Below are positions 1-64,000 of a stretch of DNA of 64,000 nucleotides, piece by piece; position 1 is the first letter of the stretch; the number at the start of each line of letters is the position of its first letter. The notes under the pieces were generated by a model. That model saw only the letters and a program-made list of their open reading frames with translations, did no database searches and was not told where the DNA came from. The position numbers and the translations under genes are program-made. Source of the DNA: a virus (taxonomy: Duplodnaviria > Caudoviricetes); the IMG/VR virus record IMGVR_UViG_3300036975_000017, positions 4,499 through 68,498 of that record, one strand, 5' to 3'.

Positions 1-16
1 GCTATCTAGTTGGTCG

Positions 17-1867
17 ATGTCGGCGCGCGCGCCATCTGATTTAGGATATTCTGACGACGGCTTTGAGTTGCCGCCGCTAAACGAGATTGTTCATAAGATT
101 GACATTGATTTAAGTTCAATAGATGCAGGTACAGATAAAAACGGGAACCAGCGCATGATGATTGCGCCGTCGGGGTTACAAGGATGGAACAAAATCCGAA
201 AAGCGACAACCCCAGACAAAATCGCACGCGCGGTAGAAATTATAAAAAACAGTGACGAGCAATGGATTGTATGGTGCTGGTACAATCACGAGCAAGACGA
301 AATCGAAAAAGCGCTTGGCGATGAATGTGTTTCAGTGATGGGTAAGCACTCGCCAGAAGAAAAACGCGACGCTTTTTTGCGCTTCATCAACGGCGATGCG
401 CGCGTTTTGGTGACAAAAGTAAAAATCGCCGGTCACGGAATGAACTTTCAACACTCACATAACATGATGTTCGTGGGGTTGAACTTTTCATACGAACAAT
501 ACTATCAGGCGGTGCGCCGTCAATATCGATATGGACAAAAAAAATCCGTTAATGTTCATATTGTTTTATCAAGCGTCGAAACGGAAATTCTACTACGCAT
601 AAAAGAGAAAGGCGAAAAATCAAACGAAATGCTCGCGCGTTTGATAGGGCATGTTCAAAATAGGCAAAAAGAGGAGTTAGGAACGATGATGACGGCAAAA
701 GACAGTCAGGCGATTGAGCCGTTTATGTCCGAGGGAGATGGGTGGCGGGTTGGATTTGGTGATAATGTTCCGTGGCTGATGCAACAGCCAGATGACAGCA
801 TAGACCTTTTTGTTACGTCGCCGCCGTTTGCAGAAAGCCTGTTCGTATATAATGACACTGAGCTTGATATGTCGAATGCGCGGGATACCTCTGAGTTTCT
901 TGAACATTTTCGCTTCGCCGTAAGAGAAATGTACCGGACGCTAAAGCCGGGGCGATGCGCAGCCATTCATTGTATGGATATTCCGGCCATGCAGGTACGT
1001 GATGGACGGATCGGCCTCAAGGATTTTAGCGGCGATCTAATCCGACTGTTTGAACAAGAAGGTTTTTCGTTTCAGGCGCGGATTGCAATAGATAAAAACC
1101 AGCAAGCACAAAGCATCCGAACACGAACAAGGGCGCTTTCAATGAGTAATGGTCTCGAAAAAGACCGTGCCTATATTCGCCCTGCTTTGCCAGACTATAT
1201 CTTAAAGTTCAGCAAGCCCGGTCAAAACGAACGTCCAATTGCAAACACAGAGGTGTCGCGCGAACTGTGGATTGATTGGGCTGCACCTACGTGGGCCAAT
1301 CCAGGAGATATGTGCTCCGACGCCGGACAGTATCCAACCTGGTACGGTATCGCAGAAGGCGATACCATAAATAGTGTGAGGGTAGCGGAAAAGTATGGCA
1401 TCACCGATGAAGCGCGAAAAAGACTATGGAAAGATGCGCGTGCATCAGAGGATCGACGCCATGTTTGCCCGTTACAGGTTGGCACGATCTTACGGTGCAT
1501 TGTTATGTGGTCACTTCCTGGCGAAGTGGTATGTGATCCGTTTAGTGGTATTGGGTCAACGGGCGTTGTCGCCGTGACAGAAAACCGTCGCTATCTAGGA
1601 TTTGAACTAAAGCCAGAATATCACACTGTTAGTTTGCAAAATCTCGAAATGGCGGCATCAAACAAACACAAAGTTGATTTGTTTAGCATGGATGTTGTTT
1701 CAGAAAAACAAAGCGCGCAAGGCGGCGCAGGTTGGCTAAATAACCCCGGTGAGCTTCAATATTTCAATGATATGAAAGCGCGTTTAGGTATCAATGGTGA
1801 AATTAACCCGGAAGACTACCGCACGCTCGCAGTGGCAGTTAATGCACTAAAGGCACTAGCACAATGA
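17..1867 (+). CDS. Helicase C-terminal domain fused to N4/N6 DNA methyltransferase (may begin upstream of the window)
   Basis: HELICc-like segment (VLVTKVKIAGHGMNFQ, QAVRRQYRYGQ), followed by catalytic TSPPF and later SAM-binding DPFSGIGSTG (beta-class motif order). Confidence 0.85.
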   Translation: MSARAPSDLGYSDDGFELPPLNEIVHKIDIDLSSIDAGTDKNGNQRMMIAPSGLQGWNKIRKATTPDKIARAVEIIKNSDEQWIVWCWYNHEQDEIEKALGDECVSVMGKHSPEEKRDAFLRFINGDARVLVTKVKIAGHGMNFQHSHNMMFVGLNFSYEQYYQAVRRQYRYGQKKSVNVHIVLSSVETEILLRIKEKGEKSNEMLARLIGHVQNRQKEELGTMMTAKDSQAIEPFMSEGDGWRVGFGDNVPWLMQQPDDSIDLFVTSPPFAESLFVYNDTELDMSNARDTSEFLEHFRFAVREMYRTLKPGRCAAIHCMDIPAMQVRDGRIGLKDFSGDLIRLFEQEGFSFQARIAIDKNQQAQSIRTRTRALSMSNGLEKDRAYIRPALPDYILKFSKPGQNERPIANTEVSRELWIDWAAPTWANPGDMCSDAGQYPTWYGIAEGDTINSVRVAEKYGITDEARKRLWKDARASEDRRHVCPLQVGTILRCIVMWSLPGEVVCDPFSGIGSTGVVAVTENRRYLGFELKPEYHTVSLQNLEMAASNKHKVDLFSMDVVSEKQSAQGGAGWLNNPGELQYFNDMKARLGINGEINPEDYRTLAVAVNALKALAQ

Positions 1868-1877
1868 CCAAAATCGA

Positions 1878-2195
1878 ATGGATAGAAAAAACATGCACCT
1901 CCTAACCCTTCTCCGCATCAAAACGTCCTGGCGCGGGCGCGAATGGTACGTTGAATACCTACGCACTGAGCGCTGGCAGCAAAAGCGTCTCGCAGTTCAC
2001 AAGCGCGATGGTCACAAATGCCGGTGTTGCGGTAGATGCGATAGCGCGTTGAATAGCTTCGACGTACACCATATGAGCTATCGATATATCGGACGCGAGC
2101 CGTTGCGTCACTTGGTGACATTGTGCCGTGAGTGTCACGAGGTCGTGACGGAAGTGGAGAAGTGCGGTAGGGCTAAGGTGGTATTTGATGACTAA
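1878..2195 (+). CDS. HNH endonuclease
   Basis: RDGHKCRCCG...DVHHMSY...LVTLCRECH motif. Confidence 0.8.
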   Translation: MDRKNMHLLTLLRIKTSWRGREWYVEYLRTERWQQKRLAVHKRDGHKCRCCGRCDSALNSFDVHHMSYRYIGREPLRHLVTLCRECHEVVTEVEKCGRAKVVFDD

Positions 2196-2373
2196 ATACG
2201 TTGTTGATTTAGGCACGCGCATCATTAAGGTCGTAGACACCGCCGGTAGCACAACCGAGATCAAAGACGCGAGTGAGCTATACGCGATTGCGAACGCGAT
2301 AAAGGCACTGGCATATGAGCAAGAAGAAAAGGAAAGGAGAGGTCAATGGGCATGTTTGACACGATCAGAGTAA
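2185..2373 (+). CDS. Hypothetical protein
   Basis: Overlap-coupled ORF; C-terminus (ELYAIANAIKALA) echoes the end of the MTase ORF (TLAVAVNALKALA). Confidence 0.55.
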   Translation: MMTKYVVDLGTRIIKVVDTAGSTTEIKDASELYAIANAIKALAYEQEEKERRGQWACLTRSE

Positions 2374-2681
2374 AGTTCCCACTTCCGGCGGAACTTCAAG
2401 GCGAGAGTTTCCAGACCAAAAGCCTGTATTGTAAACTCGCCACCTTCGAGATTGGCGAAGACGGCGGTCTGTATAAAACGTCGCGCGTCGAACCAATCCC
2501 AGAAGATGAACGGGCGAAAATGGAACCGCTCGAATGGCTAGGCGAACCGCCGTTTTTACGCACTGTTGAGTGCCGTGAGCTTGTTGAAGATTTTCACGGC
2601 GACATTCTGTTTGGTTACGATCCAACATATCGCGCACGCTTCACGGATGGCGTGTGTCAGTGGATAAAGGAGGCAGAATGA
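2346..2681 (+). CDS. Hypothetical phage protein
   Basis: MGMFDTIRV...FQTKSL...Y.ARFTDG pattern; SD upstream. Confidence 0.65.
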   Translation: MGMFDTIRVKFPLPAELQGESFQTKSLYCKLATFEIGEDGGLYKTSRVEPIPEDERAKMEPLEWLGEPPFLRTVECRELVEDFHGDILFGYDPTYRARFTDGVCQWIKEAE

Positions 2682-3058
2682 AAATGCAAGAGAATCAAAT
2701 GGGCAAGATAGTTTACTTGAAACACGAAGACGGGCGTATGTGTGAACGTTCAGAGGCGAGCGCGCAGGCTGTGATTGATCTTGGCTTTACTGAAATCACG
2801 AAGCGGGAGTACGAAGCAGAAACAGAGAAGCTAAAACACAATGCTGGTATGACGGTAGGGCAATTGATTAAGGCACTTAAAAAATACCCCAAAAAATATC
2901 GCGTGATTACACAGGGCGAGCACGGAGACCCGACACCGCTTGATTGCGCAGAAGAAACGCTTTATCGGCCCGAAGAGGTTTGGTGTGGTGATATTGTTTA
3001 CGAAGAAGACGCCGACGGGGATGAGGAAAAAGTTATCATGCTATGGGGGATTAACTAA
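2678..3058 (+). CDS. Hypothetical protein
   Basis: ATGA-coupled start (MKMQENQ); acidic. Confidence 0.6.
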   Translation: MKMQENQMGKIVYLKHEDGRMCERSEASAQAVIDLGFTEITKREYEAETEKLKHNAGMTVGQLIKALKKYPKKYRVITQGEHGDPTPLDCAEETLYRPEEVWCGDIVYEEDADGDEEKVIMLWGIN

Positions 3059-3705
3059 TGATCTATCTTAAATATCTCAAGACGTTACTTAGGCATAAGT
3101 GGTTTGTTTTCGTCGAGGCGTGCAAGCTGGGCATTCCGTTGCTTGGGGTGCTACATGACCTATCCAAGTTTCTACCGGACGAATTCATACCGTATGCGCG
3201 GTATTTTAACGGTGAATATCCAGACCAAGAAAAAGCCGACTTAATATGGCGACATAGGTACGTGCGTATAACGTTAACGAAGGAAAAGGTTGAACGCGAC
3301 TTTAATCTCGCGTGGCTTAAGCATCAGCGGCGGAATAAACACCACTGGCAGTGGTGGTACTTGATGAACGATGAGCCGGGGGGGCGCTGGACATGGAATA
3401 CCCATTATGGGCACGAGACACATGATCTTTTAGATTACATAGCTATCGACGAAGAAGAAATACTTTGGGCGATAACCAACGAGGACGACATTCCTCACTT
3501 TCGCGCAAAGATCGCCGCACTAATGAACAACGAAGCGCTCCCTATGCCTGACCGCTACCGCCGCGAGATGCTAGCCGACTGGCGCGGCGCGGGGAAGGCT
3601 TATGGCAATGAAAATACATTAGAGTGGTATTATGATACATGTCTGGGGCGTGTATTGCACCCTGATACGCAGGCATGGGTAGAGGAGCAATTAAATGCAG
3701 ATTAA
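3058..3705 (+). CDS. HD-domain-like protein (DUF5662-like)
   Basis: HKWFV...HDLSKF.PDEF...AWLKHQRRNKHHWQWW...EMLADW motifs. Confidence 0.6.
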   Translation: MIYLKYLKTLLRHKWFVFVEACKLGIPLLGVLHDLSKFLPDEFIPYARYFNGEYPDQEKADLIWRHRYVRITLTKEKVERDFNLAWLKHQRRNKHHWQWWYLMNDEPGGRWTWNTHYGHETHDLLDYIAIDEEEILWAITNEDDIPHFRAKIAALMNNEALPMPDRYRREMLADWRGAGKAYGNENTLEWYYDTCLGRVLHPDTQAWVEEQLNAD

Positions 3706-4351
3706 CGTCTTAGATAAAGGCTTCGTTGAACTCCAAGATATGATGGGCGACGACCGCGCCATCGTTAACGCGGCGCGGGTGTCCTACTTGAGCGACAGCA
3801 AAGGCGATGAACGCGATAAGAAGCTACTGCGCTATCTCTACACGCACGACCACGGCACTCCCTTCGAGATGGCGGTATTCAAGTTTCGTGTCAAAGCGCC
3901 GGAGATCGTGTTTCGGCAGTGGGTGCGCCACCGAATAGGCAGCTTCAATGTGCAGTCGCGGCGCTACACGGCGGTGGAGGAAAACGACTTTCACGCGCCG
4001 GTTGCGTGGCGTTTGCAGAGCGAAGTGAATAGGCAGGGGAGTGATGGTATACTTGGCGTTGTCGATAGTTCCATTTTAACCGGAAGACTTTTATACATTT
4101 ACGATGAATGCTGGCAGCGCTATGAAGAAGCGCTAGCACTAGGTGTTGCCCGCGAACAGGCGCGGTTGTTTCTGCCCGGTTTCGCCGTATATTCAACCTT
4201 CGTGTGGACCGTGAACGCGCGTTCGCTGATGAACTTCTTGCGGTTACGGCTGGGGGAAGATGCGCAGTGGGAGATTCAAGAGTACGCCCGCGCGGTGTGG
4301 ACGATCTTCAAGGAACGATTGCCCTGGACGGCGGAAATTTTTAAGGAGTGA
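3695..4351 (+). CDS. thyX: FAD-dependent thymidylate synthase
   Basis: AARVSY, HGTPFE, RHRIGSFNVQSRRY (ThyX RHRx7S motif), NARSLMNFLRLR, AQWEI. Confidence 0.95.
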   Translation: MQINVLDKGFVELQDMMGDDRAIVNAARVSYLSDSKGDERDKKLLRYLYTHDHGTPFEMAVFKFRVKAPEIVFRQWVRHRIGSFNVQSRRYTAVEENDFHAPVAWRLQSEVNRQGSDGILGVVDSSILTGRLLYIYDECWQRYEEALALGVAREQARLFLPGFAVYSTFVWTVNARSLMNFLRLRLGEDAQWEIQEYARAVWTIFKERLPWTAEIFKE

Positions 4352-4526
4352 GATATGTACGTGTTTTTAATTCGACGCTTGCAATTATACGCGATACGTC
4401 ATGGTAAGCGCCGGTTGCTCATCTGGACAAATGAACGCATGGCGCGGATTGTTGAACGCCAATTGACACGCGATGCACAATTATGATACGATGATTTTGA
4501 AGTGGGTTTCTGCATTTTTTCTCCTT

Positions 4527-4561
4527 CACTGAGGGCGGCGCGTGAGTCTACCGCCCTCTTT
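4527..4561 (+). terminator. Putative intrinsic terminator
   Basis: GAGGGCGG-loop-CCGCCCTC followed by TTT. Confidence 0.5.
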
Positions 4562-4589
4562 GACTTTTCTCCACACATTGACATATAAT
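4560..4589 (+). promoter_or_regulatory. Sigma70-type promoter upstream of the packaging genes
   Basis: TTGACT-18 bp-TATAAT. Confidence 0.6.
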
Positions 4590-4661
4590 GAAAATAGTCA
4601 TTGCTCCTTGTTGCAACCCCGGTCTCGCGTGTTGTCGTGGGGCCGGGTCGGGGGACATTTT

Positions 4662-4778
4662 ATGGATTTAGCACTTTTGACCGCTGTTTTTGTCGCCGGT
4701 ATCGGGGTTGGTTTTTGCATCGGCCTGTTGCCCGGTTTTTGGTATTTTTTAAGGAAGCTCGATGAACAAAATAAGTAA
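4662..4778 (+). CDS. Small membrane protein
   Basis: MDLALLTAVFVAGIGVGFCIGLLPGFWYF: one TM helix; start chosen by eye. Confidence 0.45.
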   Translation: MDLALLTAVFVAGIGVGFCIGLLPGFWYFLRKLDEQNK

Positions 4779-4850
4779 GTTATCGTGGTTTGTGTTCGGG
4801 GTGGTTGAAGGCCTCTTGTTTGTGTTGGCGATTTTGCAGATGGGGAGTGT

Positions 4851-5090
4851 ATGAGCGATACCGTTTCGTTTCTTGCGTCGTTTCCGCCTATTCAAAGCGC
4901 CATAAAAATCACAGGCAATGGCGACGGGATGCGAATACAGCTAGACATCCCGGAAAGTGAAATGGCCGAAGCGGCGAAACTCATATTGTATCGCCAGTGT
5001 ATTGTAAGGGTGACGATTCAACCAGAGGATTATCAAGTTGTCAAAGAAGATACGCCTATTAGCGGGCGCAAGGCAAAAAGGCGAGAGTAG
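4851..5090 (+). CDS. Hypothetical protein
   Basis: ORF with SD, directly before TerS. Confidence 0.6.
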   Translation: MSDTVSFLASFPPIQSAIKITGNGDGMRIQLDIPESEMAEAAKLILYRQCIVRVTIQPEDYQVVKEDTPISGRKAKRRE

Positions 5091-5652
5091 CAAGGCCGTT
5101 CAAGCCTGCAATGATTATTTGAGGATGGGGGCAGGGCGGTCAATTGCCGACTTAGTGCGCCACTATCAGGAAACTCCAAAAAACTCCACGCCTACGCAAT
5201 CTTTAGGAACCACCCACAAATGGGCGCAAGCCTATGGTTGGAATGAACGCGCCGAGTCTTACGACGTTCGCATAGAGGAACAAAAGAACAAGCGCGCCGA
5301 AGAAATTATGAATAGCGGCTTGGCCCTTGAACACGAACGCACCGAAAAACTAAAAGACCTTTATGCGCTACTCGAAAAACAACTCTTGGAAACCGATCCC
5401 GTGACGGGCGTTTTACACAATCTTTGGCTGAAAGACTATAAATCAATTGGTCAGGGTGAGGCGCTCGAAATCGAGCGTTTTAACGCGGCGCTTGTCCGTG
5501 AGTTACGCGCCACGCTGGAAGACATAGCGGCGGAAACTGGTGGCCGCGTCAAGAAACAAGAACTCACCGGCAAGGACGGCGCCCCGGTCACCGTGTCATG
5601 GCAAGAAATTGTACGCAATGCGATAGATGAAGGTGAGTCCACCGACGAATGA
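5038..5652 (+). CDS. Terminase small subunit
   Basis: N-terminal HTH-like region, C-terminal KQELTGKDGAPV motif, directly upstream of TerL. Confidence 0.75.
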   Translation: MSKKIRLLAGARQKGESSKAVQACNDYLRMGAGRSIADLVRHYQETPKNSTPTQSLGTTHKWAQAYGWNERAESYDVRIEEQKNKRAEEIMNSGLALEHERTEKLKDLYALLEKQLLETDPVTGVLHNLWLKDYKSIGQGEALEIERFNAALVRELRATLEDIAAETGGRVKKQELTGKDGAPVTVSWQEIVRNAIDEGESTDE

Positions 5653-7058
5653 ACATTACACCAGCCGTCTTTACAGACGCCGCCACGTTCGCCGAAACGT
5701 GGTTAAAAATCCTCAACAAAAAAGACGAACTTGTCCCCCTTTGCATCAATGCGGCACAGCGCCATTACCTCGATAATCGCACCCCCAGAGACCTTGTACT
5801 AAAAGCGCGACAACTTGGCTTTAGTACACTGATCCAAGCAGAGCTATACCGCCAAGCCGTTACCGGCACGGCGCGCACGGCGACGCTCAGCCATAAAGAC
5901 GACAGCACCCAGGCGCTCCGCAGAATGGCGAACCGCTTCTATGAAAATATGCCTGAAAACTTAAGGCCGGCGCGCAAGTATGCCAACGCAAGTCTGGCAA
6001 CCTATCCTGACTTTAATTCCGAAGCTGTCATTGCAACGGCAGGCGGCAAGGGACCGGGGCGCTCGCTTACCACGTCTTTCCAACACTGGTCAGAGGTGGC
6101 GTACTGGACGAATGCAGCGGAGATTATCGCCGGTATCATGCAGGCAGGCTCGCCAAAGTGGATCGTTGCCGAAAGCACGGCGAACGGCGCGCAAGGTTGG
6201 TTTTACGAGCGCTGCATGGAGGCGCTAGACGGTAATACCGATTGGGCGCTGCATTTTTACCCGTGGTGGTGGGACGCGGATTACAGGCTGCCACTTAAAC
6301 CGGGTCAGGCGCTTGTGTACACCGACGAAGAAGCGCGGTTGGTTGAACGCCACAACCTAACGTCCGAACAAATCAACTGGCGGCGCGTGAAGTGGCGGGA
6401 GTTACGCGGCGTTGGCGGAAGCGCAAACCTGTTCCCCCAGGAATACCCGGAAGACCCGCAAACCTGCTTTTTGCAGAGTGGTAATAGTTATTTTGGTGAT
6501 TTGTCAGCGCGCTATGGCGCGCCCTTTAACCCGGACTACGACCCCGACGCGCGATACGGAGCCGGCCTTGACTTTGGACAGACCGAGGACTATACGGTTT
6601 GTACCGTGGTAGACCTGACGCATCAGAGGCAGGTTGAAAAGTTGCGCGTCAACCGTCAGGAGTGGGCAGAGATGCGGCGGCGCGTCCGGGAACTTTGCAT
6701 TAAATGGAATGTCGCGGTAATTGTCCCCGAAGAAAACAGCATGGGCAAAACAAACATTGAAGCGCTCGTGTCTGAATTTCGTGAGCACGGTGTCGATACA
6801 CGCATAGAGCCGTTTCACACAACGAACGCAAGTAAGGCAACGGCGGCGGCGGACTGGCATAAGGCGTTACACGAAGATGGATGGCAGATGCAAGACACAC
6901 CAGAACGTAAAGCTGAGTATCGTGCCTTTGCTGCCTCACAGACCCAAAACGGTACATGGACGCTTGGCGCGGCAAGCGGCGCGCACGACGATATTGTAAT
7001 TGCCGATATACTGGCTTATCACGCGAGGTTATATGCGACAAAGGTATGGATTTTATGA
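5649..7058 (+). CDS. terL: Terminase large subunit
   Basis: KARQLGFST ATPase motif, HWSEVAYW (Walker B-like), ESTANG, nuclease GLDFG..DYT and HDDIVIA. Confidence 0.92.
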   Translation: MNITPAVFTDAATFAETWLKILNKKDELVPLCINAAQRHYLDNRTPRDLVLKARQLGFSTLIQAELYRQAVTGTARTATLSHKDDSTQALRRMANRFYENMPENLRPARKYANASLATYPDFNSEAVIATAGGKGPGRSLTTSFQHWSEVAYWTNAAEIIAGIMQAGSPKWIVAESTANGAQGWFYERCMEALDGNTDWALHFYPWWWDADYRLPLKPGQALVYTDEEARLVERHNLTSEQINWRRVKWRELRGVGGSANLFPQEYPEDPQTCFLQSGNSYFGDLSARYGAPFNPDYDPDARYGAGLDFGQTEDYTVCTVVDLTHQRQVEKLRVNRQEWAEMRRRVRELCIKWNVAVIVPEENSMGKTNIEALVSEFREHGVDTRIEPFHTTNASKATAAADWHKALHEDGWQMQDTPERKAEYRAFAASQTQNGTWTLGAASGAHDDIVIADILAYHARLYATKVWIL

Positions 7059-7282
7059 CATTCAATATTTCAAGGCCGCGCACGATTGAGCTTCGTAGCC
7101 ACGATGATATTATGTACGCTAAATTGATAAATGGCGTGTTGAGTGTGCGCAAGCGCTCACACGGCGAAACGCGCGATCATGTTGTTTCTGTGCTTGACTT
7201 AGTGAGGATGGCATATGGCGAAAAAGCCTACATTTGTTTCGACCAAAAAGAAAAGGACGAAACGCCGCGCGAGGGTGTTTAG
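7055..7282 (+). CDS. Hypothetical protein
   Basis: ATGA-coupled to the TerL stop (MTFNISR). Confidence 0.55.
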   Translation: MTFNISRPRTIELRSHDDIMYAKLINGVLSVRKRSHGETRDHVVSVLDLVRMAYGEKAYICFDQKEKDETPREGV

Positions 7283-7319
7283 GTGGATGCAGCGAAGGTT
7301 TATGAGAAAGGGGCGATGA

Positions 7320-7655
7320 ATGACGCACGTAAAGATTGGTAAGCAGACTGATGGATCAATTACAGATATAGAGGGGGTATGTAAGGATATATCTTTCGAC
7401 CACAAATTCTCCCCTCTTGATTTAAATAGCGTTGATGGTCTCGATTTTGGATCGTGCGGCGAAGAGTTTACCATAACGGTGAAGCGGCGCACCGCTGTGG
7501 CGGTGATCGAAGTTACGAAAATAGAGGATGATTACGCGACAGTCAAAATAACCGGCGATGTTAACAAAGACGATCCACGCATTGAAGAAAAGGTTTTGGA
7601 TTTTCTGGCGCGTGATGCTGTACCGCCGTTTTCGTTTGTAATATTCAATGACTGA
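7320..7655 (+). CDS. Hypothetical protein
   Basis: Co-oriented ORF between TerL and portal. Confidence 0.55.
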   Translation: MTHVKIGKQTDGSITDIEGVCKDISFDHKFSPLDLNSVDGLDFGSCGEEFTITVKRRTAVAVIEVTKIEDDYATVKITGDVNKDDPRIEEKVLDFLARDAVPPFSFVIFND

Positions 7656-7671
7656 GTGAAAGGGGCGGTAG

Positions 7672-7995
7672 GTGAGTAAGGCAGAAGAGCTAAAGCGTCA
7701 AATTGAAGTCTTGCAAAATGAACTTGAGCATGTGCTTATGGAGGGCGAAAAACAAAGGGTAAAGGTCGAGTCATGTTCGGCTGGCGAGCTTGTCGATTTT
7801 TTGAAAGATGTGCCGCGCGAAGCAAAGCTTTGTTTTCATCGGGGAGACTGGGGTATCCATCCCGTGATAAAAGACGTGCGTCAGATTTTTTATTATCACG
7901 AAAAAGATGGCGTTGTTTCAATCAAGGCGACTGCGCCGCGCGGGGTTAATGATATAAAAATTTCTGCAACCGATATGATACGTTGGCGACCATAG
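7672..7995 (+). CDS. Hypothetical protein
   Basis: Co-oriented ORF, GTG start. Confidence 0.55.
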   Translation: MSKAEELKRQIEVLQNELEHVLMEGEKQRVKVESCSAGELVDFLKDVPREAKLCFHRGDWGIHPVIKDVRQIFYYHEKDGVVSIKATAPRGVNDIKISATDMIRWRP

Positions 7996-8057
7996 GTTGA
8001 AGTTGGTGAAATCGATGAAGACGAATAAAGCAAGAGGGTAGAAATGGGAGAAAACAA

Positions 8058-9152
8058 ATGAACATCCTGGTAACCGGCGGCGCGGGCTTCATCGGCTCGC
8101 ATCTGTGCCGAGCGCTTCTTGGGCGTGGTGATACCGTATACTGCATTGACAACTTCGATGATTATTACAATCCGACAATCAAGCGGCGGAACATTGAAGC
8201 GACTTTGGAATTTTGCCGCACCCTAAAAAGCCGAGATACTTTTGTGCCTTATGTGGTGGATATTCTAGAGCCAAGATTTAAAACGCTTTTTAAGAAACAA
8301 CGCCTTGATGTCATCGTACACCTCGCCGCGCTTCCTGGCGTGCGTCGTTCGGTTCAAGAGCCGGCGCGCTATTTTGATGTCAACGCGAAGGGCACGATAG
8401 CGGCGTTAGAATTGGCGCGCAAAACCGGCGCGCGTTTTATTCTCGCATCGTCTTCGTCAGTATACGGCAATTCAACACCCACGCCATTTGCTGAAAACGC
8501 GCCGGCGGATCAACCGCTCGCGCCCTACCCGGCCAGCAAGCGCGCGGCAGAAATGCTGTGTCATTCATACGCGCACTTGCACGACATTGATACAACCGTT
8601 CTACGTTTCTTCAATGTCTACGGTCCGGCGGGGCGACCCGACATGATGCCGATGATGGTACTTGACGCGCTGGCCAAACATAACGGGCACGGGATTAAGT
8701 TGTACAACGATGGTAATATGTGGCGAGATTGGACGTATGTAGATGACATTGTAGCGGGTATTGTAGCGGCGGTTGACGCGCACCTGGCGGGATACGAAAT
8801 CCTCAACCTGGGGTGCGGCGAACCTGAATGCATGAAGGACTTCGTGGCTATCTGCGAGAAATTGGTGGGTGTTCAGCTTGAGTACGAAAACGTCCCTGCC
8901 CCACCGACTGAGATGCAAACAACGTATGCCAACATATCGAAGGCGCGGGATTTATTAGGGTATAATCCGGGTGTGTGTTTGGAGAATGGGTTATGTAAGA
9001 CCTGGGAATGGTACAAAAGCGAGCGACGGCATAGTTTTTCAGCGCGTAAGCGTGTTGAAGACAAAAAGGAAGCGCCGCAGTTTGCGCTGCGAATAGAAGA
9101 CGTGCGTTTTGTCGCGGGGGATGAAAATGCAGAGCAAAAGCGATATTCATAA
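8058..9152 (+). CDS. NAD-dependent nucleotide-sugar epimerase (UDP-glucuronate 4-epimerase-like)
   Basis: GGAGFIGS, HLAALPGVRRS, ASSSSVYG, YPASK, LRFFNVYGPAGRPDM, RDWTYVDD. Confidence 0.9.
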   Translation: MNILVTGGAGFIGSHLCRALLGRGDTVYCIDNFDDYYNPTIKRRNIEATLEFCRTLKSRDTFVPYVVDILEPRFKTLFKKQRLDVIVHLAALPGVRRSVQEPARYFDVNAKGTIAALELARKTGARFILASSSSVYGNSTPTPFAENAPADQPLAPYPASKRAAEMLCHSYAHLHDIDTTVLRFFNVYGPAGRPDMMPMMVLDALAKHNGHGIKLYNDGNMWRDWTYVDDIVAGIVAAVDAHLAGYEILNLGCGEPECMKDFVAICEKLVGVQLEYENVPAPPTEMQTTYANISKARDLLGYNPGVCLENGLCKTWEWYKSERRHSFSARKRVEDKKEAPQFALRIEDVRFVAGDENAEQKRYS

Positions 9153-9369
9153 GCCGCGCACAACTACCGAAACCATCGATGCCTATTTTCATTTTCGTAA
9201 GCTCGCGTTACGACAAAACTTGATTGATATTCACGAAATCACCAACGCGCTTATCGGTTTCTTTGGCTTCGGCCCGAACGAAGCGCGAGAAATTGCAAAT
9301 GGTTGGGGGCGCATAAAGGATGAACAATGGAGCCGAACGGTAGAGAGCCGCGACTCAGCGACGGGATAG
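9109..9369 (+). CDS. Hypothetical protein
   Basis: Overlap-coupled ORF. Confidence 0.5.
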   Translation: MSRGMKMQSKSDIHKPRTTTETIDAYFHFRKLALRQNLIDIHEITNALIGFFGFGPNEAREIANGWGRIKDEQWSRTVESRDSATG

Positions 9370-10025
9370 TCAAGCTAACCGGCGCTGAACCATGTCTATC
9401 ATTCGTTGACCGGATTCGCCTTGACCAACTTACGCAAGACGAGCGGGACAGTCTGGAAGAGGGCGCGCGGGTGTTGAGTTCAAAGTACTTTGTAACACAC
9501 CACAGCATCATGGGTTATGCATACTACCGTAAACGCATTGACAGGCGAAGGCATTTAATAGGCTTCAATAAGTATCAGGCAATAGCGTACTTAGAAGACA
9601 TTGACCTTGATTACCCGTTTTATAAAAACGAATTGGTAAAGACCATTTGCTTTCCAAGACAAGATATTATAAGTTTTAAAATGACGATACATAGTCGATT
9701 TCCTGACGAGCTTAACAAGCTAGCCTCGCTTCAATATCGAGCAATACATTGGTGGTTACAAGAAAAAGGAATAGAGCTTCTTCCAACGACCCGGCTTCAT
9801 TGTTGTGGGTGGCCCCCCAGCAGCTTAGCCTTTCCTATCATACCGCAACTAAGTGCGCCCGTGGAGCCACCATATACAACGCCAGCGCTTGACCGCGAGA
9901 TTATTAACCTGGATTATATAGGGTGGGGAGCGGACGGCAAGCGCTATAAAATGCGCATCGGATTCAGCGCGCGGATCAATACGCTGGTGTATTCAGATGT
10001 GCGCAGGGACGAATTGCACGCTTGA
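9327..10025 (+). CDS. Hypothetical protein
   Basis: 232-aa ORF, no motif recognised. Confidence 0.55.
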   Translation: MEPNGREPRLSDGIVKLTGAEPCLSFVDRIRLDQLTQDERDSLEEGARVLSSKYFVTHHSIMGYAYYRKRIDRRRHLIGFNKYQAIAYLEDIDLDYPFYKNELVKTICFPRQDIISFKMTIHSRFPDELNKLASLQYRAIHWWLQEKGIELLPTTRLHCCGWPPSSLAFPIIPQLSAPVEPPYTTPALDREIINLDYIGWGADGKRYKMRIGFSARINTLVYSDVRRDELHA

Positions 10026-10050
10026 CACAATAACATCGATAGACTAGAAT
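10022..10050 (+). promoter_or_regulatory. Sigma70-type promoter of the head operon
   Basis: TTGACA-17 bp-TAGAAT. Confidence 0.75.
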
Positions 10051-10103
10051 AGATTAAGAGCATTATTATCTAGCGCGCAAAAAGCGCCACTTAAAAGGTG
10101 TTG

Positions 10104-10131
10104 AACGCCCGACCGGGCGTTTTTTTGTTTT
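10104..10131 (+). terminator. Leader terminator-like hairpin before the portal start
   Basis: AACGCCC-gacc-GGGCGTT plus T-tract; duplicated at 29788-29815. Confidence 0.65.
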
Positions 10132-12654
10132 ATGGCACAAGACACACGACCAAGCCTTATAGCTCGCGCCAGAACCGCGCTTGCCCGCCGCATCGCACCG
10201 AAGCGCGCTATTGTAACGCGCAACGGTCAGGCGTTTTTTGTTTCCCCTGCGAATCGCCCTCCAGAATGGAATCTTCACGCCGGAGCGAAAGAAGAAAAAA
10301 GCAACGGGTATTATTCGAGCGTTGCGCCCTACGGCGGCGCGCCCAATCCGGCGGTATATCAGAGTTATGCCGAGGAAGGCTTCGGTGGAAATGCGCTTAT
10401 TTACGCCGCGATTATGTATAAAGCGCGCGCGTCGTCATATGTGCCGCTGCGGGTTTTTACCGGCGACGTTGAGGATGCGACACTTGTCACCGATCCCAAT
10501 GACCCGCTTGTTAGACTGACGGTGCGCCCAAATGATTACCAGTCATGGGCCGAGTTCATGGCGCTCAATATCGCCTATGAAAATATTGCGGGCGAGAGCT
10601 TCATTTGGATTGGGCGAGACGCTAACGGCGTGGCGAACGCGCTTTACCCGCTGCGGCCTGACCGGATGTACATTCTCGCCGAGGATAAGGTCGAACGCGA
10701 TTTTAAAACCGGCGAAGCTGTCCCCCGCCGCATCTCCGGGTATGCGTATCAACCGTCGGGGATGGCGCGTGATCGAGCAATGATCATCGAAACCGAAGAT
10801 ATTATTCATACGATATTCACAAACCCGGTTGACGAACTCCAGGGTATGGGGCATGGCTTTTCCCCCATTCGCTCAATGGCAAAGTCGGGCGACGTGGATA
10901 ATAAACTTACGGACTTTATCAAGCAGTTTTTCGATAATGGCGCAATGTTCGCCGGTATTGTGCGCGCACCGGATCATCGACTTGAGGAAAATATCGTTGC
11001 GCGCATTCGAGACCGCTTTAACGCGCTTTACGGCGGGTATGATAACTGGTCATCTGTTGCGGTACTTGACAAAGACTTAGAATATGAACGCATCGGGTTA
11101 AGCTTTGAAGAAATGGGGACTGAAAGTTTAGACCGGCGCAACAGCGCGAGGATTTTAATGCCCTTCGGTGTCCCTGGGGCGCTGATTTCTGAGCCATCGA
11201 GCCTTGACCGTGCTACGTATAGCAACCTTGAAATCTTGCGACGCATTTTTTGGGAAGATACCTTTAAACCCGAATTGACCGCCTTCCAAGATCAATTCCA
11301 GTTTGCGCTAAATTTAGATGAGTATTTTGTCCGCTTTGACTTTTCCGGCGTGCCGGCGCTCATGGTTGACAAGCCGGAGATGATAAAGGCAGCGACCGAA
11401 ATGTGGAAAACTGGCGTACCGGCGGACATCGCCTATCGCACGATGGGCGTTGAAATGCCGAGCTGGCCGGGCAGCGATGTATCGTTTATCCCGGTGTCAT
11501 ATATGCCATTTGGCGCGCCAATAGCGGCGCAAGTAACCGAGGTCGTCACCGATGACGGCGCGGTTGTGGGGATTGAGCAGGAAGAAGCGCCGCCGCCGAG
11601 CGATGATTTAAGCGATACGCAAATTCGCCTAATGCTCGAAATATTAGACCGCCTTCAGCAGGGATTGTACCCGCCGCTCGTGGCACAAGAGGCGCTCGTT
11701 AGCGTTGGTGTATCACCAGACCGCGCGCGGCGTATGGTAGACGGTCTTATCATTGAAGATAGCGCCAACGAACCGGGAGTCGAAAGTAAGGCCGTTGACG
11801 ACGCGCAAAAGCGGCGCGTCGGGCAAACGATACGAGACAGCGCCGACAAGTTCATCCCGGACTTCCTAGAAGAAGCGCGCAACCAGTTCGAGCTTGATAT
11901 GCGCGCGATACTGGCGCGAACGAAAGGAATCGAACGCGCGAATCTGGAGCGCAAACAGGCGGTCAACTATCAAGAATTGCTCCTAGACTGGCGGCAATAT
12001 TTGACGATGGCAGACGAGCGATGGCGTGAAGCGTTTGCGCCGCTCGTGGCTGCGGTTGTGTCCGAGAACGGTGAAGCGCTATCAAATATCTTCGGACTTG
12101 AGTTCGATGTACGGAATCTACTCGCCGAACAATGGTTCCAAGACTACCTACTCGAATTCGCGCAGCCGATTATGGACACGACTGAAAAGGACTTGTCGGC
12201 GCTCTTAGAACAAGCACAGCGCGAAGGGTGGTCTATTCAGAAAATCCAAGAGCATGTACAGACGCTTTTCAGGCAGTACATGGACGGTGGCTTAACGCCG
12301 GAACAATTCGAGTGGTTCGACTCGCGAATGCCCAACTATCGCAGCGAAATGATTGCGCGAACCGAGACGATAAGAAGTAGTAACGCCGGAAGCCTGGGGA
12401 TTTATAAGCAGTGGGGCGCGCCGTTCAAAGAATGGCTCGCGACTGGCGATGAACGAACGCGAGAAGCGCACACGGTTGCAGGTGCGAATTATACAGAAGG
12501 CGGTTCACCCGGTCCCATTCCAATTGATGACCCGTTTATCGTCAACGGGTATCGCATGATGTTTCCCGGTGATGCGTCGATGGGTGCGCCACCAAGCGAA
12601 TTCATAAATTGTAGATGTGCCGTTGTGCCATTTGGAGATTTTGTCAATGTCTAA
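10132..12654 (+). CDS. HK97-family portal protein fused to a MuF/SPP1 gp7-like head morphogenesis domain
   Basis: Portal core (LYPLRPDRM, GFSPI, FFDNGAMFAGIV, ATYSNLE); C-terminal IARTET...KEWLATGDERTREAH...FPGD...INCRC. Confidence 0.9.
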   Translation: MAQDTRPSLIARARTALARRIAPKRAIVTRNGQAFFVSPANRPPEWNLHAGAKEEKSNGYYSSVAPYGGAPNPAVYQSYAEEGFGGNALIYAAIMYKARASSYVPLRVFTGDVEDATLVTDPNDPLVRLTVRPNDYQSWAEFMALNIAYENIAGESFIWIGRDANGVANALYPLRPDRMYILAEDKVERDFKTGEAVPRRISGYAYQPSGMARDRAMIIETEDIIHTIFTNPVDELQGMGHGFSPIRSMAKSGDVDNKLTDFIKQFFDNGAMFAGIVRAPDHRLEENIVARIRDRFNALYGGYDNWSSVAVLDKDLEYERIGLSFEEMGTESLDRRNSARILMPFGVPGALISEPSSLDRATYSNLEILRRIFWEDTFKPELTAFQDQFQFALNLDEYFVRFDFSGVPALMVDKPEMIKAATEMWKTGVPADIAYRTMGVEMPSWPGSDVSFIPVSYMPFGAPIAAQVTEVVTDDGAVVGIEQEEAPPPSDDLSDTQIRLMLEILDRLQQGLYPPLVAQEALVSVGVSPDRARRMVDGLIIEDSANEPGVESKAVDDAQKRRVGQTIRDSADKFIPDFLEEARNQFELDMRAILARTKGIERANLERKQAVNYQELLLDWRQYLTMADERWREAFAPLVAAVVSENGEALSNIFGLEFDVRNLLAEQWFQDYLLEFAQPIMDTTEKDLSALLEQAQREGWSIQKIQEHVQTLFRQYMDGGLTPEQFEWFDSRMPNYRSEMIARTETIRSSNAGSLGIYKQWGAPFKEWLATGDERTREAHTVAGANYTEGGSPGPIPIDDPFIVNGYRMMFPGDASMGAPPSEFINCRCAVVPFGDFVNV

Positions 12655-12958
12655 CACAAACAAAGGCGGTATCGCGCAAGTAGCGCGATGGGTATCTAGT
12701 TTACTCGGAAACAATACGAATGATATTGACGCGCTTCAATCTGAGCTTGACGCCGAAGTGGATCGAATTAGCAGTGCCATACCCGGCGCACGAAGCGTTG
12801 ACTCGGAAGCCGCCGGCGCACTGAGTTCGGCACGTAATCGCATATCACACACACGCGTGAGACTGACAGCGCTTCGCAATGACCTGACGGCAGCGCAAGA
12901 GGAGTTATCGGATGCCGAACGTCGCCTGAAGCGCGTTGGGCCAAGCGAGTATAAGTAA
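12647..12958 (+). CDS. Coiled-coil head-region protein
   Basis: Heptad-rich; lies between portal and protease. Confidence 0.6.
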   Translation: MSNTNKGGIAQVARWVSSLLGNNTNDIDALQSELDAEVDRISSAIPGARSVDSEAAGALSSARNRISHTRVRLTALRNDLTAAQEELSDAERRLKRVGPSEYK

Positions 12959-14676
12959 TGGCGAAGTACGATCACATTGACTTTGTGCCAAATGATGGCA
13001 TGGTCGATGAAGCGGAGCGCGGCTTGGCTTGGCGGCGTGATTTCAATCGCGGTGGCACAGAGATAGGCATAGCGCGGGCGAGAGATATTTCAAATCGCGT
13101 CAATCTTTCACCGCGAACGGTGCGCCGCATGAAGGCGTATTTTGATCGTCACGAAGTGGACAAAGAGGCCGAAGGGTTCCGCCCTGGCGAAGAAGGCTAT
13201 CCAAGCAATGGACGAATCGCGTGGGCATTATGGGGCGGTGACCCTGGGCAAACGTGGGCAGAGGTGCGTGTTAGACAGATGAATGAGGCAGATGAAAAAA
13301 TGAGCAAAAAACACAAACAACGCGAATGCAAATCATTTCCCGCGTTCGTAAAACAAATCGATGAAGACAAAGGTATTGTTGAAGCCGTGGTTGCCGTGAT
13401 GGGCAACATTGACTACGGCGGCGACATTATTCATCCCGGCGCGTTCAAAAAGACGATTGCCGAGAACGGTAAAAAGGTGCGTGTGCTCGACAACCACAAT
13501 GCGCATTCGATTATGAATGTTGTTGGTATACCGGAAGACATTCGCGAAATTGGGCGGGATGAATTGCCGAGCGTACTGCTTAAAGAATACCCGGATGCAA
13601 CTGGCGGTCTGTACACCAAAACGCAGTATCTACTTGACACACCCGAAGGCGCGGGCGCTTTTGCGCGTATCAAGGCCGGTGCAGTAGACGAGTATTCAAT
13701 CGGGTATGATGCGATTAAGGTTGATTTTGACCAACGTAAAGATGGTGAAGACGGCACGATCCGCAATATTCGAGAAATCAAATTGTGGGAGTATTCGCCG
13801 GTGATTTTCGCCATGAACCCCGCAACGGCAACACTTGCCGCAAAAAGTGCGGTTGCGATTACGCCGGAAGGTATTATCGAGATTGATGAGAATATTTCGC
13901 TTGCCGACTGGAAGCGAATTTACAAAGCGTTCGAGAAACAATTTGGTATTACTACACCAATGGTGGGCATTATGACAGAGCAAAAACGAGCAATCCCCGC
14001 ACAAGACTTCCCGCTCGCGGCGCAAGACCACGCCTGGGATGGCGACGCGGCAGAAATGAGTATGCGGTTATATGCTGGCGGCCCCGACCCCGAAAATATG
14101 GATTGGGAAGAATACAGGCGCGGGTTTACGTGGTATGACGCGGAAGCGCCGGAGCTTTTAGGAAGCTACAAACTTGGTGTTGTTGAGGTCATCGATGGCG
14201 AGCCTCATGTTGTACCGCGCGGTGTCTTTGCCGCGGCCGGCGCGCTTGAAGGCGCGCGGGGCGGTGTAGATATTCCTGCTGTAGATGTTGATGGTGTACG
14301 TGATACGCTGGCGACATACTACCGCCGCATGGCCGAAGCGTTTGAGGACGAAGAAATTGTAGCGCCGTGGGATAAGACAATGCACGGCGATGAAGAAGAC
14401 GACGAAGAAAAACAAGTTGAAACGAGCGTAATGCACGAAGGCGTAATGCAGGCTATGAGTAATCTACATAACGCAGTGCAGTCGCTTGAAATGGCGCTCG
14501 CCGAGGCGGGCGCGGCAATGATGGAAGATGAAGACATGCCAGACGATGACATGGGAGCCGAGCCGCAAGCCGCACTCACTCCAGAGAAGCAGGGCGAGCC
14601 GGAGTTATCGACACTCGCAAAGCAACGCTTAGCAGAAATGGAACAACTGAAAAAAGAACTTAATTCAATGGAGTGA
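12958..14676 (+). CDS. Multidomain HK97-type prohead protease
   Basis: Central GIVEAVVAV.GNIDYGGDIIHPGAF, LDNHN, EYSIGY, LWEYSPVIFAMNP, with extra N- and C-terminal domains. Confidence 0.88.
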   Translation: MAKYDHIDFVPNDGMVDEAERGLAWRRDFNRGGTEIGIARARDISNRVNLSPRTVRRMKAYFDRHEVDKEAEGFRPGEEGYPSNGRIAWALWGGDPGQTWAEVRVRQMNEADEKMSKKHKQRECKSFPAFVKQIDEDKGIVEAVVAVMGNIDYGGDIIHPGAFKKTIAENGKKVRVLDNHNAHSIMNVVGIPEDIREIGRDELPSVLLKEYPDATGGLYTKTQYLLDTPEGAGAFARIKAGAVDEYSIGYDAIKVDFDQRKDGEDGTIRNIREIKLWEYSPVIFAMNPATATLAAKSAVAITPEGIIEIDENISLADWKRIYKAFEKQFGITTPMVGIMTEQKRAIPAQDFPLAAQDHAWDGDAAEMSMRLYAGGPDPENMDWEEYRRGFTWYDAEAPELLGSYKLGVVEVIDGEPHVVPRGVFAAAGALEGARGGVDIPAVDVDGVRDTLATYYRRMAEAFEDEEIVAPWDKTMHGDEEDDEEKQVETSVMHEGVMQAMSNLHNAVQSLEMALAEAGAAMMEDEDMPDDDMGAEPQAALTPEKQGEPELSTLAKQRLAEMEQLKKELNSME

Positions 14677-14681
14677 GTGAA

Positions 14682-16043
14682 ATGAGTGACACACAAGGTC
14701 ATGAGTTTCTGCTGAAGGCGCAAGGCTTGATGCAAGAGGCGGAGGCGGTTTATGCCGACCCTACCGCAAGCGCTGAAGCTTTTGCCGAGGCAGAAAAGAA
14801 AGTTGAAGAAGTGAAGACGCTCAAGAAACGCGCGTCTCGCCTTATCGAAGCCGGCAAGCTGATGAATGAGCTTAACGGTGAAATTAAACGCACACACAAA
14901 CCCGGCACGCCCAATATGGGTTTCCCGACGCTTGGGCATTTTGTGAGTGCGACGCTTCAAGCCGGTAATATGCGGCGAATGCAGATGAATTTGCCCGTTG
15001 ACCCGCGCTTGATGAAATACGCCTATCGCACCGACAGTAAAGAAACTGAACGCTTCGTCAAGGTTCATCAGCCCGGCGCGGGTGTTGAATCGGGTTGGGG
15101 AACGAAAGACTTGGGCGAAAGCGTGGGCAGCGCGGGCGGTTTCCTCGTACCTGAAGAATTCCTTCCCGACCTGTACGGCGTCGGTTCTGAACGCACAGCC
15201 GTGCGGTCGCGCGCAACTGTTATCCCGATGTCGCGTCGTTCGATCCGCATTCCCGTGCTCGACCAAACCGGCACAAGCAGCAATGCGCCGAATTTCTTCG
15301 GCGGTATTCAACCCGTTTGGACTGAAGAGGCGACATCGAAAGACGAAACCGATCCGTCGTTCCGGCAAATCGAATTGGTGGCGCACAAACTGACCTGCTA
15401 TACCGAAGTTTCCGACGAACTGGTGGAAGACGCGGTGATTTCGTTCGACGCCTTCCTACGCGGCCCGTTGGGTTTCGCAGGGGCAATCGCATGGACCGAA
15501 GAATACGCCTTCTTGCAGGGAACCGGCACGGGGCAACCGCTTGGCGTTTTGAACGCGGGTGCAACGATTACGGTCAACCGGCAAGCTGATGGTGAATTCC
15601 GACTCGAAGATGCGGCGAATATGCTCGAAAGCTTCTTGCCTTCTTCGACGGGTAACGCCGTATGGATGATGTCGCAGTCAGCAATGTCTGAGCTTATCAC
15701 GATGAACGGACCCGCCGGCAACCCGTCTTACGTCTTCGTGGCGAACGCAAGCGCTGCCGCACCGATGACGCTGCTCGGATACCCGATCATCTTTACCGAA
15801 AAGCTTCCGGTGCAAGGTTCGACCGGCGATGTGCTTTTGGCGGATTGGTCGTACTACCTCATCGGCGACCGCAAAGAGGTCACAATCGAATCGACCAACG
15901 TCTATAAGTTCCAGACTGACCAAACGTCCTGGCGTGCGGTTCACCGCGTAGACGGGCAACCGTGGCTCTCACAGCCCTTGACCCTGGCGGACGGCACGAG
16001 CCAAGTTTCGCCGTTTGTCATCTTGGGTGAGAAGGCGAGCTAA
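14682..16043 (+). CDS. Major capsid protein, HK97 fold
   Basis: N-terminal helical delta-like region, GGFLVPEEF, WTEE..SKDETDPSF, FLQGTGTGQPLG, LLGYPIIFTE, ADWSYY, RAVHRVDG. Confidence 0.93.
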   Translation: MSDTQGHEFLLKAQGLMQEAEAVYADPTASAEAFAEAEKKVEEVKTLKKRASRLIEAGKLMNELNGEIKRTHKPGTPNMGFPTLGHFVSATLQAGNMRRMQMNLPVDPRLMKYAYRTDSKETERFVKVHQPGAGVESGWGTKDLGESVGSAGGFLVPEEFLPDLYGVGSERTAVRSRATVIPMSRRSIRIPVLDQTGTSSNAPNFFGGIQPVWTEEATSKDETDPSFRQIELVAHKLTCYTEVSDELVEDAVISFDAFLRGPLGFAGAIAWTEEYAFLQGTGTGQPLGVLNAGATITVNRQADGEFRLEDAANMLESFLPSSTGNAVWMMSQSAMSELITMNGPAGNPSYVFVANASAAAPMTLLGYPIIFTEKLPVQGSTGDVLLADWSYYLIGDRKEVTIESTNVYKFQTDQTSWRAVHRVDGQPWLSQPLTLADGTSQVSPFVILGEKAS

Positions 16044-16057
16044 GGAGGATATGAATA

Positions 16058-16507
16058 ATGGCTTACACAAACCGATTTAGCGAAGTCCACGAACCGATTG
16101 CGTACTTCCAACCTGGACAGCGCAACCCGCAGACCGAAGCATCGGCGTGGATCAATGTAGAAAACTATCATCGCCTCGTGGCGGTGGTACAGGCCGGCGC
16201 GATGGATGCCGGTGCAACCTTCGCCGTGACGATCCGCGAGGCGACCGACGCCGCAGGTACGAACGCCGGGACAATCACCGGTAAAACCGTCACCTTGACG
16301 CAGGCGGGCGGCGACGCCAACCAAGCGCCTACGGTTATCGAAGTGCGCGGCGAAGAATTCAGCAACAACGGTTCGCTGAAATACAACTTCGTGCAGTTAC
16401 AGGGCGTGACCGCCGTCAACAACGTCAACTACTCGATCATCCTGTACGGCATTTGCAAGCGCTATGTGCCCGTTGCAACGTCTTCGTGGAACTCTATCAC
16501 CGATTAG
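16058..16507 (+). CDS. Putative capsid accessory/decoration protein
   Basis: 149-aa beta-rich ORF with AGGAGG SD immediately after the MCP. Confidence 0.55.
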   Translation: MAYTNRFSEVHEPIAYFQPGQRNPQTEASAWINVENYHRLVAVVQAGAMDAGATFAVTIREATDAAGTNAGTITGKTVTLTQAGGDANQAPTVIEVRGEEFSNNGSLKYNFVQLQGVTAVNNVNYSIILYGICKRYVPVATSSWNSITD

Positions 16508-16522
16508 CGCGGGTATCAGTTG

Positions 16523-16547
16523 GGGGTAGCTTTCGGGTTGCCCCCGT
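16523..16547 (+). terminator. GC-rich hairpin after the capsid genes
   Basis: GGGGGTAGC-loop-GTTGCCCCC; weak U-tract. Confidence 0.4.
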
Positions 16548-16561
16548 TAGGATATTTCTAA

Positions 16562-17197
16562 ATGCCATATCTTATCCTCACCAGCACTCAATACGTTGTG
16601 CATAATGGCAAGACGATTAGGCTTAAGCCGGGGGATGGTTTTAATCTCAAAAGCAATCAAGTTGCTAAAGAGTGGCTTGAGAAGGGCTTAGCGGAGCTTC
16701 CTCCTAAATACCACGGTGGGCTAGAATCTGTTTATGAGTCCGGTATCGTCGTAAAGGGTGACACTAGCGCACTTCCCCCTGAAGTAGATCGCGCGGTATC
16801 GTTTAGCGGCAACTATCTACAATTTGAATTTACTTGCTTTTGGGATCAATCAGAACTCCCCGCACTGCGTACCGATTTACTCCCCGTCGGCTTCAATCTA
16901 CTCAAAACGTGGCAGCTTGCTATACCGCTTTATGACTATGACGTGCTGGCATGTGACATTGCTGGCGACGAACTAAAGGCGATAATCCGGGACCTGCGCG
17001 TACCACTCTACGACCCGCGCTTTTTCTTTGTGCGACGCTGCGACGATACCCGTGCATTGCTGTCGCGTTATGACGAGTTGTGTGCCGAGCAAGATAGCCG
17101 CGTGGCGATGCTACAAGCAATCTATGAACACAAGCCTTTACTAAGCGCACTTCCGACAACCTGGACGTGCGGAAGGGATGTTATAGGTGAGTTATAA
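16562..17197 (+). CDS. Small N-terminal domain plus degenerate GT-A-like domain
   Basis: C-terminal part aligns by eye with the GT-A proteins at 17546 and 18828 but lacks the LDADT motif. Confidence 0.5.
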   Translation: MPYLILTSTQYVVHNGKTIRLKPGDGFNLKSNQVAKEWLEKGLAELPPKYHGGLESVYESGIVVKGDTSALPPEVDRAVSFSGNYLQFEFTCFWDQSELPALRTDLLPVGFNLLKTWQLAIPLYDYDVLACDIAGDELKAIIRDLRVPLYDPRFFFVRRCDDTRALLSRYDELCAEQDSRVAMLQAIYEHKPLLSALPTTWTCGRDVIGEL

Positions 17198-17549
17198 ACT
17201 TGATAAAATATGCGATGCGTTGGGGACATGGGAGTACGAAATACGATGCCCTGTATGTAAACTTGATTTAATGGCGAGAGATTTTGAGCGCTTCTTTTGC
17301 AAATGTCCCAACGGTTGCACGGAAAGCGATGCCGAAGCCTACAAATCGGTTCCCAATACATGGACACTAGAAGTTATTTCAGGTTTTCTTGAGGCGCTTA
17401 CGAATAAAGGCTTTAAATGGCAGTTATCGCACGATGGTAGCGAGTTTATCATGTGCATAGAGCGCGATGGCCGTAAAACAGAAATTCAGGATTATTATCT
17501 TCGAGACGCTATTCTTTTTGCCATCGGGGAAGCTGTTGATAAAGAATGA
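17187..17549 (+). CDS. Hypothetical protein (Cys-rich, possible Zn ribbon)
   Basis: CPVC...CKCPNGC. Confidence 0.55.
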   Translation: MSYKLDKICDALGTWEYEIRCPVCKLDLMARDFERFFCKCPNGCTESDAEAYKSVPNTWTLEVISGFLEALTNKGFKWQLSHDGSEFIMCIERDGRKTEIQDYYLRDAILFAIGEAVDKE

Positions 17550-18154
17550 GCACGAAAGGGGTAGTATACATTGCCATCGGCGACAAAGCCAAGCGCGAAC
17601 TTAAGCAATCTCAGCACTCCCTAACCCGTAGTAATCCCACGCTTGACGTTTGCGTTTGGTCTGAGCAACAAATCGCCGACTATTCCCCGGTGCAACTTTC
17701 CCGCTACGCAAAAATGACACTGCTCGACTGGTCACCCTTTGAACACACGCTGTACCTTGACGCCGACACGCGCGTATTTCGAGACCTGACCCCCGGTTTT
17801 GAAATACTGCGCGACGGCTTTGATTTAGTGATTGCGCCTTCATCGCAGCAGGGCAGCGACTTTCTTTGGCATATCGACGATGAAGACCGTGCGGCGACGA
17901 TTGAGGCACTACATACTAACGAAGTGCTACAGTTACAAGCCGGCGTGTTTTTTGTGGCGCGTAACGCGCGTACTAAACATTTTTTCAACGTGTGGTATAA
18001 TGAGTGGAAACGGTTTAAGGATCAGGATCAGGGCGCTTTGTTACGCGCCTTACAGCTTGCGCCGCTGAAGATATGGCTACTGGGGCGGTTGTGGAATGAC
18101 AATCGACGCGGCAAAGGCGCGGTGATTGAACATTGGTTCGGGAGGGCGCGGTAA
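17546..18154 (+). CDS. Glycosyltransferase, GT-A fold (GT8/nucleotide-diphospho-sugar transferase-like)
   Basis: GVVYIAIG, TLYLDADT (DxD), QAGVFF, DQGALLRAL, WN. Confidence 0.8.
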   Translation: MSTKGVVYIAIGDKAKRELKQSQHSLTRSNPTLDVCVWSEQQIADYSPVQLSRYAKMTLLDWSPFEHTLYLDADTRVFRDLTPGFEILRDGFDLVIAPSSQQGSDFLWHIDDEDRAATIEALHTNEVLQLQAGVFFVARNARTKHFFNVWYNEWKRFKDQDQGALLRALQLAPLKIWLLGRLWNDNRRGKGAVIEHWFGRAR

Positions 18155-18405
18155 TGGCAAAGATGGAAAATATCGAAGTTGAGGTATACACAAAAGATTT
18201 CATCCTGGTTGAAACAAATGGGAGTATGGCCCTATGGCGAATTGATGAAATACAATCAATATGGGCAAGCGAAGGCGGCTTAATGTTTGGGGTGCGCTTC
18301 ATTGATGGGCACGAAGAAGAATTTAGCTTTCGTAATATCGAAACACCCTATGAAATATTAAGCGATATAGTGGCGGCGCTTGAAAACCGCGTTGTTGTTC
18401 CATGA
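18154..18405 (+). CDS. Hypothetical protein
   Basis: TAATG-coupled ORF. Confidence 0.5.
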   Translation: MAKMENIEVEVYTKDFILVETNGSMALWRIDEIQSIWASEGGLMFGVRFIDGHEEEFSFRNIETPYEILSDIVAALENRVVVP

Positions 18406-18635
18406 ACTTCCTACTTAGACTGCTGAGGCGCTTTATGAAAAAAGTGTACTTTATCGAAATCGGCAATGACCAATACGCGATTAACCTGCGCGCCGTTGAG
18501 ACGGTGTTTTTCAACGACACAGCACAACAGACAACAATCATCACGTCTAACAATAGCGTGGTGGTCACAGACGACGGCACGCTGTTTAAGGACATATCGG
18601 CACAGGTGCAAGCGGTAGCGGAGGAAAAGCAATGA
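18402..18635 (+). CDS. Hypothetical protein
   Basis: YAINLRAVETV pattern; coupled. Confidence 0.5.
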   Translation: MNFLLRLLRRFMKKVYFIEIGNDQYAINLRAVETVFFNDTAQQTTIITSNNSVVVTDDGTLFKDISAQVQAVAEEKQ

Positions 18636-18823
18636 CTGAGTTTGAAGAACTGCTTTGCGAAAAGCTGGGTATTGACCCGGCGCAGACAAAAGAGGTTATC
18701 CTTACCGTGCGTGCTGGTGAACCGCTTATACATGTTAGTGTGAATATGGCGATATACGATGACGACGAACTAAGTGAAGCCTTTGAAAGGTTTAGGTTCG
18801 AGGTAGTGAAAGAAAGCGAGTAG
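18632..18823 (+). CDS. Hypothetical protein
   Basis: ATGA-coupled small acidic ORF. Confidence 0.55.
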   Translation: MTEFEELLCEKLGIDPAQTKEVILTVRAGEPLIHVSVNMAIYDDDELSEAFERFRFEVVKESE

Positions 18824-18827
18824 CGTA

Positions 18828-20429
18828 ATGCACGTCCACGTTATCTGTCGCGACACCGGGCACGTCATTCCCCGCCTTGCAAAATCGCTTATAGCATCAT
18901 CGGCGGGGCGCTGGACGATAGGCGAGACGCCGAACCCGACCGCGCATATTAATTACTTTTTCCCCTACCTTGAACTTGAGCGCTTCCCCGACTTCGATGA
19001 GACGCCCACCGCCGCCTACTTCTCACACTACGAAAAAGACAACGATCACAAAACGCGCGTATGGAACCAGTTCAAAGACCGCGTTGACATCCCGATTGTC
19101 ACGGCGCAGCTTTACGCCAAGCACTTTACCAACGCAACACTTGCGCGCCCAGCTATTGATCCGCAGTTTGTGCCAGCGCGCAAGCGCCCAGCAACTCGCA
19201 GTGTTGGCGTAAGCGGCGTGATTGCCAAGTCGTCGAAACGCAAGGGTGAGCACTTGGTATACCGCGCAGCCAAAGACGCGGATTTGTCGATTAGTCTGCG
19301 CGCGTCCGGCAAGGGTTGGCGCGAAATACCTCAGCAGTTCTATGCATGGCAGCATATGTCAAGCTTCTTTCAATCGCTAGACGTGTTTTTATGTACGTCA
19401 AGTATCGAAGGCGTGCCGATGACGACACTTGAGGCGATGGCCTGCGGCGTGCCGTGTGTCGTTCCCGCTGGCGTTGGCTTGCATGACGAGCTTGGGGATA
19501 TTGCTGGCCTATACCGCTATCGCGCAGGCGATTATGATGACATGAAGCGGGTGCTATTGAAAGCGCTAGAATTTGACGGCAGCAACGAATCGCTGGTAGA
19601 AAAAGCGCGTGAATACAGCGCGCACAATTGGTTTATGGATCACCAGCGCGCGTTCGAGCAATATTTGTACAATGTACCACAACCCGCGCTACACGCGCCC
19701 TGGAACGAAAACAACGCGGGCTTGTATGTTGTAGCGTTTGGGGAGAACGCGCGTAACTGTGCAAGGCTTTGCATCCAGTCATTCAAAAAGCACATGTCAC
19801 TCCCCGCTGCGCTAGTGTCTGATAGCCCGCTAGGATGTGAAGATATATTCATTGAGCGTGATGATACCGACATCGGAGCACGCGGTGCAAAGCTGAGCGT
19901 TGAAACATTAGCGCCAGCGGAATGGGACTATGTACTCTATCTTGACGCCGACACCGAAGTCACCGCGCCTATTGGCTTTTTATTTGACGCTCTGGCAGAC
20001 GGGTGGGAGTTCGTCATTTGTAAGAATCCTGTTCGTTACCACGTGGCGTTTAACATGGTGCGACCGGACTACATCGAAGAATGCGAAGAAACGTTTAAGT
20101 TCATTGGCACAGATGAAGCCATTCAACTAAACGGCGGCGTGTGGGCGTATCGTCGCACCGAGCAAGCGCGTAAGTTGATGCTTGATTGGTACAATGAGTG
20201 GAACCGCTACGGTGCACGAGATCAGGCGGCGCTATTGCGGGCACATAAAAAATACCCGGTACGTACATATGTACTGGGTAATGAGTGGAACACAGTAGAT
20301 CGTTATCAGAAATGGTATGCACACGAGACGGCGGGTATCATGCACTACCCGATGACGGCCCGGCGATGGGAAGGGCGAATTGATGGACGGTTGGATAGCC
20401 GGCAGGCGTGGAGCAAGGTGAAGCGTTAA
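18828..20429 (+). CDS. Bifunctional glycosyltransferase (GT4-like GT-B plus GT-A)
   Basis: LDVFLCTSSIEGVPMTTLEAMACGVPCV (GT4 ExxxxxxxE) followed by VLYLDADT...DQAALLRA. Confidence 0.88.
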   Translation: MHVHVICRDTGHVIPRLAKSLIASSAGRWTIGETPNPTAHINYFFPYLELERFPDFDETPTAAYFSHYEKDNDHKTRVWNQFKDRVDIPIVTAQLYAKHFTNATLARPAIDPQFVPARKRPATRSVGVSGVIAKSSKRKGEHLVYRAAKDADLSISLRASGKGWREIPQQFYAWQHMSSFFQSLDVFLCTSSIEGVPMTTLEAMACGVPCVVPAGVGLHDELGDIAGLYRYRAGDYDDMKRVLLKALEFDGSNESLVEKAREYSAHNWFMDHQRAFEQYLYNVPQPALHAPWNENNAGLYVVAFGENARNCARLCIQSFKKHMSLPAALVSDSPLGCEDIFIERDDTDIGARGAKLSVETLAPAEWDYVLYLDADTEVTAPIGFLFDALADGWEFVICKNPVRYHVAFNMVRPDYIEECEETFKFIGTDEAIQLNGGVWAYRRTEQARKLMLDWYNEWNRYGARDQAALLRAHKKYPVRTYVLGNEWNTVDRYQKWYAHETAGIMHYPMTARRWEGRIDGRLDSRQAWSKVKR

Positions 20430-20653
20430 TGACTATAAGTATATTAATAGCGTCGGCGATCTCAATGTGCGGATTAATGATCCTGGATTTCACAAGAGGT
20501 GAAGATGTTAGTCCATTGACCGGATTCATGATCATTGCCGCCATGTCGTATTGTGTACAATATGTTGGCATCGCGGAAACGCTCTTTTTGATTTGTCCGT
20601 TTTTGATAACGATACTGTATGACAGGACAGCAAAGAAGCGTGGAATAAGGTGA
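20429..20653 (+). CDS. Small membrane protein
   Basis: Two to three hydrophobic helices. Confidence 0.5.
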   Translation: MTISILIASAISMCGLMILDFTRGEDVSPLTGFMIIAAMSYCVQYVGIAETLFLICPFLITILYDRTAKKRGIR

Positions 20654-20657
20654 AGAA

Positions 20658-20930
20658 ATGAATCATCACAAGAATACAGTCAGATACAAGCAGGGCGTGT
20701 TTTTTTCTTGCGTGGGAGCGGTTGTGAACTATCATGCATTTGTCTTTCCTGTCAACCATGAAACCTATTATGTTCTTACGTATCTACGAAACGACAAAAT
20801 GGTAACATATGCGGGCAAGATTGATTCAGAAATGATAGAAGACGACAATGAGCGGTATGACATGACGCACGCCTTTTTTGCTGGTGGCATTTTCTTAGAT
20901 AATGAGCATGCGCTCTCAGGCATGGAGTAA
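20658..20930 (+). CDS. Hypothetical protein
   Basis: ORF with AAGGTG SD. Confidence 0.5.
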   Translation: MNHHKNTVRYKQGVFFSCVGAVVNYHAFVFPVNHETYYVLTYLRNDKMVTYAGKIDSEMIEDDNERYDMTHAFFAGGIFLDNEHALSGME

Positions 20931-20939
20931 GGTGAAGAA

Positions 20940-21197
20940 ATGAAGTTCTTTATTTATAAAACACACTCAGACAAATTACCTAATTTACCCAACGGTGAAC
21001 CTAAAACATTAAACGGCTATGATGGCGCTATCGTTAGTCTAGAATCGCTCGATGATTTAATCGCACTCATTGACGACCGCGAGTGGTTTTATAAGACGGC
21101 GACTTACATTAGCGGTTTAATTGTTCGATTGCCCGGAAGTGGAAGTGTAAGTGATGAACACGCAAGCATTGAAATTTATAATGATTTTAGAGAATGA
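20940..21197 (+). CDS. Hypothetical protein
   Basis: Ends IEIYNDFRE; SD present. Confidence 0.55.
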   Translation: MKFFIYKTHSDKLPNLPNGEPKTLNGYDGAIVSLESLDDLIALIDDREWFYKTATYISGLIVRLPGSGSVSDEHASIEIYNDFRE

Positions 21198-21213
21198 AAC
21201 GAAAGGATAACTA

Positions 21214-21447
21214 ATGGAACCGATAGTAGTTGGGTATTTGTGCATTGGTGTTTTTATAGTGGGGTTTTCGCTTACGGCGAATTGGGATAAATTTCTAAAA
21301 GACGTTGTGAAAAATGGCGTTCTTTCAATGCTTTTGAGTATCGCGTTTATGGGGGTGCTTGTTTCGGTTTTGTGGTTGCCCGGCGCTTTAATATTGGCAT
21401 TCCGAGAATATGCAAAACGAAAGGTTAATGAGAATGAATCCCCTTAA
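21214..21447 (+). CDS. Small membrane protein
   Basis: Two TM helices. Confidence 0.5.
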   Translation: MEPIVVGYLCIGVFIVGFSLTANWDKFLKDVVKNGVLSMLLSIAFMGVLVSVLWLPGALILAFREYAKRKVNENESP

Positions 21448-22336
21448 AGTCGCTCTCATTATAAAAAACAGCGACGCGCCAAAACAGCGCGAAAATCGCA
21501 ACATGGGGTACTTTTCCTACCCTGTTGATGAGTTTGAATGGCAACACTTTTGGTTTCCGAAAAATGCCACGGTTGACCTAAACGATTTTCGGGAGTTTGA
21601 CCTCGTGTTTCACGAAGACACGACCAACGGCGCGCAGTACAAGCGGCTGGGTACTGTACCGCTCGTTTTTCTGGACATTGACAGCACGCTAAGCGAAGTA
21701 CACTTACACAAGCGCCGCATTCTTGGCTATCAGGCTGATTTGATTTTGGTAGACCACGCACCGCTTGAAAACTTCTCGGAGGGGCGCGGCAAAGTGCGCC
21801 GCCTGGGGTATTGTGTCAATGATCTTGTGTTCAAAGACTATGGACTGAGCAAGAGCGTAGACCTGTCGTTTCATTGCAGTACGGGCGGCAGCAAGAACCA
21901 TCCCGGCGCTAAGGAGCGCAAGGCGATTAGGGCATTACTAGATACCTACGCTATGCAAAAAACGCTTAGGTATCGCTCTGGCGTGTTGGGGCTGCAAGAT
22001 TACGCGCGGGCGTTCAATGAATCTAAGGTTTGCGTCAATTGGCCGCGTACCCGCATTAATCGCCCGCACCGCGTGTTTGATGTCATGGCAGCGCGTTCGT
22101 GCCTATTGACCGGCAAGATACCAGCGGTTGACGGTGACGGACTGGAAGCGGGTGTACACTATATTGAGTTTGGCAACCAGCGCGATATGATTGAACGCCT
22201 CGATTGGCTTTTTGAAGACGGCGAGCGCATAGAACAAATCACCAACGCCGGGCATCAGCACGTAATGAATAATCACACATGGCGACATTGCGCGAAGCGG
22301 TTGCGAAAGATTTTAAGTGAGGAGCTAGGGATATGA
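21434..22336 (+). CDS. Glycosyltransferase (CgeB/Glyco_trans_1_2-like)
   Basis: YARAFNESKVCVN...RVFDVMAARSCLLT...GHQHVMNNHTWRH. Confidence 0.8.
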   Translation: MNPLKVALIIKNSDAPKQRENRNMGYFSYPVDEFEWQHFWFPKNATVDLNDFREFDLVFHEDTTNGAQYKRLGTVPLVFLDIDSTLSEVHLHKRRILGYQADLILVDHAPLENFSEGRGKVRRLGYCVNDLVFKDYGLSKSVDLSFHCSTGGSKNHPGAKERKAIRALLDTYAMQKTLRYRSGVLGLQDYARAFNESKVCVNWPRTRINRPHRVFDVMAARSCLLTGKIPAVDGDGLEAGVHYIEFGNQRDMIERLDWLFEDGERIEQITNAGHQHVMNNHTWRHCAKRLRKILSEELGI

Positions 22337-22554
22337 ATAAAAAACACGAGGTAATGCAAGTATTCATGGATGAATACGGCATAACACAAAGGGGTATGGA
22401 TGAATTTGGGATTTCCCCAAAATACGACAGCGAGAGAGATTATTGGTATTTTGATGGGGCTGATATGTACCGCGCGTCTATATGGGCGATGATTAACGCT
22501 GGTGGCGCTGGCAATATATTACCAATGCTTTTAAGCGGGGAATTGGAGCCATGA
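22333..22554 (+). CDS. Hypothetical protein
   Basis: ATGA-coupled. Confidence 0.5.
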   Translation: MNKKHEVMQVFMDEYGITQRGMDEFGISPKYDSERDYWYFDGADMYRASIWAMINAGGAGNILPMLLSGELEP

Positions 22555-22763
22555 GCGACACCAAACAGGACGACAGCCGAGATTTTGTTGCAGAGATTTG
22601 CGCGCTTGCTGAACAAAGCCTACAAGAAAAAAAGAGAATAGCGCAGATATTCAAACGCATGGGTATAACAAGCGGGGTGGACGTAATAGAGTTAAGGATG
22701 TATTCTGATGGAGAAATTATACTAGACACCTTAATCCCCGTCGAGGACGAAAATGAATCTTAG
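22551..22763 (+). CDS. Hypothetical protein
   Basis: ATGA-coupled. Confidence 0.5.
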   Translation: MSDTKQDDSRDFVAEICALAEQSLQEKKRIAQIFKRMGITSGVDVIELRMYSDGEIILDTLIPVEDENES

Positions 22764-23472
22764 AACCATTGTATTCACCTCAGACGATTACCTACATTGT
22801 CTCCCCGGTTTTGCCTATTTGCACAACAAGCATATTGGCGAAAGCCAAGAGGCGGTTGTCGTATGTTTCAAAAAGGGGCGCTCGAAACTACCCGACAATT
22901 TCACCAAGCACAGCCTCGGTAAGCAGCAAGACTTCACGTGGTCGAGCGCCGCGATTGAATTCCTGTCAAGTATCGACGACCCGCTTGTCTTGCTGATGCT
23001 CGAAGACTATTTCTTACAGCACGCCGATATGGGCAAAATCAAAGCGTTGCGGGATTACATGCTCGCTTATCCCGGTATTGGCAAAATTGATCTGACGAAC
23101 GACCGGCTTAAAGTGGCGCACAAGCCCCACGGTACGTGGCGCGGGGGCATGAAGATCATTCGCAGCGCGCATAATGCATCGTACACCTTTAGTCTACAGG
23201 CAGCGCTATGGCGACGTGAATTTCTACTCAAGTACCTTGACGCCGAAGAGGACCCCTGGCAAATGGAGAAGGGCGCAAGCCGGCGCTTTGCTGATGAGGC
23301 TGGGCGCGGGCGTGACAAGTCTATTATCCTGGGGTGCGAAGTACCGCCGATGGAATATGTCAATGCAATAGGAGGAGAAGGAAACAAGCCGCGCGTTTGG
23401 GACCGCGTGAAGTTTCCGCTTGATTTGTGGACTGAGTTGGCTGAATTGGGCTATGTTGAGGATGAAGAATGA
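22753..23472 (+). CDS. Putative glycosyltransferase (GT-A-like)
   Basis: VFTSDDY...LLMLEDYFL...SLQAALWRREFL...EDPWQME pattern typical of GT2-like glycan proteins. Confidence 0.6.
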   Translation: MNLRTIVFTSDDYLHCLPGFAYLHNKHIGESQEAVVVCFKKGRSKLPDNFTKHSLGKQQDFTWSSAAIEFLSSIDDPLVLLMLEDYFLQHADMGKIKALRDYMLAYPGIGKIDLTNDRLKVAHKPHGTWRGGMKIIRSAHNASYTFSLQAALWRREFLLKYLDAEEDPWQMEKGASRRFADEAGRGRDKSIILGCEVPPMEYVNAIGGEGNKPRVWDRVKFPLDLWTELAELGYVEDEE

Positions 23473-23765
23473 ACCAAGAAGTCATTAGTGAAAATATTCC
23501 CCGCGAACCGAGCGTAGATGAAATTCGCAAGGTTCAAATTGAAAAACTCATTGGTTTTGTTCGACAAATATGCCTAAGCCTTGAAGGTATTATGAACGAT
23601 CACGGAGGCGACTGGTTCGAGGAGGTAGTCGAACCGCGCCGGGGAAGCGAAAGTGCAACGGGCCTAAAAGTTGCACGTGGATTGTTGGTTGTATATGCCA
23701 TCAAGCATTTGCGAGAGGCGGGGCTATATCTAGAGTCGTTGTTGTCGGTGGAGGATAAAGAATGA
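23469..23765 (+). CDS. Hypothetical protein
   Basis: ATGA-coupled. Confidence 0.5.
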   Translation: MNQEVISENIPREPSVDEIRKVQIEKLIGFVRQICLSLEGIMNDHGGDWFEEVVEPRRGSESATGLKVARGLLVVYAIKHLREAGLYLESLLSVEDKE

Positions 23766-24016
23766 GCAACACGAATAATCCAGAAGACATCAAACGACTA
23801 AAGTCTGTGCTTGACATTGATCGTGCTATCATCCGCATTGTAGAACGCGGTTATTACGCCGGTGGTGGACTAGAAGATAACGATTGTTTCTTTTGTAGCG
23901 CGTGGAGCACCGAAGACCATACCGAAGATTGCCCATTCATTGTGTTAAAGAAATACATTGAAAACAGGGGGATGCCCTGCAACGGGGATGAGACGGGAAA
24001 GGAACCGGAAGAATGA
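23762..24016 (+). CDS. Hypothetical protein (Cys/His motif)
   Basis: CFFC...H.EDCP. Confidence 0.5.
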   Translation: MSNTNNPEDIKRLKSVLDIDRAIIRIVERGYYAGGGLEDNDCFFCSAWSTEDHTEDCPFIVLKKYIENRGMPCNGDETGKEPEE

Positions 24017-24402
24017 TTAAAAGGTTGATTGTAATTGTTTTAGCTTTTATCAGGGTGCTGCGGGGGCACGGCGCGCAAGAATCAGCACCCTGCGAAGAGG
24101 GCGATTGGGTCAAGCTGCATCCGTTTTTTGAAGAATGGCCCGATGGTATGGCGTTGTATACAATACCGTGGGGAATTGATAAATACAATGATCGATACTA
24201 TATACATTCAAGTCTTTTGCTTGATAGCGCAACCTACACATCCCCCGGAATGACATCAGAGTTCCCGATTATGAAATTCGGAAAAAGACTATTTACGGAT
24301 GATTCATCTATAAGCCATCTTGATAACGCCGACACGCTTCAAGGCTTGGAAGACGGCTTTATTGAAGTATTTCCCCTACGTTTTTTGTCGGAGCGACCAT
24401 GA
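24013..24402 (+). CDS. Hypothetical protein
   Basis: ATGA-coupled. Confidence 0.5.
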   Translation: MIKRLIVIVLAFIRVLRGHGAQESAPCEEGDWVKLHPFFEEWPDGMALYTIPWGIDKYNDRYYIHSSLLLDSATYTSPGMTSEFPIMKFGKRLFTDDSSISHLDNADTLQGLEDGFIEVFPLRFLSERP

Positions 24403-24728
24403 CACCCTCACAATACGAATGCACAAAATGCAACGCACGCCTTGATACCGCCGCGTCACTTTGCGAAGATTGCCGGGGGGAGTTGAGCGGGAATGAACCT
24501 TCTTTCCCGCGTTTAACGGCATACAACGGATACCCGGAGAGTGCCTTTGACTTAATGAGTCATGAGGATCAATTGTGTTTTGGACAGTTGTCTCACATAG
24601 AACAAAGTGCGTTTGCCATTGCCTTATTGACAGACATATCAAAGACTTTGATGAATAGCGCTCCCCAGGCATCCCACACACAAGCTATGCAAGATTATTT
24701 ATCGGTTTATTTTTCAGAGAGGTATTAA
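24399..24728 (+). CDS. Hypothetical protein (N-terminal Zn finger)
   Basis: CTKC...CEDC. Confidence 0.5.
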   Translation: MTPSQYECTKCNARLDTAASLCEDCRGELSGNEPSFPRLTAYNGYPESAFDLMSHEDQLCFGQLSHIEQSAFAIALLTDISKTLMNSAPQASHTQAMQDYLSVYFSERY

Positions 24729-25304
24729 ATGGGCGGACACATCCCCGAAGCCTTAGCGCTCGCACTGCACGACGCGCATGATATTAAATACGCCATCGAA
24801 ACCGGCACGTACAAGGCGAACACAACGCGCTTCCTCGGTGAGCACTTTGATCGCGTGTGGTCAATTGAGATGGACGAAAACTGGCACAAGCGCGCTATCC
24901 TCGTGCTTAAGAATCAAACCAACGTCACTCTTGTTTTAGGTGATAGTCGCTTTAAGCTGCGCGAAGTTCTACAAGAGCTTGACGGCCCCGCACTTTTATG
25001 GCTTGACGCGCACTGGTGCGGCGGCGCGCGCCCGGAACAAGCACCAGAAGAAGAATGCCCGCTCAGAGAGGAATTGTACGCGATACGCGAGAACGACAAT
25101 TCACACTACATTCTCATTGACGACGCACGGCTTTTCACCGGACGCCCCAACTATCCACACAACCCGGACTTGTGGCCGACATGGGACGGGGGCGTTCAGG
25201 CGTTGCTACCTGAGCGCTACCACACGATCATTCATAATGACGTAATCGTTAGTGTGCCACAGTTGGCGAAAGGAACAGTTGAGACATGGCGATGTACACC
25301 ATAA
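24729..25304 (+). CDS. Class I SAM-dependent methyltransferase (paralog A)
   Basis: IETGT, SIE, GDS, WLDAHW, ILIDDAR. Confidence 0.75.
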   Translation: MGGHIPEALALALHDAHDIKYAIETGTYKANTTRFLGEHFDRVWSIEMDENWHKRAILVLKNQTNVTLVLGDSRFKLREVLQELDGPALLWLDAHWCGGARPEQAPEEECPLREELYAIRENDNSHYILIDDARLFTGRPNYPHNPDLWPTWDGGVQALLPERYHTIIHNDVIVSVPQLAKGTVETWRCTP

Positions 25305-25654
25305 ACGATCTCTATATGACATGTGATACCGCGCCCTCTTCATGGGAGGGTATTACAGATACTGGGCAGTTTGTATATATTCGCTATCGATGGGGCATAC
25401 TTTATGTATACGTGACCCCCTTTGAGCTGCACCGAAAGTTTAAATCAAAGCAAGAAATTGAAAATGCGTTGGAGTGTATCCAAGAAATAAGGTGCGGGGG
25501 TAGCTACGCAAGCGTGATGTCTACCGAATTGATGGTCTTGTATCTACGAGAAACCTTTGGTTTTTATGAAGCAACGATTTGTGATTGCTGGCCTAAAAAA
25601 GACTGTGATTGCAACGTGGAAAAATGGAGCGATTGTGTCTTTACTCATAAATAG
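25286..25654 (+). CDS. Hypothetical protein
   Basis: TC...PSSWEG.TD.G..VYIRYRWG pattern. Confidence 0.55.
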   Translation: MAMYTINDLYMTCDTAPSSWEGITDTGQFVYIRYRWGILYVYVTPFELHRKFKSKQEIENALECIQEIRCGGSYASVMSTELMVLYLRETFGFYEATICDCWPKKDCDCNVEKWSDCVFTHK

Positions 25655-26198
25655 CCCCGCCGTTGCGCTTCGAGATACCTTTGGTATCCGACAAGCGATT
25701 GAAACCGGCACATGGCAGGGCGACGGCACAATCTATCTTGCGCGGCATTTTGAGCGCGTGTGGTCGATTGAAATCGATGACTACTGGTATGATTATTCCT
25801 TTGCCCTAACGCGCATGTACCCACACGTTGATTTAATCAATGGTGATAGCGCGGTAGCATTGCGCGTGTTATTGAACGAACTATACAACCCGGTTCTATT
25901 CTGGCTCGATGCGCATTGGTGCGCCGGCAATGGACAGGTACGGCTTGATGTCGAATGTCCGCTGCTCGATGAGCTTGAAGCAATTGCCGACAGTCAGGTC
26001 GAGCCGTACATTTTGATAGACGACGCGAAGTATTTTGTTGAAGGCGACCCGAACGGAATGCACACGCCTGAGCAATGGCCGTCGCTTGATGAGATTAAGG
26101 CAGCGCTTCCCGATGGGTATTTTACCATTGTGCATAATGACATGATCGTAAGTGTGCCGGAGAAGGCGCGGGAGGTTGTAGAGAAATGGAAAAAATAG
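25635..26198 (+). CDS. Class I SAM-dependent methyltransferase (paralog B)
   Basis: IETGT, SIE, GDS, WLDAHW, ILIDDAK; GTG start with GGAG SD inside ORF 25557-26198. Confidence 0.75.
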   Translation: MSLLINSPAVALRDTFGIRQAIETGTWQGDGTIYLARHFERVWSIEIDDYWYDYSFALTRMYPHVDLINGDSAVALRVLLNELYNPVLFWLDAHWCAGNGQVRLDVECPLLDELEAIADSQVEPYILIDDAKYFVEGDPNGMHTPEQWPSLDEIKAALPDGYFTIVHNDMIVSVPEKAREVVEKWKK

Positions 26199-26563
26199 TC
26201 AGTTTTCATACGGTACAGCGTCGTCAGATGACAAAAATTCTAGCCATCGGTATCGGTGGGGCGCGTATATATATACTCCATAATCATAGCGAATTATCTG
26301 CGTTCGTTGATAGTAACGACAAAGACTTTGAGGAGATTTATTCAGTGTGGTGTACTGATGATATTTCAACGCCCTATGGTTGGCGATTATCACTCAAGAA
26401 AATAAAAAAAACCTTGAGCGGTGTTATCAACTTTGACGGGGCGACAGAGAGCGAGGTCGATTTATGGACACCGAATGATTATGATAGCTGGTGGCACGAA
26501 AAAACCCCCTGGAATATTTTGGGTAGGTCGTGTGCTGGAAAATATAATGATTCACTATCGTAA
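26186..26563 (+). CDS. Hypothetical protein
   Basis: Overlap-coupled. Confidence 0.45.
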   Translation: MEKIVSFHTVQRRQMTKILAIGIGGARIYILHNHSELSAFVDSNDKDFEEIYSVWCTDDISTPYGWRLSLKKIKKTLSGVINFDGATESEVDLWTPNDYDSWWHEKTPWNILGRSCAGKYNDSLS

Positions 26564-27131
26564 ATACGAAAACTACCAACATTACATAAAGCACCAGTGT
26601 GGCAAGGACGCGGTACATACCGGCATGATTGAATATGGTGAAATGCTACAAGCTGCACTTGTTGAACGTTTAAACCCGTGGCGAAAACACGGTGAAGGCA
26701 TGCTTTGCCTGGGTGCTCGTACCGGCGCTGAAGTGGAAGCATTTATGAAAATGGGTTATTTTGCAGTAGGCGTTGACATTAATCCACTACCTAAAAATCC
26801 CTGGGTATTGCTTGGCGACTTCAATGATCTTTTATGGTTCGACGAAACGATTGATAATATTTACACAAACTCATTAGACCACGCCGAAAATCTCACGGAA
26901 TTAAGAAATCAAATCTATCGCAAACTTAAGCCCGGCGGCAAGCTTTTCGTAGACATCGTAGCCGGTATAGAAGAAGGTTACACGCCCGGCGCGTTTGAAT
27001 CGTGCTGGTGGGATAAGGTAGACGATGTAGTTGAACTGTTACACGGCAGTGGATTTAAAGCTATGTCTCGTTCACCGATTACAGAGCCGTGGACTGGTGA
27101 ATTTGTTGTATTTAGAAAGGAATTGAAATGA
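26547..27131 (+). CDS. SAM-dependent methyltransferase-like protein
   Basis: LCLGARTGAEV, GVDI, GDF, YTNSLDH, LKPGG. Confidence 0.75.
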   Translation: MIHYRKYENYQHYIKHQCGKDAVHTGMIEYGEMLQAALVERLNPWRKHGEGMLCLGARTGAEVEAFMKMGYFAVGVDINPLPKNPWVLLGDFNDLLWFDETIDNIYTNSLDHAENLTELRNQIYRKLKPGGKLFVDIVAGIEEGYTPGAFESCWWDKVDDVVELLHGSGFKAMSRSPITEPWTGEFVVFRKELK

Positions 27132-27769
27132 AGCTTAAAGCAGACCACGAAACGATCATAGCGGAAGTTGTCGCACAGTACCCGGAATTCCCCGATATCC
27201 TGAAACAAGTTAAAGAAGGCATTCATTGGTGCAAGGGGCAAATCTCAGACTTTCAAGCGGCGGCGCTTTACGCCTTGACGCGACAGTACGACAAGCCGGG
27301 TCGCGTTATCCTTGAGATTGGCACGGCCTACGGCTTTAGCGCCGCGATTATGGCGAAAGCAGCGCCAGAGGCTCAAATTATCACAATCAATCCTCAATCG
27401 CACGAAGTAAAAGCGGCGGAGTTCGCATTGTGGGAGATGGGCATTGACAACGTAGACGTGCAGCAGTTCAAGTCAACCGACTATTTTTGGGTAGATGCAA
27501 TTCACAAAAAATATGATATGATATTTGTAGACGGGGATCACAAGCGTGTAAGAGAAGATTTCCCCTTCTTCAACAAATTGTCGGATAATGGTTTGTTTTT
27601 GTTTCACGATTATGCTCCATCCGATAGCTGGCGCGCTTGTCCCCCGGTGTTTGAAGCGTTGAATGAGCGCAGTGAAGCTTTCCGAGGCTTTGATGTGCTG
27701 GTATCAGACTTAGAAGGCGTGGCAATCGCCGGATGGTATCGGCGCAAAGGCGAGGCGTGGAAACTATAA
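27128..27769 (+). CDS. Class I SAM-dependent O-methyltransferase (Methyltransf_24-like)
   Basis: LEIGTAYGFS, YDMIFVDGDH, GLFLFHDY. Confidence 0.85.
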   Translation: MKLKADHETIIAEVVAQYPEFPDILKQVKEGIHWCKGQISDFQAAALYALTRQYDKPGRVILEIGTAYGFSAAIMAKAAPEAQIITINPQSHEVKAAEFALWEMGIDNVDVQQFKSTDYFWVDAIHKKYDMIFVDGDHKRVREDFPFFNKLSDNGLFLFHDYAPSDSWRACPPVFEALNERSEAFRGFDVLVSDLEGVAIAGWYRRKGEAWKL

Positions 27770-27915
27770 CGCGCTAGCCAAAACTGAATTACAGTAGCAA
27801 TTAGCTGCCTGCATAGCGCGTAAGCGTACTTGTGTGGGCAGCTATTGTTTTTAAGGTAGATATGGCAACCGAAATCACGCCGGCTTGACCTGGTATAGTA
27901 GAGAGGACTTCATAA

Positions 27916-28059
27916 ATGGCATTACGTGGGTTACTCGGATTGTTTGGATTATCGGGACTTGTGGCGGGCGCTGAAAGCGTGCCAGCAGGCAACTACTTAG
28001 TAGACGCGAGCGGCAACGACTTAGTAGACGCGAGCGGTAATAACCTTGTGTGGGTATAG
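27916..28059 (+). CDS. 47-aa putative virion peptide (absent from the ORF track)
   Basis: MALRGLLGLFGLSGLVAGAESVPAGNYLVDASGNDLVDASGNNLVWV; GAGG SD; tandem LVDASGN. Confidence 0.55.
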   Translation: MALRGLLGLFGLSGLVAGAESVPAGNYLVDASGNDLVDASGNNLVWV

Positions 28060-28067
28060 GTGAGGAT

Positions 28068-28625
28068 ATGGCAGACAAACGAATTGTTGATCTTGACGAA
28101 GCCACCAGCATTACCGGCGATAAATTTATGGTACTTGATAGCGTTGCAGATGACACCGAGAAGGCTACACTCGAAGATGCATTTGAAGCGCTACAGACGC
28201 TCTTTGGTGCATATGGCGCAATTTACACAACGTCAGGCGTGGCGACCCAGGCGCTAACCGCAGCAACGCCGGCGAAACTAACGCTTTTCGATACCGATGG
28301 GTTATCAAATGCCATTACGGTATCGGCAGCCAACGATCAAATGACGATAAACACAGCGGGCGTGTATGAAATTTTGGCAAATTTCAGTATGACGAGTAGC
28401 ATCAACAACGTTATCGTCAGTTTTTATACCGCTGTAGACGGCGTAAGGCAGGAGCCGGGGATTAGCCGAAAAATCGGAACCGGGGCCGATGTTGGTGCGT
28501 GTGGGTTTGGTCCTGTACTACTCAATTTGGCAGCGACAGAAGTTTTAACCGTAGAGGTTGAGGCAACCTTAAACACAAACTTAACCATCATAGACGCGGC
28601 ATTTTCCGCGTTTCGGGTAGGGTAA
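28068..28625 (+). CDS. Putative virion structural protein (short fibre/decoration; jelly-roll-like C-terminus)
   Basis: MADKRIVDL.EATS start and a beta-rich C-terminus (AGVYEI). Confidence 0.55.
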   Translation: MADKRIVDLDEATSITGDKFMVLDSVADDTEKATLEDAFEALQTLFGAYGAIYTTSGVATQALTAATPAKLTLFDTDGLSNAITVSAANDQMTINTAGVYEILANFSMTSSINNVIVSFYTAVDGVRQEPGISRKIGTGADVGACGFGPVLLNLAATEVLTVEVEATLNTNLTIIDAAFSAFRVG

Positions 28626-28627
28626 AC

Positions 28628-28972
28628 ATGAGCACGAATAGACCTATCGCATCGGCGAACAACGTAAGCGCGCCGGCGGCAAACACGGCGGCAACCGTTA
28701 CCGCCACGGGGCAAGACAACCAATACATTATCTTTCAGGTAATCATGTGGTCGTATAACGGCGCGCCAACGGGCGGCAACATTTCAGCCGTTACGACAGG
28801 CGGCGCAACGATTCTTGATTGGGACATTACGACAAGCGGGCCGGGCTTTGTGCCCATCCCCGAAAAAGGATTGCAAAGCCCCTCGCCGGGTGAAGCGGTA
28901 ACGATCACACTCACGGCAGGCGGGGCAACAGTATCGGGCAAGCTCAACGCTTACTGGATTTACGGTACATAA
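28628..28972 (+). CDS. Putative virion structural protein
   Basis: Ala/Thr/Gly-rich, located before the head-tail connector. Confidence 0.55.
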   Translation: MSTNRPIASANNVSAPAANTAATVTATGQDNQYIIFQVIMWSYNGAPTGGNISAVTTGGATILDWDITTSGPGFVPIPEKGLQSPSPGEAVTITLTAGGATVSGKLNAYWIYGT

Positions 28973-28975
28973 AAA

Positions 28976-29710
28976 ATGGGTAACGCTGACACAACATACT
29001 GCACACTCGCCGAGCTACGCAATCAAATCTACAAGAAAGGCACGACGAAAAGCCCTGACACCGATGCCAATTTGACGCTTATTATCACTGCCGTTTCGCG
29101 TGGCATCGATCAGTTCACCGGAAAAGAAGCGGGGTATTGGGAAGCTGACACTTCGGCAAGTGCGCGTTATTTTTCCGGCTCTGGCAATTCGGTACAGTGG
29201 ATCGATCAATGTATCGAAGTGGAAGCCGTCGCCGTAAAAGACAGCGCAACCGACGATGAGGACAGTTACACGGCATGGACCGTGGGCACAGTCGGCACGA
29301 CAACCGATGCGGACGTATTTCCCGCGAGCGGTGATCCGAAGTACCCGAATTACAATGCGCTACCTTACAATTTTCTACTAGTTAACGTCAACGGGAGTTA
29401 CGCCGAATTTCCTTCCGGGCGCTTTACGAGCCTAAGCGGTTTTAGACCGGAGCACGAATCTAAGCACGGTCTGCCAACGGTTAAAGTCACGGCGAAGTGG
29501 GGGCGAAGCGCAACGGTGCTTTATTCCATTAAGCAGGCGTGTATTGTCGAAAGCGCGCGGATGTACAAGCGCGGTGAGGGTGTTTGGGCCGACGCGATTG
29601 CAAATGTCGAAACCGGCGAACTACGCTTTGTTTCCGGCTTTGACCCGGCAACGCTAAGGATGCTTGACCGGCTGAGCACGCCGTCTATTGGATGGACGGG
29701 CGGCGGGTAA
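28976..29710 (+). CDS. Head-tail connector/adaptor (gp6/gp15-like)
   Basis: YCTLAELR...LIITAVSRGIDQFTG...VKVTAKWG...IKQACI. Confidence 0.75.
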   Translation: MGNADTTYCTLAELRNQIYKKGTTKSPDTDANLTLIITAVSRGIDQFTGKEAGYWEADTSASARYFSGSGNSVQWIDQCIEVEAVAVKDSATDDEDSYTAWTVGTVGTTTDADVFPASGDPKYPNYNALPYNFLLVNVNGSYAEFPSGRFTSLSGFRPEHESKHGLPTVKVTAKWGRSATVLYSIKQACIVESARMYKRGEGVWADAIANVETGELRFVSGFDPATLRMLDRLSTPSIGWTGGG

Positions 29711-29711
29711 A

Positions 29712-29740
29712 TTGACATAGCTTTATTATTCGTTTATAAT
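29712..29740 (+). promoter_or_regulatory. Perfect-consensus sigma70 promoter of the tail operon
   Basis: TTGACA-17 bp-TATAAT. Confidence 0.85.
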
Positions 29741-29787
29741 GCTAGGTAATATGTAGAGCGCCACGGAGCGCCTGGAAAAAGGTGTAT

Positions 29788-29815
29788 AACGCCCACGGGG
29801 GCGTTTTTTTGTTTT
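29788..29815 (+). terminator. Leader terminator-like hairpin (copy 2)
   Basis: AACGCCC-acgg-GGGCGTT plus T-tract. Confidence 0.65.
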
Positions 29816-30268
29816 ATGGACATCATTGTAAAGGGCTTCGACGAAACCGAAGAAGACTTAGACCGGATGCAACGCGAGTTAACCGGCTCACCGATGCTTA
29901 ACGCCATGCGCGACGCGGCGATGCTGGTGACACGCGACGCAAAGCGTTTAGCGCCGGTCGATACCGGCAGGTTACGCGCGTCGATTACGCCGGATGTACG
30001 TAAGGTGTCGTCAGGCTTTGAGGGTGTTGTCGGCTCAAATGTAGTCTATGCGCCCTATGTCGAAACGGGTACACGCCCGCACTGGCCGCCACAGGGCGCG
30101 CTTGCAACGTGGGCGCGCCGCCACGGATGGAAAGAGGCTGATATACGGTTTGTCATTGGTACACGGGGTACGCGTGCGCAACCTTATCTTGTGCCCGCGT
30201 TCGTCGATAACGCCGACAAGATTATACGTATTTTAGAGCGCGGCGTCAGTAAGGTTATTGAGGATTAG
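29816..30268 (+). CDS. HK97 gp10-like neck/tail-completion protein
   Basis: APVDTGRLRASI, YAPYVETGT, AQPYLVPA. Confidence 0.85.
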   Translation: MDIIVKGFDETEEDLDRMQRELTGSPMLNAMRDAAMLVTRDAKRLAPVDTGRLRASITPDVRKVSSGFEGVVGSNVVYAPYVETGTRPHWPPQGALATWARRHGWKEADIRFVIGTRGTRAQPYLVPAFVDNADKIIRILERGVSKVIED

Positions 30269-30270
30269 TC

Positions 30271-30753
30271 ATGCCGGTTTTAACGCCAGTCACAATGTTG
30301 CAGATCAACAACGCCATTAGCGACACAATGGACGAAATTGGCACGATTGATATTATTGACGGCGATACGGTGACGGTGTACGTCGAAGGTTGCACAGAAT
30401 TGAGCGAAGGTGTCCCTGATACGCCGCTGATTCAGGTATACCCGGAGACGGGTATCGTAGACATGATAACCGCAACTGACCGGCACACGTTTCGCGGTGG
30501 CGGGCGCGCCGAGGAACAGACATGGAATATAGATGCTTACGCAACGCGACGCGCGCATATCGGCGAGGATTTCAAGGCATTATTGCCGCTTATTGACGCG
30601 GTCACGGGCAAGCTCGAAGAGCAAGACGTTAAAAATTATTTCGGGCTGAGCGCTATTCAATCATTTGCGTGGACTTGGCAGCGTTCCTTATTTGTGTTTG
30701 CGCAAGCGGAGTATGTAGGCTGTCGGTTCATTGTGACTGTAAGGATTTTCTAA
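30271..30753 (+). CDS. Putative tail terminator
   Basis: Position and size between the gp10-like gene and the major tail protein. Confidence 0.5.
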   Translation: MPVLTPVTMLQINNAISDTMDEIGTIDIIDGDTVTVYVEGCTELSEGVPDTPLIQVYPETGIVDMITATDRHTFRGGGRAEEQTWNIDAYATRRAHIGEDFKALLPLIDAVTGKLEEQDVKNYFGLSAIQSFAWTWQRSLFVFAQAEYVGCRFIVTVRIF

Positions 30754-31085
30754 TGAGTATCTATCTTGCAACCGACAACATTGTTTTTATAGACAGCCGT
30801 CCGCCAATAAAGCGCGGGGCGGTTGTTTTGCGGGAAGATTACGCAAGCGCTGAAACATGCAAGGCCCTGCGCCGCATTTGGCTTGATGACGCGATACTAC
30901 TATCAACGGTACGCGGTTGGTCAAGGCGCGCGCTGTATTTTCCCGATGACTGGTGTGTTGAAAAATTTCTCTCAACCGACGCGGCTGAACTGGTCGGCAT
31001 CGCCGGCGTTCAAATCCAAACCGTGAAGCGGTGGAAGGACGATCTTAAAAAATATCTTGAAACTTTGTACGCTGAACACTGTTGA
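30753..31085 (+). CDS. Hypothetical protein
   Basis: TAATG-coupled; possible C-terminal helix-hairpin-helix. Confidence 0.45.
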   Translation: MSIYLATDNIVFIDSRPPIKRGAVVLREDYASAETCKALRRIWLDDAILLSTVRGWSRRALYFPDDWCVEKFLSTDAAELVGIAGVQIQTVKRWKDDLKKYLETLYAEHC

Positions 31086-31115
31086 GGCGACAACTAATTT
31101 TTACCGGAGGTAAAA

Positions 31116-31568
31116 ATGGCTCAGACAACGACCGAAAGAACCGCGTGCGATGTCCTTGTATGGCTTGACAACGGCAGCGATACACTTACCGACATCAGCG
31201 GCTCTGCAACTTCTGTTGATATTTCACTGACTAACAATGTTGGTGATTTTCGAACCTTCGGCGGGCGCTGGACCTTGCGCACCGTCTGCGGGTCGGACGC
31301 TTCGTTTACGATCAATGTGGTTTACACAACCACAGCCGACGAAGGGTACGACATTCTTAAAGATTGGTGGACCGGCGCATCTTACGACAGCGCGCGTAGT
31401 TTCCGGCTTCAAATCCCGGACAACGAGGCAAACAGCGAGCAGTGGGATGCCGAAGTGGTGCTCGAATCGATGGACTTTACACTTGATAGTGGAGAAGGCG
31501 GCCCGATTATGGTATCCGCCACGTTGTTGCCGGATGGCGATGTCATCCACGGCACGATTGGAAGCTAA
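31116..31568 (+). CDS. Major tail (tube) protein
   Basis: 150 aa, strong GGAGG SD, tube-protein-like beta pattern, precedes chaperone and TMP. Confidence 0.75.
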   Translation: MAQTTTERTACDVLVWLDNGSDTLTDISGSATSVDISLTNNVGDFRTFGGRWTLRTVCGSDASFTINVVYTTTADEGYDILKDWWTGASYDSARSFRLQIPDNEANSEQWDAEVVLESMDFTLDSGEGGPIMVSATLLPDGDVIHGTIGS

Positions 31569-31970
31569 ATGGCTAAACCTAGTAGATCACAAACGAAGAA
31601 AAAAAACGGCGGTCCTCAAGGGAACGCCGCATGGGTTGTTATCCGCAAGCTCAAATATGGCGAGCGTGACCTTGATCAAGAATTCTTTGCGTTGGCAGTT
31701 CGCGGCGATGAATTAACCAATGAAATCAATTCCCCCGATGTTTCATCGGATCGCAAAAATGAAATCGGCGATGAAATCCAAGAAATCGAACTCGAAATCT
31801 TGGGGCTCTTGTTACCGTTCATTGTTGATTGGAATTGGGTGGACGATGACGGGAATAAAATGCCCATACCCGAAACGGTTGGGACGGTTGAGCTTTATCG
31901 CGAAGAGGCGAACTGGCTCACCGACGCTATTCGGGAAGTGGTATTTCCGCGCCGCGAAGAAAAAAACTAA
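31569..31970 (+). CDS. Tail assembly chaperone G
   Basis: IVDWNWVDDDG motif; ends in the slippery A AAA AAC TAA. Confidence 0.8.
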   Translation: MAKPSRSQTKKKNGGPQGNAAWVVIRKLKYGERDLDQEFFALAVRGDELTNEINSPDVSSDRKNEIGDEIQEIELEILGLLLPFIVDWNWVDDDGNKMPIPETVGTVELYREEANWLTDAIREVVFPRREEKN

Positions 31971-32224
31971 CTGAACTCCGGCACAAGCTCGCCGTTCACC
32001 TACACACGGGAAGCGGCGAAGCGCCACCGGAGTTACTAGATTACAAATTGTGTGAGCTTTATTCTTGCACACCAAGCGAGCTTGATGAGCAAGACTATGA
32101 GCGTATTTTGTCACATATGATATGTCATGGCATGGAAACAAAAATACGTTCACTGAAGGAAAAGCACGCAGCACGCAAGGCGCAAAAGGGGCGTTCAACT
32201 TTTAAGAATCCACGGAAGCGGTAA
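31961..32224 (+). CDS. Tail assembly chaperone GT extension (-1 programmed frameshift)
   Basis: The -1 frame is open from the heptamer to TAA at 32222-24, abutting the TMP ATG; encodes LCELYSCTPSELDEQD. Confidence 0.8.
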   Translation, partial: KKLTELRHKLAVHLHTGSGEAPPELLDYKLCELYSCTPSELDEQDYERILSHMICHGMETKIRSLKEKHAARKAQKGRSTFKNPRKR

Positions 32225-35200
32225 ATGGCGCGACGTAATACAATTGAAGTCATCATAAAAGGCGAAGACGATGCCAGCGGCGCGTTCAAGCGTGTTTCGT
32301 CTTCGCTTGATGGGTTAGGTGACGCGGCAAATCAAGCGCTCGCGCCGGTATCTAAGTTCGGCTCATTCATGCGCGACACCTTCAGCACTGCCGCCGGTAT
32401 GCTCATGGCCGACGCGGTGGGCGCGGTGACTTCACGCCTTGCCGACTTCGGACGCGCCATGATCGACACCAACGCCGACATGGAGACTTTCGCTTCACAG
32501 TTTACGACGCTGCTCGGAAGCGCTGAGGCAGCAGAAGAGCGCCTTGCGTCCTTGACCGACTTCGCAAAAAAAACCCCTTTCGATCTCCCTGGCGTTATTG
32601 AAGCCAATCGCATGCTAACCGTTTTCGGCGAGGGCGTTTTGGATACCGAAAAATACATGACGCTTATCGGCGACGCGGCGGCGGGCGCTAATACTAACTT
32701 TGCCGAACTTTCAACCTGGGTTGGGCGTGCTTACTCTGCTATTCAGGCCGGCAAACCATTTGGCGAAGCGTCGGCGCGGTTACAAGAGTTAGGTCTACTG
32801 ACGGGCGAACAGCGCGCGTTGCTCGAAGACATGACCGCGGCCGGGGCAGATAGTACCGAGGTGTGGGGTGTACTTACCGACGCACTGAGCAAATTCTCCG
32901 GTGAGATGGCGAATCAATCTTCGACCTTTAAAGGTATTCAGTCGAATATCGAAGACACCTGGGAAGCCCTAACGCGCACGATAGGCAAGCCAATCTTTGA
33001 TTTTGCGAAAGAAGGGGCAGAAAGCTTTTTGGGCTTCCTTGAAAGTGATTTCGCGCAAGAAGGCGCGCAGCGCATTGCTGAGTTTATTGAAGGCGCACTT
33101 ACGGGATTCAAAGAGCTTCGCTCAACAATAGGCGAAGCGATTGGTGAATTAGCCAGCGAAACCGAAAATTTCTTTAGCGCGCTACAAGTGGGGAATATCC
33201 GCGATATCGCCGGCACATTTACACACTTAGCAACTGGAATTATCGATGTAACAGCATCGCTCTTGGGGTTAGAACCGCCTATAAAGCGCTTTGGTACTGA
33301 ATACAGTGTCGGCCTTAGTCGTTTTGCCGATGCGGTAGAGTCAGCGTTTAAATTTATTCAGAATAACGGCGAAACAATCCGCGCTATCTTTGAGGCAGTC
33401 GGTAAGGCAATCCTAACACTCATCACCGTATCAAAGGGTATCAGTATTATCACGGGCGCGGTTACGTTGCTCGCCGGCGCACTTTCACCCATCAATGCAA
33501 TTATCTTGGCGCTGTCTGCGGCCTTTTTTGCGTGGGATCAAAACCTGTTCGGTATCCGGGACACACTAACGCAACTTGCCAACACGATTAACAATATCTT
33601 CGGTCCAGCGATACAAGAAATCTTTGACTCGTTAAGCGCCGGTAATCTTGAAGGCGCGGCGCAGGGATTTAAAAACCTGTTTTCGCAAATAGGCGCTTTT
33701 GTTGAACAGGGTATCGCGCAAGTAAAACCCAAACTCGAAGAATTCGCTAATGCCTTTGTTCGTGACATCGTGCCGCAAATTCCCGTCGTAATCGCGCGCC
33801 TGGGCGAGCTTTTGAGCGGCATTCTCAACTGGGTAGTACAAGCAAACTTTGCCATTCAACAGGAAGTGGTACGATGGGCGGGCGCGTTTATTGAATGGAT
33901 AGAACCGCAAATCCCCGCGATTTTACGCGAAATGCTTAGGATAACGAATGCAGTCGTGGACTGGATTATTAAGTCCGCCGGCGAGTTTTTGCATACGCTA
34001 GGGCAGTGGGTGCAGGCGTTCTTGCCCTGGGTCGGGGAAGTCTTGCGCGATTTGTTACCGCGCTTGGGAAAAATGCTTGGTGATATTGCCGATTTCCTAA
34101 TCTCCGAAGGTATCCCCGCCGTCATCGGCTGGATTGGCAGCGCGGCAAAGATGCTGGCGAAAGAGTTACCCGACATTTTAAAGGCGTTCGTGAAATTCAT
34201 CGCCAACGACTTCGTGCCGGCCGCATTTCAGGCGGGGCGCGATATCGTAGATGGTATTGTACGCGGGCTTGGAAAATTGGGACAAAAAATTGTAGATGAA
34301 GTACAAAAGGGACTCGATGACTTCCGTCGAAATTGGAACCGCTTCTTTGGTCCTAACGGTCCCGTACAGCAAGCGATTAGAAACTTCGTTGCCGCCGTGC
34401 TTGACATGCTGGCAGATATGATTGACCAGAGTTTCGGTTTTCTGCGTGACCTGGGCGTAAACCTTGACGGGCTAACGGGTGACGTGCGCCGCACGGCAGA
34501 CACATTACGCGCCGAAGCAAACAAAATGGCGTCGGCATATGAAACAGAAAGTAAACGAATTAGCGCGGCGAGCGGACGTACTGTTAGTGATGTCGTGGCG
34601 AATATACGCAATCTATTTCCCGCGTTCGCCGAAGCGTCAAATGCATACGGTTCATTTGCGTCAAGCGCTGAAAGTGCCAGCAATCGCGCGTCAAACGCGG
34701 CGCGTCAAAGCGCTGCCGCCATTAATAATGCCAATCGAAGTATAACACCACCGCTCAATCAGGTGGGGTTTGGGTATGGCAATTACGCAAATGCCGCGAC
34801 AAGCGCCGCGAACAAAGCGGCAAACGCATCAAGACAAAGCGCTTCATCAATTAATAATGCCTTGCGTACTATTCCGCCGAATTTAAATAATATCGGTTCG
34901 GGCTTTGGCTCGCTGGCAAATAACGCCGGCCGCTCGCTGGGCAGCGTTTTGGGCGCAGCGCAACAAGCACAGCAGGGCGTGCAGAATGTTGCGGGGGCGG
35001 CACAGCAGGCGGCGCAAATAGCGCAGCAGGCCATGCAAATGACAACGAACGTAACGACAAATGTGCAAACGAGCGTCAATGTCAATATCAACACGCGCGA
35101 GCTTGCCATAAAATTGCAGGCAATTTATGATGCCACGAGCAATATTTTATTTGAGATGACGCGCGCGGGCGTTAAGCCCGCTGACCCTAACGCCGAAGCG

Positions 35201-35509
35201 CGCCAACGCTTTGACATTTCTAATCACCTTGCGGCGATGCGGCAAGAACAGCAAACGCAATTAAACATCGTCGCTCAATACCTATCATTTATAAATAATA
35301 GCACGAGTAAAATTCGTAGCATCATGAGTCAGTGGTGGAATATTGCGAGTTCGAGCTTAATGAATCCTAATACAGCGGGCGGTAGTGCGGCGGTCGGCGA
35401 TACCATTGAAAATCAAATTATTATCGAGGGGGATTTGAATGTTGCCGTTGCGTCACCCGATCAAATCCCGCAGACCATTGAAAGCCTGGAGGCGTTAGCA
35501 GGAGCATGA
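32225..35509 (+). CDS. Tape measure protein
   Basis: 1094 aa, helical and Ala-rich; tape-measure domain (FAKKTPFDLPGV), W/F-spaced repeats. Confidence 0.92.
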   Translation: MARRNTIEVIIKGEDDASGAFKRVSSSLDGLGDAANQALAPVSKFGSFMRDTFSTAAGMLMADAVGAVTSRLADFGRAMIDTNADMETFASQFTTLLGSAEAAEERLASLTDFAKKTPFDLPGVIEANRMLTVFGEGVLDTEKYMTLIGDAAAGANTNFAELSTWVGRAYSAIQAGKPFGEASARLQELGLLTGEQRALLEDMTAAGADSTEVWGVLTDALSKFSGEMANQSSTFKGIQSNIEDTWEALTRTIGKPIFDFAKEGAESFLGFLESDFAQEGAQRIAEFIEGALTGFKELRSTIGEAIGELASETENFFSALQVGNIRDIAGTFTHLATGIIDVTASLLGLEPPIKRFGTEYSVGLSRFADAVESAFKFIQNNGETIRAIFEAVGKAILTLITVSKGISIITGAVTLLAGALSPINAIILALSAAFFAWDQNLFGIRDTLTQLANTINNIFGPAIQEIFDSLSAGNLEGAAQGFKNLFSQIGAFVEQGIAQVKPKLEEFANAFVRDIVPQIPVVIARLGELLSGILNWVVQANFAIQQEVVRWAGAFIEWIEPQIPAILREMLRITNAVVDWIIKSAGEFLHTLGQWVQAFLPWVGEVLRDLLPRLGKMLGDIADFLISEGIPAVIGWIGSAAKMLAKELPDILKAFVKFIANDFVPAAFQAGRDIVDGIVRGLGKLGQKIVDEVQKGLDDFRRNWNRFFGPNGPVQQAIRNFVAAVLDMLADMIDQSFGFLRDLGVNLDGLTGDVRRTADTLRAEANKMASAYETESKRISAASGRTVSDVVANIRNLFPAFAEASNAYGSFASSAESASNRASNAARQSAAAINNANRSITPPLNQVGFGYGNYANAATSAANKAANASRQSASSINNALRTIPPNLNNIGSGFGSLANNAGRSLGSVLGAAQQAQQGVQNVAGAAQQAAQIAQQAMQMTTNVTTNVQTSVNVNINTRELAIKLQAIYDATSNILFEMTRAGVKPADPNAEARQRFDISNHLAAMRQEQQTQLNIVAQYLSFINNSTSKIRSIMSQWWNIASSSLMNPNTAGGSAAVGDTIENQIIIEGDLNVAVASPDQIPQTIESLEALAGA

Positions 35510-38001
35510 CGACAATAAATATTATTGTACCGGAAGCAACAACCAACCTTATCATCAACCCATCAATCGAAACCAACACGACCGGATGGACGGCAATCGG
35601 TGGCGCGGCGTTGGCGCAAACATCAGACGAACAACGCCGCGGCGTTTATAGCCTGGAAGTAACACCCGGTGTCGGCGTTACAGACGGCGTGTATTATCAA
35701 ATTGACGGCATTTCTGCCAACACTAATTATAGCTACAGTGTAGATTTCAAGGGCGCTAACAATATTCCGTATACCATTTATCTGTATGATGTAGGAACTG
35801 GGCAACCGTTGGGGACCCCGCAGGAAATTACCGGGGATGGGGAATGGCATCGCTACAGTGACACGGTGCAGAGTTCGCTTGGCGCGTCGGTACGTCTGTA
35901 TATTGCAAAGTTCAACAGCCCGTCGGTTGATCCGTGTTATGTTGATGGCGCGCAACTTGAACAGAAAAGTAATGTAACAACCTACTGCGACGGCGACCAA
36001 GTGGGCAACAACGTCACGCTGCCCGGCTCTGTGCCGGCCTATCGTTGGAACGGTACACCGCACGAAAGTACATCGAGCCGCGATGCGGCAACCACCGCCG
36101 GCGGTCGTATCATCGACATGGAAGCGCTGGGTACAGTTTATAATATTCAAATCGGCGGCATGGAAGGCGGCGGTTTTGCGCCACAGTTCCATAACACGCA
36201 AGACCTCGCACTACTGGAAGGCGCACAACTACAAAGCGTAAAAGTCGAACCGCGTATCATCACGATTTTTATTCGCACTGACGCAAGCGGATCTGACATG
36301 AATCCCGGCAACTATATCGCGCGGGATCAACTCGAAAAACTTTTGACGCAAGACCGCATTGCACCGCTTCAACCCGTTATCATTGAATGGTCTGACACCG
36401 GGCATCGTATCAAGGCTTATTATCAAGATGGACTACAGGCGCGTTGGAACGCGAACGATGCGCCCGGTGGCTGTGCCTATGAAATTTTCCAACTTCGCTT
36501 AATTTCGTATGATCCATTCTGGTTTGAGGATGGACAGGCGGGATACAATTTAGATTTAGCGCAGTCAGACAGCCCGGTCGGAAATGTCGATTTTACGTAT
36601 ATTCGGGAAGATGGCGCGTGGCGACAGGTACAGGTTGACACTTCGCTCGCAATCGAAGTCATTACGCCCGATCTCGTTAACCCCAACGTCTTTTGGTTCG
36701 GGGGATCATTTACGAGTATTGACGGTGTTGCAGCAAACTATGTTGCAAAATATGACAGGTACAATGATACATTTACGGCGCTAGGCGTGGGCACAAATAA
36801 CACGGTCTACGCAATTGCCGTTCACCCCAACGGTGATATTTATATCGCCGGCAACTTCACGCAGGCGGGTGGAGTGGCAAATAATGGTATTGTGAAATAC
36901 ACACCGTCAACGGGAACTTACGCGAGCCTCGGAACCGGGCTAACGGCGGGCGGCGCGATTCTTGTACGCAATGTTTTGATTGAACCAGAAACGGGCGACG
37001 TGTACGCTGTAGGGAGCTTTACGCAGGCAGGCGGTGCGGCAGCAACCTATATCGCCAAGTGGGATGTATCTGGCTCCGCCTGGACTACACTTGGCACGCC
37101 AGAGGGGTTAAGCGGCACGGATGCGCGCGATATTGTCCGAACGCTTGATGATGAGTATATCGTAGTCGGAGACTTTACTGGTTCTAACGACGGTGAAACG
37201 AGTGAAAATATTATCACCTGGACCGGCTCAGCGTGGGAAGCATTTCCTGTCGGTTTGGCAACAGCCGCGGACGGTGCAGAGGTTGCGAGTAATGGCGACG
37301 TGTATATCTTTGGGCAGTTCACCGATACCGACCCTTCGACGAGTAGCACGCTCAATAAAATCACGTTGTGGAATGGTTCGCAGTTCGCCCCGCTCGGTGA
37401 TGGTACAACCGGATCGATTCGCCAAATTGCGCTAGGTCGTGACGGGGCACTGTATGCAATCGGTGCATTTTCTGCAATCGGTGATATTGAAAACGTAGAC
37501 GGGTTTGCCATTTGGAATGGAACCGCATGGGTCAACATTGACATTGAAAAAGAGGCGATTCTCGCAAACGCGCTTACGGTTGACGTTTACAACAATGTCA
37601 TTTTTTCGGATGGCACTGTTGACCCAACGGTTGAATATTCCGCAATTACAACAGTCAACAATCCCGGCACGAGTACGGCTTGGCCGATTATTAAGTTAAC
37701 AGGTCCCGGTGAGTTTCGGTGGATCGAAAACCAGACGACAGGCGACCGGCTTTATCTTGATATGGCATTGCTTGAAAAAGAGGAAGTAATTTTCAATCTT
37801 GCGCCGCAGCGCAAAAGTATCGAAAGCAACTTTGATATAAACCGCCTCAAGAACGTATTGCCGGGTAGTAATCTATCGTCGTTCCGTTTGCTACCAGGCG
37901 ATAACACGGTTGCAACTTTCGCGGTAGATACCACAGGCGATACAAAGATCGAAATGTATTGGGATATTCGGCATAGTAGCGCCGATGGGGGCACGGCATG
38001 A
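35506..38001 (+). CDS. Distal-tail-like protein with CBM-like N-terminus and inserted beta-propeller
   Basis: NLIINPSIE (CBM-like), YDPFW, repeated GxF..A..IA.WxG blades, Dit-like C-terminus. Confidence 0.7.
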   Translation: MTTINIIVPEATTNLIINPSIETNTTGWTAIGGAALAQTSDEQRRGVYSLEVTPGVGVTDGVYYQIDGISANTNYSYSVDFKGANNIPYTIYLYDVGTGQPLGTPQEITGDGEWHRYSDTVQSSLGASVRLYIAKFNSPSVDPCYVDGAQLEQKSNVTTYCDGDQVGNNVTLPGSVPAYRWNGTPHESTSSRDAATTAGGRIIDMEALGTVYNIQIGGMEGGGFAPQFHNTQDLALLEGAQLQSVKVEPRIITIFIRTDASGSDMNPGNYIARDQLEKLLTQDRIAPLQPVIIEWSDTGHRIKAYYQDGLQARWNANDAPGGCAYEIFQLRLISYDPFWFEDGQAGYNLDLAQSDSPVGNVDFTYIREDGAWRQVQVDTSLAIEVITPDLVNPNVFWFGGSFTSIDGVAANYVAKYDRYNDTFTALGVGTNNTVYAIAVHPNGDIYIAGNFTQAGGVANNGIVKYTPSTGTYASLGTGLTAGGAILVRNVLIEPETGDVYAVGSFTQAGGAAATYIAKWDVSGSAWTTLGTPEGLSGTDARDIVRTLDDEYIVVGDFTGSNDGETSENIITWTGSAWEAFPVGLATAADGAEVASNGDVYIFGQFTDTDPSTSSTLNKITLWNGSQFAPLGDGTTGSIRQIALGRDGALYAIGAFSAIGDIENVDGFAIWNGTAWVNIDIEKEAILANALTVDVYNNVIFSDGTVDPTVEYSAITTVNNPGTSTAWPIIKLTGPGEFRWIENQTTGDRLYLDMALLEKEEVIFNLAPQRKSIESNFDINRLKNVLPGSNLSSFRLLPGDNTVATFAVDTTGDTKIEMYWDIRHSSADGGTA

Positions 38002-39110
38002 CAACTGGCGGACCGCTGCACGAACTCTATCTATCACGACCGGACGGAACGCGCATCTCATTAATCGATACCGCGCAGCGTTTTGATTATACCCGCGCCC
38101 TGAACGACACTGGTACATTTACACTAACGCTGCCGGGTGACTTTGACGACACTTTTTTACAAGACGGCTACCGCGTTGAATTTTGGTACAAACCTGAAGG
38201 CGGAACCATCTTTCTTGATTTCCTGGGTTTCATCCACAAACCGAACTATATCACCGATCAGGAGGGTCGCGAGAATATTATCGTGACTGGTATTGATCCA
38301 ATCGGGCTATTGAAGCGCCACCACGTTGCATATGATAGCGGTACGTCACAAGCAAAAAAAAGCGGCGCGGCTGACGATGTAATGAAAGAAATTGTTGACG
38401 AAAATTTTAGCACGAGCGCCACGGATACCGACCGGCGTATTAGCACAGAGTATCTAACTGTTGCCGGTATTTTTTCGCTAGGGCCTACGGTAAGTAAATC
38501 TTTCGCTAGGCGAAATGTTCTGACCGTCTTGCGCGAAATTGGAGCTGACGCCTTTGAAAACGGCACGCCGGTATATTTTGATCTCGTGCGTATCAGTCAG
38601 AACGAATTACAATTCCAAACCTTTATAAACCAGCGCGGTAGAGATCAACGTTTCGCCAGCGGTTCCGGTCTCGTCTTTAGCACCGAGCGTGGCAACTTGC
38701 GCGTACCGGATTATTCATTGGATTTTAGCGACGAGGTAAACGCTATTTATGTGGGCGGGCAAGGGCAAGGCACAGACCGCCAAGTCGTGCAGCGCGAAGA
38801 TACTACACGCACCGGGCGCAACATTTGGGCGCGGCGCGAAAAGTTCATCGACCAACGAAATACCAATGCAACGGCGAGCTTGAACAGTGAAGGTGATTCG
38901 GCTTTACGCGCTGGTATCCCGCGCAAGCGATTTAGCGGCGAACTCGTGTCAACCGATGAAACGCAGTACGGGAGAGACTGGAATTTCGGCGACCGCGTTA
39001 GCGCCGAAGCATACGGTCAAATTTTTGATGGTATTATTCGGGCGATTAACGTTTCGCGTGACGGAAAGGGATATGTGGCAATCACAGCGCGCCTAGAGGT
39101 CGAAGAATGA
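37998..39110 (+). CDS. Minor tail/baseplate hub protein (ReqiPepy6 gp37-like)
   Basis: LN..GTFTL, N.IYVGGQGQG..R, YGRDWNFGDRV. Confidence 0.75.
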   Translation: MTTGGPLHELYLSRPDGTRISLIDTAQRFDYTRALNDTGTFTLTLPGDFDDTFLQDGYRVEFWYKPEGGTIFLDFLGFIHKPNYITDQEGRENIIVTGIDPIGLLKRHHVAYDSGTSQAKKSGAADDVMKEIVDENFSTSATDTDRRISTEYLTVAGIFSLGPTVSKSFARRNVLTVLREIGADAFENGTPVYFDLVRISQNELQFQTFINQRGRDQRFASGSGLVFSTERGNLRVPDYSLDFSDEVNAIYVGGQGQGTDRQVVQREDTTRTGRNIWARREKFIDQRNTNATASLNSEGDSALRAGIPRKRFSGELVSTDETQYGRDWNFGDRVSAEAYGQIFDGIIRAINVSRDGKGYVAITARLEVEE

Positions 39111-40780
39111 CGATAAACGAACAGATGTTGAGGCGAATCATAACTCTAGAAAGACGCGCTGACTATTTTGATACACTAGAAGAGCGCGAAACGTTTACGA
39201 TTGCCACGCTTCCGGCAAGCGCTGCTAATGGCGCGGTTGTCTATGTCTCAGACGGTCTAAAGTCTGGCGAAGTATCAGGAAGTGGTACGGGTTCCTGGGC
39301 GATGTGGAATGATACTGCGAGTGAGTGGGAATATTTTTGTATTGGCGATTATGTACAATTGCTTGACGGTGTAACGAAAACCGTCAAGGCGGCGGGCGGC
39401 GACTACACCACCATTCAGGACGCAATTGATTTTTTCTCTGGTGGCAAGCTGGTCACCGATTGTACAATTGAAGTTGACGCGGGGACATATAGTGAGGCGT
39501 TGACTATTTCTTCAGATCTTCACACGACCGGATCGAGTGAATTATTGATTGAGGGCGACACGCGCGATCTCGCGGGTTTGAGTTATGTAAATGGCGTAGA
39601 CAGTTCAACAGCAACCTGGGCAGCGGCAACAGGCTATACTGCTGCAACAAGTAAGGTTGTGCCAACAACGATTAATGGACTTTATTACCGCGCTACGACA
39701 ACCGGCACAAGTGGCGGCGCTGAACCGGCGTGGCCTACCGCAATCGGCGGTACTGTAGTGGACAATACGGTAACATGGCTAGCCGAAGGTGTTCCGGTAA
39801 ATCGTGCTGCCCAAACGAACGGCGGTACAACAAGCGGCGCATGTCAACTCGTGCGTAGCGGCGGAAGCAACGAAATTTTGACAGTAACGGTTGCCACGGT
39901 CGATCCTGACTTTGACGCTGATTCTTGGGGGAACGGCGACAAGGTACTGGTGTGGGATGGCTCAGCTTTAAGCGAACTTACAATTAGCTCCACTTCAAAT
40001 AATACAATTACCGTAACAACGTCTTGGCCGGCAGGTATCGAGTCTTTTGGCGGCGCGTTTACACTATTACCAGATCGCATCATTTCACAATCTGGTGGTA
40101 GTAATCCGGTGACGGTAACCGGCTCCGGTGCGAAATTTCAAGGATTTTATTTTAAATCGGAATCATCAAGCGTGTATTCAATTTTTGCGGAGGGGGGCGA
40201 TTTAGTTGTTGAAAACTCCGCAATTTATGCTGACACAATTGGTATATTTGCACAGTTCTCGCGAGTTGAAAGCGCAACAACCAGCCTATCAATTATAACC
40301 GACGCGGATCGTTGCGTTTTGACGGGATCGGCGGCACAGATTAAGGTGCGCCGATCTGTATTTATAAATGGTCGCGTTGTGGCTGCCGACCTTTCGTTTA
40401 TCATTTGTGACACATCGGTACTGACACGCGCAACCGCGAACGTTGGCTATCAGATCGCACGCAACGGCGCGGGTATGGAGGCATTTTTCTGCTATGCGCT
40501 TAATGCGTCCAGTGGGTATGAATGTACCTCTGGTGGCTCTATGCGTGCGCAATCGAGCTTTGCGTATAGTTGCACAAATGGTATTTTTGCACAATACAAT
40601 TCAATTATTCAAGCTGTGTCGGCAAGCGCACGCGACTGCACAACTGGTTTTCGCGCAACCATCGCGGGTGTAATTGACGCGCGTGCTACGAGTACGCTTG
40701 TGTACAATAATACAACAGATTACAACCCCGCCGCAGACGCAACGGCAGCAACCGACGGCGCGGTTATAGATAGGAGCTAG
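39107..40780 (+). CDS. Tail fibre/receptor-binding protein
   Basis: GGDYTTIQDAI...I.VDAGTYSE (beta-helix start), TWAAATGY...GTSGGAEPAWPT module, C-terminal beta-helix repeats. Confidence 0.75.
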   Translation: MTINEQMLRRIITLERRADYFDTLEERETFTIATLPASAANGAVVYVSDGLKSGEVSGSGTGSWAMWNDTASEWEYFCIGDYVQLLDGVTKTVKAAGGDYTTIQDAIDFFSGGKLVTDCTIEVDAGTYSEALTISSDLHTTGSSELLIEGDTRDLAGLSYVNGVDSSTATWAAATGYTAATSKVVPTTINGLYYRATTTGTSGGAEPAWPTAIGGTVVDNTVTWLAEGVPVNRAAQTNGGTTSGACQLVRSGGSNEILTVTVATVDPDFDADSWGNGDKVLVWDGSALSELTISSTSNNTITVTTSWPAGIESFGGAFTLLPDRIISQSGGSNPVTVTGSGAKFQGFYFKSESSSVYSIFAEGGDLVVENSAIYADTIGIFAQFSRVESATTSLSIITDADRCVLTGSAAQIKVRRSVFINGRVVAADLSFIICDTSVLTRATANVGYQIARNGAGMEAFFCYALNASSGYECTSGGSMRAQSSFAYSCTNGIFAQYNSIIQAVSASARDCTTGFRATIAGVIDARATSTLVYNNTTDYNPAADATAATDGAVIDRS

Positions 40781-40782
40781 AT

Positions 40783-41220
40783 GTGTGGCTGATAATTTAT
40801 CCCGACAATGGCGAAGTAACTGCAAATACGGTTTATCAAGTAGACGAAGTAAAGCCGCAGGATAGTGATTATCCGGCATTCAAAATAAAATTCTGGAACG
40901 GTCGTGTACCATGCAAAGAAAGCTTTGATCCCGAAAACGGCGCACTCATCCCCGGCGACATCGACCCTACCCTACACGCCAACTTAGACGAACGCAAAAG
41001 CGCCGCCTATGCCACCGATGGCATATCTGATAAAATGATGCTCGATGCGCTATGGCGACACGTCATTGAAGCGCGGCAGGATGATAGCGAGCAAGTTCAA
41101 GCGCGCCGTGTTCGTATCGCAGAACATGAAACACGACGCACGCGCACAATCAACAAAACTAGACGAGAGGTAAAAAAGGTATGGCAACGCCAAATTCGGG
41201 TCAGTGGGCCGTTGACCTAA
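40783..41220 (+). CDS. Tail fibre-associated protein (putative chaperone)
   Basis: Position directly after the fibre gene. Confidence 0.45.
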   Translation: MWLIIYPDNGEVTANTVYQVDEVKPQDSDYPAFKIKFWNGRVPCKESFDPENGALIPGDIDPTLHANLDERKSAAYATDGISDKMMLDALWRHVIEARQDDSEQVQARRVRIAEHETRRTRTINKTRREVKKVWQRQIRVSGPLT

Positions 41221-41474
41221 GCAATTGGAGCGCAGACCAGTTAGCGGTATATCGAAACGCAAGCCGTCTGCTCGATGAGTACAATGATACCGGGTTGGTG
41301 GCAATTATCACCGCGCTTCCGAATGGTAGTGATTTAGTTCCTGGTATGGGAGACCTGACCAGGGATGATGTGACTAACGGCATCAATACGATAAACAGCT
41401 TGATTTCTGACATGGAGGCGGGGCATCGAACCAATTTGAACAAGATCATCGCAACTCACCCGCCGACGGCATAA
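41181..41474 (+). CDS. Hypothetical protein
   Basis: Overlap-coupled. Confidence 0.5.
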   Translation: MATPNSGQWAVDLSNWSADQLAVYRNASRLLDEYNDTGLVAIITALPNGSDLVPGMGDLTRDDVTNGINTINSLISDMEAGHRTNLNKIIATHPPTA

Positions 41475-41495
41475 GGTAATCTAAATGAGCGACTA

Positions 41496-42080
41496 ATGGA
41501 TCAGGGTCTCGCCTCCGAATTCATAGCGTTGGTCGAGCGCCACCTTTCAACGGAAGGCGAGCGTCACGCGATTTTACAGAAGTGTTGTACAGGGTTATTG
41601 CCGCGACTAGACCTTACCCAACCCGCGCATGTATTCGCAGCGAACGCCTGGGCGCTGCTAAATGCTTACGGTGAGCTAAAGCCGGGGAAACCGGCAGTGG
41701 TTGCGTTTTTAGAAGAACTGCGTAACAATGTTGGCGTAGATCAAATTAGGATTATCGATGATTTAATTTTGGCAATTACCGACACGCATATGGCAACAAT
41801 CGCACCACCACCAACTACCGATGATTCTGTCGAGGTCTGGAAGCTCAAAACGCTTTATGATCTCGGTAAAGGCTTTGCTTCACTTACCGAGCGTGTATCA
41901 CTTGCGTGTGATGCAGTTGAAAAAATAGACACATTAACCGAGGCGGTTGATCGTATTGACGAACAAACAAGAATAAATCGGCGTGGTATGATATTCAATC
42001 GTGTCTTTTTTTTTACGATTATAACGGCTGATGTCCTTGTTTTAATTTTAGTCTTGGCATCCACGGGGATTCTAGCATGA
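41496..42080 (+). CDS. EAD-like helical domain plus coiled coil plus C-terminal TM helix
   Basis: N-terminal ~85 aa aligns with 48949-49266; TM VFFFTIITADVLVLILVLA. Confidence 0.55.
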   Translation: MDQGLASEFIALVERHLSTEGERHAILQKCCTGLLPRLDLTQPAHVFAANAWALLNAYGELKPGKPAVVAFLEELRNNVGVDQIRIIDDLILAITDTHMATIAPPPTTDDSVEVWKLKTLYDLGKGFASLTERVSLACDAVEKIDTLTEAVDRIDEQTRINRRGMIFNRVFFFTIITADVLVLILVLASTGILA

Positions 42081-42202
42081 ACGGGTTTACGAAGGTTCTC
42101 GCGGTTATCGCGTTGGTTTTGACGATAATTGTTATCTTAGTTTTGATTGCCGTTGCACTGTCTGGCGCAACCGCGCCGGCTATTTTGTTCTTAGGAGCTT
42201 AA
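42077..42202 (+). CDS. 41-aa membrane peptide (absent from the ORF track)
   Basis: ATGA-coupled; MNGFTKVLAVIALVLTIIVILVLIAVALSG... Confidence 0.55.
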   Translation: MNGFTKVLAVIALVLTIIVILVLIAVALSGATAPAILFLGA

Positions 42203-42203
42203 A

Positions 42204-42626
42204 ATGAAAAACTTGCTTTTGTTCGTGGTCGTTCTGGCGCTGCTTGGTGGCGCTCAAACTGTGGTAGCTCAGGAAGATACCGCCGTCAGTATCGAAGGCG
42301 TTCTGTTGCCAGAGTGGGCTAATCAACTTGCCTTTGGGACCGTCGCGCTCTCCTCGTTTGCATGGGGGGCGGTCGAGATCATCAAGTGGATTCTAAAAAT
42401 CATCGGCGTTTACAAGGACGGGTGGGGGCGCTACATCGTTTTCGTCGTGGTGGCTGCGCTTGTCGTGTTGGCGCTAGGGGCTGAAATGCTTGATGCTCAG
42501 GCGCTAGTAGATGAAAAAGTTGAATGGGTTTACCAGCTAATGCAATTCTTCCTGGCGTTAATTGGCGCGCCGATTGTGCATCAAACTGTGAAGAAAAGCG
42601 GTTTGTTGCCATCGAGCGAAGAATAG
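42204..42626 (+). CDS. Holin-like multi-pass membrane protein
   Basis: Signal-like N-terminus, about three TM helices, end of the late operon. Confidence 0.5.
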   Translation: MKNLLLFVVVLALLGGAQTVVAQEDTAVSIEGVLLPEWANQLAFGTVALSSFAWGAVEIIKWILKIIGVYKDGWGRYIVFVVVAALVVLALGAEMLDAQALVDEKVEWVYQLMQFFLALIGAPIVHQTVKKSGLLPSSEE

Positions 42627-42634
42627 CCTATAAT
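42606..42634 (+). promoter_or_regulatory. Promoter at the end of the holin-like gene
   Basis: TTGCCA-17 bp-TATAAT. Confidence 0.55.
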
Positions 42635-42640
42635 TCACCT

Positions 42641-42780
42641 GTAAGCTCTGGTACAGGCGGAGCAGAGCCAAGCACAGAACCTTTGATGCGCTAGCGCTGA
42701 AACCAGTCTGCTGCCGAAACAGCCACAGTAGGCGCGAATCAAAAAAAGCCCCGACCGTTTGGCCGGGGCTTTGTCTTTTC
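42641..42780 (+). ncRNA. Candidate small RNA with H-type pseudoknot
   Basis: Promoter, then an ORF-free structured segment, then a terminator. Confidence 0.35.
42741..42780. terminator. Bidirectional intrinsic terminator between the convergent arms
   Basis: A7-GCCCCGACC-loop-GGCCGGGGC-TTTGTCTTTT. Confidence 0.8.
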
Positions 42781-42860
42781 TGTTGACTATGATAAAATGC
42801 CATTAAGTTAATGGCTTGTACAGACACGAGATCGCGCGGGCACGACTGCGCGATTTTGGT

Positions 42861-43277
42861 TTATGACGTGTAAATTTCTATGCTTTCATAGTCACAATAA
42901 AACTTACCGTCTTGCATATTGGATCTCATAACAAAAAACTTCCCCGATAGCCATTTCTGGCTCGCGATGGGCAATCTTAAATTAACGTAACTTCTGGGCT
43001 TCATGCATGGCGCGGCGGATTCCATAACGATATGCACGTTCCACTTTTGCGTATCTGGTGTATCAAGCCATCCAGTAATTGAAATGGCATCGACCTTCTG
43101 ATTATTGAGATCAAAATTACAACTCCATACCTCGAAGTTTGGTACAGGATGCCGGCTTTGATATTCGCGCGAAAAATAAAAGTCGTCGCACCTATGACTT
43201 AGCTCCGGCTCCATGCCAGTACGCTTGTCATCGGTCGAGAGCGCAGGCTCCAGGCCGGTCGAGTCGTTATCGCTCAT
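42861..43277 (-). CDS. Hypothetical protein
   Basis: Coupled leftward ORF. Confidence 0.55.
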   Translation of the reverse strand: MSDNDSTGLEPALSTDDKRTGMEPELSHRCDDFYFSREYQSRHPVPNFEVWSCNFDLNNQKVDAISITGWLDTPDTQKWNVHIVMESAAPCMKPRSYVNLRLPIASQKWLSGKFFVMRSNMQDGKFYCDYESIEIYTS

Positions 43278-43663
43278 TTCTCCACCTTCGCAAAATCAAG
43301 CAACCGCTTGAGCGTTGTCAATTTCTGCCGGTTATTCACCGACGAAATCTCACAGCCAAGCCCGTCAACTCTTGTAAGCCTAAAAGCCGCCGCGAATGTA
43401 ACTATTGCCTCGCGGAGCTCGGCGTTTTCAACCTGCAATCGCTTAATCATATCCTCCTGCACCAGTAACGGCTGAAGCGCGTCAATCGCTTCGTCCAGTT
43501 CGGCGTTTTCGGCTTCCAGTTTCTCAACGCGCGCTTTGAGTGCTCGCATCCGCTCAGCAATTGTGCGCTGAAATGCGTTACCTTCTGCCGCGAGTTCGGC
43601 CAACGTCTCGGTTGATATTTGCGCGGCCATCTCTGGGTTCCAGGCTATGGTTTTGTCAATCAT
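43274..43663 (-). CDS. Coiled-coil hypothetical protein
   Basis: Repeated LEAENAEL/LQVENAEL. Confidence 0.6.
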   Translation of the reverse strand: MIDKTIAWNPEMAAQISTETLAELAAEGNAFQRTIAERMRALKARVEKLEAENAELDEAIDALQPLLVQEDMIKRLQVENAELREAIVTFAAAFRLTRVDGLGCEISSVNNRQKLTTLKRLLDFAKVEK

Positions 43664-43893
43664 TCTTTAATCGCCTCATAAAACTTCGTCGTCCAATCAA
43701 GCAAAAACTTCGCCAGATCATCCACGGGGTAGTCGTGATGTTCCTCGTTTTCATCCCATCGCCCGACCGTCACCGTGCCGTCAGGCGCTATATCTATGCA
43801 TGCGTCGCCGACGCCGACGCCCCAATCCCAGAATGAGAACATCACACCGCCATCGCGCCGTTGCAAGATTTCCCATTTAGGCCCGTTACTCAT
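43660..43893 (-). CDS. Hypothetical protein
   Basis: GAGG SD, ATGA-coupled. Confidence 0.55.
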   Translation of the reverse strand: MSNGPKWEILQRRDGGVMFSFWDWGVGVGDACIDIAPDGTVTVGRWDENEEHHDYPVDDLAKFLLDWTTKFYEAIKE

Positions 43894-44074
43894 TCCTCAC
43901 CTCGCTTCAACTTCTTCGCCGACAAAAGGTGCACAAACAGAAGCCACTGATAAAACTCAGTATGCGCTTTATTCGTTTCGTCCATGCGTATTTACCTCAC
44001 CAGGGAAGGGGGTTAAAACCATCCCCGTCACCCGTTTTACTTCTTTGCCTAAATGCAACACAACATCTCAAGGG

Positions 44075-45385
44075 TTACAAAATCGGCTTGCCATCCGACC
44101 CAAAAACAAGCTGCCGCTCTGTCTGCTTTGTCTGCTCGTGTCTGCCTGTGTCTTCTGTCTTGTCGTGTCTGCCGGACGGTACAACAAAATCGGGACAGGG
44201 CCAGTCGGGGAAGGGGGACACGATAGAAACGCGCTTAAGGCGCGCGATTACACTTTCTCTATCCGCCGCCAAGACATAGCCGGTCTGTACGGTTTCGCCA
44301 CGCAGTTTTAACGCGCCAAGCTGCCGCATTAGTCGTGTCGCCGCCGCCGCTTGCTCTTTGTTGATCTGGAGCACTTCGGCGATATGGCGAGCACTGAAAT
44401 TATCAAGCTCGACAATGGCAAGAAATAGTTGTCGGTATGGTTCAAAGGCGGCTTGTTCTGCCGTTTTACGCACCGACTTTAATGTCTGTCGTAGGCGTTC
44501 GTCTTCAGCGTCGAACACGACCACCTCCTCTGCGTTTTCCGGCTTTTCGCTTTCCTCAACCGGATCAACTTCTGGCGAACGACGCACCAACCAGTACATT
44601 CCGCTTCCGATAAAAACAACAAGCCCTAGCGTCAAACACTTCAAATCGAGCAGCGCCGGCTTGTATTCAGTGGCAACCGGCGCAAATACCACCGCAGGCG
44701 CAACGGTCGGCGTGATTGTTGGTGTCACGGTCGGTGTCGCCGTCGCCGTGGGTGTACTCGTGACCGTCGCCGTCTGGCTCGGTGTGTGCGTTGCCCAAAT
44801 CGCGCGCTTCGTTTCTGTCGCCGCCTTGAGCATTGCATACCACGTCGCGTTTGCACGATCCACTTCCGCAGTCGCATTCAGGTCGGGCGTCGGCGTCTTG
44901 CTCGGTGTCAGTGTCGGCGTGTTGGTCGGGCGCGGCGTTGGCGTCAGTGTCTTGCTTGGTACAGCCGTCGGGAACGGGGTAACTGTCGGCGAATAGGTAG
45001 CGGTGGGTTGGCGCGTCGCTGTTTGCGTTGGTAGCGTGGCGAACGTTGCCACGTCTGTTTGAGCGGCGCTTACCGCTGTGGGGAGTGCAGGAATGAAGAT
45101 CACTGCACTTCCCCCAACCAACAGTAAGATAAAAACCGAACAGGCTAATGGAAAAAAACGCCGGGCGCGCACCTCCGGCGCGTAGTGGACTTGGTGTTCA
45201 ATCGGCGGCAGGGTAGGCAACGGCTCACCTGTGCGCTTGCGGCGCATGGCGGTAGTCTCGATAACCGGGCGTCGCTTGCGCTGCGCTGTCTCGCGTGCGT
45301 GTTGCGCACCGATGACGTTTTTAGGATCGTTAGGACCGCTATCGCTGAAGAATTCCGAGATAGGGTCGCCGTTGCTATAGTTCAT
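44075..45385 (-). CDS. Two-TM membrane protein with Thr/Pro-rich linker and C-terminal HTH-like region
   Basis: Two hydrophobic helices flanking (TPT)n; FSARHIAEVLQIN...LMRQLGAL. Confidence 0.7.
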   Translation of the reverse strand: MNYSNGDPISEFFSDSGPNDPKNVIGAQHARETAQRKRRPVIETTAMRRKRTGEPLPTLPPIEHQVHYAPEVRARRFFPLACSVFILLLVGGSAVIFIPALPTAVSAAQTDVATFATLPTQTATRQPTATYSPTVTPFPTAVPSKTLTPTPRPTNTPTLTPSKTPTPDLNATAEVDRANATWYAMLKAATETKRAIWATHTPSQTATVTSTPTATATPTVTPTITPTVAPAVVFAPVATEYKPALLDLKCLTLGLVVFIGSGMYWLVRRSPEVDPVEESEKPENAEEVVVFDAEDERLRQTLKSVRKTAEQAAFEPYRQLFLAIVELDNFSARHIAEVLQINKEQAAAATRLMRQLGALKLRGETVQTGYVLAADRESVIARLKRVSIVSPFPDWPCPDFVVPSGRHDKTEDTGRHEQTKQTERQLVFGSDGKPIL

Positions 45386-45394
45386 TTTCTACCC

Positions 45395-45634
45395 CTATTT
45401 AAACACGCCTAGTATCGCCAATACCACGACAACCAATCCCAGTATGCAGGCTACCGCCACAAGAGCCAAAACGAACGACCATACGCCGGAAACGTCCATC
45501 GCCGTGCGATAGACTTCGTAACTCTCCTCGTCCATACTGGCGCGTAGTTGCGCCTCACCGAGGAGAGAGAATGTGCCGTTTATCAGTATGATGAAAATTA
45601 CAACAACCGCCACCGCCTGTCCCAACTTTTCCAT
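45395..45634 (-). CDS. Small two-TM membrane protein
   Basis: Two hydrophobic helices. Confidence 0.6.
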   Translation of the reverse strand: MEKLGQAVAVVVIFIILINGTFSLLGEAQLRASMDEESYEVYRTAMDVSGVWSFVLALVAVACILGLVVVVLAILGVFK

Positions 45635-45727
45635 CTCAATACCCCTTTTTATACATATCTATCCCCATTGCGATAAATGCAATTCCTAGTACGATAAGCG
45701 CGCAAGGTGCAAGATTTAAAAGTTCGT

Positions 45728-46717
45728 TCATTTCCACACCCTTTCCCGGCGCGCATACTTCGCCAGTCCCCGCGCGTTTGCTGTCACCGGGTCGTCAAGC
45801 AGGGTAACACCGCGATAACCCATCGCCTGTACCGTGTTCTTAACCAATCGTGCGCCACCGCCTACCAGCAGCGTCACCGCTGCGGTGTTTTCGCCATTGG
45901 GCCAAACGCGACCAATCTCAGCGGCGACCTGTGAGAGCCATTCATTGCGCGCGCCATCCACTAGCGCAATAATATCATTGCCGGCGGTCGTGAAAGACGC
46001 TTTCTTTTCGAGTAGTTCATTAGCTACCGCTAGCGACACGGCTTCACCATACTCGCCGTAGATTGCATCTTTCAGTGCCTTAGCTGCCCACGAGAAGCCG
46101 AGGGGCGCACCGCCCGATAGCGCCGGTACATGCTTTGCGTCGTGCATGACCGTGAGGTCAAGTGTATTGCTCCCCACATCGACCACGGCGAAATTGAATT
46201 CTTCTTCTTGGCGACTGAGACGCCAAGTTCCATTTTCGTCAAGCGCATACTCATAGAACGCGCCGGCGGGTTGGGCGCGGGCGAGAACTTTTTGTACATT
46301 GACGCCATAAGATTTGTCATCAACGGTAAAGACGTGTTGCCCCTGTAGCCAAGCGCGCAGCTTGCGCGCGGTTGTTGCCGCATCGCCGGACATCAAAACG
46401 CCAACCGGAAGCCCGGCGACGATACGTAGATCATGCGATCCGGCGGGCAGTAGTTGCGCCAACGCTGCATAGGTCAACGCGCGGGTTTCCCAGGCATCGC
46501 CAAAGATGTCTCGGTCGGTGCGCATGTCCGCACCGCGCTTGCCCACGTAGACGGTTGCACCATTGAACCGTACAACTGTCTCGGTTTCTTTCTTTACGCC
46601 GTGCATTCGCACTTGCGGCGCTTGCGTGGCAAGGGAGCGAACACACGCCGTTACCGCGTCGGGGGTGAGCGCTGCCTTAAATCTATGGTTGGCGATGTCT
46701 ATTGACAATGATTGCAT
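45728..46717 (-). CDS. parM: ParM/StbA-like actin-fold ATPase
   Basis: SIDIANHRFK (phosphate 1), IVAGLPV, AQPAGA, VVDVGSNTLD (phosphate 2), LLVGGGA, DPVTANARG; start MQSLS has an AGGAG SD. Confidence 0.85.
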   Translation of the reverse strand: MQSLSIDIANHRFKAALTPDAVTACVRSLATQAPQVRMHGVKKETETVVRFNGATVYVGKRGADMRTDRDIFGDAWETRALTYAALAQLLPAGSHDLRIVAGLPVGVLMSGDAATTARKLRAWLQGQHVFTVDDKSYGVNVQKVLARAQPAGAFYEYALDENGTWRLSRQEEEFNFAVVDVGSNTLDLTVMHDAKHVPALSGGAPLGFSWAAKALKDAIYGEYGEAVSLAVANELLEKKASFTTAGNDIIALVDGARNEWLSQVAAEIGRVWPNGENTAAVTLLVGGGARLVKNTVQAMGYRGVTLLDDPVTANARGLAKYARRERVWK

Positions 46718-46727
46718 TCGTTTTCTC

Positions 46728-47054
46728 CTAATCCCACGGCATCGCTTCATCAAGCGACGACGCGATAGCTTCCGTTTCGATGGCTTCCCGCACCTCACCC
46801 GGCGCGACTTGTAGTTGATAACGCGATAGTACCGCCTCGACAATGCGTTCTATAGCATCGAGATCGATTGCGGTCAACGCGCCCCTTTGTGTTTGCGTCT
46901 GACCATTTAGTCCTGCGCGCAGCAGCCCCCGAACAATCTCAGCTTTATTCACAGTACGCGGATCACGTTCGCCAAGCTCAGCAAAAAAATTGCACAGGTC
47001 AGCGTCACGCTTTGGGTCTAATGGTGTGTTCGGTACTCGTGTAATTTCGATCAT
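46728..47054 (-). CDS. ParR-like ribbon-helix-helix adaptor
   Basis: LDPKRDADL...NKAEIVRGLLR; directly upstream of the ParM-like gene. Confidence 0.6.
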   Translation of the reverse strand: MIEITRVPNTPLDPKRDADLCNFFAELGERDPRTVNKAEIVRGLLRAGLNGQTQTQRGALTAIDLDAIERIVEAVLSRYQLQVAPGEVREAIETEAIASSLDEAMPWD

Positions 47055-47095
47055 GCACAATATTGTACAGTATTATGCAATACTGCGCAAGTCAA
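47054..47095 (-). promoter_or_regulatory. Par operon promoter with overlapping inverted repeats
   Basis: TTGACT-17 bp-TACTGT; palindromes CAGTATT-4-AATACTG and TGCACAAT/ATTGTACA. Confidence 0.5.
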
Positions 47096-47100
47096 GAATC

Positions 47101-47133
47101 AAAAAACGCGACGCTCCACATTAGAGCGCCGCG
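47101..47133 (-). terminator. Intrinsic terminator
   Basis: CGCGGCGCTC-loop-GAGCGTCGCG followed by T6. Confidence 0.7.
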
Positions 47134-47325
47134 CCAGTTCATTTTTTAACCCCTGTCGATCCCCCGCCGAAGCGGAGGCAGATTGCAGCGCACCATTTGA
47201 ACTACCTAACCTCGAAGTTCAGCGCTGCGTATTTTAGTTTCGATGCGCACCTCCTATGTTAACCCGCGCCCCAAACGCCCGCTGTGGCGATTTATAGGAA
47301 CACGGGTGTGTAGCCCTGCGCGAGC

Positions 47326-47700
47326 TTATTTTCCAAACATTCCGGCAATGAATGCCGCGAACGCCTCTGTGCCCAGCGCGTTTAGCGCACTACCTAGCCC
47401 ATCATCTTGCTCAGGCTTCGCCGCAATGACGCCCGCAGCAAAGTCGGTTCCCAGTTCATCGCCAGGATACTCCCGGCTCTGCATTGTCTTTGATACCGCA
47501 CCGAGGATACTCGTTGCAGTGGCGTCGTCTTGATCCCAGCGCTTACCGCTCGCAACTTCATACGCTTCGATGATATGCCCTTCGCGGCGCAGAAACGTTG
47601 CAAGCGCATGACGGTAGGATGTTTCATTTTCGCCTTTACGGATGGGGCGAAAATCGTAATGGTCGGCGATTTGTTGAACTTCATTCATGTCCATTATCAT
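47326..47700 (-). CDS. Hypothetical protein
   Basis: AAGGAG SD; GETxYRHALA pattern. Confidence 0.65.
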   Translation of the reverse strand: MIMDMNEVQQIADHYDFRPIRKGENETSYRHALATFLRREGHIIEAYEVASGKRWDQDDATATSILGAVSKTMQSREYPGDELGTDFAAGVIAAKPEQDDGLGSALNALGTEAFAAFIAGMFGK

Positions 47701-47716
47701 TCCTCCTTATTCCTCT

Positions 47717-48181
47717 TTATTTCGCGCGAGCAATGATCTTGTACCCACTTACCTCGGGAGGGCCATAGTGTGCAGGCATTGCATGCTGAATCGCTTCAAA
47801 TGGCCGCTGAAAGCCGTCTAGCCTAAAACCAGAAAAGAAACTATCTTTTACGACATTCGATTTTGTATCCAGCGCATTATCTAGTAATTCTCTAAGTATT
47901 TCGCTTTCGGGGAAGTCCCCGTGTACATCATCATCGATGAAAACAACATTTCTACACGATGACGTGTGATACCAAAGAAGCGTCTTTTCGCCCTTAAGTA
48001 TCGTGTATGCGTTTGATGCGTGACGCCCCGGTGATTGGTTGTCATACTCGAAGCCGTTCAAAAACTCCGTCCAGTTACCCGATCCGATCCGCGCACCCGC
48101 GCTCATTTCGCGCAAACCGCGCATGGCCTTTACAAAGAGTTCGCGTTTTACGTCTTTCCAAATTAGTTGCTTCACTGTCAT
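47717..48181 (-). CDS. Hypothetical protein
   Basis: Start MTVKQ with AAGGAG SD. Confidence 0.6.
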   Translation of the reverse strand: MTVKQLIWKDVKRELFVKAMRGLREMSAGARIGSGNWTEFLNGFEYDNQSPGRHASNAYTILKGEKTLLWYHTSSCRNVVFIDDDVHGDFPESEILRELLDNALDTKSNVVKDSFFSGFRLDGFQRPFEAIQHAMPAHYGPPEVSGYKIIARAK

Positions 48182-48869
48182 TTCTCCTTTACTTGATTTT
48201 GAAAATCTCGCCACCGCCTTAATCAAGCCCCGGTAGGCTAAAAAACGGCGGCGGGTAGGTGGCCGGGGCGGGAGTTGCACCCGCTCGCGGTATTCTCCGC
48301 TCCCATCGACGTACTCCGTCAGCCGGATAAGGCGCGTAAGGTGCGCCAGACCTTCACGTAAGAGCACAACAAGGAGAAAACTAATAAACAGTAAACTTGT
48401 CTGGCCTCATTCGTTTCTCGGTCGGTGGCACACGTTCATACCCTTCACAAGGGATCATCGCCTTTATGCTGCCGGGGTAAGCTTGAGCAGCAATGATAGA
48501 ACCAACAATCATAACGCGACGACCGTCAATCGTAGTGTTTATAACACGATTTACGATTGCATTGCCGACCTTATTGCCGACAAAGCGCGGGTGAACATAT
48601 TCGATTCCGTATTTATCGGTGTGCCAATGATCTTCCTAAACAACCGCGTTGATTACTTCATCCGGTTCAACTTCGACCGGCGCTTCCCACGTTTGATCCC
48701 AAAAACGGATCGAGTGCGGCGTAGCGTTAAAAACAGTTAAGCCGTTCGGTAGAGTTTTCATCGTTCATCATCCTTATAAAATAGGTTTAAGATAATCCCC
48801 GCGCCGGTCGTACAATGTGTTCCACAAAGCGCAAAAAACTAAAGTGGTTAAAAACGGCGCGGGGATGAT

Positions 48870-48941
48870 AGCCGCCGGCGCGAGTCGAACGCGCGTCTGC
48901 CGGGCACGGACCGGCTGCTCTGCCGATTGAGCTACGGCGGC
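48870..48941 (-). tRNA. tRNA-Thr(CGT)-like gene with atypical anticodon loop, no encoded CCA
   Basis: Perfect cloverleaf: GCCGCCG/CGGCGGC acceptor, GCTC D-stem, GCCGG anticodon stem with loop TCCGTGC, T-arm GCGCG-TTCGACT-CGCGC. Confidence 0.75.
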
Positions 48942-48948
48942 GGTGGGA

Positions 48949-49266
48949 TTACTCTCCGCGTTCAATCGGTGCAATCGTGGCCTTTTTCAAAAAGTCGGTG
49001 ATATTGTTCCAGATATTATCGCCGACGCGCCGGTTTAAAGACGCTAGCAACGCGACAAATGCCGGCTCTTCATTGTACTCGTGTTCAAGTAGCATGCGCG
49101 ATACATTTTCAACAAACGGGAGCGCCGCACCGCTGTAATCGATGCTGTCAAGGATACGAGAACACCCAAAGAAAGCGCTGTAGAAAAGAGCACGCCGCCC
49201 ACTAGAGCTACCACAATGCGGTATCAAGAATTGTTTCATTCCATCGATATATTCGCTTTCTTTCAT
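48949..49266 (-). CDS. Stand-alone EAD-like helical protein
   Basis: RRALF...IDYSGAA..FV...PAFVALL..L..RVG; paralog of the 41496 N-terminus. Confidence 0.55.
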   Translation of the reverse strand: MKESEYIDGMKQFLIPHCGSSSGRRALFYSAFFGCSRILDSIDYSGAALPFVENVSRMLLEHEYNEEPAFVALLASLNRRVGDNIWNNITDFLKKATIAPIERGE

Positions 49267-49670
49267 TGTTCAACTTCCTCTTGCATCGCCTTCGCAACTT
49301 TATTCGCTAGCGATTTACCCCATCCATTAAGCACTGAAAACATATTGACAGCAAAGGTTGTTTGTTGCCCTTCGTAGTAAATGCTATAGAGGATGTTATG
49401 TTCGCCAATGATGTCCCGGAGCTTGGCGGACCGTTCAGCAGCATTTACCGGAAACGTTCGTTTTGCCAGATCGGTAAAGGTGCGCTGCCGAGCGCCAAAC
49501 CATTTGCCAATTTCTGTCATTTCTTGCCGCGCTGCCTGACGCTCATCTTCTGGTGCGCGCCAATCGCGTTCCACTTTTTTTGCAAGCTCAGCGCGTCGTG
49601 ATTTTTCACTGCACACTTCATCGTTGAAATAGTTCATTTTTATCTCCTTATTTTTGCCTTGATTGCTCAA
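49263..49670 (-). CDS. Hypothetical protein
   Basis: Likely start MNYFND with AAGGAG SD. Confidence 0.55.
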   Translation of the reverse strand: MSNQGKNKEIKMNYFNDEVCSEKSRRAELAKKVERDWRAPEDERQAARQEMTEIGKWFGARQRTFTDLAKRTFPVNAAERSAKLRDIIGEHNILYSIYYEGQQTTFAVNMFSVLNGWGKSLANKVAKAMQEEVEQ

Positions 49671-49835
49671 GTCGTTCTTTCGGAATCACCCGAATGCGGC
49701 GCGTTTTTTGCACCACATCCGGCCTCGGTGGTAGCGTGCGCTTCGGCTTCCAAAAGCGCCGCTGAAACTTCCGCCACTGCTTCAATTTGTTCATATTTTC
49801 CTCACTTCCCCATCCACCCACCCTAAAGGAGAAAA

Positions 49836-50858
49836 CTATTCTGGATAGCTGTTATAATCCGGCGGCGGCGGGTCTGGTGCGAAGGTCGCCTGACCATCCG
49901 GCCCAACGTGCGCGTCCAGGAAGTCGGAGCCGCGTTCAAACATATCGCCGTCGTTCGCATCCGCCCACGTCTTGAGCGCTTCGGCAACTTCTGCCGGCTC
50001 ACCATCAACGTTCACACCGGCCTCGGCAGCTTCGGCAAGCATATCGACGGCAGTATCTAAGTCCACCTCTAGCGCCTCAGCAACGGCAGTAACAACCGGA
50101 GAAGCTTCACCGTTTTCTTGTTCCATTGCATCAAGCGCTGCGTTCAAGATGTCAGCCGCTTCTTGCATCGTGCCGGTGAAGTCTTTGACACTTTCGACGC
50201 CAAGTTCTTCATGTACGCGATCTCTGCCGAGTTGTAAGTAGCGCGCCCAAAAGCGACGGCGGACTTGTTCGTCTTCTATCCAGTGCGGCGTTTTTTTCAA
50301 CGTTGTGATCGTTGCATTGCCGGGAATGGTCACGGGTTCGCCCTGCTCATTGACCTCCGCGCCCAGCTCATCGGGCGTGTAGACGGGACGCCCACCTGTT
50401 ACTTCCGGGCAATGAAAGCGAACACCACTTGAAATGGCCCGCGCGAAAAGCATATTTTTTGGCCACTTTTCCCACGCGCTGTCATCTTTGACAAGCTTTG
50501 CCTTTTGCGCGTCTTCGATTGTGAACTCACTAACACCTAATTTTTTTCCGTCTTTGTAAAAAGTAAGCTTACATTGTTCGTGTGTCAAAACATCAACGTG
50601 GTAGTCATATCCAGGTACGCGCTTTACCATCGTAGCGATAAGGTTCGCCGCCATCGACATTTTACCTCGGATAATATTGAAGCCATTCATGCTTTCGAAC
50701 AACCCCAAGCCCATTTCAGCCCCGGCCATGATTTTAACGATAGCCTGTGCTTCGCTTTGCGCGTCCTGGAAATATCCACTTGCCGCGAATATTAAGCCGA
50801 CACGCTCAAACTCCGCTAGTGTCTGCGGTTGAAACGCCACAATTGCTTTATTGCTCAT
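49836..50858 (-). CDS. Single-strand annealing recombinase (RecT/Redbeta-like)
   Basis: KIMAGAEMGLG.FESM...WEKWPKNMLFARAIS...CPE...YTPDELG, acidic tail. Confidence 0.6.
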   Translation of the reverse strand: MSNKAIVAFQPQTLAEFERVGLIFAASGYFQDAQSEAQAIVKIMAGAEMGLGLFESMNGFNIIRGKMSMAANLIATMVKRVPGYDYHVDVLTHEQCKLTFYKDGKKLGVSEFTIEDAQKAKLVKDDSAWEKWPKNMLFARAISSGVRFHCPEVTGGRPVYTPDELGAEVNEQGEPVTIPGNATITTLKKTPHWIEDEQVRRRFWARYLQLGRDRVHEELGVESVKDFTGTMQEAADILNAALDAMEQENGEASPVVTAVAEALEVDLDTAVDMLAEAAEAGVNVDGEPAEVAEALKTWADANDGDMFERGSDFLDAHVGPDGQATFAPDPPPPDYNSYPE

Positions 50859-50981
50859 AATCATTTCTCCTTTATGCTTCACTTTTATCTAAGCCCGCGC
50901 TGCGGCGCGGGCACTTTGCTGGAATATCTTTCTTAAAAACAATTCGCCACCAGTCACACCTTGTACACGATACGAGGAAAG

Positions 50982-51203
50982 TCATCGCACCACCTCCGCC
51001 GCGCCGCGTAAGAAGCGTAATTTTTGACCGCTGCATGTGCAGCAATGTCGCATCTCTGCGAACAGCGTGATACGAACCTCGTAATCAAGTACCGCCTTGA
51101 GTGCCTTAACGTGGCGCTCAATTTCATACTGTCGCTCGCGCGCCGCCACAAGCGCCGGTGCGTGAACGTCAATGCGCAAAAACGGATTAGTTGCGAAAGT
51201 CAT
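50982..51203 (-). CDS. Hypothetical protein
   Basis: Coupled ORF. Confidence 0.4.
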   Translation of the reverse strand: MTFATNPFLRIDVHAPALVAARERQYEIERHVKALKAVLDYEVRITLFAEMRHCCTCSGQKLRFLRGAAEVVR

Positions 51204-51484
51204 GCTTTCACCGCCTGCGCGTCAAGCGCGTAAAAAACCTCGATCAATTCCGCCGCCGTAATCTTGATGGCGTCCTGCACCAAGCCCAGCTCCCACCGTT
51301 TCGGCAGCTCCTTCGTGAACCGCCAAATGAAACGAAAGTCGGTGGTGCGTGCGCGCAGTCCGTTGCTATGGTTGTGGATCGTCATCGCCTCCACGGACGT
51401 ATTGACCGTAACTTCGATGCGTGCATCTGGTGCAAACAGGATGTTGTCTATCCATACGCTATCGCCCTCGATTACAGTGTCCAT
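51200..51484 (-). CDS. Hypothetical protein
   Basis: AGGAG SD. Confidence 0.55.
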   Translation of the reverse strand: MDTVIEGDSVWIDNILFAPDARIEVTVNTSVEAMTIHNHSNGLRARTTDFRFIWRFTKELPKRWELGLVQDAIKITAAELIEVFYALDAQAVKA

Positions 51485-51485
51485 G

Positions 51486-51755
51486 TCATTCTCCTATCTC
51501 TTTCAATAGCGCGCTAAGCCGTTCGCGCGTGTCGGGGTAGTACGATTCGCAATCAATGATAAATTGCATCACACTTGCTAGTTGACTGGATGGATCAAAT
51601 ATGCAGATATAGTTCGTATACTCCGTGATACCTATTACCTGCATCACGACAGATGAAGATAGTTTTGCCATCTTAAGCCGTTGCGCTAGATTGATTAATT
51701 CTCTATCAAGATAATCCATGTCATTTCTCCCTATTGTGTCGTGTGCGATATTCAT
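51486..51755 (-). CDS. Small helical hypothetical protein
   Basis: Likely start MDYLDR with GGAG SD. Confidence 0.5.
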   Translation of the reverse strand: MNIAHDTIGRNDMDYLDRELINLAQRLKMAKLSSSVVMQVIGITEYTNYICIFDPSSQLASVMQFIIDCESYYPDTRERLSALLKEIGE

Positions 51756-51771
51756 TGTTGCTTACTCCTAT

Positions 51772-51993
51772 TTACATCGGGTAAAATTCGGCGTCAAGTT
51801 CCAATTCGTTCATCAGATTGTCGCCGATAGTTTCAAGTGTCTTGCTCGCGGTTTTGATCTGCTTGTGAAGGGTCGCTGTCAGCATGTCGGTGATTTCGTC
51901 GTCGTCTACCAAATCTCGCGCCATGCCGCGCGCCTTGATGAGTAACATTTGCAGTTCTGAGATTTTTTGTAGTTGTGGATTATCGTATGCCAT
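51772..51993 (-). CDS. Hypothetical protein
   Basis: AAGGAG SD. Confidence 0.55.
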   Translation of the reverse strand: MAYDNPQLQKISELQMLLIKARGMARDLVDDDEITDMLTATLHKQIKTASKTLETIGDNLMNELELDAEFYPM

Positions 51994-52066
51994 GTGATTT
52001 TCTCCTTATTCATTATCCTTGCAATTCGAGCGCCGGGCGTTGCACCCGGCGGGCTGCGTTTCGTCT

Positions 52067-52252
52067 TTAGCTGTAGACCAATTCTCCGATTTCATCATTC
52101 CACCAGGGCATTGGTTCGCGCTTATCTTTCGCCGGTCGCTCTTGCCGAAGCTGGAGCACCGCTTTGGCATCTTTCACACAATCCTCATCATCGCAGACCC
52201 AAATTTCGGCGATTTCTTGTTCTGCTTTGCGTCCGCAGTAGTAGCACTTCAT
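52067..52252 (-). CDS. Small Zn-finger protein
   Basis: CYYC...C....C; AAGGAG SD. Confidence 0.55.
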   Translation of the reverse strand: MKCYYCGRKAEQEIAEIWVCDDEDCVKDAKAVLQLRQERPAKDKREPMPWWNDEIGELVYS

Positions 52253-52415
52253 AAGATTTTCTCCTTATCTTCTAAACTTCACAATCGACTGTGCGGTCAT
52301 TGAACCCGCTCGCCGCCTGTCGGTCAGTCGTCTCTGTCGTCTACCGATTGTCGCTCGTGACTTCACCTAGCCGGATTTACACCGGAAGCTGTCGGCTATT
52401 TAATTTTTAAGGTGC

Positions 52416-52483
52416 TTAGCCTAGCTCATCAGTGCGGGGCGGCTAGTTCCCACAGACGCCCGGTTGGACGTTTCGCTACCAGG
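52416..52483 (-). ncRNA. Type II hammerhead ribozyme
   Basis: TAGC-GAAA-stem III (ACGTCC/GGGCGT)-GTC cleavage triplet-stem I (TGTGGG/CCCGCA)-CTGATGA-GCTA; loop I TAGCC pairs with the 3' tail GGCTA. Confidence 0.9.
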
Positions 52484-52670
52484 GCATTGGGTTCTGCATT
52501 TCGCCGTGCATTTCGATCCATCGTTCGTTAGCTTCGTTGCGTAATTGCTGAACTTTTTCCATGTCGATTACAATTTCGCGCCCGCGCGTGGGGATTGCGG
52601 TTCCATTTCCGAATTTTTTCCAACTTTCTCGCGTTCCGTTTTGTACTTTGGTGTAAATTTTGTTGTTCAT
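52476..52670 (-). CDS. Early hypothetical protein
   Basis: GGAG SD; first gene after the leftward promoter; its stop overlaps the ribozyme. Confidence 0.6.
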   Translation of the reverse strand: MNNKIYTKVQNGTRESWKKFGNGTAIPTRGREIVIDMEKVQQLRNEANERWIEMHGEMQNPMPW

Positions 52671-52712
52671 TGCTCTCTCCTATTTGCTTGCGTTGTTTAC
52701 TTAACTGTCTAT

Positions 52713-52750
52713 AGTATAGCATTTTGTAAAACGTTTGTCAAGTGTTTTAC
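52713..52750 (-). promoter_or_regulatory. Leftward promoter PL2 with operator-like palindrome
   Basis: TTGACA-17 bp-TATACT (TG-extended); GTAAAAC-N11-GTTTTAC. Confidence 0.8.
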
Positions 52751-52910
52751 CTATGACTTTTGGTTAGAATTTTCTAATCTTTAGCTTGTTGATAATTTCT
52801 TGATGATACCGCGCCGGGAAGATTGCCCGACGCGGTGTTGTTTGTTTTAGTTACTACCAAGCCAGTGGCTTGACTTCTTCGCCGTTGTAGTTGAACATGA
52901 TGCCCGCTAC

Positions 52911-53405
52911 CTAAATCCCATTGCCGGTTACTTTTGCAACGATTCCGAATTGCGCCTTGCTTTCTGCGACAATTGCCTCGCGTGCTGCGTGGTGTTCGGC
53001 TATGCCAACCAAGTTAGCGACCGCTTTTAATTCGCTGGCGATAAAGTTGATCGCTTCATTTTCGGCGTCAATGAGTTCGCCGTCGGTGTTGATTGCTGCG
53101 AAGTCGCTTATAAATAGAACGTTGCCAACTGTTCGGGCTGCGTAATAGCGGGTGTTGATCGTGCACGCAATGTCACTTAGTGGGTATTCTGCTTTAATCC
53201 AATCAATGGCTTTTTCGATAACTTTGGCTTGGCTTGCAATTTCTCGTCCGCTTGTGCCGTTACCAAGAGCTTTCGCGGCGCAGTGTGTACCATAGTATAC
53301 AATAGTATTTTCAATTTTTAGTGCAACGGTGCGCTTGAGGTCAACTTTCCCGCAGAGTTGACATTCGGTGATATCTTCGCTGGTTCCCATAAATTTGTAG
53401 TTCAT
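52911..53405 (-). CDS. Early protein with N-terminal Zn-binding motif
   Basis: CQLCGK.DLKRTV...YYGTHCA. Confidence 0.65.
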   Translation of the reverse strand: MNYKFMGTSEDITECQLCGKVDLKRTVALKIENTIVYYGTHCAAKALGNGTSGREIASQAKVIEKAIDWIKAEYPLSDIACTINTRYYAARTVGNVLFISDFAAINTDGELIDAENEAINFIASELKAVANLVGIAEHHAAREAIVAESKAQFGIVAKVTGNGI

Positions 53406-53450
53406 GTTTTCCTCTCATTGTTCGCTGCACTCGTTTACTTAACTGTCTAC

Positions 53451-53488
53451 ATTATACTACGCAATAAAACGTTTGTCAAGTGTTTTAC
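53451..53488 (-). promoter_or_regulatory. Leftward promoter PL1 (duplicate of PL2)
   Basis: TTGACA-17 bp-TATAAT. Confidence 0.85.
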
Positions 53489-53506
53489 CAGCTAATCCTA
53501 AAAGTC

Positions 53507-53535
53507 TTGACAAATGTTTTACATAATGATAGAAT
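53507..53535 (+). promoter_or_regulatory. Rightward promoter PR
   Basis: TTGACA-17 bp-TAGAAT, TG-extended. Confidence 0.85.
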
Positions 53536-53560
53536 ACAGGCATAGACAAAAGGAGTTGAT

Positions 53561-53794
53561 ATGGACGAGACAAAATTCACGGCGCGGGAAGTCGCGGGCA
53601 TCCTGGGGGTAACAACGCAGGCGATCCACTGGGCCGCGCGCAAGGGCGATTTACCGTTTGATACTGAGGCCGGACAGCGTCGTTTTAGCGCAAGCGTCGT
53701 AATGGCTCGCGTTGAAAGCGAAATTCAAGAATTGAGCGGGCGGCTAACGCACTTACAGGATATGCTCGATAAATACAATGAACGCCCCACCTAA
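53561..53794 (+). CDS. HTH DNA-binding protein (Cro/Xis-like)
   Basis: FTAREVAGILGVTTQAIHWAARKGDL...RRF. Confidence 0.8.
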   Translation: MDETKFTAREVAGILGVTTQAIHWAARKGDLPFDTEAGQRRFSASVVMARVESEIQELSGRLTHLQDMLDKYNERPT

Positions 53795-54041
53795 ACTACC
53801 CGGCGATCCACGCCTCGCCGACCTGCTTGACTTCATCATTGATTTCAAGGAAGCGCACGGCGGAAATTCTCCCTCACTGCGCGAGATCATTGACGGTCTT
53901 GTATGGTGGAGTTCGACGAGTAGTGCCAGCGAAGCGCTAAGGTGGTTGCGCGCGCTAGGATACATTGAACTGCACGAAGGTAAATCGAGGATGATCGAAG
54001 TCATTGGCGCGCAATGGACCGCGCCGGATTATGAGGAGTAG
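53778..54041 (+). CDS. LexA-type DNA-binding domain without peptidase
   Basis: LLDFI.DF...HG.SPSLREI.......S.SS....L..L...GYI. Confidence 0.8.
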   Translation: MNAPPKLPGDPRLADLLDFIIDFKEAHGGNSPSLREIIDGLVWWSSTSSASEALRWLRALGYIELHEGKSRMIEVIGAQWTAPDYEE

Positions 54042-54045
54042 AGCA

Positions 54046-54234
54046 ATGTACGACTGTGAAATTATCAAAACTGAGGTTTTGCGCTCAACGGGCGCGCCGG
54101 GCTTTTGTACTGCACGCGCGATGGTTGACGCTGAGATTGCGTTGCTTTTGAACGCGAAGCCGCGCGCTAATGATATATTGGCGCAACTTGATAAAGCCGA
54201 ACGAATCGCAAAGAAAGGAGGTGAGAACGAATGA
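54046..54234 (+). CDS. Hypothetical protein
   Basis: Start MYDCE with GAGGAG SD. Confidence 0.5.
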   Translation: MYDCEIIKTEVLRSTGAPGFCTARAMVDAEIALLLNAKPRANDILAQLDKAERIAKKGGENE

Positions 54235-54402
54235 AGCTTGTACTCATATGGATGGCGCAACGCGGATGGGCCTGCACGTATTGTAGCGCTCAAGGGGATG
54301 GTACGGTCCCGCGTTGCCCCAACTGCGGGCGCGCCGTCAACACCTGGTAATTGCACACGCGCCGGGCGTTTTGTCCGGCGCACTTTTCATAAAGGAGAAA
54401 AA

Positions 54403-54951
54403 ATGACATTTGGACCTATCCCAGATTACGAAATTGAGCGTCTGGCACGCAGCGAGCCACCGCTTATCACGCCGTTCAACCCGGATGCGCTTAATCCGTT
54501 CGGCGTTGACATCACGCTTGGTAACAAACTCCGCCGCTTATCACCGTCTTGGAACCGACCGCTTGATGTATTCAACCCGCCACCATGCGAAGCGTGGGAA
54601 GATCATGAATTGAAAGACGGTGAACATGTACTTGTACAGTTCGGCGAGTTATGGCTCGCGCAAACGAGAGAATTCTTTTGCCTGCCGAATAACATTCAAT
54701 GCCTGATGCTCAACCGCTCGAAGTACGCACGCTGCGGCGCAACGCCAAACGCCGGGCTTGCGCCTGGAGATGCGGGGTGGAGAGGCTTCTATGTACTCGA
54801 ATTGCTCAGTCACGCACGGCAGGGCGTTCTATACACTGTTGGCGAGCGTGTGGCACAGGCGATGTTTTTGCGCGGTGCAACATGCCGAAAGTCATATGAT
54901 GACACACACACCTATCAGAATCAAACCCAAATCATCGGACCGAGGGTCTAA
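54403..54951 (+). CDS. dcd: dCTP deaminase
   Basis: NPFGVDITLG, AQTREFF.LP, RSKYARCG, DAGWRG.YVLEL, GERVAQ, YQNQ. Confidence 0.85.
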   Translation: MTFGPIPDYEIERLARSEPPLITPFNPDALNPFGVDITLGNKLRRLSPSWNRPLDVFNPPPCEAWEDHELKDGEHVLVQFGELWLAQTREFFCLPNNIQCLMLNRSKYARCGATPNAGLAPGDAGWRGFYVLELLSHARQGVLYTVGERVAQAMFLRGATCRKSYDDTHTYQNQTQIIGPRV

Positions 54952-55229
54952 TGCACCTCATTAAAAAACAACGCCGAAAACGCGACGGCAACAAGCCTAT
55001 CGCGGTCCATGTCGGAATCCGCAATATCAACACCGGCGAGCGCGTTCCTTTGTGCGGTGCAGCGTTCCAATTTGGCGCGGTGGACGCCGGGACGGGTGAC
55101 AAGGATAAGGTTACATGTCGTCACTGTCAAAGGGCGCTCTCATGGCGTCGTAAGAGATTTTTAGTGCGCGTGATAAATCTACGGTATGATGCGCACTTTT
55201 CACAGCGCGATAAGGTGGTGTTAGTATGA
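54951..55229 (+). CDS. Hypothetical Zn-binding protein
   Basis: H...PLCG...VTCRHC. Confidence 0.5.
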   Translation: MHLIKKQRRKRDGNKPIAVHVGIRNINTGERVPLCGAAFQFGAVDAGTGDKDKVTCRHCQRALSWRRKRFLVRVINLRYDAHFSQRDKVVLV

Positions 55230-55492
55230 AATTCAAGCCCGGCGACAGCGTATTACGAGAGTTCAAGGTCGTCAGCGTCCACGAGGATGTTGACGGCGCG
55301 CCGATGTACCGACTCGAAGGATATGAAAGCTGTTTTCGCGAGGACACGCTTATACCGTATGATGTAGTCCTTTGCCCAGGGTGCGGAAAAATGCACGACT
55401 CAGGATATTTCTCGTGCTCGTGCGATTGGGATAACGACTATCCCGCTCCGCCGGTCAGAACACTTCGAGATATAATCGAAGGGCAAGGTTGA
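55226..55492 (+). CDS. Hypothetical protein
   Basis: CPGCGK..C.C. Confidence 0.5.
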   Translation: MKFKPGDSVLREFKVVSVHEDVDGAPMYRLEGYESCFREDTLIPYDVVLCPGCGKMHDSGYFSCSCDWDNDYPAPPVRTLRDIIEGQG

Positions 55493-55549
55493 TGGTTGAG
55501 CACCTAAAAACACTGGCTGTGCTATGCTACGTGCACGGAGAAGCGCCTA

Positions 55550-55846
55550 ATGCCTAGATACGCCGCGCGCACCGACGCAAACCAAAACGAGATCGCGGCG
55601 GCGCTCATCCAAACCGGGTTTATCGTTTCGCTTACGTTCCGGCTTGGTGGCGGGTTTCCAGATATGGTCGTCACCGATCCGGCTACCCGCCGCGCGTATC
55701 TCGTCGAGGTCAAGGCGAACGCAAAGAGCAAGTTAACGAAAGCCGAAAAAGAGTTCGCCGAACGTTATGACTACGCGCTACCCTGGTTGCGCATTCATAG
55801 CGCTGAGGAATTTATTGAAGTGATGAATAAGGAGAGGACAAAATGA
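55550..55846 (+). CDS. VRR-NUC-like (PD-(D/E)xK) endonuclease/resolvase
   Basis: RTDANQ.EI..AL...GFPDMVV...LVEVK. Confidence 0.75.
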   Translation: MPRYAARTDANQNEIAAALIQTGFIVSLTFRLGGGFPDMVVTDPATRRAYLVEVKANAKSKLTKAEKEFAERYDYALPWLRIHSAEEFIEVMNKERTK

Positions 55847-56085
55847 ACGATCTACTTGCGAAAATTCGCCGACTCGTCACGCGGCACAACGTCGGCTATC
55901 GCCAATGTATCCTAGACTCGCTCGACAAAGTTGAGCGCGGTATACAGCGCCGGCGCGATAATATTCTAAGCGCCTTAGATGAAGCGGAGTTTAATCTCTG
56001 CGGACACGATGACCCGCACGTCAGCACAGATGAGATTAGCAACTGGCTTGAGGTGATTCGAGCGGTCGTGAAGGGAGAGGGGTAA
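55843..56085 (+). CDS. Hypothetical protein
   Basis: ATGA-coupled. Confidence 0.5.
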   Translation: MNDLLAKIRRLVTRHNVGYRQCILDSLDKVERGIQRRRDNILSALDEAEFNLCGHDDPHVSTDEISNWLEVIRAVVKGEG

Positions 56086-56089
56086 GTCA

Positions 56090-56404
56090 ATGTCTCAAAA
56101 GTTCCCGGACCTGGAAACCGCGCAGGGTATGTACGATGACCTGGCGCGTCGATTTGGTGAAATGTGCAACGATCTTTGGGGTTTGCTGGACCCAGACAAT
56201 CCCACGGGATGGCCCTATCCGGCGCTTGCTATCGGCGGCGTTATGGAAGACTTCGAAGAAATGAAGTCTCTGCTCAAAGAGTTTGTAGAAATGCCTGCCC
56301 ACGCATACAAGCGCGGACGCGAGGGGATGTGCTTACTTTGCCTTAGCGTAGAACACAAAGAAGATTGCATTTTTGCTCGTGCCAAGAAGCTTTTAGAGGA
56401 GTAA
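56090..56404 (+). CDS. Hypothetical protein
   Basis: C-terminal CLLC...H..DC. Confidence 0.5.
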   Translation: MSQKFPDLETAQGMYDDLARRFGEMCNDLWGLLDPDNPTGWPYPALAIGGVMEDFEEMKSLLKEFVEMPAHAYKRGREGMCLLCLSVEHKEDCIFARAKKLLEE

Positions 56405-56407
56405 GTC

Positions 56408-56668
56408 ATGTCAACACCAACAAAGCTAAACACGCAAACACTAGATTTCAAATGTCCGCACTGCGATGACGATCTGTCGGAGCAAGTTAAAAGTGCGGTA
56501 AACGGCGACGGCGTTTTTGAATGGTCCGAAACGGTTAGTTTTTCGTGCTCTCAGTGTGAAGACAGCGGCATCTATCGAGAGTTCGATATGCACATTGAAT
56601 TTATGCCGGTGCTTAAAAGCGCAGTGATTGTGGACGAACGAGAGCAGGCGTGCAACTTGACACCCTAA
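56408..56668 (+). CDS. Zn-ribbon protein
   Basis: CPHC...CSQC. Confidence 0.55.
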   Translation: MSTPTKLNTQTLDFKCPHCDDDLSEQVKSAVNGDGVFEWSETVSFSCSQCEDSGIYREFDMHIEFMPVLKSAVIVDEREQACNLTP

Positions 56669-56686
56669 CCCACCTCATGGTAAAAT
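56657..56686 (+). promoter_or_regulatory. Rightward promoter
   Basis: TTGACA-18 bp-TAAAAT with TG extension. Confidence 0.65.
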
Positions 56687-56692
56687 ACCTTT

Positions 56693-56842
56693 GCGCCGAG
56701 GAAAAGAAGGCGCGGGCTGTGGTAGGCCTAAGATGATGAAACAATCAATCCTGATGTCTTTTCAGGGTCTATGGTCATAGCTTCATCTGAGCAACTACCA
56801 CAGACCTGGACCTTGAAAAGAAATCGGGATTTTTTTATCCCT
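56693..56842 (+). ncRNA. Candidate structured leader/ncRNA
   Basis: 9-bp CTGTGGTAG/CTACCACAG stem enclosing three smaller helices. Confidence 0.45.
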
Positions 56843-56854
56843 ATGGAGTAAGCA

Positions 56855-57259
56855 ATGCAATGCAGAATATGCCACAGTGACGACGGAGAAAAAGACCTCA
56901 ATCAGCTTTGCAATAACTGCTATGGATTTCAACAAATGCTAAAGGCGCGCGGTACGACAATCGATGAATTGCACAATGAGTACCGACGTATAGGCGATGG
57001 ATTGCAGAAGTTGTGGCATGCTTCGGAATCCGCCGAACAAGAAATCAAGGGGCAGAATGAGCTATTACGTCAAACAGTTGACGATCTTAGGCAATCGCTC
57101 TTAGCGTATGAGATTACGCCAAATGGTTCCCTGGAAGCAATTGAAAAACTTATAGATGAAACGGTAGACGAACGAATCGCGCAAGCAAAGCAACGGATTG
57201 AAGAAGAAGCAATCAAAAAGATACGCTCGCCGAGCAAGCTCAAAAATTGGTGGGTGTAG
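56855..57259 (+). CDS. Hypothetical protein (Zn finger plus coiled coil)
   Basis: CRIC...CNNC. Confidence 0.55.
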   Translation: MQCRICHSDDGEKDLNQLCNNCYGFQQMLKARGTTIDELHNEYRRIGDGLQKLWHASESAEQEIKGQNELLRQTVDDLRQSLLAYEITPNGSLEAIEKLIDETVDERIAQAKQRIEEEAIKKIRSPSKLKNWWV

Positions 57260-57315
57260 GGACGGCACAGACCTTGAAGAAAGACCGGGATTTTTTTATC
57301 CCTTTGGAGATCACA

Positions 57316-57780
57316 ATGCCAGAACTTGTAGATTGGTACAGATGTCAATATTGCAGACGCTTTCACCGCGCCAGTGAAAAGGCGGTAGCAAAACACGAAC
57401 GTCACTGCTTTAAAAATCCGCGTCGCGTTCCATACATCGGTGAAGCTACGCAGTGGTGGCAGCTTATGAAGTTGCGTGGCTACTCGTTTGACTCTGACGG
57501 CGAGCCGTGGTTACACGCTGATAAAGAGCAGAAACTCCCGGCGTGGTGGCCGAGTTTAGGCGAAGATGGCGTCGGGTGTATTTGGGTTGGTGACAAGTGG
57601 GTTGAACACCCCGACTTTGACCGCGTGAAATATGAAGATTGGCGGCCAGAAGGCGATACACACGCCCGCGTTAATGTGTGCGGGTTAAACTATCCCGAGT
57701 GCAAGGTAGCTGAAAAAGAATATATCAAAAAGAATGTGCCGCTAGTGATCTTGCCCCATTCGGGTAAGGTGTTTGAATAA
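57316..57780 (+). CDS. Hypothetical protein
   Basis: YRCQYC...HERHC..NP. Confidence 0.55.
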   Translation: MPELVDWYRCQYCRRFHRASEKAVAKHERHCFKNPRRVPYIGEATQWWQLMKLRGYSFDSDGEPWLHADKEQKLPAWWPSLGEDGVGCIWVGDKWVEHPDFDRVKYEDWRPEGDTHARVNVCGLNYPECKVAEKEYIKKNVPLVILPHSGKVFE

Positions 57781-57794
57781 AAGGAGAATGAACG

Positions 57795-58133
57795 ATGCGA
57801 AAATGGATCGAAAGAATCTGCACATTTCTCGAAAATGATGCCGATAGCATAACTTATATACCCGACGCGAACATGGTGCGCATTTACAAGGGCCATCATC
57901 TTGACGAACTTTGTATTACGCTTGAGATTTTCAAGTGTGAGCAATACGGCTATGGAAAGCGTTTATACATCGGATACGAACCAGAAGAAGATCACACCGA
58001 ATATGAATATGGAACCTTTGCCGATATTGTGATCGATGATGCTACGCACGCCTTCAAAAAGGCCGTATATCAGGTAGAGCAAAAATACAAGGAGTTGGAT
58101 GATAAAGAGTGCCCGGCTGAAGTACCGTTCTAG
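57795..58133 (+). CDS. Hypothetical protein
   Basis: AAGGAG SD. Confidence 0.55.
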   Translation: MRKWIERICTFLENDADSITYIPDANMVRIYKGHHLDELCITLEIFKCEQYGYGKRLYIGYEPEEDHTEYEYGTFADIVIDDATHAFKKAVYQVEQKYKELDDKECPAEVPF

Positions 58134-58290
58134 TTCCTTCCACACTATCGCCGCCTCATGGTACAATGAACCGACACACAAAAAAAGAGCCGCGCTGGTG
58201 GGCGCGGCAGGCGGCGATAGAAATAATTGTGTCAAAGGCTCAAGAAAAGTATAGCACACGGTAAGAATATGTCAAATAGGAGTTTGGAAT

Positions 58291-58809
58291 ATGTTCTACG
58301 TTTTTATGTACCTAGCTGCAATTGTTGCCGCCAATCTGACCGTCGCCGCCTTCGGGCCTGACTGGTCGATTATCAATGCGTTTTTGTTCATCGGCTTGGA
58401 CCTCACCGCACGCGATAAGCTTCACGACCAATGGCAAGGCAATCTCGCGCGTAATATGTTTTTGTTGATCGCTTCCGGTGGCGCGCTGTCGGCACTTCTC
58501 AATATAAGCGCGTTACAAATTGCCGTTGCTTCAACCACCGCCTTCGTTTGTGCCGGCGTGGTCGATACTATCGTGTATCATATGATGAAAGACCGCGCGC
58601 GCCTCGTTCGGATAAATGGCAGTAACTTATTTAGCGCGGCGGCAGATAGTTTGATTTTTCCTATCCTCGCGTTCGGTTTCCCACCGCTGTGGGGGATCGT
58701 TACCGGGCAATTCATTGCTAAGGGTTGCGGCGGTTTTATATGGAGTATGGTGTTTTATGTTGCGACTGTCTTCGTGCGGCGCGGAAATCGTACAAAAAAT
58801 GATAGCTGA
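58291..58809 (+). CDS. VUT-family (YhhQ-like) queuosine-precursor transporter
   Basis: YLAAIVAANL, FLFIGLDLTARD, SN..SA.ADSLIF, QFIAK. Confidence 0.8.
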   Translation: MFYVFMYLAAIVAANLTVAAFGPDWSIINAFLFIGLDLTARDKLHDQWQGNLARNMFLLIASGGALSALLNISALQIAVASTTAFVCAGVVDTIVYHMMKDRARLVRINGSNLFSAAADSLIFPILAFGFPPLWGIVTGQFIAKGCGGFIWSMVFYVATVFVRRGNRTKNDS

Positions 58810-59398
58810 AAACCAAGAATATTGGGGCGCACTCATCACACCAACCTCACTAAAACAGCGCAATATCGAAACTTGTCATTTGTTCGGTTGCGATAACAAT
58901 CGCTTTAATCCGACCTATTCGGAAAAAAAGTTTTTAACAATGCTTGACTTCATCGAACCATACAATCACAAATGCAAATGGGTACTTGCGCCTGATATGG
59001 TGGGCGATGCCACCGGCACGCTTGCCGAGTTTCCAGAGTGGTACAAGATCATAGCGCCGCGTTACCCGGTGGCGCTTGCCGCTCAGAATGGTATGCAATC
59101 TGATGATATTCCCTGGGATAGCATCGCAGCATTATTCATTGGTGGCGATGATAAGTTTAAGGACGGCCCGGAAGCCGCCGCACTTGTTTTTGAGGCTAAG
59201 CGGCGCGGGAAGTGGGTACACATCGGGAGAGTTAATGGATGGCGTCGCGTGCTTATGTCTGCGAAGTTGGGCGCAGATAGCATAGACGGCACAAATGAAC
59301 ACTTCGCGCCAAACAAGTTTACTTCAAAATGGAACGCCTGGATGATGCAAGCGAACAATATCATAGACGGTACACAAATGATGTTGCCGGGGATTTGA
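58799..59398 (+). CDS. Putative TGT/DpdA-like (deazaguanine-related) protein
   Basis: CDN..F, APDMVGDA..TL, AQNG, LFIGG, HIGRVN, ADSIDGT; coupled to the VUT gene. Confidence 0.5.
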   Translation: MIAENQEYWGALITPTSLKQRNIETCHLFGCDNNRFNPTYSEKKFLTMLDFIEPYNHKCKWVLAPDMVGDATGTLAEFPEWYKIIAPRYPVALAAQNGMQSDDIPWDSIAALFIGGDDKFKDGPEAAALVFEAKRRGKWVHIGRVNGWRRVLMSAKLGADSIDGTNEHFAPNKFTSKWNAWMMQANNIIDGTQMMLPGI

Positions 59399-59552
59399 CT
59401 TGCTCTCTCTCACCCACGCGGTGTATACTTATCCTACACAAAAGAAAACGCCGCGTGGGAAGTTACGCGACGTTTTAGGGGCGGCGGGGTTGTTGACACC
59501 GTTGCCGTATTGTATCACATTGTAATTAGATAGCAAATAGGAGTTTTGAATA

Positions 59553-59858
59553 ATGTCAATCGTCGAAGACTATGACAACCTGTCAAGGCTAGAACACGCG
59601 ACACTTTATTCCAGGTCGATCACCAGTGGCTATGCGCTTCTGCGCAACGGTGAATTTACCCCCACACAAAGCTATAATGAATTCGTCGAAAGTGGTCTTT
59701 TGTCCCGACACGAGCGCAGCGTTTCAGACTTCACCGAAGCATACAAGTATAGATATGAACTAACCGAAGACGCGCGGGTATTCCTGGCGTATTGCGATGC
59801 CGAGGCAGCACACCAATATGAGGAACTTTGCGCGGCAGTTCTGCCGATTGAATATTAG
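59553..59858 (+). CDS. Hypothetical protein
   Basis: AGGAG SD. Confidence 0.55.
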   Translation: MSIVEDYDNLSRLEHATLYSRSITSGYALLRNGEFTPTQSYNEFVESGLLSRHERSVSDFTEAYKYRYELTEDARVFLAYCDAEAAHQYEELCAAVLPIEY

Positions 59859-59867
59859 GAGTAAGCC

Positions 59868-60329
59868 ATGTCAGATGAAATCAAGCGCGGCCTCGGATGG
59901 CCCGGTAAATTAGAACACATACACAATCGGGCACTTGCGCAGACCATCAAGCTTGTTTACGTTCACATCAATTGCAACGATCCCGATACCGGCAACTTTG
60001 CTGAAGAAATGAGTATGCTTCAAATCCTAGACACCATAGAGCTTGAAGGCGATGTTATAACGCCGCTTCCCATCGAGCTTGTCAACGGCTATCTAGTCTT
60101 AGGCGAAGATCACAAATATGTATTTTATGATCGTAGGCGCTGGGTTGGTAACTGGTGTTGGGATCGCTTCACTATGGACCATGAAGACGTTGTGATGTTG
60201 CTAGAAGACTTGGCGCTAGTTCACGGCTGGCAATGCATCGAAGCCCCACCGGAAGTCTTTGGGGTTTTTGAAAGTGAAGAAGGAATTCAGAGTGCTATCA
60301 CGCGCGCCATTTTTAATGCTGGAGAGTAA
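59868..60329 (+). CDS. Hypothetical protein
   Basis: DRRRWVGNWCWD motif. Confidence 0.6.
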   Translation: MSDEIKRGLGWPGKLEHIHNRALAQTIKLVYVHINCNDPDTGNFAEEMSMLQILDTIELEGDVITPLPIELVNGYLVLGEDHKYVFYDRRRWVGNWCWDRFTMDHEDVVMLLEDLALVHGWQCIEAPPEVFGVFESEEGIQSAITRAIFNAGE

Positions 60330-60332
60330 GTC

Positions 60333-60626
60333 ATGTCAGATCAAATCAAATCAGCCGCGCCTATGCTAAGTGCCGGCTTAACCGGCAACGAACCGGCCTT
60401 AAGTCAGTCCGAAAAGTGCCCGGTTTGCTGGCACACCGGAACGTTCTATTGTGTCGGCAGTCCCCCGGACAGAGAAAAAATCTGTAACTTTTGCCGCTTT
60501 TACCACAGGGTCGATTCTCCGGGGGACCCGCAAGGTTATATTGACTTTTTTCCAAACGAAGACATTGAATCGTGGCGCGCCGGGCAAGTATCGCCTGAGG
60601 CACATGATATAGTATACGGAGTTTAA
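60333..60626 (+). CDS. Hypothetical Zn-binding protein
   Basis: CPVC...CNFC. Confidence 0.5.
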   Translation: MSDQIKSAAPMLSAGLTGNEPALSQSEKCPVCWHTGTFYCVGSPPDREKICNFCRFYHRVDSPGDPQGYIDFFPNEDIESWRAGQVSPEAHDIVYGV

Positions 60627-60811
60627 AATGTCAACACCAACACCATAGTTGAGTTTGTTTTAGTCATTTTCACACTAAATGCCACCTGTAGTATAATTAC
60701 TTCGCACAAAGAAAAGGCCGGGCGGCAACCCGGCACGGCGGAAATGATACGATTGGCGGCGCGTCTTTAGTATAGCACGAGATAAGAATATCGCAAATAG
60801 GAGTTAGATCA

Positions 60812-61075
60812 ATGGACAAGCTTGAAGTCTTGATTCGTGGCAAGGTTGCACGCCACAGAGCAGATATCAATATGCTAGAAGCTGATTTTGAGGCAGCCCA
60901 AGATGATACGGCATACAAAGAATATCTGATTTGGTATCTTGAAAATGAGCATCATCATGGATGGAAAGCTCAATGGGGATCGAGGCAAACCTATAGGATG
61001 TTTTTAATAAAAAAAGAACAGGCGCGAATTGCAGAGCAGATGTTATCTAGTGGGGGCGGTGAGTCATGTCGGTAG
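60812..61075 (+). CDS. Hypothetical protein
   Basis: AGGAG SD. Confidence 0.5.
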   Translation: MDKLEVLIRGKVARHRADINMLEADFEAAQDDTAYKEYLIWYLENEHHHGWKAQWGSRQTYRMFLIKKEQARIAEQMLSSGGGESCR

Positions 61076-61857
61076 GAAAAAAATTACGTTTTGAGGTTTT
61101 TAAACGAGATAAATTTACGTGTCAATACTGCGGTAAATCTGCGCCAGACGTAACGCTACACTGCGATCATATTCAACCCATTTCAAAAGGTGGGATCGAC
61201 AATATCCTAAACCTTATTACAAGCTGCCAAGATTGTAATTTGGGAAAGGCGGACACCGAATTATCAGACGACACGATTGTAAAAAAGCAGCAGCGTCAGC
61301 TTCAAGAACTACAGGAACGACGCGAACAACTCGAAATGATGCTAGAGTGGCAGAAATCGCTTATTGATCTCGACCAACAAATCGTTGACCACGTTTGCGA
61401 TATTTGGTCTGAGTTAACAGGGTATGGACTATCGCACAGTGGAACGCAGAAAGTAAAGCGATGGATACGGCGCTTTCCGTTAAGTGATCTAATTGAGGCA
61501 CTGCGAATATCTACCGAGCAGTATTTACGCTATGATTCGGATGCTGATGATCCATCGTTGCCGACTTCCGAATCGGTGGAAAAGGCGTTTAGCTACACCC
61601 CGCGTATATGCTCAAATAGACAGAAAGACAAAGATAGGCCTCATATGAAAAACCTGTATTACATACGGGGAATTCTAAGAAACCGTCTGTCATACATCAA
61701 CGAGCACAAGGCATTAAAGCTTTTGGAAGATGCTTTTTCGGCGGGTTTTGAAATGAACGCGCTGAGCGACCTTGCAAAAGAGGTTAAAAACTGGACTGTG
61801 TTTAGAGAAACCTTAGAGCAATTCATTGCAGAAAACGGAGACGATCACAATGGGTAA
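61066..61857 (+). CDS. HNH endonuclease-domain protein
   Basis: RFEVFKRDKFTCQYCG...HCDHI.P.SKGG.....NL.TSC.DCNLGK. Confidence 0.85.
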   Translation: MSVGKKLRFEVFKRDKFTCQYCGKSAPDVTLHCDHIQPISKGGIDNILNLITSCQDCNLGKADTELSDDTIVKKQQRQLQELQERREQLEMMLEWQKSLIDLDQQIVDHVCDIWSELTGYGLSHSGTQKVKRWIRRFPLSDLIEALRISTEQYLRYDSDADDPSLPTSESVEKAFSYTPRICSNRQKDKDRPHMKNLYYIRGILRNRLSYINEHKALKLLEDAFSAGFEMNALSDLAKEVKNWTVFRETLEQFIAENGDDHNG

Positions 61858-63031
61858 AAAACTTTACTTCCCCACAGAGGAAGGTGGTATTCAGTTCAAA
61901 ACAGAGCGCCGTATCGGTGACGTGCGCATACCGAACTACATCTACGATTTATGGATGCCCTTGATTGGTTCAGACGCTATAGGTGTTTACGCGGTCTTTT
62001 GTCGTCTAGAACGATCCGGCGGTATCAAGGGTATAACGATGCAAGATATTGCAAATGCCTGTCGAATAGGGAAAGCAAAGCTTACAAGGCTTATGAAGAT
62101 ACTTGAGGGATGTGAATTCATTGAAACAAAAAAACCCACCGGGCAGGCACGCCTTTGGCATTATACAACAGAAATCACAGTAAAAGACCCGGCGCAAGAA
62201 ATCTCTAAAGAGGTCATTGAAGCCCACCAACCAACACGCGGATATGAACCATTGACACCCTGGCTTATTGATGAAGAATCCCCCGAAATACCAAATGGTA
62301 CGTCCGGCAGTACCAAACAGTCTTTTGACGAAGTACCAAATGGTACGTCTACTGTTGAATCTTCTATTTTGAATCCTCTATTAGTTGAAGGTAGCGCCGC
62401 TAGCGCGACGCCGCCCCAAGATGCCCAAGGTACCCTTGACGCCCAAGCTATCCTCGCAATGCCCACCGAGCAGGCAGCCCAAGCACTCTCCACAATGAAG
62501 GTTTCCCCCGCAAAGGCTATCATTGGTGAATTGTGCGCCACAGAGCACAGGGACCTGCTCGAAAGAGCGAAGGAACTAACGACAAAGAAGGGGACGGTGG
62601 CGGCAATCGAACGCAAGCTAAACGCGAATTACAATGAACTCAAGTACCTTGTTTTCTTTTTCAAGACAGACTATGCACCCGAAGATTGGATGAAGGCAAG
62701 CGGCAAGGCGCGCGGCTTTGCAATGGCGCTCGCTGAAAAGTTAGACGCTAACGGGGTTGAACCTGAATTGTTGCGCGAATGGTGGGCATGGTGGCGCAAG
62801 GTTCCTAGTCAGTGGAATTGGGACGGCAAGAAAAAACGCCCGGAAACCGAAGCACATATCTTAGACAGTTGGCCTGATTTCATAGATTATCATGAACGCT
62901 GGCAAGCCGCCCGCAAAGCTGAGCAGGAAAGTGCAGCGCCAGTGTTGCCGCCCGCGCCTGACGGCTTTGAAGTACCCGACGACCCTCAACAGGCTATGAG
63001 AGAAATACTTGGAATGGTGTCCAATGTTTGA
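61826..63031 (+). CDS. Replication initiator (lambda O-like)
   Basis: N-terminal wHTH, internal iteron-like repeats, upstream of the DnaB-like helicase. Confidence 0.7.
   Translation: MQKTETITMGKKLYFPTEEGGIQFKTERRIGDVRIPNYIYDLWMPLIGSDAIGVYAVFCRLERSGGIKGITMQDIANACRIGKAKLTRLMKILEGCEFIETKKPTGQARLWHYTTEITVKDPAQEISKEVIEAHQPTRGYEPLTPWLIDEESPEIPNGTSGSTKQSFDEVPNGTSTVESSILNPLLVEGSAASATPPQDAQGTLDAQAILAMPTEQAAQALSTMKVSPAKAIIGELCATEHRDLLERAKELTTKKGTVAAIERKLNANYNELKYLVFFFKTDYAPEDWMKASGKARGFAMALAEKLDANGVEPELLREWWAWWRKVPSQWNWDGKKKRPETEAHILDSWPDFIDYHERWQAARKAEQESAAPVLPPAPDGFEVPDDPQQAMREILGMVSNV
62285..62349 (+). repeat. Iteron-like repeats (candidate origin)
   Basis: GAA(A/G)TACCAAATGGTACGTC at 62285 and 62330, plus partial AGTACCAAA between. 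Confidence 0.65.
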
Positions 63032-64000
63032 TATTCCCGGACAAGTGCCCGAATTCGAGCAGGCGATTGTTGCCGCCTGCTTGCAAGACGAACGTGCCCG
63101 AGAACGCGCTTTCCACCTGTCGTCTGGCGATTTTGGCGATCCGCAGTTAGGGCAAATTTGGGAAGCGATACAAACGCTACACGGCAAAGGCGAAGGCGTT
63201 GACGCGCTGACGGTCTCTGCGCAACTGGAGCGGTGGGACAAGTTGAACGGTCTGGGCAATATGATTTCGGACTTAGCGAAGTCCAGCATTAATCCGGCAA
63301 GCGCAAAAACCTACGTGGGGCACATCTATCAGGCCGGTCTATGTCGAAGCACACTGGCGGCAGCAGGTGAACTTGGTACGTTGTCGGCGACCGGCCTAAA
63401 AATGAGTGAGGAAGAATACCGCAAGGCGTACAATGAGATTGTGCAAAGCGGACTACCGCCAACATTGAAAAGTGCCATTGAGCGCAGCAGCGTCGGCGTA
63501 CAACGCCTTATCGACGAGATGGAAAACCCGATAGGCGTCAAAAATCCGATCTATATCAAGTCGCCCAATGTAGCGGCAGCCGGCGGACTGGCGCGCATTC
63601 TGTACCCCGGTTATTTGACAACAGTCATCGGCGGCAGTGGTGATGGTAAAACAGCATGGATGACACAAGTCGCCGAGAACGCAGCAATGGACGGCGCAAC
63701 GGTCGTCATTGTAGACGGCGAGATTGCGCCCACCGAAGCCCACGCCCGACGCCTGCAACGCTACACCGGGATCGCTTCTGATAAGTTTTTGGAACAGGTA
63801 TACACTGGCCGGTCGGTTTTGACACCGGATGAATGGGCAACTATACGAGACATCAATCAAAAGCAACAACCCTGGCTTGAGCGGCTTCACTACCTTTATA
63901 CACCAAAGGCAAACCTTGACGTGTGGAGCGTGATCGATCAACTGCGCGAGCTGCATCGTGAAGAACCGATTAGTTTGATTGTTTTGGATTACATTCAGTT
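63024..64000 (+). CDS. dnaB: Replicative DNA helicase DnaB-like (runs off the window; absent from the ORF track)
   Basis: EQAIVAACL...VDALTV (N-domain), GGSGDGKT (Walker A), LIVLDYIQ (Walker B). Confidence 0.9.
   Translation, partial: MFDIPGQVPEFEQAIVAACLQDERARERAFHLSSGDFGDPQLGQIWEAIQTLHGKGEGVDALTVSAQLERWDKLNGLGNMISDLAKSSINPASAKTYVGHIYQAGLCRSTLAAAGELGTLSATGLKMSEEEYRKAYNEIVQSGLPPTLKSAIERSSVGVQRLIDEMENPIGVKNPIYIKSPNVAAAGGLARILYPGYLTTVIGGSGDGKTAWMTQVAENAAMDGATVVIVDGEIAPTEAHARRLQRYTGIASDKFLEQVYTGRSVLTPDEWATIRDINQKQQPWLERLHYLYTPKANLDVWSVIDQLRELHREEPISLIVLDYIQ

Follow-up and report, generated by a model that had tools for sequence, protein, structure and literature searches.

The window that we analysed is a stretch of 64,000 nucleotides from the 68-kb genome of an uncultured phage (IMGVR_UViG_3300036975_000017) with a GC content of ~50%, whose hosts are probably Chloroflexota. 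Between the gene for the major capsid protein (MCP; 14673-16043, phrog_10 E 5.8e-58) and that for the head-tail adaptor (28976-29710, phrog_442 E 8.8e-8), with which the head operon ends, lies a block of ~11 kb (16562-27769) that encodes six glycosyltransferase (GT) domains and four class I SAM methyltransferases. The portal, protease and MCP genes stand upstream of this block and the adaptor downstream, all of them on the + strand. The original prediction had described co-oriented genes in the late operon, with at least five GT domains between the capsid and connector genes, four methyltransferases (24729, 25635, 26547 and 27128) and an epimerase upstream; all of these elements lie where it had placed them or within a few codons, and the sixth GT domain is a degenerate GT-A at 16562. 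The epimerase (8058-9152, + strand) is an NAD-dependent nucleotide-sugar epimerase/dehydratase (Pfam Epimerase E 8.8e-59, GDP_Man_Dehyd E 7e-52) and likely a donor-sugar tailoring enzyme; its homologues sit within the GT block in relatives. As judged from the DNA sequence, the head module is one operon, bracketed by duplicated units of promoter, leader and hairpin: one before the portal gene (10022-10134, + strand) at the 5' boundary, and a second at the 3' boundary (29712-29818, + strand) with a perfect TTGACA-17-TATAAT, the two sharing 80% column identity. From MCP to adaptor, the + strand showed no terminator-like site with a T-rich tail (at least 5 T in 8). Two stems of lesser strength were listed on the + strand in this interval, and two small, non-conserved 2-TM ORFs lie in the block at 20408 and 21214. 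A conserved head-module protein of 149 aa (g16058; 16058-16507, + strand, phrog_28483) always comes next after this MCP type; since GT-less phages have it too, it is no specific mark of the glycosylation module.

The enzyme assignments are significant profile or structure matches and not chance patterns. The signature gene of the module (18828-20429, + strand) encodes a bifunctional enzyme in which a GT4 domain of the GT-B type is fused to a GT8-like GT-A domain. Its N-terminal domain belongs to CAZy GT4 / Glycos_transf_1 (E 3.6e-10; 40.1 bits against a cutoff of 26.4), its C-terminal domain is a paralogue of the neighbouring GT at 17546 (hhalign E 3.7e-48), and the residues E194..E202 (EX7E; in an alignment of 30 sequences) and D373/D375 (DXD) are invariant; at E<=0.001 there are 609 scored homologues, and 243 IMG/VR contigs carry the gene. 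The neighbour itself (17546-18154, + strand) is a GT8-like GT-A with an intact DXD, whose Pfam matches to Nucleotid_trans (E 2.8e-4) and GT8 (E 2.3e-3) both lie just under the curated cutoffs (scores of 21.4 against 22 and 18 against 24.3). In its family alignment D72/D74 of the DXD are invariant, and the family profile matches glycogenin (E 0.0026); among the homologues of this GT-A type, which includes the C-terminal domain of 18828, some carry PF03407 or PF01501. As a query 17546 matched 80/80 loci, a count that is inflated because the fused GT also matches through its paralogous GT-A domain (139 matches, 80 loci). The degenerate GT-A paralogue, which carries an N-terminal beta domain of ~52 aa (16562-17197, + strand), has lost the DXD: it aligns with the 17546 family (hhalign, probability 98.5%, E 1.8e-15) while the DXD columns are not conserved. 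Its AF2 model (pLDDT 84.5) matches GT-A enzymes at VIA Z 8.2-7.5 and, lower down, GlyE (5gvv, Z 7.0) and STIV A197 (Z 6.4). Found in 69 of 80 IMG/VR loci, it is the fused GT's universal partner and presumably serves in substrate docking or regulation. The two remaining GTs are a Glyco_trans_1_2 enzyme (CgeB-like, GT-B C-terminal domain; 21410-22336, + strand, Pfam E 3.4e-12), which is accessory and present in 30/80 loci, and a GT-A fold enzyme (22753-23472, + strand), which has no Pfam match and was recognised from its predicted structure (AF2 pLDDT 95.8; Foldseek E 1.6e-6 to KfiA, SpsA and TarS; 383 matches at E<=0.001). Its alignment shows E84-D85 to be invariant, and homologues are fused to a 24729-like methyltransferase domain in loci L008, L045 and L040 and in homologues of ~411 aa.

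The first of the methyltransferases (24729-25304, + strand) is a class I SAM enzyme with an FkbM-like fold, and the second (25557-26198, + strand, likely start 25635) is its paralogue with 47% identity. Neither has a Pfam match, Methyltransf_21 included; their family profile matches class I methyltransferases (E 7e-5) and the ESM Atlas model matches an FkbM cluster with a TM of 0.84. The third (26421-27131, + strand, likely start 26547) is a class I SAM methyltransferase of the Methyltransf_11 type (Pfam E 1.5e-6) and occurs in 0/80 of the relatives' loci sampled. The fourth (27128-27769, + strand; in 24/80 loci) belongs to O-methyltransferase (O-MT) family 3 / Methyltransf_24 (43.9 bits against a cutoff of 26.3 and 29.6 against 22; Methyltransf_24 E 4.9e-11), a Pfam family shared with Corndog gp35, and has a class I SAM fold. 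Enzymes of O-MT family 3 act on small molecules too, and the substrate of a methyltransferase is not readable from its sequence. No membrane helices are predicted in any GT or methyltransferase of the block.

The GT core, consisting of 16562, 17546 and 18828, has a fixed position in an uncultivated lineage to which capsid homology assigns at least 467 IMG/VR contigs; among 50,697 GenBank phage records, none matches the fused GT. When contigs were picked by MCP homology alone, with enough downstream DNA required, 39/39 IMG/VR contigs carried the fused GT, and among loci selected by the GT the MCP lies 1.7-4.8 kb upstream in 31/37 (tblastn). Among the other six, at least L065 has an MCP, 3 nt upstream of the fused GT, an arrangement of a divergent subfamily in which a 16562-like gene stands before the adaptor. 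Among the 80 IMG/VR loci, the longer ones read portal, protease, MCP, g16058, 16562, 17546, 18828, a variable region and adaptor, as do 9 of the 15 MAG loci examined, the other six having the second arrangement; in GT-less phages with a homologous MCP (two also with g16058) the neck genes come directly next. Synteny across relatives, which the original prediction had named as a check, thus places the GT core between MCP and adaptor wherever the sequence suffices. The accessory enzymes vary from phage to phage, like an O-antigen locus: the variable islands of relatives encode nucleotide-sugar tailoring enzymes, GT2, FkbM, TylF and a B12-radical SAM enzyme. Such hypervariable nucleotide-sugar islands, together with GT4, GT2 and GT8 enzymes, are typical of surface-polysaccharide loci, and one could suppose that the module remodels a polymer of the host envelope (S-layer glycan, wall polysaccharide or capsule), for instance as a block to superinfection or an aid to release. 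[quoted passage not shown]

The GT module is linked to a C-terminal Ser/Thr on both of these proteins. The MCP ends in ..GEKAS and the major tail (tube) protein (31116-31568, + strand, phrog_10528 E 2.7e-5) in ..GTIGS, and these ends are the predicted first and second O-glycan acceptors. In GT-bearing loci Ser/Thr is the last residue of the MCP in 46/46 and 45/45 distinct sequences (two samples) and of the tail tube in 10 of 11 homologues, and in the second, divergent subfamily in 18/18 MCPs and 8/8 tail tubes; the tail tubes sampled are few (11 plus 8), each Ser/Thr tail is very short, at 1-4 residues, and because of the relatedness of the sequences the counts do not represent independent events. 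Control virion proteins rarely end this way (g16058 5/44, adaptor 1/20 and 0/11, Neck1 1/17, g30271 1/16), and the homologous capsids of GT-less phages do so in 0/6. The same correlation would be left unexplained if the GTs glycosylated hypermodified bases of the phage DNA as a means of evading restriction. The genome does have ThyX, a dCTP deaminase-like gene and DNA methylases, and according to a passage in PMC12619734 that cites Pyle et al. 2024, there are phage GTs by which multi-sugar DNA glycans are built. But the Pfam-scanned ORFs of at least 150 aa (a scan of ORFs, though not of all, beyond the first 4.5 kb of the genome) included no hydroxymethylase of the ThyA type, the genes stand in the head operon and not in the replication module, and known DNA glycosylation does not feature amino-sugar, branched-sugar and O-methyl tailoring enzymes such as relatives have, all of which makes a DNA target highly unlikely. 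We are equally sceptical of a free or secreted glycoconjugate, whether natural-product-like or a decoy glycan, that has nothing to do with the particle: TylF, DegT and transketolase-type enzymes are characteristic of the deoxysugar pathways of secondary metabolism, but neither aglycone nor export genes are seen in the block, and virion proteins are favoured by the acceptor tags and by the strictly kept place in the head module.

The best reading, which we regard as likely, is that the block encodes the phage's own system for O-glycosylation of the virion with methylated sugars, expressed together with the head genes. Three independent lines support it, namely the position of the GT core, the lack of membrane helices and of initiating, flippase or polymerase families, and the Ser/Thr ends, so that a target which had originally been deduced from gene position now has further backing. 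As the proteins of capsid and tail tube end in Ser/Thr and the enzymes are encoded between the capsid and neck genes, the phage probably coats its own particle with sugar.

That the virion proteins are glycosylated while the four methyltransferases act on proteins or some other substrate, not on sugars, seems unlikely. Both 27128 and 24729 show weak matches to protein isoaspartate O-methyltransferases, and methylation of a tail protein matters in a mycobacteriophage (PMC13445384); the best profile matches of 27128, however, are PDB O-methyltransferases of the small-molecule or sugar-type family 3 (E 2e-16), domains like 24729 occur in fusion with GT-A and GT2 domains, both in relatives and in bacteria, the sugar O-MT families TylF and FkbM occur in the islands of relatives and in Corndog, and PBCV-1 offers a precedent in A064R, a GT-GT-methyltransferase enzyme that acts on a capsid glycan (PMC7826918). 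O-methylation of the virion glycan is plausible because O-MT family 3 and FkbM-like enzymes are present in the block, TylF in relatives and a TylF-type O-MT in the Corndog cassette. The original prediction of a methylated glycan is supported, with sugars as the putative methyl acceptors.

Virion O-glycosylation was reportedly described by Freeman et al. 2023 for the mycobacteriophages Che8, Corndog and Myrna. The subject is also treated in PMC11600133, PMC12363180, PMC12619734 and PMC13445384: the glycans sit at the C-termini of capsid and tail-tube subunits (PMC12619734), and a Corndog-type O-MT plus three GTs modify the capsid and the tail tube (PMC11600133). Both systems have phage-encoded GTs without predicted membrane helices and an O-methyltransferase alongside, and the Corndog cassette (gp35-38) also lies within the head module, between portal gp34 and protease gp39. 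[quoted passage not shown] The core described here has another architecture, in which a GT4::GT8-like fusion is joined by two GT-A proteins, one GT8-like and one degenerate; the block is far larger, and the genome, at ~50% GC, is probably from a phage of Chloroflexota and not of Actinobacteria. Of the mycobacteriophage enzymes (Corndog gp35-38, Che8 gp108-110), the Corndog set was compared and gave no BLASTP match at E<0.1 and hhalign probabilities of 3.3%, 0.2% and 0.1%. Among the points that count against virion glycosylation are the lack of homology to the enzymes proven in mycobacteriophages and the fact that the GT4, GT8 and GT2 families also build polysaccharides.

The chlorovirus PBCV-1 carries on its major capsid protein a methylated glycan that virus-encoded multidomain GTs and a methyltransferase assemble (PMC7826918), the enzymes being A064R, which combines two rhamnosyltransferase domains with a methyltransferase, and A111/114R. 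The GT-A domain of A64R (2p6w, Z 7.9) ranks with the best matches to 16562 by structure, a likeness at the fold level only, with a middling Z of about 8. PBCV-1 differs in its eukaryotic algal host, in capsid glycans that are atypical N-glycans and in genes that are not in a head operon. On bacterial serine-rich-repeat adhesins, a cytoplasmic GT4 enzyme and its non-catalytic, GT-like partner act as a pair (GtfA/GtfB), and the Ser/Thr O-glycan is then lengthened by GT8/GT2 extenders, of which GlyE is one. By description our system is alike, with a GT4 enzyme, a non-catalytic GT-like partner and GT8-type enzymes, but the partner here has a GT-A and not a GT-B fold, and the acceptor is a short C-terminal tail and not a long repeat.

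In the virion glycosylation that we propose, the core (16562, 17546 and 18828) would act in the cytoplasm of the infected cell, where it would attach and extend a putative glycan, through a presumed O-linkage, on the C-terminal Ser/Thr of the MCP and the tail-tube protein, and the catalytically degenerate 16562 would probably dock or regulate the active enzymes as an adaptor. The accessory enzymes, that is the GT 21410, the GT-A 22753, the four methyltransferases and the epimerase/dehydratase 8058, would then extend and cap the glycan and are expected to add O-methyl groups; since the accessory set differs between phages, the virion glycan is expected to vary. We tentatively suggest, as a possibility that we would not yet favour, a lineage-wide "tag-and-writer" system with an origin independent of the mycobacteriophage one, in siphophages whose hosts are probably Chloroflexota: the dead GT-A paralogue may read the C-terminal Ser/Thr tail of 1-4 residues and recruit the GT4::GT8-like enzyme, while the hypervariable, O-antigen-like island may diversify the glycan on the virion.

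The phage carrying this block has a siphophage-type genome, a single 68,498-bp contig with a GC content of about 0.50, in which TerL (5649-7058) is followed by the portal (10132-12654), the protease/scaffold (12958-14676), the major capsid protein (MCP; 14673-16043) and the head-tail adaptor (28976-29710), these four assigned by PHROGs, and then by Neck1 (29816-30268), the major tail or tube protein (MTP; 31116-31568) and the tape measure (32225-35509). Between the MCP and the adaptor lie about 26 tightly packed ORFs, all on the + strand, so that the glycosyltransferase (GT) and methyltransferase genes are indeed co-oriented within the head operon, as first proposed. A promoter-leader-hairpin unit occurs in two copies that flank this operon (10022-10134 and 29712-29818; 80% column identity), with a T-run that extends to the portal start codon in the first copy and to that of Neck1 in the second; the promoter of the copy at 29712-29818 matches the sigma-70 consensus perfectly. 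Scanning for terminators between the MCP and the adaptor gave no + strand candidate whose tail is T-rich (at least 5 T in 8); two weaker stems on that strand, at 14924 and 25849, are in the scan output. Elsewhere the genome encodes ThyX, a dCTP deaminase-like protein, a Vut_1/YhhQ-like transporter, a ParM-like actin, a helicase-N6/N4 DNA methylase fusion and an ORF starting with an FxGxG motif, which by motif resembles a C5 cytosine methylase (jointly, window 3695-4351, 54238-54951, 58291-58809 and 45728-46843, and genome bases 2395-3621). No integrase was found among the ORFs scanned.

The four glycosyltransferase genes of the original prediction all hold up. The protein encoded at 17546-18154 is a GT-A enzyme: its scores against Pfam GT8 and Nucleotid_trans are slightly below the cutoffs, its DXD motif (D72, D74) is invariant in 25 homologues, and its family profile matches glycogenin and the Skp1 galactosyltransferase (E 0.0026-0.04). 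The gene at 18828-20429 encodes a GT4 domain (Glycos_transf_1, E 3.6e-10) fused with a GT-A domain paralogous to 17546 (hhalign E 3.7e-48), and both its EX7E (E194, E202) and its DXD (D373, D375) are invariant across 30 homologues. The CgeB-like enzyme placed at 21434 corresponds to the ORF at 21410-22336, with a Pfam match to Glyco_trans_1_2 (E 3.4e-12). The product of 22753-23472 has no Pfam match, and its AlphaFold2 model (pLDDT 95.8) has a clear GT-A fold, for which Foldseek returns KfiA, SpsA, TarS, WrtF and RmlT at E 1.6e-6 among 383 matches at E<=0.001; an E84-D85 pair is invariant or nearly so in its alignment.

A further GT-A paralogue, inside the range first proposed but not described there, is encoded at 16562-17197 (hhalign against the 17546 family: probability 98.5%, E 1.8e-15); the DXD columns of that alignment are not conserved. 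Structure prediction was needed since sequence-only PDB searches gave nothing useful for 16562, 22753 or g16058, a conserved 149-aa head-module protein (16058-16507). When residues 55-211 of the 16562 model (pLDDT 84.5) are compared by VIA, the 50 highest-ranking matches are nearly all enzymes with a GT-A or related nucleotidyltransferase fold; the best have Z 8.2-7.5 and include PBCV-1 A64R (Z 7.9), and STIV A197 follows lower down at Z 6.4. The profile homology is the stronger evidence here, a Z of about 8 being middling by itself. We hypothesise that 16562 is a docking subunit; its N-terminal domain has no similarity to g16058 (hhalign probability 0.1%). Between 16562 and 17546 lies a 120-aa Cys-rich, zinc-ribbon-like ORF (17187-17549) that is missing in the closest relative, where the two flanking genes abut; other small Cys-rich ORFs occur at 23762 and 24399. 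Over-long matches to the fused GT in some loci were considered as inteins and rejected, as the extra stretch is the adjoining GT-A gene. In four loci from metagenome-assembled genomes (MAGs), L094-L097, the GT4 half and the GT-A half of the fused enzyme give separate matches, with a 27128-like methyltransferase match between them in L095, and these split matches may reflect gene fission or fusion within the family.

The four predicted SAM methyltransferases (at 24729, 25635, 26547 and 27128) and the upstream epimerase are likewise recovered. The genes at 24729 and 25557 are paralogues, 47% identical, whose family profile matches class I methyltransferases (E 7e-5) and whose ESM Atlas model matches an FkbM cluster with TM 0.84 and, with TM 0.90, a domain from bacterial GT2 proteins of 822 aa. 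The ORF at 26421-27131 matches Methyltransf_11, and 27128-27769 belongs to Methyltransf_24 / O-methyltransferase family 3, its family profile matching PDB O-methyltransferases at E 2e-16. The epimerase/dehydratase lies at 8058-9152 (E 8.8e-59). In several relatives a 24729-like methyltransferase is fused to a 22753-like GT-A (L008:12534-13859, L045:11492-12757, L040:13827-16076), in L040 with an additional GT2 domain to give a 749-aa protein, and such fusions tie the methyltransferases to glycan synthesis. PBCV-1 A064R, with its GT, GT and methyltransferase domains, sets the precedent for a virus that encodes the methylation of its capsid glycan (PMC7826918). We infer, from family, domain fusions and precedent only, that the methyl groups would be put on sugars and not on protein.

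The block's many small ORFs are not conserved in the sampled relatives, save single matches for three. Its sole sizeable gap, of 280 bp (27770-28050), contains an AGCTGCC...GGCAGCT stem followed by a T-run, and a 44-codon ORF, from 27916, whose peptide has a hydrophobic start and repeats the motif LVDASGN. The methyltransferases are separated from the adaptor by two genes (28050-28972), one encoding 191 aa that weakly match BclA_C / minor-tail proteins and one encoding 114 aa with 22% Ser+Thr; neither has a tblastn match in the relatives, and they may encode a head fibre or decoration protein.

Metagenome proteins include 609 scored homologues of the fused GT at E<=0.001, and 243 IMG/VR contigs carry relatives. 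Against 50,697 GenBank phage records the fused GT has no tblastn match; megablast of 10-30 kb found no close relatives among GenBank phages, and MCP matches there reach at most 39% identity. Synteny across relatives, which had been put forward as a check, is borne out. Among the 80 best IMG/VR loci, the longer ones show the order portal, protease, MCP, g16058, 16562-like, 17546-like, fused GT, a variable part, adaptor and tail. A recognisable MCP lies 1.7-4.8 kb upstream in 31 of the 37 GT-selected loci with at least 5 kb of upstream sequence, the remaining six belonging to a divergent subfamily. In one of its members (L065), TerL, portal, protease and MCP are assigned by PHROGs, and the fused GT begins 3 nt past the MCP and is followed by a 192-aa ORF, then a 16562-like gene and the adaptor, which leaves the fused GT and the degenerate GT-A as the minimal conserved pair. 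A second sample was picked on MCP homology alone (467 contigs with a relative, best 80 kept), and there the fused GT is found downstream in 39/39 of the loci whose sequence continues for at least 5.5 kb beyond the MCP. Cultured phages with a homologous MCP (Bradyrhizobium ppBdUSDA122-1, Ralstonia YO103_6, Caulobacter W2, Streptomyces Dagobah, Clostridium CWou-2020b and an Oscillospirales phage) run directly from the capsid region into the neck genes. The block is thus an insertion that defines the lineage, placed in a head module that is otherwise conserved.

Among 15 MAG loci examined, nine have the first synteny and six the second arrangement. Full-length relatives in MAGs are mostly from Chloroflexota (Anaerolineae, Dehalococcoidia), and one copy of the divergent module (L096) sits on a 198,535-bp Caldilineaceae contig, far above phage genome size. 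The MAG taxonomy and this contig suggest a Chloroflexota host range, and the contig itself suggests an integrated prophage in such a host; bins from other taxa may be due to mis-binning.

The gene sets 3' of the core (16562, 17546 and the fused GT) differ among relatives. They include homologues of 21410, 22753, 24729 and 27128, and also of the 8058 epimerase, which in the present phage lies outside the block. Further members are split transketolase-like pairs, UDP-glucose dehydrogenase (once as a dehydrogenase-epimerase fusion), a DegT/DnrJ/EryC1 aminotransferase, GT2 enzymes, FkbM and TylF methyltransferases and a B12-binding radical SAM enzyme; examples of the transketolase-like pairs, radical SAM, DegT and dehydrogenase-epimerase genes are, jointly, L040:11269-12815, L008:6721-8328, L019:15344-16678, L005:17178-18320 and L014:11142-13766. 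This repertoire implies branched, amino and uronic sugars. Such sugar-tailoring enzymes fit poorly with glycosylation of DNA by the block's GTs, a reading for which a hydroxymethylase is also missing among the ORFs scanned.

Published work on mycobacteriophages locates their glycans C-terminally on the subunits of capsid and tail tube (PMC12619734; also PMC11600133, PMC13445384), and for this reason C-termini were compared here. In the GT-selected loci all 46 distinct MCP C-termini end in Ser or Thr (e.g. ..GAKST, ..GVGGS; ..GEKAS in the present phage) after variable residues, as do 10 of 11 tail-tube proteins (the MTP here ends in ..GTIGS). Control proteins of the same loci rarely do: g16058 in 5/44, adaptor 1/20, Neck1 1/17 and g30271, a control virion protein, 1/16. 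The MCP-selected sample gives 45/45. In the divergent subfamily, with an MCP that aligns at only about 17% identity, 18/18 MCPs and 8/8 tail-tube proteins end in Ser, mostly ..GS, and 0/11 adaptors do; the homologous MCPs of phages lacking the block end in R or A (0/6 in Ser or Thr). These counts are from related sequences that are not phylogenetically independent. Because two distant MCP clades that have the fused GT in common both show the pattern, outgroups and control proteins lack it, and it agrees with the proven systems, the capsid and tail-tube C-termini are the likely acceptors. If the enzymes instead remodelled the host envelope, both the gene position and the Ser/Thr tags would be left unexplained; no membrane machinery was found among the ORFs scanned, nor a predicted membrane helix in any GT or methyltransferase of the block. 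As a module-specific acceptor g16058 was rejected, since the gene and its Thr/Gly-rich loop are conserved in the Bradyrhizobium and Ralstonia phages lacking the block; its rarely Ser/Thr C-terminus also argues against it.

In the literature consulted, virion glycosylation of tailed phages is described for only a few mycobacteriophages, where it alters antibody recognition. Corndog likewise carries its cassette inside the head module, where portal gp34 and protease gp39 flank a TylF/Methyltransf_24 O-methyltransferase (gp35) and three GTs (gp36-38); these GTs do not lie between capsid and connector. No homology was found between its enzymes and those described here, which makes the present putative system an analogous one built from different parts, outside that gene family. 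The acceptor signature is alike, Che8 ending in ..KTGS (MCP gp6) and ..SDGS (major tail protein gp11) and Corndog in ..LVGS (MCP gp41) and ..KGDS (gp49), although the enzymes are unrelated.

Throughout a large environmental lineage the module has a fixed place in the head operon, with enzymes unrelated to those of mycobacteriophages. Its compact three-protein core is a tractable candidate for defined protein C-terminal glycosylation in vitro. If confirmed, it would mean that virion sugar coats are widespread and have more than one origin, and that phage particles can carry a variable glycan layer, which could affect adsorption, stability and recognition.

Follow-up and report, generated by a model that had tools for sequence, protein, structure and literature searches.

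The locus described here raises the question of why a tailed phage should carry, close to the end of its late operon, a membrane-anchored relative of an adaptor domain of bacterial conflict systems, and what that protein may do in the infected host. The effector-associated domains (EADs) were predicted by comparative genomics to be the bacterial counterparts of the CARD, Pyrin and Death adaptors, and to our knowledge almost nothing about them has been tested. EAD8 is the effector-associated domain of NTPase-centred bacterial conflict systems (Kaur, Burroughs, Iyer and Aravind 2020, PMC7159879; Kaur et al. 2021, PMC8195603); homotypic coupling through EADs was proposed in the same two papers, the first of which places EAD8 among the EADs for recruiting additional effectors (PMC7159879). 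Lectin-type FGE/CLec domains form the end of many EAD8 sensors, and Kaur et al. suggested that these domains may sense glycans.

The window, which is the whole 64,000-nucleotide stretch of DNA that was analysed, comprises bases 4499-68498 of a linear IMG/VR record of 68,498 bp, rated ~79% complete by CheckV. A sequence-only reading had placed in it an EAD-like domain, closest to EAD8, anchored by a coiled coil and a transmembrane (TM) segment within a lysis cassette.

Domain family and predicted architecture

The gene (41496..42080, + strand) is the third from last of the late tail operon and encodes 194 aa. Its position was found in the ORF list exactly as the sequence-only reading had given it, and the peptide that it cited corresponds to residues 58-90. 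The start codon is supported by four metagenomic relatives, whose N-termini are alike (MDQSLASEF, MGDQSLSAEF, MNNELSVEF). The protein consists of a head (residues 1-101), encoded by 41496..41798 (+), a PPPTTDD linker (102-111), a stalk (112-165), the sequence RINRRG and a TM segment at approximately residues 166-190.

Pfam family PF19961 (EAD8) was matched by residues 12-91 against profile positions 10-93 of 96 (E = 4.4e-11, 43.8 bits, gathering score 27), and the 194-aa protein had no match to any other Pfam family, catalytic families included. A six-frame family search of the whole viral record scored the late EAD8 gene at 45.3 bits. A custom EAD8 HMM, built from 70 hits outside the phage-type clade, was run against all 912 ORFs of the record and gave the late gene 96.6 bits (E = 4e-29). 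An exhaustive HMMER search of 1.84 billion representative proteins returned 75 hits, all of which carried EAD8 in a Pfam scan. The other domains among these hits were TIR_2 (15), TIR (7), TPR (7), AAA_16 (6), nSTAND1 (5) and WD40 (5), all of them of types described for conflict systems. Nine residues are conserved in at least 90% of the 75 sequences (R23, F47, L55, G59, G64, A67, L72, G80 and L90), and the phage head retains all nine. The EAD8-TM protein and its neighbours had no match in PADLOC, PHROGs or NCBIfam, and no homologue of the EAD8-TM protein was detected by tblastn among 50,697 phage records or 72,556 plasmids.

The AlphaFold2 model of the full-length protein, made from the 75-sequence alignment, had a pLDDT of 92.5. 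It placed the head helices at residues 3-16, 20-30, 32-37, 44-58, 67-76 and 81-101 with a short hairpin at 60-66, left the linker (102-111) unstructured and continued as a single unbroken helix over residues 112-190. Modelled alone, the N-terminal head reached a pLDDT of 93.5 and a pTM of 0.84 and was all-alpha apart from the hairpin, with a Death-like bundle of six helices as its predicted fold. Searches of PDB and BFVD with Foldseek returned nothing significant (best E 0.3-0.8); weak matches (E of at least 0.3) repeatedly included the pyrin-like domain of CENP-N, the FADD DED, the Fas DD, the Apaf-1 CARD, the MC159 vFLIP and poxviral pyrin proteins. The ESM Atlas gave no usable match, and a sequence search found no solved EAD8 structure. 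The attribution of the head to an EAD-like domain closest to EAD8 was thus borne out by a Pfam score above the curated threshold. A missing EAD hit together with a fold unlike that of EADs would have spoken against it; what was obtained is the Pfam match and a predicted Death-like bundle of six helices.

The hydrophobic window at residues 170-188 has a Kyte-Doolittle value of 2.77, as for a TM anchor. The whole hydrophobic stretch (about 166-190) is followed by a C-terminal tail of four uncharged residues (GILA) and preceded by RINRRG. With the basic residues on the N-terminal side of the TM segment, the positive-inside rule predicts a tail-anchored protein whose head and stalk are cytoplasmic. 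The stalk has an amphipathic character: in its best heptad registers, 10 of 16 a/d positions are hydrophobic. The architecture previously read from the letters, a head, a helix and a C-terminal TM segment at a late site among membrane-protein genes, was therefore right. Its TM segment was upheld and its coiled coil in part: the model has one helix at 112-190 that is compatible with heptads, for which 'coiled coil' is a reasonable description.

One other identity was rejected. An i-spanin has an N-terminal TM segment, a periplasmic coiled coil and an o-spanin lipoprotein partner, and the phage protein matches none of these: its TM segment is C-terminal, its helix and head are predicted to be cytoplasmic, and the neighbouring ORFs lack a lipobox Cys. 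The arginine pair before the TM segment resembles a Tat motif, but it is not conserved, the relative P0005 having QR in its place, and it lies at the wrong end of the protein.

The 'EAD principle', by which an EAD is found on a core component, be it VMAP, iSTAND, STAND or GAP1, and on an effector of the same operon or genome, does not describe the phage record. By its sequence, the phage protein is placed in the EAD8 domain family and outside the canonical EAD-coupled systems, since no NTPase core, sensor or enzymatic effector in the record carries EAD8. The gene encodes a tail-anchored, adaptor-only member of EAD8 that has no enzymatic or effector domain.

Like the proteins of the cellular EAD8 systems, it belongs to the family by a curated HMM, its EAD8 is small, non-catalytic, all-alpha and N-terminal, it keeps the near-invariant residues, and more than one copy per genome occurs in the phage also. 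Unlike them, it is encoded by a phage instead of a cell, has no fused or adjacent NTPase, sensor or enzymatic effector, combines EAD8 with a helical stalk and a C-terminal membrane anchor, and falls in a clade of its own. The searchable supplementary tables of PMC8195603 pair EAD8 with trypsin, TIR, iSTAND2 and nSTAND1+FGS, and the string 'EAD8+TM' is absent from those searchable tables.

The membrane-protein cassette and its relatives

By gene content the window genome is siphovirus-like, with genes for the large terminase (5649-7058), portal (10132-12654), protease (12958-14676), major capsid protein (14673-16043), tape measure (32225-35509), a Dit-like protein (35506-38001), a Sipho_Gp37 protein (37998-39110) and the tail fibre (39107-40780). 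Between the tail fibre and the EAD8 gene lie two small ORFs of 145 and 97 aa (40783..41474, +). The nearer of them (41181-41474) ends 21 nt before the EAD8 start, and inspection of this 21-nt gap revealed no promoter of note belonging to the EAD8 gene.

Downstream, the ATG of a 41-aa single-TM ORF (42077..42202, +) overlaps the EAD8 stop codon, and the resulting ATGA overlap at 42077-42080 indicates that the two genes are translationally coupled. It is followed by a gene for a 140-aa membrane protein (42204..42626, +) with an AGGAG ribosome-binding site, a signal-like N-terminus, three hydrophobic segments and a charged C-terminal tail. This multi-TM protein is a candidate holin that has no family match. 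With its homologues P0078-P0080, to which it is 47-54% identical, it belongs to a small, unnamed family, a candidate for a new family of holins, which is ~55% identical from end to end and has invariant WGR and EW.YQ motifs. A bidirectional intrinsic terminator (42745..42772; 12-bp stem, 8 GC pairs, A-run upstream and T-run downstream) ends both the rightward late operon and the convergent leftward operon.

The earlier description of these genes as a lysis cassette was upheld in so far as the last three late genes all encode membrane proteins and are followed by a terminator. None of the three proteins matched holin, spanin, lysin or defence families in Pfam, PHROGs, PADLOC or NCBIfam, so the lysis label is drawn from position and membrane character. 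No holin or spanin families were recognisable in the window phage or in its complete relative, G302 (see below). Peptidoglycan-hydrolase families were likewise absent from the screened ORFs of the ~79%-complete record, including the 4.5 kb outside the window, and from the 77 ORFs of the complete relative. The absence of an endolysin noted earlier thus holds for both genomes as the absence of a recognisable one, and its simplest explanation is an unrecognised lysin among the hypothetical proteins.

Four full-length relatives of the EAD8-TM protein, P0002-P0005, are metagenomic singletons that are 42-52% identical to it and have the same head, PPP linker, helix and C-terminal TM segment. The closest of them, P0002, and a homologue of the 140-aa protein (P0079) come from the same source and from an ENA contig of the same length (4729 bp), and so apparently lie together. 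EAD8 followed by a helical region and a C-terminal TM segment is also seen in the more distant P0006, P0007, P0008, P0011, P0012 and P0044, and the layout occurs in about 11-12 of the 75 hits. In a tree of EAD8 heads, a long stem leads to a single clade of phage-type proteins (SH-aLRT 99). TM tails are clustered on this tree, with 3 changes of the label required as against 10.4 in shuffles; the tree is otherwise unresolved.

A scan with the 140-aa family led to a fragment (L024) of a 61,289-bp IMG/VR genome (G302), which has direct terminal repeats and is rated 100% complete. The gene order in the fragment is a tail protein, a 729-aa fibre, a 131-aa ORF, the EAD8-stalk-TM gene, a 34-aa ORF and a 146-aa protein. 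The 729-aa fibre and the window fibre have a GGDYTTIQDA...DCTIEVDAGTY block in common, and the 131-aa ORF sits at the position matching the small upstream ORFs of the window. The EAD8-stalk-TM protein of the relative (5298-5906, 202 aa, Pfam 50.2 bits) is 48% identical to the window protein over 125 residues (E = 7e-34). Its stop codon is overlapped by the 34-aa single-TM ORF (5896-6000, +), which abuts the ATG of the next gene, the 146-aa homologue (6001-6441) of the 140-aa multi-TM protein. After the cassette the coding strand switches, and a homologue of the window's 138-aa leftward gene follows. At least two phage genomes have thus kept the position and the coupling of this three-gene membrane cassette.

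Several further features of the two phages were recorded. Their 41-aa and 34-aa single-TM peptides keep their position and show little sequence similarity. The first convergent leftward gene, at 42861-43277 (-) in the window and 7545-7901 (-) in L024, has I.VTGW.D.PDTQKW..HI in common and no family match. A tyrosine integrase and a Gp3-like recombination directionality factor mark the complete relative as temperate; no integrase was found among the screened ORFs of the window phage. Maintenance genes appear to differ between L024 (8654-9664, -) and the window (45728-46843, -); the complete relative also gives an actin-like (MreB-like_C) match, and the window phage has a ParM/actin-like gene. 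The relative also encodes a Macro domain protein and a pentapeptide-repeat protein (ORF sets A8 and A9), domain types with anti-defence or mimicry roles in other phages. Both phages have a module of sugar- and methyl-transferases.

Across six family members, the head and the PPP linker average 55% and 53% pairwise identity, the stalk and the TM segment 25% and 21%; the family of the neighbouring 140-aa protein averages 55% along the whole length. To judge from these alignments, the head is the conserved part, on which selection appears to act, and stalk and anchor seem to keep their physical character only. Such poor conservation of stalk and TM segment fits a tether better than a sequence-specific pore.

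Scans with the EAD8-TM protein or the family alignments found nothing in viral, genome or metagenome contigs. When the queries were the capsid protein and a Gp37 relative of 67% identity, the yield was no more than a 6.4-kb fragment or nothing. A further locus reached through a Gp37-like protein (L003) was rejected as a syntenic relative because an integrase follows directly. Among the public sequencing runs that are indexed, the locus was present in a wetland metagenome only, which may be where the record came from, and the sequencing-run search listed no RNA runs that contain it.

The window phage has a second, stand-alone EAD8 gene of 105 aa (48949..49266, -) in the early leftward operon. 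Pfam scores it at 23.4 bits, below the cut-off of 27, and the custom HMM at 39.2 bits (E = 3e-11 among 912 ORFs), a match by which the ORF is taken to be a real EAD8 domain. Over 88 columns the early and late heads have 22% identity, and each resembles different cellular EAD8s more closely than it does the other copy, for which reasons a recent duplication was rejected as their origin. By the published rule that interacting EADs are close relatives, pairing between the two copies is improbable. The early gene is absent from the complete relative, which leaves the late anchored gene as the conserved one. Just upstream of the early gene lies an ORF (49263-49670, -) whose C-terminal residues 81-129 match the first half of the EAD8 profile at a borderline score (13.9 bits; E = 0.002 with 912 ORFs searched), and which may hold a truncated third EAD8-like module.

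EAD8 was present in 2 of the 301 Acidobacteriota genomes searched, and matches to the phage stalk or TM segment in none of the 301. In a Blastocatellia MAG of this phylum (L007 7668-11079, DAOLKO010000016.1), an EAD8-TIR gene has a second EAD8 gene a few kb away, which is followed by an FGE/lectin-type protein, in the pattern described in PMC7159879 and PMC8195603; this 8.6 Mb genome encodes five EAD8 proteins. The host of the window phage is not indicated by the nearest cultured capsids, which are 34-39% identical and belong to Caulobacter and Streptomyces phages, nor by the phage epimerase, whose neighbours are spread across many phyla.

Readings of function

The closest precedent is pCARD of Acinetobacter phage 133, a CARD-only protein that inhibits CARD-dependent bacterial gasdermin defence (Wein et al., PMC10312443). 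Both are phage-encoded adaptor domains that lack an effector, the present one Death-like in its predicted fold, and interference with the homotypic contacts of host suicide immunity would be expected of the phage EAD8 also. pCARD is CARD-like and soluble, its gene lies next to rIIAB and its function was shown by experiment, whereas the present protein is an EAD8 with a predicted membrane tether, encoded late at the lysis position and of putative function. The viral FLIPs (MC159) and the poxviral pyrin-only proteins are soluble proteins of viruses with eukaryotic hosts; they have no detectable sequence relationship to the phage protein, and their moderate structural similarity to its head is non-significant by Foldseek. 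The EAD8-TM protein is, as viral adaptor-only proteins are by definition, a virus-encoded adaptor domain that comes with no effector.

We tentatively favour, at somewhat less than an even chance, a dominant-negative or sequestering decoy that blocks the EAD8 suicide immunity of the host. Through like-with-like contacts, EAD8 domains would connect sensors of the STAND or lectin type with TIR, protease and other death effectors. The phage head, predicted to lie in the same compartment as TIR and STAND partners, would bind host EAD8-bearing proteins homotypically and hold them at the membrane, the tether adding sequestration. The sensor would thereby be uncoupled from the effector and abortive-infection suicide blocked late in infection, at a time when structural proteins of the kind sensed by STAND receptors would be accumulating. 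A blocker made late would be timely, since capsid, portal, tail tube and tape measure are among the late proteins that STAND/Avs families detect (bioRxiv 10.64898/2026.01.04.697583). The decoy is favoured because the protein has no effector, only its head is conserved, pCARD offers a precedent and the gene is late; the second, soluble EAD8-only gene of the early operon also counts in its favour. As both phages have the sugar- and methyl-transferase module and many EAD8 sensors carry lectin-type domains, a glycosylated virion might, speculatively, be the trigger that the EAD8-TM protein counters.

The sequence-only reading had left open whether a tethered copy sequesters host EAD effectors or co-opts them for cell death and lysis. 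These are opposite outcomes between which the present evidence is undecided, and the function is one that we infer; conservation confined to the head, together with the pCARD precedent, leans towards sequestration. Co-option is the core of the main alternative, possible though less likely, in which the three membrane genes act jointly in lysis timing or in the hijack of host effectors. The Death-like head might polymerise at a threshold, or might recruit EAD8-tagged TIR NADases or proteases, and so time membrane failure, the suicide wiring of the host being exploited rather than blocked. The run of three membrane-protein genes before a terminator agrees with this, as do the ATGA overlap, the same order and coupling in the complete relative, the apparent joint presence of the 140-aa homologue and the closest EAD8-TM relative on one ENA contig, the clustering of TM-tailed EAD8 on the tree and the missing recognisable endolysin in both genomes. 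The last point has a simpler account in an endolysin hidden among the hypothetical proteins, and the cassette proteins resemble no holin, antiholin, spanin or lysin family. As a small membrane protein encoded at the end of a late operon beside others, the EAD8-TM protein is like holins and antiholins; it differs from them in its large cytoplasmic N-terminal domain, its single, poorly conserved C-terminal TM segment, its uncharged C-terminal tail and the lack of an adjacent endolysin, and it does not qualify as a holin. Its stalk and TM segment are the least conserved parts (21-25%), unlike the holin-like neighbour, which suggests a tether and not a specific pore former. Host death effectors activated before assembly ends would, moreover, harm the phage. 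A bolder version, that this lineage ends infection through the Death-like suicide wiring of the host, is rather improbable. Abortive-infection machinery would then serve as the lysis trigger, with the anchored head polymerising at a threshold or recruiting EAD8-tagged effectors beside the holin-like protein, and in the window phage the early soluble EAD8 would act as a brake until assembly is complete.

The grouping of EAD8 with effector-recruiting EADs (PMC7159879) would also suit a phage-borne, membrane-disrupting effector that plugs into host EAD8 sensors and thereby makes lysogens abort the infections of other phages. The complete relative is temperate and the window phage has a ParM-like partition gene, and the site of the EAD8 gene between tail fibre and lysis genes suits an accessory gene. 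That interval is a common site of accessory (moron) genes. Against such superinfection exclusion, which we consider very doubtful, the gene has no promoter of its own and is embedded in the late operon behind a 21-nt gap, which makes expression in a lysogen unlikely; no PADLOC defence model matches, and the variable TM segment argues against a dedicated pore former. We give equally little credence to a chance capture, with the EAD8 fold reused as an oligomerisation or scaffold module in a membrane or virion-assembly role unrelated to conflict systems. Death-like helical bundles are generic interaction modules, but this head has kept every near-invariant residue and scores 96.6 bits against a profile that excludes its own clade, and a second EAD8 gene in the same phage is hard to explain if there is no EAD8 network to engage.

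Implications for EAD8 biology

The EAD8 domain family and the idea of viral adaptor-only decoys were already known. Within the searches run, what appears to be new is the occurrence of EAD8 in phages, its membrane tether, the three-gene cassette at the lysis position and the presence of an EAD8-TM protein in a lineage with no recognisable endolysin. The sole experimental precedent, pCARD, is thereby joined by a second adaptor family and by a new feature, a membrane tether in a conserved cassette of three genes. Should the lysis-linked reading be true, the timing of phage lysis would be tied to the programmed-death wiring of the host in a lineage in which no endolysin is recognisable. The presence of an adaptor-only EAD8 in a virus is an independent line of evidence, from evolution, that contacts through EAD8 are important during infection, and the phage head is a natural probe, which should pick out its host partners and switch an EAD8-coupled system off or on.

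Follow-up and report, generated by a model that had tools for sequence, protein, structure and literature searches.

A gene in the leftward operon of an uncultured, siphovirus-like phage almost certainly encodes EAD8 as a complete domain standing by itself, unaccompanied by any effector, NTPase or membrane anchor. EAD8 is a ~95-residue, non-enzymatic, all-alpha adaptor domain of bacterial conflict systems, and EADs in general are predicted bacterial counterparts of the Death, CARD and PYD adaptors, coupling sensors to death effectors like-with-like. The gene is real, conserved and under purifying selection in the phage, which provides indirect evidence that the docking surface of a bare EAD8 matters during infection. 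Tentatively, we read its product as an interfering adaptor, a decoy that would be directed against EAD8-coupled systems of the host. A second EAD8 domain, predicted to be membrane-bound, is encoded at the end of the tail operon of the same phage.

The early gene product as a stand-alone EAD8 domain

The window analyzed here, a stretch of 64,000 nucleotides, corresponds to bases 4499-68498 of an IMG/VR virus record of 68.5 kb with a CheckV completeness of 79%. An initial annotation, made from the sequence alone, had placed in it a small stand-alone EAD-like protein, encoded early and paralogous to a late, membrane-bound copy. The open reading frame was confirmed on the minus strand at exactly the coordinates proposed, and the segments quoted from it are present in the sequence. 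This gene and the other features discussed below are listed in Table 1.

Table 1. Positions of the features discussed, counted from the first base of the window.
Feature	Position	Strand	Description
Late membrane EAD8 gene	41496..42080	+	194 aa; EAD8 residues 1-98 (nt 41496-41789)
Small membrane protein	42204..42626	+	140 aa; signal-like N-terminus and hydrophobic helices; after the late EAD8 gene
Terminator-like hairpin, probably ending the leftward unit	47105..47135	-	14-bp stem with 8 GC pairs, then a T run
tRNA-Thr(CGU) gene	48870..48941	-	8 nt downstream of the early EAD8 gene, same unit; ARAGORN; Rfam tRNA, 58.3 bits
Early stand-alone EAD8 gene	48949..49266	-	105 aa, ATG start; domain residues 4-98 (nt 48973-49257)
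Coupled upstream neighbor	49263..49637	-	124 aa, all-helical; true start ATG at 49637, AAGGAG 6 nt before
Promoter-like site heading the leftward unit	53451..53479	-	TTGACA-17-TATAAT; 12/12 matches to the sigma-70 consensus

In a Pfam scan, the early protein matched EAD8 (PF19961) alone, with an E-value of 1e-4 and a score of 23.4 bits; its orthologue in a related phage, described below, matched the same family with an E-value of 2e-5 (25.7 bits). Both proteins fall narrowly under the curated cut-off of 27 bits, with nearly the whole of the 96-position model covered. Because the early protein lies below this cut-off, we ran a reciprocal test, in which a profile of the two early phage proteins was searched against 1.84 billion representative proteins (E<=1e-3). 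This search returned 49 hits, including 48 other proteins, and 46 of those 48 are Pfam EAD8 proteins. When 50 sequences from the reciprocal search were scanned with Pfam, 48 were assigned to EAD8, the best with an E-value of 4.3e-24. The domains that accompany EAD8 among these relatives are TIR_2 (9), AAA_16/NACHT/NB-ARC/nSTAND1, caspase, EAD9, EAD2, iSTAND and TPR, as would be expected of an EAD8 adaptor. These results bear out the proposal of a stand-alone EAD-family domain and place it in EAD8.

Additional profile comparisons point the same way. Scored with a local profile built from 47 bacterial EAD8 domains, the early protein gave 84 bits and the late one 57 bits, both as full-domain matches. 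An hhalign comparison of the two early orthologues with the 47 bacterial domains yielded a probability of 99.8% (P 1e-29), a value to be read with the caveat that the domains were picked by the same query and are not independent of it. In an alignment of 50 domains, the signature positions LxP(H), R(R)A(L), (I/L)D..(G)xAxxF and PAxVxLLxxLxxxVG are kept in both phage copies; the nearly invariant columns of EAD8 are L14, P16, R24, A31, G46, F51, L74 and G82. Given that the nearest bacterial EAD8 is only ~30-32% identical to the early protein, the gene was not copied recently from a host adaptor among those sampled. No match to a catalytic family was found for the early protein in Pfam, PHROG or PADLOC.

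The early protein thus shares with known EAD8s a profile family that is recovered in both search directions, its length, six helices, and the signatures LxP, RRAL, IDYSGxAxxF and PAxVxLLxxLxxxVG. Whereas known EAD8s are bacterial and are typically fused to or encoded beside STAND NTPases or effectors (TIR, trypsin, caspase), this one stands alone, in a phage, and is only ~30% identical to any of them. Another small ORF of the window, at 51486-51755, had been named as a further candidate EAD. That suggestion was not borne out: the ORF has no EAD8 similarity, scoring -1.1 bits against the local EAD8 profile, and no match in Pfam, PHROG or PADLOC.

We also modeled the early protein with AlphaFold2, using the 50-sequence alignment. 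The model is confident (pLDDT 95.3, pTM 0.86) and contains six helices, at residues 3-17, 21-31, 36-40, 48-60, 69-79 and 83-98. A Foldseek search of the PDB with it gave nothing significant (E above 1), the weak top matches being CARD, DD and PYD domains. Using VIA-align, the best matches were the PYD of NLRP2 (Z 7.1; 88 aa, rmsd 3.2) and that of NLRP7 (Z 6.6; 89 aa, rmsd 3.1), with cPOP1 at Z 6.0, the vFLIP MC159 at Z 5.8 and a bacterial death-like domain at Z 5.5 (79 aa, rmsd 2.9). Approximately 38 of the top 50 VIA-align matches have a Death fold (PYD, CARD, DD or DED; Z 4.5-7.1). Every Z is below 8, a range in which matches between helical bundles can mirror a common arrangement, and for this reason we call the modeled fold Death-like only and claim no superfamily membership. 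The ESM Atlas model of the early protein superposes with a TM-score of 0.84 onto a cluster of EAD8-TIR proteins that is commonest in Chloroflexota. No significant viral structural match was found in BFVD.

Operon, neighbor and conservation of the early gene

The phage is known from a single sequencing run, a wetland metagenome that is probably its source sample; no RNA run holding it is listed. Megablast detected no DNA-level relatives among deposited phages, and a scan of 185,579 species genomes with the capsid protein detected no relative and hence no prophage relative. In tblastn searches of phages and plasmids with the capsid protein, all matches were at <=40% identity, and their hosts were spread over many phyla. 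One moderately related phage was found, as a 65-kb Logan contig (65,021 bases), and it supplied the orthologues used here.

The plus strand of the window, from position 1 to ~42.7 kb, encodes a helicase/methyltransferase, the large terminase, portal, protease, major capsid protein, tape measure and tail genes. The minus strand, from ~53.4 down to 42.8 kb, encodes small ORFs, RecT and a ParM-like partition protein. A second rightward block, encoding a dCTP deaminase, an HNH protein and a replication O-like protein, comes next. The partition protein (45728-46843, minus strand) is a ParM/actin-like protein of PHROG 691 (E 1.6e-35) and is 42% identical to its counterpart in the related phage. No integrase was seen among the ORFs scanned, which together with the ParM-like protein suggests a phage-plasmid lifestyle. 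Two plus-strand regions, 3058-4351 and 54238-54951, encode DUF5662, ThyX (Thy1) and dCTP deaminase-like proteins, and the head region contains several glycosyltransferases and one epimerase. These assignments suggest functions in nucleotide or DNA modification and in virion glycosylation.

The early EAD8 gene and its upstream neighbor have RecT on one side and a tRNA gene on the other. The same two genes come third and fourth past the divergent region in the related phage. In the window, the early gene and RecT both lie between the promoter-like site at 53451-53479 and the strong terminator-like hairpin at 47105-47135. Since the leftward unit begins at a perfect sigma-70 consensus promoter, early expression of the 105-aa protein is plausible and, judging from this arrangement, probable. 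The assignment of the gene to an early operon in the initial annotation therefore stands as regards the leftward unit, its promoter and the presence of RecT within it, and as a prediction from sequence regarding the timing. The promoter-like site is one half of a divergent pair at 53451-53535 that separates the leftward from the rightward operons; the minus-strand promoter matches the consensus at 12/12 positions and the plus-strand promoter at 11/12, with an extended -10 TG. The pair suggests a host with canonical sigma-70 recognition.

The tRNA was the sole match when the whole window was scanned with Rfam at the gathering threshold; no hammerhead ribozyme was matched at 52416-52483. An ORF at 48774-48974 was rejected as spurious because it overlaps the tRNA-Thr(CGU) gene. 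The anticodon loop of this tRNA, TCCGTGC, has C at position 33 and G at position 37, and every stem pairs. tRNAs usually have U33 and a modified A37.

Comparison with the related phage provides evidence of selection. The early orthologues share 69% amino-acid identity in a gap-free alignment, with a pN of 0.24 and a pS of 0.85, the synonymous sites being saturated; on these grounds we conclude that the gene is under purifying selection. In the regions read, the two phages share few genes, and the early EAD8 gene is among the best conserved of them: EAD8 is 69% identical, the neighbor 58% and the replication protein 56%, as against 42% for the tail fiber, 42% for ParM and 38% for a 436-aa gene. 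It is hardly credible, then, that the early gene is a decaying, functionless fragment of a bacterial conflict gene. Two bacterial stand-alone EAD8 ORFs that lie beside transposases may indeed be such remnants, but in the phage the domain is intact, the AlphaFold2 model is confident, pN is far below pS at 69% identity, and the coupling to the neighbor is conserved.

This coupling is translational. The stop codon of the upstream gene (TGA) and the ATG of the early gene share bases (ATGA), and a purine-rich ribosome-binding site, GAGGAAG, precedes that ATG. The two are separate genes in both phages, with the coupling conserved, and the orthologue of the neighbor (125 residues, 58% identical) occupies the same position. 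From these comparisons, the conserved unit is the early gene with its coupled upstream neighbor, rather than an early/late pair.

The neighbor itself is probably related to EAD8 in part. Its residues 65-108 (nt 49314-49445) resemble EAD8 helices 2-4, with ILYSIYYEGQQTTFAVNMFSVL corresponding to the EAD8 consensus VLxQIDYSGxAxxFTxxLVxxL. Pfam EAD8 matches it with an E-value of 0.12 (13.8 bits in the profile search of the record), and the local EAD8 profile gives 17 bits for the neighbor and 12 bits for its orthologue. An hhalign comparison with the 47 EAD8 domains returned a probability of 64% (P 6.4e-5), and BLASTP matches of the neighbor to many EAD8 proteins share one consistent register. 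An hhalign comparison of the neighbor with the two early orthologues was not significant. We consider residues 65-108 to be a probable partial, diverged EAD8-like segment. The AlphaFold2 models of the neighbor are inconsistent, the best having a pLDDT of 82.7 and the other four 60-67. Assignment of the neighbor to a CARD or CENP-N fold was rejected: the matches (Z ~5) occur amid many unrelated helical matches and are at noise level. No family was assigned to it, nothing was found for it in the ESM Atlas, and a word index of 5.8 billion proteins gave no homologue beyond the single orthologue.

The conserved gene pair raises a different possibility for function, in which the EAD8 fold has been reused outside EAD networks, for example as a heterodimer with the neighbor that binds another host or phage target, related to replication, recombination or tRNA. 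The coupling of the two genes, their location between RecT and the tRNA gene, and the versatility of small six-helix bundles as binding modules are all compatible with such reuse. We nevertheless consider it somewhat unlikely, as every EAD8 signature position is kept in the early protein and all its detectable relatives are conflict-system proteins.

The late membrane-bound EAD8 protein

The late protein consists, in order, of the EAD8 domain, a Pro/Thr linker, a helical region and a predicted C-terminal transmembrane helix at ~168-190 (nt 41997-42065); the hydrophobic window 170-188 has a Kyte-Doolittle mean of 2.77. It matches nearly the whole Pfam EAD8 model, above the cut-off of 27 bits (E 4.4e-11, 43.8 bits), and scored 45.3 bits in the profile search of the record. 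This combination of domain and helix agrees with the earlier description of the late copy as membrane-bound, which we keep as a prediction. The product of the gene that follows it is holin-like by shape only and matched no Pfam, PHROG or PADLOC family. The label 'lysis cassette' for the late gene is unverified because no endolysin was recognized near it among the ORFs scanned with Pfam and PHROG.

The nearest relative of the late protein is bacterial. The two are 37-41% identical, with 37% identity over 143 aa to this protein, P0014 (locus L005, 7490-11580, on a contig of GCA_964457835.1), a 252-aa protein in which EAD8 is followed by a long helical tail. The P0014 gene overlaps the start of the TIR-NACHT-FGE-sulfatase gene directly downstream, whose product begins with TIR and has no EAD8. 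For the late protein, the word index gave no homologue outside the phage itself. Bacterial EAD8 is usually N-terminal on long proteins, but there are also short forms in which the domain is followed by a helical tail or a membrane helix (P0014, P0004, P0030, P0042, P0048), so the architecture of the late phage protein is not unique. These short bacterial proteins share with it the order of EAD8, linker, and helical region or transmembrane helix. The late phage gene differs in its surroundings: at the tail operon's end, it adjoins the gene for a small membrane protein, whereas P0014 is encoded next to a STAND NTPase.

We next compared the two phage copies with each other. The by-eye alignment in the initial annotation was reproduced exactly by MAFFT on 50 EAD8 domains, which pairs RRALF with RHAIL, IDYSGAA..FV with LDLTQPA..FA, and PAFVALLASLNRRVG with PAVVAFLEELRNNVG. 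Pairwise similarity is low: BLASTP of the early against the late protein found nothing (E 9.6), a profile of the two early orthologues did not detect the late protein, and the two copies are 20.8% identical over 101 aligned positions. HMM-HMM comparison had been proposed as a check on this relationship. Directly, hhalign of the early orthologues with the late protein gave a P of 0.0018 (28% identity over 78 columns), which is too weak by itself; both copies do match EAD8 profiles. Homology between early and late is secure, on these comparisons, only through the EAD8 family.

Several observations bear on whether the copies form a specific pair. When 49 EAD8 domains are ranked by similarity to the early copy, the late one comes last (49th); in the ranking for the late copy, the early one is 45th. 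A maximum-likelihood tree groups the two early orthologues in one clade (support 99) and places the late copy with bacterial P0014. Constraining the tree to a phage-only clade lowers the likelihood by 9.2 lnL, with a p-AU of 0.235, so such a clade is neither rejected nor favored. In the related phage, tblastn found no match to the late protein or its three neighbors after the tail-fiber homologue, and three small ORFs past the tail fiber are without EAD8. Positions 17144-64386 of its 65,021 bases (47 kb) contain no EAD8 except in the 105-aa gene; the first 17 kb, which hold head genes, lie outside this range. When all six frames of the window and of these 47 kb were scanned, only the early gene, the late gene and the early gene's neighbor matched. 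The paralogous pair of the initial annotation is thus upheld to the extent that both proteins are EAD8, though they are not close paralogues. At 21% identity, with each copy closer to bacterial EAD8s and the late copy absent from the 47 kb read of the related phage, the evidence weighs, on balance, against a specific early/late pairing.

The same evidence applies to a model of wiring within the phage, in which the early EAD8, perhaps with its neighbor, would dock onto the late membrane EAD8 and cap or time lysis control or phage exclusion. The record contains exactly two full EAD8 domains, which in bacteria is the signature of a coupled pair. Furthermore, the late protein would be tail-anchored with its EAD8 on the side of a basic RINRRG segment, and hence probably cytoplasmic, and a small holin-like membrane protein follows its gene. 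Cognate EADs are, however, usually each other's closest relatives, whereas here the identity is 21%, with ranks of 49th and 45th among 49. Moreover, the related phage keeps the early gene pair with no other EAD8 in 47 of 65 kb, the tail end included, and no endolysin was recognized near the late gene. We judge this wiring unlikely. A complex prediction for the neighbor and for late residues 1-110, with the early EAD8 as partner, gave a score of 0.02, which is evidence neither way.

Proposed role, precedents and occurrence elsewhere

In bacteria, EAD8 is found on sensor hubs (STAND NTPases with NACHT or nSTAND1, often with FGE or lectin sensors) and also on separately encoded effectors (TIR, caspase, trypsin), and docking between the two is predicted to occur via EAD8-EAD8 contacts. 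Homotypic coupling of this type, with effectors recruited to a core sensor or switch, is the predicted EAD principle, and within a genome, cognate EADs tend to resemble each other more than any other EAD (PMC7159879, PMC8195603). In the mechanism that we tentatively prefer, the early EAD8-only protein would occupy EAD8 surfaces on a host hub or effector. Effector recruitment or higher-order assembly would then be blocked, as by an adaptor-only dominant-negative inhibitor, and the coupled 124-aa helical neighbor would probably act together with the early EAD8.

The content of the phage record is relevant to the direction of any such effect. No STAND, NTPase or effector partner was found in it and PADLOC gave no match, EAD8 being present on the early protein, the late protein and perhaps the neighbor. 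Because the record contains neither an NTPase nor an effector, the phage carries adaptors and not a system. This bears on the idea of a pro-defense or competition module, in which the adaptor would recruit EAD8-tagged death effectors of the host upon superinfection and so protect the niche of the phage or phage-plasmid. Mobile elements often bear defense genes, a ParM-like partition gene lies in the same region, and under the EAD principle additional EAD proteins can extend a system. A bare adaptor senses nothing alone, though, and with no sensor, NTPase or effector domain in the phage and no PADLOC matches, we find this module doubtful. It is more improbable still that the phage proteins carry out a two-step takeover, the early coupled pair capping EAD8 sites against assembly of STAND/TIR/caspase-type suicide immunity and the late membrane EAD8, beside a holin-like protein, recruiting the same effectors to the membrane to aid killing or lysis; we regard this combination as very unlikely.

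Interference by a free EAD8 would have a close parallel in a phage CARD-only protein, pCARD of Acinetobacter phage 133, which weakens the CARD-dependent gasdermin defense of Lysobacter (10.1101/2023.05.28.542683). Like the early protein, pCARD is a Death-fold-type adaptor domain encoded alone by a phage, of the kind that host defense uses for homotypic recruitment. It belongs to a CARD-like family and has another target, and its inhibition has been shown, whereas the early EAD8 is known from sequence and model. The poxvirus vFLIP MC159 and the cellular PYD-only protein cPOP1 are likewise small, effector-less Death-fold modules that block homotypic assembly, and both are structural neighbors of the early model. 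Their likeness to the early protein is at the level of fold only (Z <8, 8-16% identity), and they operate in another domain of life and in other pathways.

The initial annotation knew of no description of such a decoy in phages. In the full-text literature, EADs are described only in bacterial systems, and no paper was found on phage-encoded EADs; to that extent the statement is upheld. As a statement about adaptor decoys it is too broad, given that a phage CARD-only inhibitor of CARD-dependent gasdermin defense has been published. Adaptor-only viral proteins and EAD8 itself were thus already known. A phage whose early operon encodes EAD8 by itself, and which has another EAD8 tethered to the membrane, appears to be undescribed.

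Should the early protein bind and switch off its host counterpart, viral adaptor mimicry, as represented by vFLIP, PYD-only proteins and pCARD, would then cover a second adaptor family, one that is purely prokaryotic. It would also imply genuine anti-phage immunity by EAD8-coupled systems, among them the DGR-diversified STAND sensors found in multicellular bacteria. The early protein provides a small, natural and easily expressed probe of the EAD principle.

Finally, we surveyed phages for further examples, confining the survey of solo EADs that had been proposed to EAD8. Neither phage protein, early or late, nor either of two bacterial EAD8 proteins had a tblastn match in 50,697 phage records, and the late protein had none in plasmids. 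Pattern scans of IMG/VR, which have limited sensitivity, detected no other phage EAD8 and returned one contig with a bacterial-type EAD8-TIR-NACHT-FGE protein, which is not solo. The survey accordingly added no solo EAD8 from either source, and phage EAD8 looks rare in these collections. Solo EAD8 is not specific to phages, since stand-alone EAD8-sized proteins occur in bacteria; the two that we examined adjoin transposases, and the Atlas has clusters of 76-115 residues.

On the contig recovered in the pattern scans (IMGVR_UViG_3300029624_000205; locus L015, 8001-16213), the 1151-aa EAD8-TIR-NACHT-FGE protein is encoded together with a reverse transcriptase, another NACHT-FGE protein and a GT4-conflict glycosyltransferase. 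Though filed as viral, the contig may be misfiled or prophage-carried. By its gene content, the locus looks like a bacterial-type DGR-diversified STAND sensor locus (compare the DGR-diversified sensor loci in 10.1101/2023.09.22.558884).
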